DNA from: a virus
UHGV virus genome: UHGV-0294315
Length of the DNA: 19,472 nucleotides
Strand: one strand, 5' to 3'
Shown: positions 1 through 19,472 of the stretch, in pieces
How positions within the stretch are numbered: position 1 is the first letter of the stretch
How the letters are laid out: each line of letters opens with the position of its first letter
Program-made: the position numbers and the translations under genes
Notes under the pieces: model-generated
The model's database searches: none
The model's input: the letters and a program-made list of their open reading frames with translations, nothing else
Told to the model about the DNA's origin: nothing

Positions 1-147
1 AATGTCTAACTTGAGTTGGCGGATGATTTGCTGAACGTCTTTTCGGTATTTCTGGCCTTTATCGCTGATGTAGTATTGGCTTCCCCGTCTTCGCCAGTAG
101 GTGTTCACCGACGGCGGGTATGGAAGCACAAACTGATATTCATTCAT
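1..147 (-). CDS. rusA: Holliday junction resolvase RusA family, N-terminal part only (gene runs off the left edge)
   Basis: Reverse-strand translation from ATG at 147 gives MNEYQFVLPYPPSVNTYWRRRGSQYYISDKGQKYRKDVQQIIRQLKLDI, matching the RusA N-terminal LPxPPSxNxYW motif. Start overlaps the ybcO-like stop (ATGA). Not in the ORF track because it is truncated. Confidence 0.6.
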   Translation of the reverse strand, partial: MNEYQFVLPYPPSVNTYWRRRGSQYYISDKGQKYRKDVQQIIRQLKLDI

Positions 148-434
148 GGCTTAATCTTCCCCTCCTTCAGCAGTATCGCCTGCGTCCTGATCACGCCTTC
201 GAGGTGGTAAAGTCTGGCGTCTTTGTTGTCGAGATTATGGGTGCGTCGGTCGATTTCATCGTGACACGCGCTACAAGCCCATGCGCCGATCAGGTCGTCA
301 GGCTTCATTCCCGTTCCGCAAATTCCAGCCATCCGGTAATGTGCCAGAACTGTAGTTTCAGGATTACCATTGCATACGCCGTAAATACGTACCTGACATT
401 CTCTGCCGCGCGCTTCTTTGCGTAGGTTAGCCAT
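144..434 (-). CDS. ybcO: YbcO-like nin-region protein (DUF1364 family, Cys-rich putative nuclease)
   Basis: 96-aa ORF MANLRKEARGRECQVRIYGVCNGNPETTVLAH...ACSACHDEIDRR, close to the DLP12 YbcO sequence as remembered. Position upstream of rusA matches the DLP12 gene order. Confidence 0.7.
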   Translation of the reverse strand: MANLRKEARGRECQVRIYGVCNGNPETTVLAHYRMAGICGTGMKPDDLIGAWACSACHDEIDRRTHNLDNKDARLYHLEGVIRTQAILLKEGKIKP

Positions 435-703
435 TATGGTTCACTCCAGTAATTCTCAATTGCAGCAGCCATTCTCTGCATCCACTCAGCCAGCTTTAAC
501 GCGGCTTCTCTTTCAGAACCACATTTAGGGAAATCCTTCATTTCCATGCTGGCCTTATATGTTCTGAATGCCAGGTCTCCGGTAATAACCAGCTCCTGAT
601 CAAGCACAGAGCGTTTATTCCGGTGTTGAACGTAATAGACAGATTCAGTCCGCATTTCTTCTCTGTCTTTTTTGAAGGAAATAAGCTCAGAGAAATCACT
701 CAT
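434..703 (-). CDS. nin-region hypothetical protein (89 aa)
   Basis: Intact ORF translationally coupled on both sides (start overlaps ninF stop, stop overlaps ybcO-like start). No family recognised. Confidence 0.55.
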   Translation of the reverse strand: MSDFSELISFKKDREEMRTESVYYVQHRNKRSVLDQELVITGDLAFRTYKASMEMKDFPKCGSEREAALKLAEWMQRMAAAIENYWSEP

Positions 704-866
704 CGTCTTCTTCCTCGAACATTGAGCTATTCGGATCGCTCATCAGTTCTGCGCAGCAATCGGAGCACACGTGAACTTCAAGCACATGCAGCTTCTGACC
801 GCAGTTAGCGCACGTTAAAGCTCGCTCGACGCTTTCTTGTTCGTAACTTCGATTTTGGTCAATCAC
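696..866 (-). CDS. ninF: NinF
   Basis: Manual reverse translation gives [56 protein letters not shown], near-identical to lambda NinF as remembered. GTG start overlaps the ninE stop (GTGA). Below the 60-aa cutoff, so absent from the ORF track. Confidence 0.75.
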
Positions 867-1045
867 CTTGTTTTCCTCGCACGTTCTCTAAGCCACCGGA
901 TATCCCACAGGTGAGCTGTGTAATTGAAGGTTTTTACGTCAGATTCTTTTGGGATTGGCTTGCGTTTATTTCTGGAGCGTTTCGTTGGAAGGTAATTGCA
1001 GTTTTCGCAGATTATGTCGGTGAAACTTCGTCGCTGTCGTCTCAT
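863..1045 (-). CDS. ninE: NinE
   Basis: [60 protein letters not shown] matches lambda/DLP12 NinE. Start taken at the internal ATG (1045), which overlaps the upstream stop as ATGA. Confidence 0.8.
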
Positions 1046-1644
1046 GCCGCCCTGTCTCCCCATCGCGCTTTCATTGTTTCATTTGCAAATCGCCAGAATC
1101 TTCCTTTGTGATATGAGCTTTCGCCATTACAGCAACGACTAATTGACGAACTATCAAATCCTTCTCTGACAGCATCCATAGCTGCTTCATAATAAACCTC
1201 CTCCCCAGTTTTCATGTCAGTAGAAATAACAGCTTTACTGGCAGGATGATCACCACTAAATTTACCTAGCGATATAGGTATTCTTCCATTTTGTTTATAT
1301 CCGTGCTTTGAGTTTTCAGAATGTGATACCCATTCAAGGTTTTCAGCCCTATTGTCATCTCTTTGCCCATTTTTGTGATTAACTACCAAGCCATCACAGA
1401 ACCCTGTACAGAATGCTTTCGCAACTATCCTGTGGGCGCTGTATTTCTTACCGTATACCTTTATTTGAAGATATCCTGTCGACTTGCACTTGAATGGTTT
1501 TACGCTAGTGCCATTAATTATTTTCTTATATGGCCTCTGTCTGGTTGATGTTACTGTAATTTCCCTCGTAATAGACCTGAAATTCCCTTTATTGCTAACC
1601 TGATAAAATGGAATTCCTTCGATATCTACCCAAACCTCAATCAT
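1042..1644 (-). CDS. HNH homing-endonuclease-like protein (NUMOD4-like N-terminus plus HNH_3-type motif), C-terminal tail derived from a ninB 3' end
   Basis: N-terminus [17 protein letters not shown] (NUMOD4-like); [21 protein letters not shown]...[28 protein letters not shown] (HNH_3-like). Last residues [12 protein letters not shown] match the lambda NinB C-terminus. Strong RBS GGAGGA upstream; start overlaps ninB stop. Confidence 0.7.
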
Positions 1645-2053
1645 AATTCCTCCATTCGCTAAGATGAATTGAGTTCATGGCACAATATGCTTCTATGTAG
1701 TCCATTATTTCGGATATTTTTTTTACAGATAGAGTCGCCGTACTCTCTCTGATGTTTATTATCTCACCTTCTAACCCTGATATAATCTCAGGGTGCTGGT
1801 TGGTTGCAATCTGCCAACCAGAAACGAATAACCCCTTCCAAAACTCAATATTTCTTGCTTTTCCATGATATGTAGCCTTCTTACTTATTTCAGATAGCAT
1901 CGCGTGAAGGCGTGCATTTTGCCGAATGCTGCGGTTGCGCTCCTGAATGATCACTACGATTGGTTTGGTTGGGTCTGGAAGGATTTGCTGTACTGCGTGA
2001 ATAGCGTTTTGCTGATGTGCTGGAGATCGAATTTCAAAGGTCAGTTTTTTCAT
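1637..2053 (-). CDS. ninB: NinB (Orf-family recombination mediator)
   Basis: MKKLTFEIRSPAHQQNAIHAVQQILPDPTKPIVVIIQERNRS matches the lambda NinB N-terminus almost exactly; C-terminal half is divergent. Start placed at ATG 2053 after RBS GGGAGAGGG, not at the track's upstream extension (2071). Confidence 0.8.
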   Translation of the reverse strand: MKKLTFEIRSPAHQQNAIHAVQQILPDPTKPIVVIIQERNRSIRQNARLHAMLSEISKKATYHGKARNIEFWKGLFVSGWQIATNQHPEIISGLEGEIINIRESTATLSVKKISEIMDYIEAYCAMNSIHLSEWRNYD

Positions 2054-2069
2054 GACTTCCCTCTCCCCC

Positions 2070-2101
2070 AAATAAAAAGGCCTGCGATTACCAGCAGGCC
2101 T
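2070..2101 (-). terminator. Intrinsic terminator between the helicase gene and ninB (tR2-equivalent position)
   Basis: On the minus strand: AGGCCTGC-TGGTAATC-GCAGGCCT hairpin (8-bp GC-rich stem) followed by TTTTTATTT, immediately upstream of the ninB RBS. Confidence 0.6.
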
Positions 2102-2126
2102 GTTATTAGCTCAGTGATGTAGATGG

Positions 2127-3503
2127 TCATACGTCAGCCCCTTGTGCATATCGTCTGCCACGCGCAGCAGGTGCATTTGATGATGTGCAAATCTGTCTGG
2201 CTTCATCCTGGTCACAGGCAACAAAGTGTCCGTTGCAGAACCGCTGGTAAACCGTACCAAGCGAGCCAAAACGGTTTTTCGTTACGATGATTTCAGCAAA
2301 TGGCGCGGCGCTACTGTTCTCGTCATATACCGCTTCCCGATAGAGCATGATGATTGAGTCTGCGTCCTGTTCAATGCTTCCTGAATCACGCAAATCTGCG
2401 TTTGTCGGGCGTTTGTTTGGTCGCTTCTCAACATCGCGCGAAAGCTGACTCAGGGAGATAACCGGTGTTTTCAGGTCTTTCGCCATCGCCTTCAGGCTTC
2501 CGGAGATGTGAGCAATTGCGAGGTCGTTGCGGTCTGCTTTCGGCTTCTCAATCAGGCCAAGATAATCCACCATGATTAGTGACAGGTTTGGATTTTCCTG
2601 TTTGTGCCGCTCTGCAATTGAGCGAATTTCTTCGACCGATAACCGCGAGGCATCGACTACCCATACATCCAAATCTGCAAGCTGACTCATGCCGTTAGCA
2701 ACACGCGCCCAGCCTTCGTCATCCATCGATGCAGGATTTCGCAGCACGCTAACCGACATCCTCCCGGCGTTGGCAATACTTCGCTCTGCAATCTGCAATG
2801 CGCTCATTTCCATTGAGAAAATCAATACCCCGCGCCGGACGTCAGAACCAGGAATAACGCGGCTTGCAACGCCTTCGGCAATCTTAAGCGCCAGTTCGGT
2901 TTTCCCCATACCAGGACGAGCAGCGATTATCACAAAGTCTTCTGCGTTCATCCCTCCGGTGATGGCATCAAGTTCTTCGATTCCGGTCTTCAGGGTATCT
3001 GACTCTTCTCCGTTCCTCAGACGCCTGTCAAGCGTGTCAGTGTAGTCAGTGATGATTTCCCCTAACCGCACCGGTTTAACCTCGTCACGGGGCTTTCTGA
3101 TGGCTGAGAGACGCTTTACAAGCTCATCCATCGCCTGACTCGATGCGTCGATGGTTCCGCTCCGAATTGGTTCACGCATTTCATCCATGATTTCCAGCAC
3201 CAGACGGCGGTGATAGTTATCCGCGACCATTCCGGCATATCCCTTCAGGTTTGCGGCACTCGGGCAGTTTTTGCTGGTCATCAGGATTGACGTGAAATGC
3301 TCCTCTCCGCACGCCTCGGCAACCATCAGCGCGTCGATTAGGTTTCTGTTTCTCGCCTGCTTGCGGATAACCTCGAAGGCTTTCCGGTAGAGCGGAATTG
3401 AAAACGCTTCCGGCTCAAGCGTTGCCAGAACGTCACTGGCAGTCGGTGTTAATCCACCAATCAGCAGGCCACCGATAACGCTCGCTTCGATATCCTGTCT
3501 CAT
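2127..3503 (-). CDS. Replicative DNA helicase, DnaB family (phage-encoded, P22 gene 12-like)
   Basis: 458 aa with DnaB N-terminal domain, Walker A ARPGMGKT, and the SLSQLSR motif. Start overlaps the O-like stop (ATGA). Confidence 0.85.
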
Positions 3504-4447
3504 GCAATCCCCCTGTCTGCAAACTTCCCTTCCCGAACTCCCGTTAACGAATCTTCCCTCAGCAGGTAATCAAAATCTGCCGTCCAGCCCGTGTCGTTGT
3601 CTCCGAAGTAAAACGGCTTGGCCTGATGCACAAACGCCCTGACATACGCTCTGAAACCGTCCACGTTTGGCGTTTTCAGTTGCGGGATGATTTTCTTCAG
3701 GCGGCGTTTGCGTTTCTCGTTGACCGCAACAGCGTGTGGCAGTCTGTCACCGACTTCGGTGTTGTAGGCGTTCAGGAAGGATTCGTAGTCGATTCGTTCT
3801 GCCTTGCGACGTTCAGGTTTAACCTGCCCATCGCCGCCCCCATTGGGGGGTAGGGGGGTATTATTTATATTCTTGTTAATACCTTCTTGTTCATGATGTG
3901 CGGTTGTTTGTGCGGCTTCATGTGCGCTTTCATGTGCGGCATGTACGCTGAAAGCCGCGCCATTACTGGCTTCATCATGTGCGGCATCATGTGCGGTTGT
4001 TTGTGCGGCTTCATGTGCGGGTGAATTGTCCATTTTTTGAGCGTATTCATGATAATTTGTGATGGTGATCACACGACCTTTTTGCTTCTCTCCATCAATG
4101 GAGATCATCCCCTCTTTCACAAAAACCTGAAGCATCCGCTCAACCTGATCACGGCTTGCTGGCTTGCCATGTCTGTCGCATAACTGAAGACCTAAATCAG
4201 CTGCTGTCACAACCAGTTGACCGGGTTGCAGATGCCATTCATGACCTTTGAAATTCGCTTTGTATGGCTTTCTGGCGGCATTCAGGAGAAGGTTTTCCCA
4301 CAGGGTGCGAAGATAAACATCTTTCGCCCATGACTGTTTCAGAATGCTCCGGTACAACGGAATGTAACCAGTTTTCTGGTTCTCCATCCTGTTGCTCCTG
4401 CGCTCGTGTGCGGCGCTGAAATCGTAGATTTTTGCTGTATTGCTCAT
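3500..4447 (-). CDS. Replication initiator, lambda O / P22 gene 18-like, with internal origin
   Basis: N-terminus [13 protein letters not shown] resembles lambda O (MTNTAKILNF...). Internal His/Ala-rich peptide repeats are encoded by the DNA iterons. Sits directly upstream of the helicase gene. Confidence 0.75.
3859..4021. repeat. Putative origin of replication: iteron array plus AT-rich segment inside the O-like gene
   Basis: About nine copies of (C/T)ATGTGCGG(C) at 9-12 bp spacing between 3893 and 4021, including a near-identical ~35-bp direct repeat (3892-3926 vs 3986-4021). Adjacent AT-rich stretch 3859-3885 and a G-run at 3845-3858. Confidence 0.6.
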
Positions 4448-4449
4448 AA

Positions 4450-4722
4450 CTACCTGCCTTGACGAAAGACCTTAAGAACATCGTTAAACTGACTTACGGA
4501 TATGTCTTCTTTGAGAAGCTTTTCCAGAAATGCGTTTGGAATGAACGTATATCCCTCCTCTTTTGGTAGAGACGGGAGCAACGCCCTCGCCTCAGCCTTC
4601 AGAAGCTCAGTTCTGGCAACTTTCACAAAAGAGATTTGAGTTCTTTCATCAATGGAACGAAGGAAGCGCAAACGCTTAGCTTCTTTGTGTGTATCAGGTG
4701 GATTAAAGCCTTTGTTTCGCAT
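4450..4722 (-). CDS. Hypothetical 90-aa protein between cII and the O-like gene
   Basis: Start chosen at the internal ATG 4722 (RBS GAGGT, 6-nt spacing); the longer track ORF would overlap cII. Charged, helical-looking sequence MRNKGFNPPDTHKEAKRLRFLRSIDERTQ.... No family recognised. Confidence 0.45.
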   Translation of the reverse strand: MRNKGFNPPDTHKEAKRLRFLRSIDERTQISFVKVARTELLKAEARALLPSLPKEEGYTFIPNAFLEKLLKEDISVSQFNDVLKVFRQGR

Positions 4723-4727
4723 ATAAT

Positions 4728-4797
4728 TACCTCGTTGGATGTTGTTAAAATTCCATTTGTATTTGATCAGAACGCTCGGTTGCCGCCGGGCGTTTTT
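4728..4797 (+). ncRNA. oop: oop-like antisense RNA with intrinsic terminator, overlapping the cII 3' end
   Basis: Plus-strand CGCTCGG-TTGCCG-CCGGGCG hairpin plus TTTTTTATT at 4769-4797 matches the lambda oop terminator as remembered. Possible -10 TATAAT at 4722-4727. The 5' end is approximate. Confidence 0.5.
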
Positions 4798-5038
4798 TAT
4801 TGGTGAGAATCGAAGCAACTTGTCGTGCCAATCGAGCCATATCGTCGTCAACGACGCCCCATTCAAGAACAGCAAGCAGCATTGAGAACTTTGGAATCCA
4901 GTCCCTCTTCCACCTGCTGATCTGCGACTTATCAACGCCCACAGCTTCCGCTGTCTTCTCAGTTCCAAGCATTGCGATTTTGTTAAGCAACGCACTCTCG
5001 ATTCTTAGAGCCTCGTTGCGTTTGTTTGCACGAACCAT
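4745..5038 (-). CDS. cII: Transcriptional activator CII
   Basis: From the internal ATG: MVRANKRNEALRIESALLNKIAMLGTEKTAEAVGVDKSQISRWKRDWIPKFSMLLAVLEWGVVDDDMARLARQVASILTNKKRPAATERSDQIQMEF, essentially lambda CII (97 aa). The track's 5' extension to 5125 is not used. Confidence 0.9.
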   Translation of the reverse strand: MVRANKRNEALRIESALLNKIAMLGTEKTAEAVGVDKSQISRWKRDWIPKFSMLLAVLEWGVVDDDMARLARQVASILTNKKRPAATERSDQIQMEF

Positions 5039-5096
5039 ATGTAAGTATTTCCTTAACAAATAAGAAGTTATGCGCACCAACTGATGCGCGTTGTAT

Positions 5097-5140
5097 TCCC
5101 GCATTTCGGCGGGAATGAGGACCATGACTGTTAAAGAGCG
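5097..5140 (-). promoter_or_regulatory. nutR-like site (boxA plus boxB hairpin) between cro and cII
   Basis: On the minus strand: CGCTCTTTAACA (boxA, rrn-like), then 14 nt, then TCCCGC-CGAAAT-GCGGGA hairpin. The same boxA/boxB pair recurs at nutL. Confidence 0.55.
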
Positions 5141-5146
5141 GTGTTA

Positions 5147-5341
5147 CTATTTGTTTTTCTTGTTGCTTGGGAAAGGACGAACTTCCTCTCCAATCACACT
5201 GCCATCAGGCTTTACCGTAACCATAATGTTACGGCCTGCCAGAATGGCCTTGCTGATAGCGCACTGGATTACACCAAAGTCACTGGCTGCTTTAGCCTGT
5301 CCATGGATTTTGGCGTAATCGGCAAGTGTCATTCGAATCAT
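5147..5341 (-). CDS. cro: Cro repressor
   Basis: [64 protein letters not shown] aligns with lambda Cro along its length. Start chosen at ATG 5341, which sits 6 nt after GGAGA; the track's GTG at 5347 abuts the RBS. Confidence 0.8.
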
Positions 5342-5371
5342 ATGCACTCTCCGTTATTAACCATGAACAAA

Positions 5372-5437
5372 GAATACTACAGGTATTCAAAGCAATCAAT
5401 ACTCAGGGTATTTTTAGTTTAAGTACCTTAGCTATTA
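5372..5437. promoter_or_regulatory. OR operator cluster (three sites) with divergent PR/PRM
   Basis: GAATAC-TACAG-GTATTC (5372-5388, perfect), CAATAC-TCAGG-GTATTT (5397-5413), and a weaker AAGTAC-CTTAG-CTATTA (5421-5437). Centre spacing 25 and 24 bp, between divergent cro and cI. Confidence 0.6.
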
Positions 5438-5447
5438 GAATTAAGCT

Positions 5448-6164
5448 ATGGAAAATAAAAAATCACTGACGACAGAACAGCTCGAAGACGCTAAGCGGCT
5501 TAAGGCTTTGTATGAGTCAAAAAAGAAAGAATTGGGAATAACCCAATACTCAATCGCTGATGAACTGGGTATCACCCAAGGAGCGGTAGGGCATTATCTT
5601 AATGGCAGAAACGCGCTAAACGTTGAGGTCGCATCTGGTTTTGCACGTTTGTTGCAAGTCTCAATTGCTGATTTTAGCCAGTCAATTGCTGCCAAGGTTG
5701 CAGAACAGGCAGAAAGCCTTAAGAGCGATGCCAACGTAAGGTATGCAGGGGAATACAGAGCAGGAAAGAGGTATCCGGTGTTAAGCAGTATCCAGGCTGG
5801 CTCGTGGTGTGAAGCATGCGAACCATACACCATTAAAGACATAGATGTTTGGCTTGAGTCTGACGCGCATATTCAAGGCAATGCGTTCTGGCTTAAAGTG
5901 GAAGGTGATTCAATGACGGCACCGGTTGGGTTAAGCATTCCAGAGGGAACATTCGTTCTTTTCGATACCGGAAGGGAGGCGATCAACGGCAGCCTGGTCA
6001 TAGCAAAACTTTCTGACTCTAACGAAGCAACATTCAAGAAGCTGATAATCGACGGCGGAAATAAATACCTCAAGGGACTTAACCCTGCATGGCCTCTCGT
6101 GCCAATCAATGGAAACTGCAAGATTATAGGCGTTGCAATTGAGACAAAACTAAGGCTGGTTTGA
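5448..6164 (+). CDS. cI: CI-type prophage repressor (HTH N-terminal domain plus S24 LexA-like autocleavage domain)
   Basis: N-terminus LTTEQLEDAKRLKALYESKKKELGITQ resembles lambda CI; C-terminus FWLKVEGDSMTAPVGLSIPEG...ATFKKL...NGNCKIIGV resembles lambda CI / P22 C2. No Shine-Dalgarno upstream, consistent with a leaderless PRM transcript. Confidence 0.9.
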   Translation: MENKKSLTTEQLEDAKRLKALYESKKKELGITQYSIADELGITQGAVGHYLNGRNALNVEVASGFARLLQVSIADFSQSIAAKVAEQAESLKSDANVRYAGEYRAGKRYPVLSSIQAGSWCEACEPYTIKDIDVWLESDAHIQGNAFWLKVEGDSMTAPVGLSIPEGTFVLFDTGREAINGSLVIAKLSDSNEATFKKLIIDGGNKYLKGLNPAWPLVPINGNCKIIGVAIETKLRLV

Positions 6165-6183
6165 TCACGCAAGGGGGACGCTT

Positions 6184-6552
6184 ATGGTTGGAACCGCTAT
6201 AGCAAGCTTTTTTGGGATGTTGGCAATCTCAACAATTTACGGCTTAGCGCATGCTTTTATTGCGAAATCTCTATCAGAAAAAATAAGCCAGGCTTGGGCG
6301 CATAGATCAGCTCGTTTCATGATTCTAGTGGTCATAGCAATACAAGGGATATCTGCATTTATCCTCTATGGATCAAGCTTATACCTGTTGTATCAAGGCG
6401 CGACATTTACGCCTTACACCAGTGATTACGGAACTCTATACGATGGTAGTGAAGACATCTCTATGGCTTGGATCGTCTTTGGTTTATCTATGGCCGTGTC
6501 TGTTGTAGCAGACATCATTAAGGTAATTCTCGTCTTAACCTTCGCTGACTAA
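6184..6552 (+). CDS. Small integral membrane protein (122 aa, 3-4 predicted TM helices) co-transcribed with cI, in the rex position
   Basis: RBS AAGGGGGA 6 nt before ATG, 19 nt after the cI stop. Hydrophobic segments (e.g. VGTAIASFFGMLAISTIYGLAHAFIA, FMILVVIAIQGISAFILYGSSLYLLY). No family recognised. Confidence 0.6.
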   Translation: MVGTAIASFFGMLAISTIYGLAHAFIAKSLSEKISQAWAHRSARFMILVVIAIQGISAFILYGSSLYLLYQGATFTPYTSDYGTLYDGSEDISMAWIVFGLSMAVSVVADIIKVILVLTFAD

Positions 6553-6637
6553 CCCATAATCCCGGCAGCAATAGCTATCGGGATCCACTTCACATATCCC
6601 GCATAAAAAGCACTGAACAAGCAGATACCGAAAAAAT

Positions 6638-6724
6638 AAATATCCTTTGTATTCATTTGTTTATCATTATTTCATCAAAAATAAATACCTTGGGTATTTA
6701 CACAATAAAATACCTACAGTATTC
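6638..6724. promoter_or_regulatory. OL operator cluster / pL region
   Basis: AAATAT-CCTTT-GTATTC (6638-6654), AAATAC-CTTGG-GTATTT (6683-6699, perfect), AAATAC-CTACA-GTATTC (6708-6724), the same consensus as OR. Candidate -35 TTTACA at 6697-6702. Confidence 0.55.
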
Positions 6725-6770
6725 TTTAGCCATCAGCAGGACGCTGGTAGCCAAACGGAACAGATTGGCA

Positions 6771-6812
6771 GGCTCTTTAACATTGATGGGATTGTCCCGC
6801 CGAAATGCGGGA
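6771..6812 (+). promoter_or_regulatory. nutL-like site (boxA plus boxB hairpin)
   Basis: GGCTCTTTAACA (boxA) at 6771-6782 followed by the TCCCGC-CGAAAT-GCGGGA hairpin at 6795-6812, the same boxB as nutR. Confidence 0.55.
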
Positions 6813-6983
6813 ACCAAAGAGTAGTTGGCTTTGGGGTGTGGTGAAGGGTTCATGGACGGGAATATGTCGCACGTAAAGCGGCGAGGCCTGCGGGACTATT
6901 GCCGAATTGAAGTCGGACGAAGCGGGTCGAAATGGGTCTCCCACCGACCACACCACCAAAGCTAATCATCTGAGGAACAGAAA

Positions 6984-7103
6984 ATGTTAGACATCATTAC
7001 CAACCCAATTCTCGGTGGTTTAGTTACCACATTCGCCATCGGCTTCGGTTTCACCATCTGGTCTGAAGTAGATGACTGGATGTGGGAACGCAAAAACAAA
7101 TAA
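6984..7103 (+). CDS. Possible 39-aa single-pass membrane peptide in the pL leader
   Basis: RBS GAGGAA 7 nt upstream; MLDIITNPILGGLVTTFAIGFGFTIWSEVDDWMWERKNK has a hydrophobic core and a charged tail. Short, so coding status is uncertain. Confidence 0.35.
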   Translation: MLDIITNPILGGLVTTFAIGFGFTIWSEVDDWMWERKNK

Positions 7104-7143
7104 TCATCGACACACAAGGATGTGTACCTTCCCGGAGGTCAAC

Positions 7144-7449
7144 ATGACAGTAGTCATTACATATCTGGCTGACGATAACGCCAGAAATCGCCGCAGAGCA
7201 CGCAGACAGGCTCAACGTGAACAGGCAATGCAAGAGCAGCGACTGGCGCGAAAAATTGCGCTAAAGCTCTCTGGTTGCGTCAGGGCAGATAAAGCAGCAT
7301 CACTCGGAAGCCTTCGCTGCAAGAAGGCAGAAGAAGTCGATCGTAAACAGAATCGTATTTACTACCGCAAGCCACGCAGTGAAATGGGTGTGACATGCTC
7401 AGGCCGCCAGAAGCAACGCGGAAAATCAATTCCAGCTTATTACGATTGA
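7144..7449 (+). CDS. N: N-like transcription antiterminator (arginine-rich motif; P22 gene 24-like)
   Basis: RBS GGAGGT then ATG; MTVVITYLADDNARNRRRARRQAQREQ carries an arginine-rich motif near the N-terminus and resembles the P22 gp24 start (MTVITY...). First gene after OL/nutL. Confidence 0.7.
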   Translation: MTVVITYLADDNARNRRRARRQAQREQAMQEQRLARKIALKLSGCVRADKAASLGSLRCKKAEEVDRKQNRIYYRKPRSEMGVTCSGRQKQRGKSIPAYYD

Positions 7450-7457
7450 GGTGAGAT

Positions 7458-7709
7458 ATGGAATTTCATGAAAGTGCGATTTATGATTTTCGCGCTAACG
7501 CAAATTCAGTAAAACCACAGCCAATTGCAGTTCTTTTTAAAACAATGGGTGCGTGGGCTGTTTTATGCTTCGCCGCTGATGACACTGACGCAAGAATGGC
7601 AATAGGCCAAGAGATGGAGATGGACCCGACAAACGATGAATTCATAATTTATGGCGCTCCATCTAATTACTTACTTGATACCTGCAACATTTACAAAAAG
7701 GCTGCCTGA
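7458..7709 (+). CDS. Hypothetical protein (83 aa)
   Basis: RBS GAGGTGA upstream of ATG, 8 nt after the N stop. No family recognised. Confidence 0.55.
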   Translation: MEFHESAIYDFRANANSVKPQPIAVLFKTMGAWAVLCFAADDTDARMAIGQEMEMDPTNDEFIIYGAPSNYLLDTCNIYKKAA

Positions 7710-7729
7710 TGGTGGCCTTTATTTTTAGC
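7700..7729 (+). terminator. Terminator-like hairpin with T-tract after the 83-aa gene
   Basis: AGGCTGCC-TGAT-GGTGGCCT stem-loop (with G-U pairs) followed by TTATTTTT. Same loop and architecture as the stronger terminator at 14552. Confidence 0.45.
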
Positions 7730-7748
7730 ATAAACAACAGAGGTGAAT

Positions 7749-7883
7749 ATGAACGCAGTTGAATTTACAAAATGGATGGCAGAGCAAGATATCACAGGAG
7801 CCGACGAAAAGGCTGTGTACTACATGGCTCTGCTATGGATTCACAAAGCAAAAGAGGCTGCAAATGCTCTTGGAGGTGAGTAA
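7749..7883 (+). CDS. Hypothetical small protein (44 aa)
   Basis: RBS AGAGGTGA upstream; MNAVEFTKWMAEQDITGADEKAVYYMALLWIHKAKEAANALGGE; stop overlaps the next start (TAATG). Below the ORF-track cutoff. Confidence 0.35.
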   Translation: MNAVEFTKWMAEQDITGADEKAVYYMALLWIHKAKEAANALGGE

Positions 7884-8071
7884 TGAAAGTAAAAATAACT
7901 GCTTCTAATACCAGTTTTGTTAGTGTTGGTGATATTACAGAAGTAATAACAAACCATGATGGAACACAAGTTATGTGGTCTGATTTTTGTAAAAGATATG
8001 AGCGAGTTAGTTGGTGTAAAAACACATGGGGAGTCGAATACGAAGAAATACCTGAAATGCATGACGAATAA
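7883..8071 (+). CDS. Hypothetical protein (62 aa), AT-rich accessory gene
   Basis: ORF MKVKITASNTSFVSVGDITEVITNHDGTQVMWSDFCKRYERVSWCKNTWGVEYEEIPEMHDE. Visibly AT-rich compared with its neighbours, followed by two hairpins. Confidence 0.45.
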   Translation: MKVKITASNTSFVSVGDITEVITNHDGTQVMWSDFCKRYERVSWCKNTWGVEYEEIPEMHDE

Positions 8072-8166
8072 GCACTGTGTATTCATTCCAACGAGTGAAT
8101 ACACGGAGCAATGTCGCTCGTAACTAAACAGGAGCAGACTTGTTCTGATTATTGGAAATCTTCTTT

Positions 8167-8194
8167 GCCCTCCAGTGTGAGGGCAGTTTTTTTT
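8167..8194 (+). terminator. Intrinsic terminator upstream of the coiled-coil gene
   Basis: GCCCTC-CAGTGT-GAGGGC hairpin followed by AGTTTTTTTT. Confidence 0.55.
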
Positions 8195-8206
8195 GACGGA
8201 GGATAT

Positions 8207-9175
8207 ATGAGTGAAGTAACAGATTTAGTTGTTATTGAAAAAGCAAATGCAATGACTGTATTTCAGTCTGCCGACCAGATTGAAGAAATTCTCCAAAAGG
8301 TTGAACGTGAAGTTATGTCCTTTGTGCCTGATATCACAACGGCAAAGGGCAGAAAGGAGATCGCTTCTCTGGCGTATAAAGTTGCGCAGACGAAAACATA
8401 TCTCGATGGTCTTGGCAAAGACCTTGTTGCTGAACTGAAGGAAATTCCAAAGCTAATTGATGCCAACCGCAAGACAGTGCGTGATCGCCTTGATGAGCTG
8501 AAAGCCAAGGCACGCCAGCCTCTTACTGATTATGAGGAAGAACAGGCGCGGATTAAAGCCGAAGAAGAAGCTAAGGCAGCAGCTGAAGCTCTCGCAAAGC
8601 AAATTGAGTCTGACCATGAAATAGCGATTTTGATGGATCGCGAATTTGACCGCCAAAGAGAAGAGGCAAGACTCAAAGCGGAGCAGGAAAAGCGAGAGCA
8701 TGAAGAACGCTTAAAAAGAGAAGCTGAAGAGAAAGCCAGAGCTGAAGCCGAAGCAAAGGCAAAAGCCGAAATTGAAGCAGCAGCAAGACGAGAAGCAGAG
8801 GCTAAGGCCGCAGCGGAACGTGCAGAGCGTGAACGCATTGAAGCCGAGCAACGAGCACAGCGCGAAGCAAAAGAGGCAGCAGAACGAGCTGAAAGAGAAA
8901 AGCAGGCAGCAATTGAAGCAGAACGCAGAAAAGCACAGGAGGAGGCTGAACGAATCCGGCGCGAGGCTGAAGCAAAAGAGCAAGCCAGAATAGCAGAAGA
9001 AAAAAGAATCAAGGAAGAAGAAGAGCGTAGAGCAAAGGATAAAGCTCACCGGAAAGAAGTAAATAACAAAATACTTGCTGACCTTATCAAGGTTGGCGCA
9101 TCAGAAGATGTTGCTAAAAATATCATAACAGCCATCGTAAAAGGCGAAGTATTCGCAACAAAAATAACCTACTAA
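8207..9175 (+). CDS. Coiled-coil protein with a TolA-like Glu/Ala/Lys/Arg-rich central repeat region (322 aa)
   Basis: Start at the internal ATG 8207 (RBS GGAGGA); the track's 5' extension would include the terminator. Middle section is a long EAKAKAE / ERAERE-type low-complexity helix flanked by unique N- and C-terminal segments. Confidence 0.6.
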   Translation: MSEVTDLVVIEKANAMTVFQSADQIEEILQKVEREVMSFVPDITTAKGRKEIASLAYKVAQTKTYLDGLGKDLVAELKEIPKLIDANRKTVRDRLDELKAKARQPLTDYEEEQARIKAEEEAKAAAEALAKQIESDHEIAILMDREFDRQREEARLKAEQEKREHEERLKREAEEKARAEAEAKAKAEIEAAARREAEAKAAAERAERERIEAEQRAQREAKEAAERAEREKQAAIEAERRKAQEEAERIRREAEAKEQARIAEEKRIKEEEERRAKDKAHRKEVNNKILADLIKVGASEDVAKNIITAIVKGEVFATKITY

Positions 9176-9199
9176 TAAAACCAACATAAGGAACCACCC

Positions 9200-9331
9200 A
9201 TGATTTACGCAATCGCGGGAGGCGCTCGCATGGGTGCCTTCCAACTAAATGAATCTTTACTTGAACGAATCACCCGTAAATTACGTGACGGATGGAAAAG
9301 AGTTGAGGTCTTATTATGCGCAATGAAATAG
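9200..9331 (+). CDS. cIII: CIII (FtsH inhibitor, stabiliser of CII)
   Basis: Manual translation MIYAIAGGARMGAFQLNESLLERITRKLRDGWKRVEVLLCAMK; the core ESLLERITRKLRDGWKR is identical to lambda CIII as remembered. Confidence 0.8.
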   Translation: MIYAIAGGARMGAFQLNESLLERITRKLRDGWKRVEVLLCAMK

Positions 9332-9468
9332 CCATTAATCACCAGATGCTTCGTGCGGCACAAAACAAAGCAGTAATAGCCAGATTTATTGGTGATTCAA
9401 AAATGTGGCTTGAAGCAAATAAAGCGATGAAATCAGCGATCAACATTCCGTGGTATCGCAGGAAATGA
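9316..9468 (+). CDS. kil: Kil-like protein (host cell-division inhibitor), overlapping the cIII 3' end
   Basis: MRNEIAINHQMLRAAQNKAVIARFIGDSKMWLEANKAMKSAINIPWYRRK; overlap with cIII and position match the lambda cIII-kil arrangement. Sequence similarity to lambda Kil is from uncertain memory. Confidence 0.5.
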   Translation: MRNEIAINHQMLRAAQNKAVIARFIGDSKMWLEANKAMKSAINIPWYRRK

Positions 9469-9542
9469 GTTTTACAGATAACTGGTCAGACGAAGAATTC
9501 ATTCGTCAGATGAAAGAATTAATCGGCAACGAAGGAGATATT

Positions 9543-9713
9543 CATGTCACTTGCAACCACAGTGAAGGAGAGCAAGTTACAGAGACGCATGTACACGCAG
9601 CAGGCGTTAATGTATCGCCAGAAGGGAGATCGTGAAGGTGTTCGCGTATTTTTAAATGCGGCAAAGACTGAAGTATTAAATCAGCGTTATTTCCTTTGGC
9701 CGTGTCCATTCTG
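9543..9713 (+). CDS. Hypothetical small protein (56 aa); alternative overlapping frame 9465..9635
   Basis: ATG preceded by GGAGAT; MSLATTVKESKLQRRMYTQQALMYRQKGDREGVRVFLNAAKTEVLNQRYFLWPCPF. The other frame has a weaker RBS. Only one of the two is likely real. Confidence 0.35.
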
Positions 9714-9722
9714 AGGTGAATT

Positions 9723-10430
9723 ATGGATTTGAATAAATTCGATGAGCCATTCAGCCCTGAAGATATCGAATGGCGAATACAGCAAAGCGGTAAAACACGC
9801 GATGGCAAAGTGTGGGCTATGGTGCTGGCTTATGTCACGAACCGGGCAATCATGAAACGCCTGGACGATGTTTGCGGCAAAGCAGGATGGCGCAATGAAT
9901 ACCGCGATATTCCCAACAACGGCGGCGTTGAATGCGGCATATCAATCAAGATTGATTCCGAATGGGTAACCAAATGGGATGCTGCTGAAAACACGCAGGT
10001 AGAAGCCGTCAAAGGCGGTCGTTCCGGTGCAATGAAGCGCGCTGCCGTTCAGTGGGGAATCGGTCGGTATCTGTATAACCTTGAGGAAGGTTTTGCACAA
10101 ACATCTCTCGATAAAAAGCAGGGATGGCACAGGGCAAAACTCAAGGATGGAACAGGATTTTACTGGCTCCCTCCATCGCTGCCGGGATGGGCAATCCCAG
10201 CATCAGATAACAAACCATCACCAGAAAATACCAACCAGAAATCTCCATCGGTTGACTGCGAACAAATCCTGAAAGACTTCAGCGATTATGCGTCAACAGA
10301 AACTGACAAGAAAAAACTCATCGAGCGTTATCAGCGTGACTGGCAATTAATGGCTGGCAACGAGGAGGCGCAGGCTAAATGCGTTCAGGTAATGAACATC
10401 AGAGTTAACGAACTAAAACAGGCGGCATAA
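9723..10430 (+). CDS. Single-strand annealing protein, Rad52/Rad22-like family
   Basis: 235-aa ORF in the bet/erf position, directly upstream of ssb. AYVTNRAIMKRLDDVCGKAGWRNEY and GAMKRAAVQWGIGRYLY resemble the Rad52-type annealing fold. Family assignment is from memory. Confidence 0.6.
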   Translation: MDLNKFDEPFSPEDIEWRIQQSGKTRDGKVWAMVLAYVTNRAIMKRLDDVCGKAGWRNEYRDIPNNGGVECGISIKIDSEWVTKWDAAENTQVEAVKGGRSGAMKRAAVQWGIGRYLYNLEEGFAQTSLDKKQGWHRAKLKDGTGFYWLPPSLPGWAIPASDNKPSPENTNQKSPSVDCEQILKDFSDYASTETDKKKLIERYQRDWQLMAGNEEAQAKCVQVMNIRVNELKQAA

Positions 10431-10946
10431 ATGGCAAGCAGAGGCGTAAATAAGGTGATCATTATTGGTCGCCTTGGGCATGATCCAGAAATCAGATATT
10501 CACCATCAGGAACGGCATTTGCAAACCTTACCGTTGCTACGTCAGAACAATGGCGTGATAAGAAAACTGGAGAGCAAAAGGAGCAGACGGAGTGGCACCG
10601 CGTGGTAATGAGCGGGAAACTGGCAGAAATTGCCAGCGAATATCTGCGAAAAGGCTCTGAGGTTTATCTTGAAGGCAAATTGCGGACAAGAAAATGGCAG
10701 GATCAAAGCGGACAGGATCGGTTCACTACCGAAGTCATCGTGGGCGTTGGTGGAACCATGCAAATGCTTGGTGGCAAGCAAGGAGGCAATGAACAGTCTT
10801 CACCTCAGCGAAATAACGGTCAGCAACAAAGACAGCAATCTCAGCAGCAGGGGAATCACAGCGAACCACCTATGGATTTTGACGACGATATACCCTTTGC
10901 ACCAGTAACTCTCCCCTTCCCTCGTCACGCTATTCACGCAATTTAA
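10431..10946 (+). CDS. ssb: Single-stranded DNA-binding protein SSB with a 15-residue C-terminal extension
   Basis: [23 protein letters not shown]...[50 protein letters not shown]...MDFDDDIPF is near-identical to E. coli SSB, but the ORF continues [15 protein letters not shown] before the stop. Confidence 0.9.
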
Positions 10947-10959
10947 TCAGGAGAAAATC

Positions 10960-11256
10960 ATGCCAGCGCCTCTGTATGGTGCGGACGACGCGCGCCGCTG
11001 TTCCGGCAATTCCGTATCGGAGGTGCTGGATAAATTCAGACAAAACTACGACCTGATAATGTCGCTACCGCAGGAAACGAAAGAGGAAAAGGAATTTCGC
11101 CACTGTATATGGCTTGCAGAGAAAGAAGAACGAGAGCGAATTTACCAGACATCAATCCGACCATTCCGAAAAGCCACATATACCCACTTCCCTGAATATA
11201 TCGACCCGCGCCTGCGTAATTACCGCTCACGCTATGGCGCTATCAGTAATGACTGA
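10960..11256 (+). CDS. Hypothetical protein (98 aa)
   Basis: RBS AGGAGA upstream of ATG; intact ORF in the early-left operon. Confidence 0.5.
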   Translation: MPAPLYGADDARRCSGNSVSEVLDKFRQNYDLIMSLPQETKEEKEFRHCIWLAEKEERERIYQTSIRPFRKATYTHFPEYIDPRLRNYRSRYGAISND

Positions 11257-11266
11257 GGAATTAACA

Positions 11267-11557
11267 ATGAAAACAATGAAGCTAAACATCGACCTCGGAA
11301 AATACGTTATTACCGGAACCAAACACGATCTGATTCTTAGCGAAAGAGGAATTATCAAAGAAGGCGAGAATGCAGGGAAAGAAACACTAAGCCGTATCGG
11401 TTATTACAGCAAGTTTGAGCATCTGGTTAAAGAATTATGCAACCGTGAAATCCTGTTATCTCAGGCGCAGACGCTACAGGATATTCAGCAACATATCGAG
11501 ACTTTAGGTGTGTCACTTAGCATGGCTATTGACCAGGTCGTGGAGAGTAAATCATGA
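11267..11557 (+). CDS. Hypothetical protein (96 aa)
   Basis: Start at the internal ATG 11267 (RBS GAGGAA); the track's extension to 11114 would overlap the previous gene. Confidence 0.5.
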
Positions 11558-11718
11558 GAGGACTTGCATACAATCCCGGCATTCTTCCGGCAGAAATGAT
11601 TATTCGCCAACGCGTAAAGCCAATGCCATCGAGAGAGGAATTGCTTAAGAGAAATAGTTTCGGTTCTGTTAATGACAACAAATATCTGAATGCGATGTGG
11701 CGGAGTGGGAAGAAATGA
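11554..11718 (+). CDS. Hypothetical small protein (54 aa)
   Basis: Translationally coupled (ATGA overlaps at both ends); [54 protein letters not shown]. Confidence 0.35.
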
Positions 11719-12110
11719 AACAAATGTCACTAATTGAGATGGATGGATTTCTGAAAGGTAAATGCATCCCACGAGATTTAAAGGTTAACGAAACAAACGC
11801 TGAATATCTGGTGCGTAAATTTGCTGAAGCGGAGGCCAAGTGCGCGGCGCTGGCAGCGGAGAATGCAAAGCTGAAGAAGTTCTGCAAAGACGCTGCATTC
11901 GATGCCGATTACGAAGCAGAGCTAGGTATGGAGAGAGGTGGATTCAGTGATGCGCTTAACGAAATCAAAACCCCAGCCACCGATGCTTTCCTAGCTGAAG
12001 TACGGGCGCAGGGGGTAGAGATGTTTGCTGACAATCTGTTGTGTCCAGACCTTGATGGCACTATCCGTGACTTTGCTGCCCAGCTTCGCAAAGGAGGAGG
12101 GCAAAAATGA
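11715..12110 (+). CDS. Hypothetical protein (131 aa)
   Basis: Start at ATG 11715 overlapping the upstream stop; contains a predicted coiled-coil segment [20 protein letters not shown]. Confidence 0.5.
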
Positions 12111-12424
12111 CAATCACAAAACAACGAGTAGAAGAAATCATATCGCGCATTGAAATGTATGGGCATGGTGCAGGATATACCGCCGAAGAGGTTTATGACC
12201 TTGCTGTACTGGCGCTGAATTTATCAAATATCGCAAACCTGAAGCGATACGAGCTTGATATGGGAGGTTGCGACTCGTGCGGTCAGGATTGTGGCGCTGA
12301 CATGACTGAAGATTCTGATGGCGATTATGTCCTGTTTGATGACGTGGTTAAGTTGTTTGAGTTTGATACAACCACTCAGAAGTTAGAAGGCCAAGCAAAG
12401 GAGGCAACCAGTGAGCAAGATTGA
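12107..12424 (+). CDS. Hypothetical acidic protein (105 aa)
   Basis: ATGA-coupled to the upstream gene; CDSCGQDCG Cys cluster; acidic tail. Confidence 0.5.
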   Translation: MTITKQRVEEIISRIEMYGHGAGYTAEEVYDLAVLALNLSNIANLKRYELDMGGCDSCGQDCGADMTEDSDGDYVLFDDVVKLFEFDTTTQKLEGQAKEATSEQD

Positions 12425-13070
12425 CTATCAGACGCTGCGTGAGATAGCAAAACAGGCAACACAGGGTGAATGGGTCGCATTTATTTCGTCTGGTACTGGT
12501 ACATATGCGGTGCATACACCTGGTGATAAACGATGTGAAGACGTTATCAAATGGACCGGCTTTGATGGACAGAACAACGCAGAGAACAACGCTCGTTATA
12601 TCGCAGCTTTCAACCCTGAAGTAGTGCAGGCACTGCTGGATGAACGGGAAAGAAACCAGCAATACATCAAACGCCGCGACCAGGAGAACGAGGATATTGC
12701 GCTAACGGTAGGGAAACTGCGTGTTGAGCTGGAAGCCGCAGAGAAGCGCAACGCAAAATTACAAAGCGAGAATGCATACATCCGCAACCGGTTCAAAGAA
12801 CTGGACCTGTTAATCGGGAAAAACATTCTGGTCATGCAGGCTGCCATTATCGAATGGCAGGCAACTGGCGACGCTAAGAGCGGACTGGCATGGATTTATA
12901 ACACACTGTTTGGCCCTGGCGAATTACCGGACAAATCTGAGAAAGATGCTCAGGCCTACTTTAATCGCAAATATGCACCGATTGACGAAAAGCTTATGGC
13001 GCTTCACAAGTGGTTTTGGGAACAAAGTGAAGCCGAGCGCTCCGCTGGCATTCGCATCAAAGGAGAGTGA
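12411..13070 (+). CDS. Ead/Ea22-like phage protein (219 aa)
   Basis: GTG start 7 nt after AAGGAGG; N-terminus MSKIDYQTLREIAKQATQGEWV resembles the conserved start of enterobacterial ead/Ea22-like proteins (from memory). Confidence 0.5.
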   Translation: MSKIDYQTLREIAKQATQGEWVAFISSGTGTYAVHTPGDKRCEDVIKWTGFDGQNNAENNARYIAAFNPEVVQALLDERERNQQYIKRRDQENEDIALTVGKLRVELEAAEKRNAKLQSENAYIRNRFKELDLLIGKNILVMQAAIIEWQATGDAKSGLAWIYNTLFGPGELPDKSEKDAQAYFNRKYAPIDEKLMALHKWFWEQSEAERSAGIRIKGE

Positions 13071-13071
13071 A

Positions 13072-13437
13072 ATGGCACTGACGAAAAAACAACGTGCAGA
13101 ATTGCGCATGAAGTTTGGCGGTCGCTGTGCTTATTGCGGCTGTGAACTTGGCGAAAAGTGGCATGCAGACCATGTAAAACCGGTCATTCGTTTTGATGGA
13201 AATATGCTTCACCAGGAACGTGACGATATATCCAACATGGTTCCGGCATGCCACCCATGCAATCTGCACAAGCATTGCAGTAGCCTGGAAGATTATCGGC
13301 GAATTATCAGTGATGGTCGTCGTGAATTCCTTGCATCCGGGAAAGGCAAAGCGCTGGTTCGTATGGGATTGGTTGAAATGAAATCTGACCCGGTTGTGTT
13401 CTGGTTTGAAAAATATCAAGAAGGGGCTACGGTATGA
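13072..13437 (+). CDS. HNH endonuclease (121 aa)
   Basis: Start at the internal ATG (RBS AGGAGA); HNH signature CAYCGCEL...WHADHVKP...NMVPACHPCNLHK. Confidence 0.7.
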   Translation: MALTKKQRAELRMKFGGRCAYCGCELGEKWHADHVKPVIRFDGNMLHQERDDISNMVPACHPCNLHKHCSSLEDYRRIISDGRREFLASGKGKALVRMGLVEMKSDPVVFWFEKYQEGATV

Positions 13438-14210
13438 CCACTATTACCAAAGAGCGACTACTTACAATCAAGCAGTGGCGCGAAACATACGGACCTGGTA
13501 GCAACGTTGTACTGCCAGCAGAAGAAGCGGAAGAACTGGCACGAATTGCACTGGCATCGCTGGAAGCAGATCCAGTTGCTTATATTTTCAAACATCCGGC
13601 CGGGAAATTATTCTGGGCTTTGACGGATGAAAGTAATAAAGATCAATCGGACGTTATTCCTGTTTATGCCACCCCTCCAGTGCCAGTAGTACCTGAAGAA
13701 AAACCAATGCCTAACCCTCTTAAAATGTACGCGGTCGATGCTGTTGCCGCTATTGCAGAGGTGAGAGGCTGGAACGCCTGCCGCGCCGCCATGCTTCAGG
13801 CCGAACCTGTAAGTAATAGTGATGAGTTACCGCTGGACTATCTGCAAGGACACAAAGACGGCCTGGAGTGGGCTGCACAATTGGCAGAAGCCAATCATCC
13901 GCAAACAGGTGACTGGTTGTACGACGACCCAATCGATCTTGCCAGGGCGATTCGCAAAGGTCCTGATATGCCTACTGTTCAGGCTGGCAACTCTCCGGTA
14001 ACTCCGGATGGTTGGATAAGCTGTAGTGATCGAATGCCGGATACCAAAACAGCCGTTCTTGTTGCCGTGGAGTTTGACAGGAAAGGTGACTGGCGAATGA
14101 AATGGGCGACTTACATCCCGGGTCATCCTGACGCTAATGATGGGTGGATAATTCCTGGTGCGTCGTGGAAACCGTCACACTGGATGCGGCTACCAGAGCC
14201 TCCACTTTGA
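13434..14210 (+). CDS. DUF551-type phage protein (258 aa)
   Basis: ATGA-coupled to the HNH gene; C-terminal WISCSDRMPD...W...LPEPP resembles the DUF551 pattern common in enterobacterial prophages (from memory). Confidence 0.55.
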   Translation: MTTITKERLLTIKQWRETYGPGSNVVLPAEEAEELARIALASLEADPVAYIFKHPAGKLFWALTDESNKDQSDVIPVYATPPVPVVPEEKPMPNPLKMYAVDAVAAIAEVRGWNACRAAMLQAEPVSNSDELPLDYLQGHKDGLEWAAQLAEANHPQTGDWLYDDPIDLARAIRKGPDMPTVQAGNSPVTPDGWISCSDRMPDTKTAVLVAVEFDRKGDWRMKWATYIPGHPDANDGWIIPGASWKPSHWMRLPEPPL

Positions 14211-14306
14211 AAGCGAAGCTTATACATATCTTTTACATCAGCAATCTATTGTTAATCTCCAATCAATGTTACGTTGTCATCTCACTCATGCTTTGGAGGT
14301 AGTGAT

Positions 14307-14486
14307 ATGTCTTGTCCAAAATGCGGTTCTGGAAATATTGCAAAAGAAAAAACAATGCGTGGATGGTCTGGAGATTATGTGTGCTGCGATTGCGGATACA
14401 ACGACTCTAAAGACGCATTTGGAGAGCGTGGTAAAAACGAGTTTGTTAAAATTAATAAAGAAAGCGAAGGCAACGAAAAAAGCTAA
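14307..14486 (+). CDS. Small zinc-ribbon protein (59 aa)
   Basis: RBS GGAGGT; MSCPKCGSGNIAKEKTMRGWSGDYVCCDCGYNDSK has two CxxCG pairs. Confidence 0.5.
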   Translation: MSCPKCGSGNIAKEKTMRGWSGDYVCCDCGYNDSKDAFGERGKNEFVKINKESEGNEKS

Positions 14487-14551
14487 TTTATTTATTCATA
14501 TATGAAAACAATGTAACCAATATTCGAATTGAAGAACTGAAAGAACACCAA

Positions 14552-14575
14552 GCCGCCTGATGGCGGTTTTTTATT
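14552..14575 (+). terminator. Intrinsic terminator at the end of the accessory gene block, upstream of xis
   Basis: GCCGCC-TGAT-GGCGG hairpin followed by TTTTTTATT. Confidence 0.7.
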
Positions 14576-14617
14576 GCCTGATTTGCAGGTTCGATTCCCT
14601 ATTCGGAGATAGCACTC

Positions 14618-14818
14618 ATGCAACACGAACTACAACCTGATTCACTGGTTGATTTGAAATTCATCATGGCTGATACTGGCTTCGGTAAGACCTTCATCTA
14701 TGACCGGATTAAGTCCGGCGACCTGCCAAAAGCCAAAGTTATCCACGGGCGAGCAAGATGGTTATATCGTGACCATTGTGAATTCAAAAATAAGCTCTTA
14801 AGCCGCGCCAATGGGTAA
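14618..14818 (+). CDS. xis: Excisionase / AlpA-family small DNA-binding protein
   Basis: 66 aa, LVDLKFIMADTGFGKTFIYDRIKSGDLPKAKVIHGRARWLYRDHCEFKNKL fits the AlpA/Xis winged-HTH pattern; located immediately upstream of the integrase. Confidence 0.65.
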   Translation: MQHELQPDSLVDLKFIMADTGFGKTFIYDRIKSGDLPKAKVIHGRARWLYRDHCEFKNKLLSRANG

Positions 14819-15090
14819 AATAGCGGGTAAAATATTTTTCACATCTAAAAAACACCATTCCAATCAATCCCCTGCCGCGCCAAGTAGATGTCTGCAGGGG
14901 ACACTTTAAAGACCTTTCTCTACATTTCACTTCATTACATAACCACTTAAAAAAACAGTAAGTTATCACCGAATCGGCCTGATTTTCATTTCAGTTAATT
15001 TCATGACATTACAACCTCGTGATGGTATAAGTGATGGTATTCCCCAGTTCGATATGCAGATACCATCAATCTACCAAAATGAGTACAGAT

Positions 15091-16365
15091 ATGGCCATTA
15101 ATGTGCTTTCCCCCAAACAGATAGAAAACGCCAAGCCGAAGACCAATGATTACAAACTTACCGATGGAGGGAGTTTGTATCTACTGGTACGAAAGACTGG
15201 TGGAAAATACTGGCGTATGAATTATCGTTTTGATGGAAAACAAGTGACATTGGCATTAGGGGTCTACCCAGATGTCTCACTTGCAACAGCGCGGAAACGG
15301 CGTGATGAAGCCAGGCAACTACTAGCCGATGGTCGTGATCCTCGCGAAGCAAAGAAACCCAAAAAGGAAGACCCAATTTCCCCCACGTTCGAGAGTGTTG
15401 CCAGAGAGTGGCATAGTAGAACGATAGGGCATCCTGAGTGGAAAGAGATCACCCGTAAAAAAATTCTCCGAGAAATGGAAAACCACCTCTTTCCTGCCAT
15501 CGGTTCAAAGCCTATCGATACGCTCAAAACCCGTGACTTGATGCCGATGCTGGTTGAGATGACTGAGAAAGGAATTGGTGCCACAACGAGCCGGGTAAAA
15601 ACCACTATGACGAGCATCTTCCGTTATGCCGTGCAACGTGGAATTGTCGATTACAACCCTGCCCACGATCTAAAAGGTGCAATTACGACCCCCAAAGTAC
15701 GACATCGCCCCGCACTACCTCTCGAACGTTTACCTGAACTGTTAGCGAAAACGAGAAGTTACACGGGAAGACCATTGACTCGCCTAGCAGTTCTATTTTC
15801 CCTGCACACTTTTGTGCGATCCAGCGAACTACGACATGCCAGATGGGAGGAGATCGACATTGAAAATGGGCTATGGACGATACCAGGACAACGTGAAGAG
15901 ATCGCAGGGGTTAAATTCTCAGAGCGGGGTGCAAAGATGGGGGCTGCTCATTATGTCCCGCTATCTAGTCAGGCTATCGGGGTACTGGAGGATATAAGGA
16001 AAATCAGTGGTGAATATCTGCTGGTTTTCCCCGGTGACAGCAACCCATATAAACCGATGAGCGAAAACACAGTTAATAAAGCACTGCGAACGATGGGTTA
16101 CGACACTCAAAGTGATGTTTGCTTGCATGGGTTCAGGGCGATGGCCTGCTCTGCACTGACCGAATCAGGACTCTGGTCACGCGATGCAGTTGAACGGCAG
16201 ATGAGTCACCAAGAAAGAAACGAAGTGCGGGCAGCATATGTGCATCTTGCGCAGCACATGCAGGAACGCCGCAGAATGATGCAATGGTGGTCTAATTATC
16301 TGGAACTAAATAAGGACGAATTTCATGCTCCTTATGACTTATCAGGTATTAACATTATCAATTAA
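15091..16365 (+). CDS. int: Tyrosine integrase, P4-type (DUF4102 arm-binding N-terminus plus phage integrase catalytic domain)
   Basis: MAINVLSPKQIENAKPKTNDYKLTDGGSLYLLVRKTGGKYWRMNYRFDGKQVTLALGVYPDVSLATARKRRDEARQLLADGRDP is a typical P4-family integrase N-terminus. Start could also be ATG 15079 or the track's GTG 15031. Confidence 0.85.
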   Translation: MAINVLSPKQIENAKPKTNDYKLTDGGSLYLLVRKTGGKYWRMNYRFDGKQVTLALGVYPDVSLATARKRRDEARQLLADGRDPREAKKPKKEDPISPTFESVAREWHSRTIGHPEWKEITRKKILREMENHLFPAIGSKPIDTLKTRDLMPMLVEMTEKGIGATTSRVKTTMTSIFRYAVQRGIVDYNPAHDLKGAITTPKVRHRPALPLERLPELLAKTRSYTGRPLTRLAVLFSLHTFVRSSELRHARWEEIDIENGLWTIPGQREEIAGVKFSERGAKMGAAHYVPLSSQAIGVLEDIRKISGEYLLVFPGDSNPYKPMSENTVNKALRTMGYDTQSDVCLHGFRAMACSALTESGLWSRDAVERQMSHQERNEVRAAYVHLAQHMQERRRMMQWWSNYLELNKDEFHAPYDLSGINIIN

Positions 16366-16395
16366 ATTTTCTTATAATTTAAAACAGAGGTCATA

Positions 16396-17277
16396 ATGCA
16401 GCATTCAAAAGAGAATGAAACTATATTCTTAGGAAATCTATGGATTGACAAAAAAATACCACCATTAGAATATTGTTCATTTGAACGCGCTTCAAGACTA
16501 TTAGAATGCGAGATTGATGATTTATTACACCTATACGAAATAGGCGCTTTTAATATCGCATTCAAGGCGGATGGACTTGCAGTTAGATTTAATGTTAATT
16601 TCCTCTATAAAAATCAGAAAATGGAAATTGACTTAATTCATCCCGTATTAACTAATCAATCACTAGAGATGGAATTTTCAACAATATGGTATGACCTTAA
16701 AGATGACTCCTTTGAACATTTTGAAAATGGGCTTCAAATTATAGGATTTGCCTGTGGTATTTGGTACGCCGATGATATGATAAGTGACATAAAAAATGGA
16801 TTAGCTATAGATCCAGATTATGAATTCAGGCTTAAACCGGTAAAAATACGAGATAATGTTTTGATGGCAACGGCCTCATATGAAGGAAATAAGGTCATTG
16901 ATATTCCATTTGAAGATCTTCTTATCATGCGAAGAGATTTAGAGTTAATATGGAAATCAGTAAAAACTGGAATTCCTATGCCAAGTTTACTTACGAAAAG
17001 AATTTCATCTGAACCTAAAATCCCCAAGCGATTAAATAACACTGCTGAGCATCATGCAAAAAATAGGGGGGGGTTATTAAATGCAGCCATATATATATTA
17101 GCAAAATACCCAAGCGAATGTCGTGGTGAAAGAAAAGAGATAAGTCCTGAAAAGTGGACTAACGCCATAATTAAACATTTAGGAGAGCTACCTCCAATAT
17201 TTATCACTAATGAACAAGAAATCTTAAGAAAATTACGATTAGCGGTTAATCATGCGGGATTAAAACAAAAGGGGTAG
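16396..17277 (+). CDS. Hypothetical 293-aa protein, AT-rich standalone gene between int and alpA
   Basis: Own consensus -10 TATAAT (16373-16378) and RBS AGAGG; long intact ORF in strongly AT-rich DNA. No domain recognised. Confidence 0.6.
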   Translation: MQHSKENETIFLGNLWIDKKIPPLEYCSFERASRLLECEIDDLLHLYEIGAFNIAFKADGLAVRFNVNFLYKNQKMEIDLIHPVLTNQSLEMEFSTIWYDLKDDSFEHFENGLQIIGFACGIWYADDMISDIKNGLAIDPDYEFRLKPVKIRDNVLMATASYEGNKVIDIPFEDLLIMRRDLELIWKSVKTGIPMPSLLTKRISSEPKIPKRLNNTAEHHAKNRGGLLNAAIYILAKYPSECRGERKEISPEKWTNAIIKHLGELPPIFITNEQEILRKLRLAVNHAGLKQKG

Positions 17278-17379
17278 ACTGAAACAATCTACAGGTAGAG
17301 TTGATTACACTACCTTCACAGCATTTTGATATCCCCATAGTATCTGCCGTGTTCATTACATAACACGGCAGGTAATTTC

Positions 17380-17595
17380 ATGACATTAAAAACTTATCCT
17401 ATCACTGGACATGCCCGCCCACGAGCTACTGCTGACTTTTTGCAAATAAGTACGGTTACTCTCTGGCGCTGGGAAAAGAACAATCCTGAATTTCCCAAAT
17501 CTATACGCATTTCAAAACGGGTATCTGTTTACGATGCACAAGAAATTAGGCAGTGGGTTAAAGCTCAATCAGCAGGATTGGAGGAAGTAGTGTAA
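17380..17595 (+). CDS. alpA: AlpA / HTH_17-family transcriptional regulator (P4 Vis-like)
   Basis: 71 aa, ATADFLQISTVTLWRWEKNNPEFPKSIRISKRVSVYDAQEIRQWVK matches the AlpA/excisionase HTH pattern. Confidence 0.65.
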   Translation: MTLKTYPITGHARPRATADFLQISTVTLWRWEKNNPEFPKSIRISKRVSVYDAQEIRQWVKAQSAGLEEVV

Positions 17596-17644
17596 TGACA
17601 ATATTAACAAAGCTGGGGAGAAAAAAGCCTCCCCAACGTATTAA

Positions 17645-17839
17645 TCAATTCTTTGGTTCTAAACCTCGGCTTTGTAACTCTTTGCGTAGAATGCGCTTGA
17701 TCCAAGCCGCTAGCGATTCATCGCCATCCTGCTGTTGTGCTTGTTCCATCAGTTCACGCAGTTCAGGGTCAAGTCGGAACTGGAATGGCGGATTCCCACG
17801 TCTTTCATTTTTGTGTGTTGACACGTCAATTACACCCAT
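17645..17839 (-). CDS. Ribbon-helix-helix (Arc/CopG/MetJ-like) DNA-binding protein
   Basis: 64 aa; NPPFQFRLDPELRELMEQ resembles an RHH beta-strand/helix-A signature. Its promoter region carries repeated TGTAATG half-sites. Confidence 0.5.
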   Translation of the reverse strand: MGVIDVSTHKNERRGNPPFQFRLDPELRELMEQAQQQDGDESLAAWIKRILRKELQSRGLEPKN

Positions 17840-17873
17840 TGTAATGTATTTATGTGTAATGACACATTACACA
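17826..17873. promoter_or_regulatory. Operator-like array of TGTAATG / CATTACA half-sites at the RHH gene start
   Basis: Perfect palindrome GTGTAATG-ACA-CATTACAC (17854-17872) plus further copies TTGTAATG (17839-17846) and AATTACAC (17829-17836). Confidence 0.45.
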
Positions 17874-17955
17874 CAGAAAAACAAAATAGCAACGCCCCGG
17901 AGTGTTTGCAGCACCACCGAGGCGTCTGACCAGCACGTTATATGAGGTAACGAAG

Positions 17956-18132
17956 ATGGCTAAACAGAAGTGTACCTGGTTATTTGCGGCGATCAACCGC
18001 AGTCAACGTAATGCCCGTCCGGTAATGTTAAGGATCACCGCAGATAACGAGCGATCAGCGCGGCGCAGACTTGCCCCGGACTATGTACTGAGCTTTGCCG
18101 GGCGCATTCCCTGCGGAGGTGAACATGCGTAA
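17956..18132 (+). CDS. Icd-like host cell-division inhibitor (P4-family), 58 aa
   Basis: RBS TGAGGT; MAKQKCTWLFAAINRSQRNARPVMLRITADNERSARRRLAPDYVLSFAGRIPCGGEHA resembles Icd-like proteins of P4-type elements (W-FAA...ER-ARR-LA-DY-L-FAGRIP pattern, from memory). Confidence 0.5.
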   Translation: MAKQKCTWLFAAINRSQRNARPVMLRITADNERSARRRLAPDYVLSFAGRIPCGGEHA

Positions 18133-18484
18133 TTATCCGCATCCCGGCGAACGCTGGCAGCATGAACGTGGCTGGACGGTCACGATTATCCGATTAATAG
18201 AAGCCTCGCCCTCTGTGGCGCTGGTTAATCCTGAATTCAGCTGTGAAGTGCTGATACGTCATGACAGCGACAACCAGCTTTCTTCCTGCCCTCTGGCATG
18301 GTTTGAACAGCGATATACGCGCCTGTTTGATGTACCGCTCTTTAAGCCTGCACCAGCTCCTGCAGGCGGTAGTGGTTCCGGCCCGCTGACACTGCATCCG
18401 TCTGTGCTATTTATCCGCTGGCGGGAGCGTAGCATATGGTGTTCTGCTGAGCCTGATGACGGTCACTATTCAAAGTTTCTCTGA
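18125..18484 (+). CDS. Hypothetical protein (119 aa)
   Basis: Start at internal ATG 18125, overlapping the Icd-like stop. Confidence 0.45.
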   Translation: MRNYPHPGERWQHERGWTVTIIRLIEASPSVALVNPEFSCEVLIRHDSDNQLSSCPLAWFEQRYTRLFDVPLFKPAPAPAGGSGSGPLTLHPSVLFIRWRERSIWCSAEPDDGHYSKFL

Positions 18485-18515
18485 CAAAACACCGCTGAAA
18501 ACGGAGTAATCCACA

Positions 18516-18800
18516 ATGAATATTTCAAACGGGCACAACGGTGCTCAGGGCCAGACTTTGCCTGAAAAACACAATACCGGTGCTTTTGCCTATGGGTTGT
18601 CAGAGGACGGTTTCGGAAAGCTGACCCGCGCAAGAAATGCCTGCGACATGCTCCAGCTTCTCTTTTCTGAATACCCGTCTCAGGCCGGAGCACTGGACGC
18701 AGGCTTTGCGCCTGGTGTCGCCGCGCTGATGGAGTACCTGCGGGCAGATTTGACGGATATTGCACACAGCTGCGCACTGATTGAAGGAGGTGCCAGATGA
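18516..18800 (+). CDS. Hypothetical protein (94 aa)
   Basis: RBS GGAG upstream of ATG; intact ORF. Confidence 0.5.
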   Translation: MNISNGHNGAQGQTLPEKHNTGAFAYGLSEDGFGKLTRARNACDMLQLLFSEYPSQAGALDAGFAPGVAALMEYLRADLTDIAHSCALIEGGAR

Positions 18801-19180
18801 ACCAGCCGCAGGTTTCCATTTTCCCGGCAGAAATGACCACCGCGCTTTACCGGTGGGCTATTGCTTCAGCATGGCGGCAGAAAATGCTGAACGAAACTGG
18901 CAATGATCAGTATGGTCCGCACAGCCTGACGGTGGAGCGTATTGAAATGGCCATTGCGCTGCATATCGAGTGCGCACTGATTAACGAGTACGGCGAAGCA
19001 CAGGGCGCCGCTGCCGCGCTGGCACTGCTGACTGACATGCTGGAGCCGTCACTGCTGACCGCGCCGCCGGTACTGACCGCGCGCGGTTGTGAAGTAATGG
19101 CGGAGATGTACCGCACGCTTCCGGCGGCCTTTGATGTCTGCTGCAGTACCGGTGTGACGTTGTATCAGGGGGAAGTATGA
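18797..19180 (+). CDS. Hypothetical protein (127 aa)
   Basis: ATGA-coupled to the genes on both sides. Confidence 0.5.
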   Translation: MNQPQVSIFPAEMTTALYRWAIASAWRQKMLNETGNDQYGPHSLTVERIEMAIALHIECALINEYGEAQGAAAALALLTDMLEPSLLTAPPVLTARGCEVMAEMYRTLPAAFDVCCSTGVTLYQGEV

Positions 19181-19472
19181 CAATACAGACGGTTACGCAG
19201 ATTTCAGCCGCCGCGCGGGGGAAATGGCCCGTTATTCTGCAGATGCTGCGTATTGATGTACCTGAAAACGGCAGGCACGGTCCCTGCCCGAAATGTGGGG
19301 GCAAGGATCGTTTTCGCCTTGATGACCTTGACGGGCGCGGGACGTGGATCTGCAGCCAGTGTGGCAATGGTGACGGTCTGGATCTGGTTAAGCTCGTAAC
19401 CGGTTACAGCGTCAGAAAGGCTGCGCAGGAGGTGGCGCAGATGCTTAATGTGCCGGATGTGCAGGAACTGCC
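19177..19472 (+). CDS. P4 alpha-type primase, N-terminal zinc-binding domain (gene runs off the right edge)
   Basis: Open to the window end; GPCPKCGGKDRFRLDDLDGRGTWICSQCGNGDGLDLV is the primase zinc-ribbon pattern CPxCGG...CxxCG. Confidence 0.6.
   Translation, partial: MTIQTVTQISAAARGKWPVILQMLRIDVPENGRHGPCPKCGGKDRFRLDDLDGRGTWICSQCGNGDGLDLVKLVTGYSVRKAAQEVAQMLNVPDVQEL

Follow-up and report, generated by a model that had tools for sequence, protein, structure and literature searches.

Shared sequence words in the int and alpA control regions of a P4-like satellite that adjoins an HK620-like prophage at argW

In the KplE1 prophage, attL overlaps the integrase promoter PintS, and this promoter is repressed both by the integrase IntS and by the RDF TorI (Panis et al. 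2010, PMC2951348). The pentamer sites recognised by TorI are arranged in two blocks, and it is through the block adjoining the -35 that TorI represses intS. The arm site P'1 overlaps the -10; the int and RDF genes lie at opposite prophage ends and the att core of this type of module is given as CTGCAGGGGACACCAT (PMC2951348). For P4, PMC7286903, citing Piazzolla 2006 and Cali 2004, states that Int and Vis both repress Pint and that Vis is required for excision. In the Gram-negative PICIs EcCIMP1 and EcCICFT073, excision requires AlpA, which in addition acts as a positive autoregulator (PMC11773190). The AlpA protein of P. aeruginosa recognises one short element (ABE) in two target promoters; this element, GGGACGN5GGTA, sits between -35 and -10 and loads an antiterminator (PMC7969949). 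Finally, Apl of 186 is described as binding both att and promoters (PMC7498355).

The DNA considered here, called the window throughout, is the 19,472-nt stretch of the UHGV virus genome UHGV-0294315; coordinates refer to the window and features lie on its + strand unless noted otherwise. An initial annotation had viewed positions 14576-15090 as a xis-int junction, part of one lambdoid xis-int module. This view has to be abandoned, as the region is the seam of two independent integrated elements, both of which use argW. To the left of the core at 14892-14904 lies the xis/attR end of an HK620/Sf6-like prophage and to its right the attL end of a P4-like satellite, xis being the TorI-type RDF of the former and int the P4-type integrase of the latter. 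The shared 13-bp att core, CTGCAGGGGACAC, emerges from a three-way alignment of the window, HK620 attP and an argW-satellite, in which the HK620 attP arm occupies the left and the satellite attL the right of CTGCAGGGGACAC; the annotated attP core of HK620 falls at the same position. In megablast searches against phages, HK620, HK633, Sf6, Kapi1 and their relatives match the window only to about 14904, while among complete E. coli genomes many strains match from 14892 on, with tRNA-Arg (argW) directly abutting. The initial annotation had left open to which element int belongs; since phage homology stops at the core and prophage-free genomes have argW directly abutting int, it is now settled that the integrase is the satellite's. 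A tRNA scan of the window revealed no tRNA gene, argW being represented only by the 13-bp core. Among 5,426 complete E. coli genomes, 10 carry the exact torI-satellite junction, a tandem prophage-satellite array at argW.

On the prophage side, an HK620-type cII-dependent 'integration' promoter region with the signature TTGC-N6-TTGC, named after the HK620 annotation, occupies 14576-14598. It includes a 16-nt stretch, TTGCAGGTTCGATTCC (14583-14598), that is identical to the argW T-arm and also occurs in HK620 and in the argW of every locus. The xis gene (14618-14818), which is not a satellite gene, encodes a protein that matches PDB 1Z4H, the Tor inhibition protein, along its full length (E=6.6e-43); the gene is annotated as torI in E. 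coli genomes and is 98% identical in DNA to HK620, an identity that extends up to the core. The TorI RDF of this left-hand element thus adjoins attR with the core CTGCAGGGGACACCAT, as in the HK620/Sf6/KplE1 recombination module. Because the HK620 annotation places attP between xis and int, the integrated prophage should carry its own int at the other end, just as KplE1 does. The inverted repeat TCCCCTGC/GCAGGGGA pointed out in the initial annotation is indeed present at 14868-14875 and 14894-14901, spanning 14868-14901 with an 18-nt spacer. Its left arm is HK620 attP arm DNA and its right arm, within the att core, corresponds to the 3' acceptor strand of argW; as the repeat is found in HK620 attP too, it is a feature of HK620-type attP/core DNA and not of the satellite.

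In prophage-free strains the integrase gene, directly downstream of argW and transcribed away from the tRNA, opens a 13.4-kb island that includes an IS100 of about 2 kb. The island is tRNA-linked and bounded by the direct repeat TTCGATTCCTGCAGGG, located at 13993 and 27367 of locus L001. P4-like satellites are elements of about 10-12 kb flanked by direct repeats at a tRNA gene, and the island conforms to this. The window stops where the primase gene begins and the island content was read from L001, where the complete island is annotated with psu (truncated by IS100), an ogr/delta-like gene, a TOPRIM+DUF927 primase, DUF5375, an icd-like and an AlpA-like gene. After attL the genes follow as int, a 293-aa ORF, alpA, icd-like, DUF5375 and primase. 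The overall arrangement, int-hyp-alpA-...-primase-(sid-like)-psu-delta-att, does not match that of P4 (int ... psu-delta-sid / vis-cI-epsilon-alpha next to att), and the island is a P4-like satellite with a non-P4 gene order, a variant organisation.

The integrase of 424 aa (15091-16365) shares 52% identity with P4 Int along 409 aa and comprises the Pfam domains Arm-DNA-bind_3 (PF13356), Phage_int_M (PF22022) and Phage_integrase (PF00589). Between int and alpA lies a conserved hypothetical protein of 293 aa (16396-17277), which has homologues in all relatives and no Pfam or PHROG match; a relationship to P4 cII was considered and rejected, as there is no similarity. The alpA gene (17380-17595) encodes an AlpA-family winged-helix regulator of 71 aa, which is the candidate RDF and regulator of the satellite. 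It is recognised by Pfam PF05930 (31.6 bits, cut-off 21), belongs to PHROG 66 ('excisionase and transcriptional regulator') and weakly matches PDB 8C3T (AlpA family protein). Convergent with alpA, a small Arc-like (YlcI/YnfO) repressor gene (PHROG 228 Arc-like repressor, E=9e-6) is found on the - strand at 17645-17839.

The satellite attL P' arm, which includes the int regulatory region, extends from 14905 to 15090, and its architecture is kept at fixed distances in 17-18 distinct relatives. A promoter, Pint, can be predicted directly from the sequence at 15003-15031, with the -35 ATGACA (15003-15008), a 17-nt spacer and the -10 TATAAG (15026-15031), and its geometry is kept in relatives. The block TTCATGACAWTRC, which supplies a good -35, is the same in each of the 17-18 distinct relatives, though its flanks differ among them; 7 nt separate it from two tandem sites, described below, the first of which holds the -10. 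Upstream, TTCA repeats at 14926, 14931, 14985, 14990 and 15000 belong to a 10-bp-phased, strand-specific array that extends across the family. In 18 sequences, 106 TTCA were counted on the + strand between the core and the -35 versus 5 on the - strand, with 15.5 expected. Those at -3 and -13 are fixed in 18/18 and those at -66, -76 and -86 are present in most, all five positions being on one helical face. An equivalent place and phasing is occupied in the int-proximal arm of HK620 by GTTCG, ATCCG and GTCCG at 10-bp spacing. By analogy with KplE1/HK620, the TTCA repeats are candidate RDF (AlpA) sites, and Pint would be under the control of both Int and the RDF.

The two tandem sites are copies of GATGGTAT at 15021-15028 and 15033-15040, i.e. 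with a 12-bp period, and a third, inverted copy is present on the - strand at 15060-15067 (ATACCATC on the + strand). The same tandem pair recurs at the attR end of the island, at 27295 and 27307 of L001. In the Buttiauxella relative (L014), all three copies are changed to GCGGGTAT/ATACCCGC, and its Int, 78% identical overall, differs in the first 28 residues; in L005, where the Int N-terminus resembles that of the window, GATGGTAT is retained. Presence on both island arms together with co-variation with the Int N-terminus identifies GATGGTAT as the Int arm-type site. The layout is the same as that of the annotated arm repeats of P4, where the counterpart of the predicted Pint reads TTGAAA-18-CATAAT across these repeats. 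An arm site over the -10 and TTCA sites abutting the -35 fit the sequence geometry of 18/18 relatives, the promoter itself being a predicted one.

On the alpA side, a hairpin at 17341-17374 with a 13-bp stem (17341-17353 / 17362-17374) and an 8-nt loop has a folding energy of -19.7 kcal/mol (z=-5.9) and contains the alpA Shine-Dalgarno sequence AGGT (17370-17373) within its 3' arm. Among 18 distinct relatives drawn from genomes, IMG/VR and metagenomes, 95.5% of the stem cells are paired. Two stem pairs display double compensatory changes (CG to UA and GC to AU) and G-U intermediates fit an RNA of the + strand; in L011 and L038 a shifted pairing register, as judged by eye, is possible and still covers the Shine-Dalgarno. 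The hairpin is conserved and is predicted to sequester the alpA ribosome-binding site. It is followed by AUUUCAUG in the window and GAAACCUAUG in relatives and, since there is no U-tract, it is not an intrinsic terminator. A search of 14000-19472 against Rfam 15 gave nothing above threshold, the sole match being RybB (21.5 bits vs 40, E=0.53). A promoter-like site, TTCACA-17-TAGTAT (17315-17343), is a consensus match only, the number of such sites in the scanned region not being above the shuffled expectation. Its -10-like hexamer abuts the 5' arm of the hairpin; in AH21-type relatives the best -10 candidate is further upstream. If this promoter is real, its transcripts would not contain the 5' arm and would be translatable, while read-through from int would be silenced.

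The initial annotation had drawn attention to two words common to these two regions, and both occur where it had located them: the 16-mer TAATTTCATGACATTA at 14996-15011 and 17373-17388, and the 13-mer TTCATTACATAAC at 14931-14943 and 17352-17364. Upstream of int, the 16-mer covers the TTCA at -3 and the -35, and the 13-mer covers two positions of the core-proximal TTCA block. Upstream of alpA, the 16-mer extends over the spacer between Shine-Dalgarno and ATG, the start codon and codons 2-3, its ATG at 17380 being the annotated alpA start as had been proposed, and the 13-mer makes up the apical stem and loop of the hairpin. The concern that such words might arise at chance frequency is answered by window and shuffle tests, which place both far beyond chance. 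When up to two mismatches (<=2) are allowed, the 16-mer has zero further + strand copies in the window, where 0.03 are expected by chance, and its count in the window is reached by 0/200 shuffles. The longest word common to the int-upstream and alpA-upstream regions, 16 nt, is reached in 0/300 shuffles. An exact 13-mer repeat somewhere in 19 kb is by itself not rare; that the 13-mer adjoins the 16-mer with the order kept in both regions is not chance.

The two words are related to each other. The 13-mer pattern matches 15000-15012 with two mismatches, so that the 13-mer and the 16-mer are variants of one motif, and the 16-mer is in both places a near-palindrome, TAATnTCATGAnATTA, with 7/8 palindromic positions. 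This motif, the degenerate decamer TTSATKACAY, has five copies in the window, at 14931, 15000, 17301, 17352 and 17377. Each of them is on the + strand and precedes either int or alpA; 0.5 are expected and 0/200 shuffles reach five; these statistics are generous because the pattern was defined after the fact. The 31-kb locus that holds the whole island contains these five copies and no others. The fifth, TTGATTACAC (17301-17310), lies about 45 bp upstream of the predicted alpA TSS and is kept in L008, L022 and L034 although the adjacent DNA diverges. More generally, close relatives vary at bases beside the motif but not at the motif positions themselves, and L034, a recombinant, carries C at the same motif position of either region, T being the base at both sites in the window. 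No copies were found near the island attR or elsewhere in the 13-kb island; given this absence near attR, the motifs are not Int arm-type sites, a role that belongs to GATGGTAT. Sites for IHF, Fur, FNR and CRP were also compared by eye; a resemblance, to an IHF site (7/9), was seen for the 16-mer only and for none of the remaining copies.

The similarity between the two regions is restricted in its distribution. In per-locus tests on 16 relatives, it is significant only in the clade whose alpA starts with MTLK, where the shared word measures 16 nt in the window, 14 nt in AH21 (AH21/EC974) and 12 of 14 in L008. It does not rise above chance in the remaining 13 distinct relatives examined, though the AlpA helix-turn-helix is conserved. 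The int-side 13-mer is likewise not conserved in most relatives, the homologous sequence being TTCACTTCACAAC, GTCATTACACAAA or TTCATCACTTAAT. Two benchmarks, P4 (int-upstream against vis-upstream) and CP4-57 (intA-upstream against alpA-upstream), gave no significant shared word. Genuine RDF sites therefore need not look like these motifs, and the notion that AlpA/Vis binds both regions draws no support from generalisation to P4 and CP4-57. A trans-antisense RNA from the - strand of attL was also considered and dropped, because it predicts a family-wide identity, which is absent.

What, then, do the shared words stand for? The motif region is an ordinary integrase/excisionase control region, and the suggestion of the initial annotation that the words are a shared regulatory site is plausible and preferred, though for one lineage of the family only. 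We favour, at somewhat short of an even chance, a common regulator that acts at the int and alpA promoters, with AlpA as the prime candidate. Int would repress its own promoter through the arm sites, and the AlpA-type RDF of the satellite would bind the TTCA array, bending attL for excision and modulating Pint, an arrangement that has been demonstrated for IntS/TorI in KplE1 and is reported for Int/Vis in P4. In this lineage only, sequences on the alpA side have become identical to the int-side sites, and the same protein, most likely AlpA, may also bind its own leader/promoter region, whereby excision, int expression and AlpA synthesis would be coupled. In favour of a common regulator are the two exact words and the fifth copy, with order and strand shared and with occurrence in the two control regions only. 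The palindromy of the 16-mer at both sites, the constancy of the motif positions in close relatives, the parallel C in L034 and the cases described at the outset, where an RDF or AlpA protein acts at att or int and at a second promoter, speak for it too. Against it, the alpA-side copies already serve as hairpin loop, start codon and codons, and a 16-bp near-palindrome fits a dimeric repressor better than a typical RDF. The restriction to one clade, the unequal spacing of the sites (69 bp on the int side vs 25 bp on the alpA side), the lack of helical phasing among the alpA-side TTCA copies and the null results with P4 and CP4-57 also count against it.

The main rival, which we consider possible though somewhat unlikely, dispenses with a common factor: each copy would have a local role only and the identity would be historical, produced by drift or by templated mutation between quasi-repeats of A/T-rich ancestors. 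On the int side these roles would be those of the Pint -35 and of an RDF array, on the alpA side those of a hairpin loop and of a translation start. Such a history agrees with the restriction of the sharing to one clade and with its absence from P4 and CP4-57. A 9-nt deletion together with a G>C change would turn an ancestral long loop, TTGATTACA[CAAGCGACA]TAAC, into the alpA-side 13-mer, L036 carries the intermediate form TTGATTACATAAC, and the int-side 13-mer has TTCACTTCACAAC or GTCATTACACAAA as its homologue in relatives. However, exact words of 16 and 13 nt in the same order and on the same strand, plus a fifth copy, are hard to reach without selection when the ancestors differ, and the 16-mer is palindromic at 7/8 at both sites. 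Moreover, ordinary RecA-mediated gene conversion needs longer stretches than 13-16 nt, which also counts against a historical identity.

A distinctly unlikely alternative attributes the motifs to another binder, be it the Arc-like repressor, IHF or another factor of the host, or a protein of a helper phage, which would use them as operators to shut off int and alpA jointly. The lineages that have the Arc-like gene are exactly those with the alpA-side motif, the others lacking it, and the near-palindromic 16-mer suits a dimeric repressor. However, the gene and the alpA 5' region are tightly linked, and their co-occurrence therefore amounts to a single evolutionary event. In addition, L004 and L007 have identical alpA-upstream DNA, yet their Arc-like proteins are 56% and 94% identical to that of the window, and there is no motif copy upstream of the Arc-like gene itself. 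As for IHF, TTTCATGACATTA, read from the sequence, fits 7/9 specified positions of the consensus WATCAANNNNTTR, and PMC7286903 reports a high-affinity IHF site in the P4 int regulatory region, which is counted in favour of this factor; the remaining motif copies, however, match the consensus poorly.

The other alternative of the initial annotation, a scar left when a lambdoid xis-int module recombined with the P4-like element, appeals only to the lambdoid xis that adjoins a P4-type int in the window and is refuted, with next to no probability left to it, by the position of both motif pairs to the right of the core, inside the satellite, by their identity in prophage-free genomes where argW directly abuts the satellite, and by the end of prophage homology at the att core, with no phage homology beyond 14904 and no motifs in HK620-like phage genomes. 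Equally improbable is the idea that the ATG of the int-side 16-mer mimics the alpA start and opens a functional small ORF translationally coupled to int: the ATG at 15003 does open a 31-codon ORF that ends at 15098 and overlaps the int ATG at 15091, as had been noted, but relatives do not keep the frame (the ATG shares that of int in L011-L013, and a 1-nt indel shifts it in L004), the sequences diverge freely among relatives and there is no Shine-Dalgarno upstream, the corresponding position reading CAGT and not AGGT.

The structural conclusions, namely the element boundary, the ownership of the integrase, the arm sites, the TTCA array and the hairpin, are secure. They provide a testable attL map for this satellite family, comprising the core, a phased TTCA array, the predicted -35 and -10 of Pint and GATGGTAT arm sites that co-vary with the integrase. 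Returning to the common regulator, a more specific and rather doubtful version would make the single decamer TTSATKACAY the site of the AlpA-type RDF both in attL/Pint and in its own leader, an autoregulatory circuit gained in one argW-satellite lineage, where the decamer would double as the loop of the hairpin that hides the ribosome-binding site and induction would be gated at the DNA and the RNA level. If AlpA does bind both regions, the locus would be a compact case of a P4-like satellite in which an RDF ties its own synthesis to excision and to the amount of integrase. To our knowledge, the control of induction in such satellites outside P4 is poorly known. Existing paradigms are not challenged.

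Compared with the systems mentioned at the outset, the satellite resembles KplE1, HK620 and Sf6 in that int is directly downstream of argW and reads away from it, in that a predicted promoter lies inside attL and in the identity of the core. As in KplE1, an arm-type site lies over what is here a predicted -10, and short repeats, candidate RDF sites, fall into two blocks, of which the one beside the predicted -35 is placed so that it could control int. It differs from KplE1 in its P4-type integrase, in the arm word GATGGTAT and in the repeat word, TTCA as against GTTCG/GATCG/GTCCG, and its candidate RDF gene is situated 2.3 kb downstream of int and not at the other end of the element. Control has been demonstrated in KplE1, whereas Pint and the binding sites of the satellite are predictions from the DNA. 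As in P4, there are two tandem and one inverted arm repeats on the int side and two tandem ones on the far side, the predicted -10 falls across the arm repeats and there is a gene for a small winged-helix protein of the AlpA/Vis type. Vis of P4 also binds its own promoter, PLL. AlpA is here barely alignable with Vis, and P4 integrates at leuX instead of argW. The int-alpA arrangement is that of PICIs; given the P4 hallmark genes (psu, delta-like and an alpha-type primase), the satellite is not a PICI. The motif is also unrelated to the ABE of P. aeruginosa, and here no intrinsic terminator is present downstream.

The hairpin recalls fold-back inhibition in IS10 and similar elements, where, as reportedly described by Davis, Simons and Kleckner in 1985, the ribosome-binding site is paired with upstream sequence and read-through transcripts are left untranslated. 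In fold-back of the IS10 type, a promoter that fires inside the hairpin gives a translatable mRNA. For the alpA hairpin, whose TSS is a predicted one, the comparison is an analogy only. Taken as a whole, the system appears to be of a known kind, with a tRNA-linked, self-regulated integrase and RDF sites in attL, to which the alpA leader hairpin, for which Rfam has no match, adds a new part of modest novelty.

The ends of the satellite were compared between the window (14880-14904) and L001 (13993-14012 and 27367-27382), an E. coli locus in which the complete island lies beside argW with no prophage between. Otherwise a 16-bp repeat, TTCGATTCCTGCAGGG, is common in full to attL and attR; the satellite attL in the window retains just CTGCAGGG(GACAC) of it, because here the prophage is placed between argW and the satellite and so separates the two. 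Independent excision of this satellite may be impaired, or prophage and satellite may excise as a composite.

A second argW-derived segment, TTGCAGGTTCGATTCC, is found at 14583-14598 as 16 nt identical to part of the T-arm, and also in HK620 (L002) at 1684-1699. Since it lies directly 5' of the att core within the tRNA, but in HK620-type phages precedes the excisionase gene torI, with the core about 294 bp to its right, the xis gene appears to split the tRNA-derived homology in these phages, where the segment falls within their annotated cII-dependent integration promoter (TTGC-N6-TTGC).

The number of Int arm-sites varies naturally, as can be seen upstream of int in E. coli 15A23CPO013 (L058), which has three GATGGTATAAGT arm repeats in tandem rather than two, the third having arisen through a 12-bp duplication.

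Upstream of alpA, the MITQ-type lineages (L009, L010, L014, L037 and L041) carry two copies of a different repeated palindrome, AGTAAGCTTACT, some 60-110 bp from the gene. As these replace the TTGATTACAC copy of the window, the sequences suggest that these lineages have a regulator different from the one in the window's lineage. In two relatives (L011 and L038), the alpA leader can, as judged by eye, be paired in a 4-nt-shifted register, CTACCTGTC/GACAGGTAG, which keeps the Shine-Dalgarno buried, in keeping with selection for a masked ribosome-binding site. Downstream, a strong hairpin (17612-17637) with a terminator-like score on the minus strand lies between alpA and the convergent Arc-like (YlcI/YnfO) gene (17645-17839).

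Between int and alpA, a 293-aa ORF (16396-17277) is kept in all relatives at an unchanged position, with 24-92 % identity. Neither Pfam nor PHROG provided a family for it, and P4 cII, considered as a relative, proved to be unrelated. In L001 (14000-27400), where an IS100 insertion truncates psu, the satellite order is int-hyp-alpA-...-primase-(sid-like)-psu-delta-att. This order is unlike that of P4 (L003), with which it was compared, and is similar to the int-alpA layout of PICIs.

Follow-up and report, generated by a model that had tools for sequence, protein, structure and literature searches.

A hypervariable, previously undescribed gene family at the int-alpA junction of Enterobacterales phage satellites

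The gene lying between int and alpA in a P4-like satellite of Escherichia coli, here called X, belongs to a large, extremely variable and previously undescribed family, which is best explained as the usual occupant of the int-alpA junction in P4-like and PICI-like phage satellites of Enterobacterales. It was found in a 19,472-nt stretch of viral DNA (UHGV-0294315, hereafter the window), in which a lambdoid prophage and the satellite are arranged in tandem at tRNA-Arg. A first-pass annotation of this DNA had taken X for an AT-rich piece of horizontally acquired cargo and for a candidate single-gene defence or exclusion factor. We argue below that the constant position of the family is easier to understand if these proteins are linked to the integrase and AlpA.

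In the window, the P4-type tyrosine integrase gene int (15091..16365, + strand; Pfam Arm-DNA-bind_3, Phage_int_M and Phage_integrase; RefSeq WP_024198532.1 in locus L001) is followed after 30 nt by X (16396..17277, + strand) and, after a further gap of 102 nt, by alpA (17380..17595, + strand), which encodes an HTH regulator/excisionase of the AlpA family (Pfam Phage_AlpA, E 1.6e-7). The start of int is that given by RefSeq, the longest ORF beginning at a GTG at 15031. The gene order of the satellite, int-X-alpA...alpha-sid-psu-delta, is rearranged relative to canonical P4, where a hotspot lies between int and psu (PMC9122126, PMC8628076, 2026 preprint). The equivalent of the P4-type defence hotspot is here found after delta, at the other end of the element, and is occupied by a DzbB-like gene. 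A search with Rfam detected no immunity-RNA family in the window.

X runs from an ATG at 16396 to a TAG at 17275-17277 and is an intact ORF of 293 codons, as first annotated, the product of which is labelled hypothetical protein in RefSeq (WP_001164795.1). That it is a real gene is supported by a dN/dS of 0.22 relative to a 92%-identical allele, indicative of purifying selection, with a value of 0.09 in the C-terminal module. The consensus -10 and ribosome-binding site that had been noticed upstream are both present. The former, TATAAT at 16373-16378, is part of a promoter-like TTAACA-18-TATAAT (16349..16378, + strand; 11/12 consensus matches, by pattern only) that overlaps the int stop codon, while the latter is a Shine-Dalgarno-like GAGG read in the sequence 5 nt before the ATG (16387..16390, + strand). 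X has a GC content of 0.32-0.36, compared with 0.45-0.51 in int and 0.45-0.60 downstream. The contrast in composition is thus genuine, but it is a poor mark of recent acquisition since X is more AT-rich than its own integrase in 21/21 distinct loci, which makes this a trait of the family.

An exhaustive profile search returned at least 532 clusters of X relatives, of ~300 aa, while a scan of a genome collection with the family alignment found four loci only, the peptide patterns that could be used for it being confined to the C-terminus, which is specific to the subfamily. A P4-type int was found directly 5' of every relative with readable flanks, the gap between the two genes ranging from -4 to 157 nt, which leaves some members of the family too little space for a promoter like that of the window. 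Likewise, alpA comes after every full-length X with readable downstream DNA, with no change of strand between the two genes in any locus read. This position is constant across elements of E. coli, Salmonella, Serratia, Yersinia and Kosakonia and metagenomic elements, at the tRNA-Arg/yfdC, yicC and fis attachment sites, and despite differing downstream modules (psu/sid/delta, Phage_ASH, AntA, Bro-N, D5 or DUF927 primases). In eight satellites inserted at fis, X and int even overlap by 4 nt, an ATGA that was read in L146 and is deduced from ORF coordinates in the other seven.

The first-pass annotation expected this gene to vary in its presence among related elements. This was not borne out by a survey based on the integrase, in which an X-family gene follows int in 10/10 loci (L023-L032) where the integrase is at least 77% identical to that of the window and more than ~160 nt of downstream sequence is available. 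X is truncated or degraded in two of these (L025 and L030) and cut by a contig end in a third (L023), and alpA is present after all seven full-length copies. Integrases in the canonical P4 arrangement, with alpA far off, were never found with X in this survey. At large evolutionary distance the interval can indeed be empty (84-273 nt) or hold unrelated genes (for example DUF6387, a 202-aa ORF or a 414-aa ORF). The idea of a variable cargo slot therefore survives in part, also because the allele is rare, sometimes disrupted and evolving apart from its flanks, but X is no random orphan since its large family is locked to a single position wherever flanks could be read. Homology of X to DUF6387 and to the 414-aa occupant was rejected. 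The same applies to P4 cII and K-12 YfjH (hhalign probabilities of 0.2% and 0.1%, respectively), which are comparable to X in being int-side genes of unknown function, cII on the same strand directly downstream of int, and yfjH between intA and alpA of CP4-57, on the opposite strand. EcCIMP1 proved to be a different element, with a small ORF only between int and alpA.

The best reading of protein X, from its sequence and predicted structure, is that it would be a non-enzymatic, modular protein with a shared N-terminal module, a swapped middle and alternative C-terminal modules. The N-terminal module (codons 21-52; 16456..16551, + strand), with the motif PPLEYCxxxRAxxLLxCxxxDLxHxxxIG, is the sole part conserved family-wide. 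It is predicted to adopt a β-α-α-β fold resembling a winged HTH, and its acidic character makes DNA binding doubtful. The middle domain (codons 56-195; 16561..16980, + strand) is β-rich, hypervariable and swapped between alleles. In the window this is followed by a basic, helical C-terminal module of type 1 (codons 216-293; 17041..17274, + strand; ERHAxNRE...ECRG..KEISPEKW...), which has a pI of 9.7 and is near-invariant in the Enterobacterales subfamily. The family has at least two alternative C-terminal modules, the second type being found in L028, L029, L031, L082 and L146. An AlphaFold2 model of X is confident (pLDDT 85.8), and its structural neighbours are at the level of domains only, including MerR/CbpM winged HTH. 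C27, C38, H45 and C242 might form a metal site, should they cluster in this model.

Consistent with the earlier failure to recognise a domain in X, the window protein has no match in Pfam, NCBIfam, PHROG, PADLOC or PDB, including none to PADLOC-DB v2 at E values up to 10. Diverse relatives (74 or 10, depending on the search) gave nothing usable with Pfam, NCBIfam, PHROGs and PADLOC, and nine of them gave a single weak match, to AriB (E 5e-4), with PADLOC-DB v2. The one match obtained with two profiles in a PDB sequence search, to a kinase, was spurious, being due to a His-tag, and tblastn against 50,697 phage records found no match. Across the family there are no catalytic-type invariant residues, no effector-type domain and no consistent membrane segment. 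A possible resemblance is to AlpA, Vis, Xis and TorI (HTH_17 excisionases and regulators of the MerR superfamily), whose β-α-α-β layout the N-terminal module appears to share. This module has MerR-family structural neighbours and can be aligned, without a shift of register, to the AlpA proteins encoded next door (E 0.0014, with an hhalign probability of only 17%), while the Pfam HTH_17, Phage_AlpA and MerR models match neither the window X nor 74 relatives. Unlike these proteins, X has acidic residues at the recognition-helix positions (CExxDLxHW), is four times larger and has two extra domains.

The divergence of X is only loosely related to that of int (Spearman 0.31, compared with 0.72 between int and alpA), and identical integrases occur beside X alleles sharing 50% identity, a pattern not expected of a strictly co-adapted integrase cofactor. 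The evolution of X alleles is decoupled from both flanking genes.

The DNA between X and alpA appears to separate two transcription units. Directly after the X stop there are two short hairpins (17274..17315, + strand; GTAGA..TCTAC at 17274-17292 and AGGTAG..CTACCT at 17294-17315), in a region whose predicted RNA fold has a z score of -4.2 (17270-17400). Similar hairpins, seen by eye and unscored, lie just 3' of the X stop in L002, L006 and L008. The two hairpins of the window represent a possible weak terminator between the int-X unit and alpA. Then comes a candidate alpA promoter, TTCACA-17-TAGTAT (17315..17343, + strand; 9/12 matches, again as a pattern match), which ends exactly where an inverted repeat begins, its 10-bp arms matching perfectly around an 8-nt loop (17344..17371, + strand; arms CTGCCGTGTT at 17344-17353 and AACACGGCAG at 17362-17371), this repeat being imperfectly extendable to 17324-17391 and overlapping the alpA Shine-Dalgarno sequence. 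Since hairpins and promoter-like site lie between X and alpA, X appears to be part of the int unit rather than of the induced unit, AlpA, which the helper induces, being the master activator of Gram-negative satellites (PMC6092414, PMC11773190, PMC10803314). The inverted repeat, perfect as first described, had also been thought to bound X on the right. This does not hold, because the conserved alpA block starts at 17343, with the repeat as its left edge, and the repeat is 100% identical beside X alleles that are only 24% identical overall, with N-terminal modules about half identical. An equivalent, lineage-specific repeat of different sequence is found 5' of alpA in 13/21 related loci, with one double compensatory change. 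The repeat was accordingly rejected both as a cargo boundary and as an X-specific operator.

Which role would account for such a gene? Because the family always sits after int and before alpA, X probably works with the excision/activation switch, and we tentatively favour, while falling short of confidence, a role as an integrase/AlpA-linked specificity or gating factor. In this scenario, the quiescent satellite would produce X along with the integrase, in the window from a separate promoter where int ends and in fis-site relatives through the start/stop codon overlap with int, and X would cooperate with the Int/AlpA switch for excision and activation. The conserved AlpA/MerR-like winged-helix module would anchor the protein to Int, to AlpA or to their DNA sites, and the variable middle domain would set the helper or host conditions under which the satellite excises or stays. 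Several observations sit uneasily with this role: X is not universal at int-alpA junctions, disrupted copies exist, it diverges independently of int and its HTH-like module is acidic.

A similar role has been suggested for iolg of the Vibrio PICMI satellites. Excision of PICMI115 is reported to require all three of int, iolg and alpA, of which the first two appear to be expressed constitutively and alpA on induction by the helper, and an iolg deletion was complemented only by int and iolg jointly (PMC10803314), so that polar effects or effects on int are not fully excluded in that study. Compared by position rather than sequence, X and the iolg/icg genes (integrase-overlapping and integrase-contiguous genes, respectively) are alike in their place on the int strand, immediately 3' of int or overlapping it and 5' of alpA, and in being highly diverse, the PICMI genes falling into 13 families at a 20% identity threshold (PMC10803314). 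The enterobacterial fis-site relatives of X, moreover, share with them both the 4-nt overlap and integration at the fis 3' end. The window X differs in that it is contiguous with int, with an intervening gap and a promoter-like site of its own, rather than overlapping. At least one further int-overlapping family, DUF6387, bears no relation to X. Two scans of viral contigs for Vibrio PICMIs, using the fis-end repeat, found enterobacterial fis-site satellites only.

Alternatively, and somewhat less probably, X might be a stand-alone anti-phage or exclusion factor, whose middle domain recognises a protein of the invading phage and whose conserved modules block infection non-enzymatically, by sequestration or via a host factor, the gene riding on the int transcript as one that the quiescent satellite expresses. 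Like the defence cargo of P4-like hotspots, X is a variable gene beside int in a P4-like satellite that would be expressed in quiescence. Its alleles are hypervariable, recombining and each rare, the window allele being carried by 78/5426 E. coli genomes and two others by 10 and 41 of the same 5426. In addition, X is decoupled from both flanks, facultative and sometimes broken (by an IS1 insertion or by truncation), the int-alpA slot can carry unrelated genes, and in the window X has a strong promoter-like site of its own. Satellites are also known to carry defence genes, and SaPI accessory genes adjoin int (PMC9122126, 2026 preprint, PMC6092414). However, real hotspots hold many unrelated systems, whereas a single family dominates this slot across deep integrase divergence, and X was never found outside the int-alpA junction. 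The known P4-like hotspot is elsewhere in the element, where it holds the DzbB-like gene. Furthermore, the weak AriB match is the only PADLOC match among 10 diverse members, and the effector-type domain, catalytic-type conserved residues or consistent membrane segment that might betray a defence protein are missing.

A third scenario, which we consider unlikely, is that X is an anti-activator that senses the helper, analogous to Stl of SaPIs. It would restrain AlpA or the alpA promoter against a spurious self-activating loop until a helper protein bound by the variable domain lifts the block. This would suit the location of X, adjoining int and immediately 5' of the alpA control region with its promoter-like site and its repeat over the Shine-Dalgarno sequence. 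It would also suit an N-terminal fold that is AlpA/MerR-like but devoid of basic recognition-helix residues, as might be expected of a decoy or heterodimer partner. Stl/Rpr likewise adjoins int, is very divergent between similar islands and combines an N-terminal HTH-type module with variable domains, and X would fill the satellite-helper coupling role that is unassigned in Gram-negative satellites. No repressor or helper signal is known for Gram-negative PICIs, in which AlpA expressed without control is harmful (PMC6092414). Nevertheless, there is no sequence kinship between X and Stl, X is co-directional with alpA whereas Stl is divergent, and the HTH-like module of X is acidic. The finding that an EcCICFT073 alpA reporter plasmid answered helper induction in island-free strains (PMC6092414) implies that sensing in that element needs no other island genes, unless these were plasmid-borne. 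Deletion of iolg in a PICMI abolished excision rather than causing derepression (PMC10803314), the inverted repeat follows the alpA block and not the X allele, and int-alpA elements without X exist. It is similarly improbable that the family is the missing helper-specificity component itself, i.e. a sensor co-expressed with int in which the middle domain would read a helper protein and the N-terminal module would gate AlpA/Int, making it a counterpart of Stl with another fold and logic. Finally, that X is a functionless hitch-hiking ORF or decaying remnant, as its annotation as merely 'hypothetical' and the truncated or IS1-interrupted copies might suggest, is scarcely credible in view of its low dN/dS, overall and in the C-terminal module, of hundreds of full-length relatives with conserved length and motifs, and of its confident structure prediction.

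How satellites sense their helpers and control excision remains an open question in Gram-negative bacteria, be it in PICIs, P4-like hybrids or PICMIs. The 'integration zone' of these elements is described in the literature as int and alpA alone. In enteric satellites it very often contains a third gene, from a family of several hundred clusters for which Pfam and other databases have no description. Together with purifying selection and a domain swapped between alleles, this makes X a concrete candidate for a determinant of helper specificity or excision control or, should it prove to act against phages, for a new non-enzymatic form of satellite-borne phage exclusion. For the discovery of defence systems from hotspots it also carries a caution, which is that AT-richness, variability and a place beside an integrase do not by themselves make a gene cargo.

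The 293-aa gene considered here (X) is intact (window 16396-17277, + strand) and lies between the genes for a P4-type tyrosine integrase (int, 15091..16365, +) and an AlpA-family regulator (alpA, 17380..17595, +). It is preceded by a promoter-like site matching the consensus at 11 of 12 positions (TTAACA-18-TATAAT, with TATAAT at 16373-16378), which overlaps the int stop codon, and by a GAGG 5 nt ahead of its ATG, while its GC content (0.32-0.36) is lower than that of int (0.45-0.51) and of the downstream DNA (0.45-0.60). These features, together with a perfect 10-bp inverted repeat on the right, are all present as described in the first-pass annotation, which had recognized no domain in the product. 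Searches agree, since X has no match in Pfam, NCBIfam, PHROGs, PADLOC or PDB sequences, and it is labelled 'hypothetical protein' in RefSeq (WP_001164795.1, in L001, an Escherichia coli chromosome 100% identical to the window).

The same annotation saw in X a single cargo gene, but X is no orphan. A word-indexed homology search returned just 12 clusters, whose alignment runs from a conserved N-terminal segment through a variable middle to a C-terminal domain of ~75 aa that hardly varies. Exhaustive HMM comparison of this alignment with 1.84 billion representative proteins yielded 532 clusters at E <= 1e-3, of which 152 also pass E <= 1e-10; almost all consist of 260-340-aa proteins that match over their full length, and most contain 1-5 sequences. 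Members with a named source are from Serratia, Yersinia, Klebsiella and Salmonella, every one 'hypothetical', and in a set of 74 diverse members no Pfam domain and no sequence relative in the PDB was detected. X is thus a member of a large family that is undescribed in the databases and literature covered. One of ten members tested, the remote relative P0100, gives a weak PADLOC match to AriB, the PARIS effector, over residues 189-263 in the linker/C-terminal region (E 5e-4), which is probably spurious.

In all the loci read, the family occurs only at the int-alpA junction of enterobacterial satellites. Flanks of both close and remote members were collected by protein look-ups and from annotated E. 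coli genomes, a species-genome scan, an integrase-first survey of viral contigs and two scans for fis-end repeats, giving 37 hits and 21 distinct int-X-alpA triplets, plus nine further hits from the fis-end-repeat scans. Wherever upstream DNA is readable, the X-family gene is immediately 3' of a P4-type int on the same strand (gap -4 to 157 nt), and wherever DNA downstream of a full-length copy is readable, alpA comes next, 56-147 nt later. This order is kept at three attachment sites (tRNA-Arg/yfdC, yicC and fis) and whatever follows alpA, be it Phage_ASH, AntA, Bro-N, ORF6N, D5-type or DUF927-type primases, or P4 sid/psu/delta. A 4-nt overlap of X with the int stop is seen in eight enterobacterial fis-site satellites (ATGA, read directly in locus L146 and deduced from ORF coordinates in the other seven), an arrangement that suggests translational coupling.

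When the integrase is at least 77% identical to that of the window and more than ~160 nt of downstream DNA is available, an X-family gene directly follows int in 10 of 10 loci (L023-L032); it is truncated or degraded in two (L025 and L030) and cut by the contig end in L023, and alpA is present after all seven full-length copies. E. coli elements that share the alpA region but carry another allele have a diverged 324-aa family member in the slot (E 4e-18). At the family level, this is the kind of result that the first-pass annotation had named as refuting its cargo reading, the general presence of the gene at this position in related elements. More distant integrases are followed by X and alpA, by alpA after an empty gap of 84-273 nt, or by a few unrelated genes, and integrases in the canonical P4 arrangement (~50% identical to the window's) have neither X nor alpA next to them. 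Other occupants of the slot are a 202-aa ORF, a 414-aa ORF and, in K-12, yfjH on the opposite strand. In the fis-site satellite L115, a DUF6387 gene (8966-9820, - strand; Pfam E 1e-28) overlaps the int stop, as do its counterparts in L207 and L208 judging by position, and a DUF6387 gene is listed beside alpA in the Klebsiella island ICEKp258.2 (PMC10763509). DUF6387, the 414-aa ORF and YfjH proved unrelated to X on comparison, DUF6387 being a second family that uses this slot.

Within this fixed position, X is hypervariable, with mosaic alleles. Over 210 triplet pairs, integrase and AlpA identities are well correlated (Spearman 0.72), whereas X identity follows poorly that of the integrase (0.31) or AlpA (0.23), and integrases that are 100%, 95% and 93% identical accompany X alleles that are 50%, 21% and 27% identical, respectively. 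In the pair with identical integrases, X is invariant over its last ~100 aa, 45-66% identical in the N-terminal module and 10-16% identical in the middle domain; breakpoints therefore lie inside the gene, and the middle domain turns over rapidly by recombination. At least two unrelated types of C-terminal module exist in the family, leaving the N-terminal module (PLEYCxxxRAAxLLxCxxxDLxHW) as its sole family-wide part. DNA identity between the window and an other-allele element is 65-80% in int, falls to noise level in X and is 90-97% from exactly 17343, where the inverted repeat begins. Individual alleles are rare in E. coli, being present in 78, 10 and 41 of 5426 genomes. Despite this turnover X is under purifying selection: against a 92%-identical allele, dN/dS is 0.22 for the whole gene, 0.25 for the middle domain and 0.09 for the C-terminal module. 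It is dispensable for the host, since it is interrupted by an IS1A element in E. coli E41 (NZ_CP069707.1, hits H1/H44), reduced to the first 54% of its region in ETEC1722 (H50) and truncated in L025 and L030.

The AT-richness of X, correctly noticed at first pass, had been read as a sign of horizontal acquisition. However, in all 21 distinct loci the GC content of X is below that of its own integrase (means 0.389 for X, 0.497 for the integrase and 0.488 for alpA; Wilcoxon p ~1e-6), and X lies ~11 GC points under both flanking genes regardless of host GC. Low GC is therefore a family trait and no evidence of recent acquisition of the window copy; it might reflect selection for H-NS binding, the amino-acid composition of the protein, or exchange with a common pool of AT-rich alleles.

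Two short hairpins directly follow the X stop codon, ahead of a promoter-like site (TTCACA-17-TAGTAT, 17315-17343) and the perfect 10-bp inverted repeat (17344-17353/17362-17371), which ends 8 nt before the alpA start codon and whose right arm covers part of the alpA Shine-Dalgarno sequence. In 13 of 21 loci an inverted repeat, with a loop of 8 to 27 nt, ends 2-9 nt before the alpA start codon; carriers include the window (17324-17391) and, at the same position, L006, L008, L016-L018, L028, L014, L080 and L146. Its sequence is lineage-specific, with one double compensatory change (CCCGTAAC/GTTACGGG versus CCCCTAAC/GTTAGGGG), and it does not differ between elements whose X alleles share just 24% identity overall. 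The repeat thus belongs to alpA regulation rather than to X, and the notion that it marks the edge of inserted cargo can be abandoned. It may be either an AlpA autoregulatory site or other protein operator, or an RNA hairpin masking the Shine-Dalgarno sequence.

The AlphaFold2 model of X, built on a 149-sequence alignment (mean pLDDT 85.8, 187 residues >= 90), consists of a beta-alpha-alpha-beta N-terminal unit, a beta-rich alpha/beta middle, a basic linker and a four-helix C-terminal domain. In a profile comparison the N-terminal module and the AlpA HTH align in register (E 0.0014, but with a probability of just 17%). The second helix differs, reading S-x-V-T-x-W-R-W in AlpA and CExxDLxHW in X, and the module is acidic (pI 4.25 in the window copy, family median 4.9), while the C-terminal module is basic (pI 9.7). 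Since the most conserved residues (Y26, A32, C38, D42, H45, G50, G121 and W123) do not resemble a catalytic set and no membrane segment is consistent across family members, X looks like a binding or regulatory protein rather than an enzyme or a pore. C27, C38, H45 and C242 (window numbering) are among the best-conserved residues, the C-C-H-C pattern being found in 53 of 149 aligned members (alignment A3), and they may form a metal site or a redox-sensitive contact joining the N- and C-terminal modules.

The window DNA is that of E. coli, and in L001 the satellite occupies the tRNA-Arg gene adjoining yfdC in the order int, X, alpA, Icd-like gene, DUF5375, TOPRIM/DUF927 primase, Sid/Psu-like gene, psu, ogr/delta, 398-aa ORF and attR. 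This differs from canonical P4 (int-[hotspot]-psu-delta-sid-alpA-epsilon-alpha; PMC8628076; P4 record), and as capsid-hijacking genes of P4 coexist with an int-then-alpA left end, the element combines P4 content with a left end like that of Gram-negative PICIs. Rfam detects no P4-type CI/C4/isrK immunity RNA in the window at gathering thresholds, despite the P4-type Icd-like, DUF5375/cnr-like and alpha-type primase genes (17595-19472). A 64-aa antisense ORF is annotated in RefSeq (17645-17839, - strand), and the minus strand has a strong terminator-like hairpin at 17637-17612. The first ~14.8 kb of the window (1-14900) are the early/left region of a lambdoid (P22/KplE1-like) prophage, with a DnaB-type helicase (2127-3503, -), replication protein O (3500-4447, -), an S24/HTH_3 CI-type repressor (5448-6164), a Rad52/Erf-type recombinase (9723-10430), SSB (10431-10946), Ead/Ea22 (12411-13070), DUF551 (13434-14210) and a TorI-like excisionase, Xis (14618-14818); a NUMOD4 plus HNH_3 homing-endonuclease-like gene (1042-1644, -) adjoins its replication genes. 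Prophage and satellite are inserted in tandem at one tRNA-Arg site, as in strain EC974, and homology to satellite-only genomes starts at ~14892, within the tRNA 3' end; ARAGORN accordingly reports no complete tRNA in the window.

X is a functional, non-enzymatic, modular protein, for whose position there is a sole published precedent. The general PICI layout has only integrase and AlpA/HTH_17 in its 'integration zone' (PMC10111431), but most subfamilies of Vibrio PICMI satellites have an integrase-overlapping or integrase-contiguous gene, iolg/icg, between int and alpA, which is of unknown function and falls into 13 families at a 20% identity threshold (PMC10803314), a cut-off that would break up a family as variable as X. 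In PICMI115, excision is abolished by deleting iolg, int or alpA, and it was proposed that int and iolg are constitutive while alpA is helper-induced (PMC10803314). By its position, X is an uncharacterized new example of the class of integrase-contiguous satellite genes. Our preferred, though tentative, reading is that it acts together with the Int/AlpA switch, conferring specificity on excision and activation or gating them; the conserved N-terminal module would then anchor the protein, and the variable domain would determine its specificity.

That X is instead a defence or exclusion gene, as originally suggested, is a serious competing reading, if a somewhat less likely one. A slot downstream of int is where a quiescent satellite would put any gene for expression, and a gene caught in an arms race is typically rare, recombining and dispensable. 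However, the slot is dominated by one family, the searches revealed neither an effector nor a known defence signature, and the recognized hotspot lies elsewhere. In P4-like satellites the published hotspot is between int and psu, whose equivalent in this rearranged element is the place after delta occupied by the 398-aa ORF (L001 23689-24885, outside the window). The C-terminal half of its product matches Dazbog DzbB in PADLOC (E 2e-9), with no DzbA partner annotated beside it; it also has a weak Pfam match to MauJ. The variable-cargo and defence interpretation thus survives in part, but not as free-standing defence cargo. A more specific version of the regulatory reading, in which X would be a helper-sensing anti-activator analogous to Stl, the SaPI master repressor, fits its position and variability, but is improbable: the PICMI deletion phenotype speaks against it, as does helper induction of an EcCICFT073 alpA reporter in island-free cells. 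A neutral remnant is scarcely credible, since the selection data contradict it. In Gram-negative satellites, neither the repressor nor the helper signal is known in the literature (PMC6092414; PMC11773190), and X offers a testable candidate bearing on how these elements control their excision and couple it to their helpers.

Follow-up and report, generated by a model that had tools for sequence, protein, structure and literature searches.

Beside a lambdoid prophage, at the right end of a 19,472-nt viral genome sequence (UHGV-0294315; hereafter the window), lies a row of genes (17380–19472) of the kind found in P4- and CP4-type satellites, with a single integrase gene between the two gene sets. 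Do these genes form a second mobile element, and to which element does the integrase belong? We found that they make up the leftmost third of a P4-related satellite of 11 kb, adjoining an unrelated P22-like prophage at argW. The segment 14892–19472 is the leftmost 4.6 kb of this satellite, for which a total size of 11.4 kb is taken from relatives.

Over its 4581 bp this segment is 100% identical to an element of E. coli strain 44, and likewise to elements of E. coli AR_0019 and many other genomes. A search of complete E. coli genomes with the whole window reached a best coverage of 54%, because the prophage is a mosaic. No record of the phage database contained the satellite. The content to the right of the window was read from proxy elements that are 100% identical over the part inside it.

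Control region and early operon

The preliminary description had listed an alpA-type regulator, a divergent RHH gene, an Icd-like gene, three ORFs and the zinc ribbon of a primase, and this list holds, with the RHH gene alone on the minus strand. Between int and alpA lies a low-GC (33%) gene (16396–17277, plus strand) whose 293-aa product, a putative DNA-binding protein, has a MerR/Xis-like winged helix in its N-terminal part. It is followed by a gene for an AlpA-family regulator or excisionase (17380–17595, plus strand; PF05930, E = 1.6e-7, 31.6 bits against a cutoff of 21; PHROG 66/4745), likely the counterpart of P4 Vis.

The divergent gene (17645–17839, minus strand) encodes an Arc/RHH-type repressor, a candidate immunity repressor. 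Its identity is the weakest of the gene assignments, based on one PHROG match (PHROG 228, Arc-like repressor, E = 8.9e-6), and a comparison with PDB sequences gave no significant match. Translation may in fact begin at the GTG at 17824, since the homologue in the related locus L006 begins at the equivalent position. A terminator scan placed a hairpin beyond the gene, at 17637–17612.

The divergent control region (17818–17873) contains the predicted −35 hexamer of the rightward operon, TTGACA (17818–17823), a predicted operator copy O1 (about 17824–17836), and a predicted operator O2 (17853–17873). O2 is the inverted repeat I7, a perfect palindrome TGTGTAATG-ACA-CATTACACA with arms complementary at 9 of 9 positions. 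In 11 loci the operator motif switches with the repressor allele, giving five specificity types; its position is constant, and the palindromes keep a fixed spacing to the TTGAC(A) hexamer across loci.

Within its 5′ leader the icd operon has a conserved stem-loop (17891–17929, plus strand) with compensatory changes in 10 of its 12 pairs according to RNAalifold. Paired cells reached 88.6%, compared with 65% when shuffled and 22–40% when slid, and the single-sequence z-score was −3.6. A tRNA-like RNase P minihelix formed by this hairpin and ACCA was considered and dropped; the ACCA lies 3 nt past the stem. Neither a tRNA nor, at Rfam gathering thresholds, any RNA family was detected in scans of the window, and an E-value-mode Rfam scan of 17250–19472 gave only traJ_5 and RybB at chance level, reflecting hairpins.

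The first gene of the operon encodes an Icd-like cell-division inhibitor (17956–18132, plus strand; NCBIfam NF033153, E = 5.5e-24). The protein is 54% identical to the C-terminal portion of the old P4 'cI ORF', and by sequence the gene is homologous to the P4 kil region. The three small ORFs that follow are real conserved genes, as every one of them has a PHROG family match (1e-34 to 1e-76). The 119-aa product of the first (18125–18484, plus strand; PHROG 30862, E = 2e-76), with homologues confined to Enterobacterales, is probably a distant homologue of P4 orf151 (BLASTP E = 0.013; hhalign probability 46%, E = 2e-4, 77 columns). The second ORF (18516–18800, plus strand; PHROG 14861) encodes a 94-aa protein with 73 homologues, Enterobacterales in every case; its model (pLDDT 70) has a disordered N-terminus and two helices in a helical hairpin. 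As an analogue of epsilon/Ash this ORF was rejected (hhalign to P4 epsilon, probability 3%). The third (18797–19180, plus strand) encodes a DUF5375 protein (PF17345, E = 2e-12) that is 38.5% identical to P4 orf106 (Cnr). Cnr is a copy-number regulator acting on the alpha protein. All three ORFs had been described as uncharacterised, which still applies to the 94-aa ORF, is softened for the first by its weak likeness to orf151, and no longer applies to the cnr homologue. In 90% of P4-like elements the P4 cnr family sits between epsilon and alpha (PMC8628076).

Replication and capsid-hijack genes to the right

The window ends within a primase-helicase gene (19177–19472, plus strand), which contributes the N-terminal 98 of 890 aa (PF08273 Zn_Ribbon_Prim, E = 4.8e-18). 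The full protein, read in locus L003, consists of Zn_Ribbon_Prim, Toprim_3, and DUF927. With P4 alpha it shares 37% identity over the N-terminal 316 aa (E = 1.3e-47), and its C-terminal portion has matches among the Rep-type helicases of SaPI (8tch, E = 4.5e-15; 5dgk, E = 2.9e-13). The alpha marker PF03288 had no match in the full primase-helicase; the whole protein is present, so the 'missing alpha' reflects a marker artefact.

Rightward of this TOPRIM/DUF927 gene the proxy elements carry a sid-like gene (E = 1.35e-11 to P4 Sid), psu (PF07455, E = 9e-44), delta (Ogr_Delta PF04606, E = 6.6e-16), a cargo gene, and another copy of att. Capsid-redirection genes and an att repeat were what the preliminary description had proposed to look for on this side, and their presence in genomes with the identical element bears out its suggestion of a P4/CP4-like satellite. 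Without IS100 the proxy element measures about 11.4 kb, compared with 11.6 kb for P4. A search of the proxy element for P2/P4 cos motifs gave no recognisable match. A GC-rich stretch 3′ of delta, GGCAGGCGTGCGGGGCTGTGCGC, bears a loose likeness to the cos of P2/186.

This arrangement of genes recurs in Shigella, Citrobacter, Enterobacter, Pseudocitrobacter, and Pantoea; the integrases differ, and the site is argW or thrW. Over five genera the proteins from icd to primase are 88–100% identical, and integrases, repressors, and cargo are exchanged as modules, which points to recent horizontal spread.

We compared the element with the seven-marker definition of P4-like satellites (PMC8628076; SatelliteFinder). 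The tyrosine integrase and AlpA (PF05930) are present, and Psu, Delta, and Sid were found in the proxy elements right of the window. No ORF of window or proxy had a Pfam match to epsilon/Ash (PF10554) at E ≤ 0.01, and both unknown ORF families gave hhalign probabilities of at most 3% to P4 epsilon. The canonical order is int, psu, delta, sid, alpA, epsilon, alpha; that of this element and ten related loci is int, alpA, primase, sid, psu, delta (psu detected in two of the ten). The published scheme is predicted to class the element as 'Type C var01'.

This class, defined by two missing core markers, would suit a decayed, immobile CP4-type cryptic island that has lost excision, replication, and packaging, as would the lack of epsilon and of a recognisable cos and the IS insertions in some copies (IS100 in AR_0019, IS1 in E41). 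We consider such decay unlikely, however: every ORF of the window is intact, the primase-helicase is complete once the PF03288 artefact is set aside, the size stays close to 11.4 kb, the primase-sid-psu-delta block is found in at least 316 of 5426 complete E. coli genomes, and both the icd-to-primase conservation and the modular exchange extend over the five genera.

The element could also be read as a PICI-type satellite or a P4/PICI chimera served by a non-P2-like helper, possibly the adjacent P22-like prophage. Besides this physical adjacency, such a reading is favoured by a layout of int, alpA, and primase/Rep and by a DUF927 helicase resembling SaPI Rep, and a P4-like element can score as a Type C PICI (PMC10085698). 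We regard it as highly unlikely, because the sid-like, psu, and ogr/delta genes are a P4-specific hijack set for P2-type capsids and late promoters, the annotated genes of relatives include none for PICI packaging or capsid morphogenesis, and the tandem junction with a P22-like prophage occurs in 10 of about 63 satellite-carrying genomes, other family members being at thrW.

The border with the prophage at argW

The final prophage gene before the att core is torI/xis of a P22-like (HK620/Sf6-type) prophage (14618–14818, plus strand; PHROG 66 excisionase, E = 2.7e-8; 98% identical to HK620 hkaC/TorI), which is part of the neighbouring element and lies outside the satellite. The 13-bp core CTGCAGGGGACAC (14892–14904, plus strand) is identical to the 3′ end of argW, the tRNA-Arg(CCU) gene. 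Homology to HK620 and Sf6 ends at 14904, within their annotated attP core, and in AR_0019 argW is joined directly to the identical satellite right arm. The middle att at 14892–14904 is thus a hybrid junction, with the left arm of the phage (prophage attR) and the right arm of the satellite (satellite attL). In HK620 the gene order is xis, core, int; the prophage integrase is therefore expected at the far end of the prophage.

The integrase in the window (15091–16365, plus strand; 424 aa) is a P4-family tyrosine integrase (Pfam Arm-DNA-bind_3, Phage_int_M, and Phage_integrase; accessions PF00589, PF13356, and PF22022). It is 52% identical to P4 Int but only 30% to HK620 IntS, and it accompanies the satellite in genomes without a prophage at argW. 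The enzyme is the satellite's own and not the 'prophage integrase' that it had been called. The full tandem is seen in strain 44, in the order yfdC, argW, intS, P22-type structural genes, torI, core, satellite, core, csc. There, the IntS-type integrase of the prophage lies at the opposite end, beside argW, the satellite int is also present, and three core copies mark argW, the middle junction, and the right end, the middle one alone being within the window. At the right end of the satellite the second core copy carries a 1-nt deletion, and the source element is expected to read TTCGATTCCTGCAGGG(G)ACACCA after its cargo.

These results showed that each element has its own integrase, and the idea of two stacked elements is correct. 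The other idea raised at the outset, one hybrid in which a lambdoid prophage is fused with satellite genes and depends on the window's single integrase, located between phage and satellite genes, is almost certainly wrong, because a core identical to the argW 3′ end divides the parts precisely where HK620 homology stops, the HK620-type order and the intS of strain 44 put the phage integrase at the other end, and the satellite occurs with the same integrase in the absence of any prophage. The satellite alone at argW is much commoner than the tandem, and the prophages adjoining it vary among genomes. As for the adjacent P22-like prophage, it is most likely a bystander using the common att site, and it probably inserted into the argW end regenerated at the satellite attL.

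Working model and significance

We conclude with good, though not full, confidence that an 11.4-kb P4-related satellite occupies argW and abuts an independent P22-like prophage with the same 13-bp core; this estimate includes the following working model. The P4-family Int, together with AlpA as directionality factor or activator, would integrate and excise the satellite between the middle core and the right-hand core copy. In the quiescent state the divergent RHH repressor would bind two operator copies flanking the rightward promoter and so silence icd, the orf151-like gene, the 94-aa ORF, the cnr-like gene, the primase-helicase, and probably sid-psu-delta. A P2-like helper is the most plausible source of a derepressing signal. 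The primase-helicase, regulated in a Cnr-like manner, would then replicate the excised circle, and Icd would stop cell division. Delta, of the Ogr type, would activate the late genes of the helper, and the Sid-like protein and Psu would remodel its capsids to suit an 11-kb genome. Binding by the repressor, the locations of the promoters, and a joint transcript of sid-psu-delta and the early operon are predictions from the DNA itself, and the helper and packaging assignment remains a proposal because epsilon/Ash and a recognisable cos were not found.

More tentatively, we suggest that the satellite may represent a coherent, widespread, undescribed P4-related sub-lineage, in which swappable RHH/operator cassettes replace RNA immunity, the helicase is of the PICI/SaPI Rep family, the helper is sensed by other means than epsilon, a covarying leader hairpin takes part in early operon control, and which published surveys would have shelved as degenerate 'Type C'. 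If this is true, helper sensing must differ, because epsilon is absent. Surveys with the PF03288 and PF10554 markers would under-call the lineage despite its complete replication module and P4 capsid-hijack genes. The exchangeable RHH/operator cassettes would be a simple candidate immunity system in a P4 relative, although the principle is not new. For annotation, the gain is an exact prophage/satellite border (14892–14904) and an integrase reassigned to its proper element.

Comparison with known systems

With P4 (NC_001609) and the P4-like family (PMC8628076; PMC10085698) the satellite shares a P4-family integrase at a tRNA 3′ end, an AlpA/Vis-type regulator, an Icd/kil-like and an orf151-like gene, Cnr (DUF5375) immediately 5′ of a zinc-ribbon/TOPRIM primase, homologues of Sid, Psu, and Delta, a variable cargo gene beside att, and a size of about 11.4 kb. 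It differs in immunity: the C4/CI immunity RNA, isrK, and the c4-a1b1 targets, which score 44–75 bits in P4, are absent, and a divergent RHH protein with predicted operators stands in their place. C4 RNA (RF01695) was found neither in the window, the full proxy, and six related loci nor, even at E ≤ 10, in the control region, whereas the P4 positive control scored 74.9 bits. The satellite also lacks epsilon/Ash and a match to P2/P4-type cos, and its helicase part is DUF927/SaPI-Rep-like instead of PF03288. Its sid-psu-delta genes are downstream of and co-directional with the primase, whereas those of P4 lie between int and alpA on the opposite strand, and its Delta is a single-domain protein of 90 aa, compared with 166 aa in P4.

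CP4-57 of E. coli K-12 starts with intA, yfjH, and alpA, that is, an integrase, a gene of ~300 aa, and alpA. The satellite starts in the same way, with an integrase, a roughly 300-aa gene, and alpA, but further on it carries a complete module for replication and hijacking, and att repeats enclose it. Gram-negative PICIs share the order int, alpA, primase-helicase, and the DUF927 region is homologous to solved Rep-type helicases of SaPI; unlike these PICIs, the satellite carries the P4-specific Sid, Psu, and Delta and not PICI packaging or capsid-size genes. In the argW module of HK620, Sf6, and KplE1 (CPS-53), the 13-bp core is common to the satellite, and the neighbouring prophage arm (torI and attP core) is 98% identical to HK620, but that module is a separate element, with an integrase outside the window that is 30% identical to the satellite's. 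Elements of this kind are common in E. coli, although the sub-lineage of this one, a non-canonical relative of P4, is poorly described.

A satellite and a prophage lie in tandem at argW

Up to about 14900, the sequence represents the early-left arm of a P22-like/lambdoid prophage, with genes for a DnaB-like helicase, an O-like initiator, a CI-type repressor, Erf, SSB, ea proteins, and a TorI-type excisionase (14618-14818); its top phage matches were HZ41, HF4s, CUS-3, and HK620. Homology to HK620 and Sf6 ends at 14904. Nucleotides 14892-14904 (CTGCAGGGGACAC) are the HK620 attP core and are identical to the 3' end of the tRNA-Arg(CCU) gene argW. In the HK620 genome, xis (hkaC/TorI) precedes the attP core and int follows it, so the prophage int ends up at the far end after integration. 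The integrase gene right of the core (15091-16365), which the preliminary description assigned to the prophage, encodes 424 aa with Arm-DNA-bind_3, Phage_int_M, and Phage_integrase domains, and shows 52% identity to P4 Int (BLASTP) but only 30% to HK620 IntS. In E. coli AR_0019, the block right of the core is 100% identical to the window and is joined directly to argW, with no prophage. We conclude that this integrase belongs to the satellite.

Two stacked mobile elements and a hybrid sharing one integrase had both been considered. The full tandem is readable in E. coli strain 44, in the order yfdC, argW, intS, P22-type structural genes, torI, core, satellite, core (with a 1-nt deletion), and csc genes. 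The presence of intS as well as the satellite int, with cores at both satellite ends, contradicts the hybrid and establishes the stacked arrangement. The exact tandem junction was found in 10 of 5426 complete E. coli genomes, whereas 63 complete E. coli genomes carry this satellite variant, and the neighbouring prophages vary from genome to genome. These results suggest that the resident satellite came first and that various argW-targeting phages then integrated alongside it, an order of events that we infer.

The satellite attL leaves argW ending in ...GGGGACAC followed by TTT, with no encoded CCA; where the satellite occurs alone, the annotated argW gene is 72 nt long. The HK620-type prophage arm gives the end ...ACACCA back (75 nt), so in tandem the prophage repairs the tRNA gene end. 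The comparison covered window 14892-14907, locus L001 (13941-14012), and locus L005 (20225-20299). Within the set of one report, tRNA gene fragments were damaged only by PICIs, not by prophages (PMC10111431). A 16-nt segment of the window (14583-14598, TTGCAGGTTCGATTCC) is identical to part of the argW T-arm. In the tRNA gene, that segment directly precedes the att core on its 5' side, but in the phage it lies about 300 bp to the left of the core, with torI between, and overlaps the annotated Pint/cII-binding site of HK620; the xis gene seems to have split the tRNA-homologous part of attP. Elsewhere in the prophage, a 354-aa ORF (8111-9175, PHROG 1376) has an AT skew of +0.61 at 51% GC, especially at 8501-9000, and probably encodes a highly charged, A-rich repeat protein. 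Its strain 44 counterpart is annotated as coiled-coil, and a 'TolA' label occurs among RefSeq features of other matching prophages.

Gene content of the satellite

The ORF list and profile searches agreed with the gene labels proposed for 17380-19472. The plus strand carries the AlpA gene (17380-17595, 71 aa; PF05930, E=1.6e-7), the Icd-like gene (17956-18132, 58 aa, conserved start at the ATG at 17956; NF033153, E=5.5e-24), three small ORFs (18125-18484, 119 aa; 18516-18800, 94 aa; 18797-19180, 127 aa, DUF5375, E=2e-12), and the primase N-terminus (19177 to the open window end; Zn_Ribbon_Prim, E=4.8e-18). The minus strand carries the RHH gene (17645-17839, 64 aa; Arc-like repressor PHROG 228, E=8.9e-6), whose predicted function is the weakest assignment in the block. 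In a profile search, all three small ORFs matched PHROG families (E between 1e-34 and 1e-76), and they are thus conserved genes rather than chance ORFs. They had been described as uncharacterised, which holds for 18516-18800; judged from sequence, 18797-19180 is a Cnr homologue and 18125-18484 is probably orf151-like. Homologues of the 18516-18800 product are confined to Enterobacterales. Its predicted model has a disordered N-terminus and a two-helix hairpin, and the protein is not detectably related to either epsilon or orf151.

Between int and alpA lies a 33%-GC gene (16396-17277) for a 293-aa protein with a MerR/Xis-like winged helix at its N-terminus; the remainder of the fold has no match, and none of its 189 distant relatives is annotated. 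Its homologues, or genes of similar size, recur directly past the integrase in related elements.

Because the window stops 98 codons into the primase gene, the right-hand part was read from the element in strain 44, which is 100% identical over 4581 bp. There follow the 890-aa Zn-ribbon/TOPRIM/DUF927 primase, a 247-aa Sid-like protein with a Psu-fold C-terminus (P4 Sid, E=1e-11), Psu (PF07455, E=9e-44), a 90-aa Ogr/Delta zinc-finger protein (E=7e-16), a low-GC cargo gene (398 aa), and a second att copy. The sid, psu, and delta genes and att repeat that the preliminary description proposed to seek rightward are therefore present in the strain 44 element.

Scanning with the 94-aa family yielded ten loci in Shigella, Citrobacter, Enterobacter, Pseudocitrobacter, and Pantoea. 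The icd-to-primase order was the same in all ten (protein identities of 55-100%), with the upstream integrase also seen in eight. The primase was followed by Sid-like and delta genes wherever the contig reached that far; Psu was detected in two of the ten, and sid and delta were swapped in one. The integrases were 25 to 87% identical, close ones being associated with argW and a different one with thrW. The primase-sid-psu-delta block occurs in at least 316 of the 5426 complete E. coli genomes, and no phage database record contains the satellite. The satellite belongs to a P4-related lineage that is common but poorly described, and is of modest interest as a variation on a known type of element, not a new type. 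The flagged observation is correct, and its first reading is essentially so once the integrase is reassigned and 'stacked' chosen over 'hybrid'.

In the locus with the full primase-helicase and cargo (L003), two features lie outside the window. The cargo gene (30068-31264; 398 aa, low GC) adjoins the right att, and its product matches the PADLOC DzbB (Dazbog) model (E=2.1e-9). No gene for a DzbA partner lies close to it; the cargo gene may be a solitary or novel defence gene, at a site that corresponds to the defence hotspot of P4. Downstream of delta (29500-29560), a GC-rich stretch (GGCAGGCGTGCGGGGCTGTGCGC) and recurring GCATGA/GCGCATGAG motifs bear a loose likeness to P2/186 cos; they include no exact P2/P4 cos match but may mark the site from which the satellite is packaged.

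Control region and proposed regulation

To the right of a TTGACA hexamer (17818-17823) come a first operator-like copy and, about 30 nt further along, a perfect palindrome, TGTGTAATG-ACA-CATTACACA (17853-17873). The layout of TTGAC(A)-like hexamer, repeat 1, and repeat 2 is kept in 11 loci, while the repeat sequence changes with the repressor allele, giving five types (GTGTAATGACAC / CATTACAC; GGTAATTACC; GTGGGCCACACC; GTGCGATTCAC; GGTACGTACC). Locus L009, which lacks a homologue of the window's RHH protein, has another small CopG/Arc-like gene on the minus strand. Repeats that switch with the repressor allele at a fixed layout are the classic signature of a putative immunity repressor/operator cassette. 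Homology with locus L006 indicates that the RHH protein may start at the GTG at 17824 instead of the ATG at 17839.

The leader upstream of the icd-like gene contains a stem-loop (17891-17929; 9-bp plus 3-bp stem, 7-nt loop) with a conserved YURACCA motif after it. The structure is kept across the 11 loci, with compensatory changes in 10 of 12 pairs and 88.6% of cells paired versus 65% after shuffling and 22-40% after sliding; it matched no Rfam family.

We propose that the RHH protein would repress the rightward operon and its own promoter. AlpA would be the likely factor for excision and activation. Modulation of the primase-helicase would fall to the Cnr-like protein, inhibition of cell division to Icd, and redirection of a P2-type helper to Delta, Sid, and Psu; these roles are assigned because of family functions, known from the P4 genes. 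Epsilon/Ash was not found in the satellite by profile searches or by hhalign of the unknown ORF families against P4 epsilon.

Comparison with P4

The satellite is about 11.4 kb long without the IS100 of AR_0019, and P4 is 11.6 kb. Scored under the seven-marker scheme for P4-like satellites (PMC8628076; PMC10085698), it would lack 'epsilon' and 'alpha' and fall in Type C var01, a class that its authors regard as possibly decayed or long diverged.

BLASTP identities to P4 counterparts were 54% for the Icd-like protein (kil part of the old 'cI ORF'), 45% for Delta, 38.5% for the DUF5375 protein (orf106, which we take to be Cnr), 37% for the N-terminal 316 aa of the primase (alpha), 30% for Psu, and 24% for the Sid-like protein. 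The 119-aa ORF resembles orf151 weakly (BLASTP E=0.013; hhalign probability 46%, E=2e-4). The P2/P4 cos motif was not found in the proxy element. For immunity, P4 has a C4-type CI RNA (74.9 bits) together with isrK and c4-a1b1 targets, located upstream of kil. None of these was found in the window, in the full proxy element, or in six related loci, and a divergent RHH gene lies at that position. In its helicase part, the primase-helicase has DUF927 and not PF03288, and this part is homologous to SaPI Rep-type helicases of solved structure. Finally, sid-psu-delta follows the primase on the same strand in the satellite, whereas P4 has these genes on the opposite strand, placed between int and the regulator.

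Follow-up and report, generated by a model that had tools for sequence, protein, structure and literature searches.

A candidate operator-promoter region next to a divergent small repressor-like gene in a P4-like satellite

Described immunity systems and the satellite locus

Phage P4 is the textbook case of a satellite silenced by an antisense RNA, and the immI operon of phage P1 (c4 RNA, icd, ant) is controlled by the C1 repressor together with the C4 antisense RNA. In the immI region of phage P22, Arc represses both Pant and Pmnt, and cooperative dimer-of-dimers binding to repeats is the mode expected of the RHH class (PMC2724298). Icd and YlcI/YnfO have been mentioned at the gene level in satellites (PMC13612085). 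Our literature search found no functional study of the small-repressor family in satellites, and a limited search found no experimental work on the YlcI/YnfO family (NF041551), which is represented in the lambdoid prophages DLP12 and Qin.

Here, we analyzed a stretch of 19,472 nucleotides (UHGV-0294315; "the window" throughout), which was read as E. coli chromosome and whose right third is a P4-like satellite (Table 1). An E. coli genome (L001) is 100% identical to the window over positions 17300 to 18500. Past the point where the window ends, its island continues with a TOPRIM/DUF927 primase, two Psu-family genes, and an Ogr/Delta zinc finger, and it adjoins tRNA-Arg (RefSeq); int and a helix-turn-helix gene with an AlpA Pfam match, further marks of a P4-like satellite, are also present in L001. 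The plus-strand gene downstream of the region studied here is Icd-like, as a preliminary description of this DNA had proposed, and its protein clearly passes the NF033153 cutoff (84 bits versus 25; E = 5.5e-24). Three small genes come after it.

TABLE 1 Positions of the features discussed, in window coordinates
Feature	Position	Strand	Remarks
Integrase	ends 16365		followed by a gene of unknown kind, 293 aa
AlpA/Vis-like helix-turn-helix gene	17380..17595	+	Pfam Phage_AlpA E 1.6e-7; RefSeq annotation; convergent with the small repressor-like gene
Terminator-like hairpin	17612..17637	-	terminator scan; between the convergent alpA-like and RHH-like genes
RHH-like small gene	17645..17824	-	59 aa from GTG 17824; RefSeq start ATG 17839 (64 aa)
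Second, weaker dyad copy TTGTGTGTTGACAC (GTGT-N4-ACAC)	17811..17824	.	41 bp left of the main dyad; overlaps the -35 hexamer and the probable GTG start
TTGACA, -35 of rightward promoter candidate	17818..17823	+	PWM scan of alignment A2
Half-site copy AATTACAC	17828..17835	-	inside the rightward-promoter spacer; kept in 23/39, nnTACAC in most
Half-site copy TTGTAATG	17839..17847	+	overlaps TAATGT 17842-17847; A2 columns T34, A35, G38, T39 invariant
Main conserved dyad ATGTGT-AATG-ACACAT	17852..17867	.	over the predicted start points of both promoters
Palindrome of the preliminary description, 9-bp arms TGTGTAATG-ACA-CATTACACA	17853..17873		repeat finder
TAATGT, -10-like hexamer of leftward promoter candidate	17864..17869	-	inside the right arm of the palindrome
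TTGCTA, -35 of leftward promoter candidate	17887..17892	-	abuts the leader hairpin; A2 columns C82, A83, A84 invariant
Conserved leader hairpin of the Icd-like mRNA	17892..17925	+	RNAalifold
CCA 17930-17932, small hairpin 17936-17952 with Shine-Dalgarno GAGG in the loop, ATG 17956	17930..17958	+	
Icd-like gene	17956..18132	+	first ORF of the rightward (early) operon toward primase (L001 layout)
Sibling-allele repeat AGGTGCGATTCA			3 copies
Sibling-allele repeat GTGGGCCACAC			3 copies
Sibling-allele repeat ACATGGTAATTACC			2 copies
Sibling-allele repeat GTGTCGGACAC			3 copies
Sibling-allele repeat GTACCTATT/AATAGGTAC			inverted pair

Several features of the surroundings were also recorded. To the left of the satellite, positions 13500 to 14905 hold the end of another prophage (torI, Eag, DUF551). 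Since only a 3' attachment-site remnant of tRNA-Arg, CTGCAGGGGACAC, is left in this segment (ARAGORN found no tRNA), the satellite seems to stand in tandem with that prophage at argW; L001 differs from the window in that its satellite is placed after an intact tRNA. Eight nucleotides upstream of the alpA-like ATG is a 10-bp perfect stem (CTGCCGTGTT/AACACGGCAG, loop CATTACAT; 17345 to 17372) with a weak RybB-like Rfam match (E = 0.48), which could be a terminator or attenuator for alpA. An exact 15-nt direct repeat, AATTTCATGACATTA, occurs about 80 nt upstream of the integrase start (14998 to 15012) and again across the alpA-like start codon (17375 to 17389), and may mark a scar of recombination or a regulatory site that the two genes share.

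The element studied here and P4 are alike in being satellites of the P4 type (int, alpA/vis, primase, psu, delta), and in both the region in question lies between the vis/alpA gene and the early operon toward primase. However, P4 (promoter PLE) uses a processed antisense CI RNA of the C4 family and has no divergent small repressor gene at that place. Rfam searches found no C4/CI RNA (RF01695; clan CL00128), isrK, or c4-a1b1 in window positions 14500 to 19472 (E ≤ 1) or 17800 to 17990 (E ≤ 10), nor any of these at the gathering score in the whole satellite of L001. In phage P4, the positive control (L050, 8420 to 8705), the same approach recovered C4 (74.9 bits), isrK, and c4-a1b1 in the early leader. 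Because this RNA was found in P4 but not in the satellite, the protein cassette appears to occupy the place of the RNA immunity system, and a satellite lacking C4/CI RNA would need another immunity factor. Cross-talk between the P4 CI RNA and the leader of the satellite was rejected, the duplex energy being no better than for shuffled leaders. P1 immI shares with the satellite an Icd-family first ORF behind a structured leader, but the satellite has neither C4 RNA nor ant, and its candidate controller is the divergent small protein.

In mechanism, the closest known system is Mnt/Arc of P22. As in immI, a small, beta-strand-reading repressor would be encoded divergently from the genes that it controls, short dyad operators are predicted to lie inside two overlapping, opposed promoters, and one repressor is proposed to affect both. 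The N-terminal PPFQFRL stretch of the small protein also resembles PHFNFRM of Mnt. The homology is nevertheless not significant (hhalign E = 9e-4, probability 22%), and both the operator sequence and the half-site spacing differ. Moreover, the satellite has one repressor gene where P22 has two, and its operon leads from the Icd-like gene to primase, whereas that of P22 leads to the antirepressor. Several units of 7 to 8 bp, direct and inverted, inside a promoter are shared with omega of pSM19035, MetJ, and CopG, although the units in the satellite do not keep a strict 7- or 8-bp register.

The small divergent gene and the conserved dyad

Homologues of the small protein mostly have 59 aa and begin MSTHK, and PGAP picks the equivalent GTG start in a related locus (L048); GTG 17824 is therefore probably the start. 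As judged from sequence, the ATG at 17839 is specific to the lineage of the window. Identity to the window protein was 73 to 92% among 28 aligned homologues and 58 to 98% over 45 genome loci. Two of the Citrobacter loci (L027 and L036) carry two repressor-like small genes in tandem with a TTGACA-containing segment before each, suggesting duplication of the cassette.

An AF2 monomer of the small protein had an extended N terminus (residues 13 to 24) and two helices (25 to 38 and 43 to 57; helix pLDDT 85 to 93); dimerization is expected to be required for the RHH strand to form. A Foldseek search of the PDB with this monomer gave nothing at E ≤ 0.001, and the protein had no Pfam match at E ≤ 0.1. 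The best PDB profile match was the RHH protein HP0222, at a sub-threshold E of 0.064. RefSeq names the protein YlcI/YnfO, yet it falls under the NCBIfam cutoff for that family (NF041551, YlcI_YnfO_N; 20.7 versus 30 bits; E = 3.2e-4), whereas three of the sibling alleles described below (B, C, and E) are true members at 55 to 66 bits. No link to allele B was made by hhalign (probability 1.3%). Two sibling alleles were linked to the small-protein family by hhalign, with probabilities of 99.5% and 97.4%, the latter being allele F. This allele in turn has Pfam matches to RHH_5 (5.5e-5), HicB (3e-4), Arc (0.006), and RHH_1 (0.024), of which only HicB is just at its Pfam cutoff (21.1 versus 21 bits), the other three being below theirs. 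We regard an RHH fold of the window protein as probable, although weakly supported.

To compare the region between the small gene and the Icd-like gene, we collected 45 genome loci with relatives, 39 of which entered an alignment of the intergenic region (alignment A2). The region is conserved over Enterobacterales and Orbales, with invariant blocks set between freely varying columns. The preliminary description had reported a perfect 19-bp palindrome here and taken it, with two further half-site copies, as an operator-like array. The sequence GTGTAATG-ACA-CATTACAC was indeed found at 17854 to 17872 as described, but its 3-nt center ACA is not symmetric, so that it is an inverted repeat with a spacer and no strictly perfect 19-bp palindrome. 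Nor did the 19-bp register hold up among relatives: it was perfect in only 3 of the 39, its outer three pairs were broken in 31 to 51% of the sequences, and no pair had changed on both sides, leaving no compensatory change. What is conserved is a shorter dyad, with arms ATGTGT in 34 and ACACAT in 35 of the 39 sequences and a varying center (GATG in 13, AATG in 11, CATT in 7, and AATT in 4). AATG and CATT, each the reverse complement of the other, would be neutral for a binder of two-fold symmetry. We conclude that ATGTGT-N4-ACACAT, and not the 19-bp palindrome, is likely the functional dyad.

The two further half-site copies reported with the palindrome are present, each as a 7/8 match (AATTACAC at 17828 to 17835 on the minus strand and TTGTAATG at 17839 to 17846 on the plus strand). 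They had been placed at the start of the RHH gene. This is right insofar as they flank the RefSeq ATG (17839 to 17837), but the likely start is the GTG at 17824 to 17822, and with that start the copies lie in the 5' untranslated region, off the start codon. The outer copies (17828 to 17846) were only moderately conserved in the alignment, and apart from the second dyad copy in Table 1, neither the rest of the window nor the rest of the satellite yielded a convincing further copy. Conservation of the region could largely stem from promoter elements, from the first codons of the repressor, or from a 5' RNA hairpin.

Promoter candidates were found on both strands. On the plus strand, TTGACA (17818) and TAATGT (17842), 18 nt apart, fell in the same columns in 38 of the 39 sequences (PWM scan); on the minus strand, TTGCTA (17892) and TAATGT (17869), 17 nt apart, did so in all 39 (as TTGnnn-17-TAATGT). 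The start codon of the repressor is 0 to 15 bp from TTGACA, so that any leftward promoter is bound to overlap the rightward one. Of the four TGTAATG copies, two fall exactly on the TAATGT hexamers of these overlapping, opposed candidates, and such copies may therefore be promoter elements as much as half-sites. As -10 hexamers they are weak, matching the consensus at 3 of 6 positions (T1, A2, and T6 are kept), and a consensus promoter scan of the window called neither TAATGT candidate. It called instead ATGACA-17-CAAAAT on the plus strand and GTGTCA-16-TACAAT on the minus strand, a pair that is less conserved (11/39 and 15/39 sequences) and whose -35 hexamers both lie inside the palindrome. 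With either predicted pair, both promoters have core elements that the dyad overlaps.

Exchange of the repeats together with the small gene

The small gene and the motif are co-inherited in about 40 species while the alpA-like and Icd-like neighbors change. Both persist where the alpA-like gene, the Icd-like gene, and the next gene of the window are undetectable, and the AlpA-like neighbors in motif-keeping loci belong to another subfamily. Besides the window allele, at least five alleles (B to F) of the divergent gene were found in loci with a 97 to 100% identical Icd, in a leuX satellite (L047), and in a locus (L049) that supplied allele F and has a different and more distant variant of the Icd-like ORF. 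Each sibling allele carries its own intergenic repeat of 11 to 14 bp (Table 1), which, at the level of sequence, is the pattern expected of cognate repressor-operator cassettes. Including the window type, at least six small divergent genes were counted in L047, L049, and L051 to L070, with the exchange junction at the leader hairpin. A distant DNA search of a phage database returned only three short matches, all to the leader, one of them being L049.

The position of the repeats is also shared by alleles B to E, in which the repeat falls in the -35/spacer region and on the predicted start site of the rightward promoter. For three sibling alleles the scan calls this promoter (9 to 11 of 12 matches), with one repeat copy in the -35/spacer and one just after the -10. 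The window follows the same plan, with AATTACAC in the spacer and a dyad that begins 5 nt after the -10. In a separate case, Citrobacter youngae (L028), the repressor-operator-leader module lies between HigB/HigA-like and CcdA/CcdB-like genes (ORF translations judged by eye) and host genes. Neither an integrase nor a primase occurs within 3 kb, and the locus looks like a decayed island that has retained the module.

On this comparative evidence, the RHH-controlled switch put forward in the preliminary description is supported in part: the repeats are tied to the small gene, but the palindrome register is not supported. The repeats were observed, as were the conservation that they show, the linkage to the small gene, and the allele-specific replacement. 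We consider it somewhat probable that a repressor cassette of the P4-like satellite has its control region at positions 17811 to 17892. This stretch probably forms an operator-promoter complex for the divergent small repressor, a kind of switch that is already known.

Part of the same evidence could be read without any protein operator. The conserved blocks would then be the core elements of two overlapping promoters and a 5' stem-loop of the Icd-like mRNA, with the small protein acting elsewhere or having a different role, which we regard as improbable. The identity of two TGTAATG copies with promoter hexamers fits such a reading. In addition, the minimum-energy fold of the leader begins with the palindrome hairpin, transcription from the rightward promoter would begin, near 17854, with the first base of that hairpin, and in the six inner palindrome pairs (A2 columns 48 to 53 with 57 to 62) the one-sided changes are all G-U compatible (23 G-U versus 0 A-C cells). 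Yet no pair of the hairpin had changed on both sides, the percentage paired was that of shuffled sequences, and 19 of 234 cells of the inner pairs were true mismatches, besides the rarity of a perfect palindrome. An RNA-hairpin reading of the 19-bp palindrome was rejected for its lack of two-sided changes and its shuffle-like pairing, and is retained as a minor rival because of the G-U compatibility. Finally, a promoter consensus cannot explain why five alleles have differing repeats of 11 to 14 bp, four of them at the same promoter positions.

It is still less probable that the repeats bind another protein, be it an AlpA/Vis-like regulator or a helper-phage factor (Ogr/delta, Cox, CRP). AlpA is the master activator in Gram-negative PICIs, and the alpA-like gene is 50 bp from the small gene. 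However, most loci with an unchanged motif either lack a detectable AlpA of the window type or have one from another subfamily, and the repeats follow the alleles of the small gene, which argues against AlpA as the binder. Within the satellite, moreover, the motif was found only in this intergenic region between the small gene and the Icd-like gene. The dyad, read as TGTGT..ACACA, has a superficial likeness to a pair of CRP half-sites, but its GTG..CAC spacing is 2 bp too short for the CRP consensus. Likewise, TGT-N12-ACA, the Ogr/delta site, is not present, the candidates having N13 and outer bases that are not conserved. Both sites were rejected because the spacing does not fit these consensus sites.

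That the cluster is due to chance or to a low-complexity, GT/AC-rich stretch is barely credible: although one perfect inverted repeat of 9 bp (loop ≤10) is expected 0.82 times per window and so is not rare alone, TGTAATG was observed 9 times in the window versus 2.83 expected (a count reached in 0 of 200 shuffles), GTGTAATG had four matches (≤1 mismatch) within 50 bp versus a maximum of two in 100 dinucleotide shuffles, and conservation of position and sequence over about 40 species already contradicts such a reading. An extra exact 11-nt copy of the dyad core, GTGTAATGACA, which would fit chance, lies over the alpA-like stop codon (17590 to 17600); since it is not conserved in related loci, it is probably fortuitous and was left out of the array.

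For the repressor-operator cassette, we infer how the protein folds and binds, where transcription starts, and in which direction regulation runs, as follows. The small divergent protein, probably as an RHH dimer, would bind the dyad ATGTGT-N4-ACACAT at 17852 to 17867, and it would also bind the weaker related sites GTGTGTTGACAC (17813 to 17824), AATTACAC, and TTGTAATG. These sites would interleave with the rightward promoter of the Icd-like-to-primase operon (TTGACA and TAATGT with the 18-nt spacer; predicted start near 17854) and with the leftward promoter of the repressor (TTGCTA and TAATGT with the 17-nt spacer; predicted start near 17857). Repressor on these sites would block the rightward promoter at its spacer and start site and the leftward promoter at its -10/start region. 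The satellite would thereby stay silent and the repressor would control its own expression. Because the two promoters overlap, RNA polymerase at one would exclude it from the other.

The leader of the Icd-like gene and implications for satellite immunity

The leader hairpin of the Icd-like mRNA showed strong covariation: 10 of its 15 pairs had changed on both sides, in 57 cells versus 16 expected, a value that none of 500 shuffles reached. All six repressor alleles retain the leader structure, and two-sided changes were seen in 12 of 19 pairs (0/500 shuffles reached this). The Shine-Dalgarno hairpin (17936 to 17952) covaries as well, with G-C replaced by A-U in 14 sequences, and CCA is able to pair with UGG of AUGG, a pairing that is conserved and never varies. 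Rfam has no family for the leader or the operator; the sub-threshold matches were a traJ 5' UTR (E = 0.098) and the R1162 antisense RNA (E = 0.32). Allele-specific sequence stops at the hairpin at 17892 to 17925, which thus marks the boundary of the cassette.

The operator itself is an ordinary repressor-promoter arrangement, a known kind of mechanism. Tentatively, we suggest that many P4-like/PICI-type satellites of Enterobacterales may have swapped CI-RNA immunity for an exchangeable cassette made up of a tiny RHH-type master repressor and its operators. This cassette, with at least six specificities, would recombine at a fixed junction formed by the leader, which would be an undescribed cis-regulatory RNA. 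SaPI helpers inactivate Stl; if our suggestion is true, induction of the satellite would likewise require helper phages to inactivate the RHH repressor. In the papers that we searched, repression and helper induction of P4-like/PICI elements without C4/CI RNA are not described. A swappable small repressor would be a candidate target of helper-phage induction, and, with its exchangeable operator specificities, it would be a testable candidate for satellite immunity and for immunity types between satellites.
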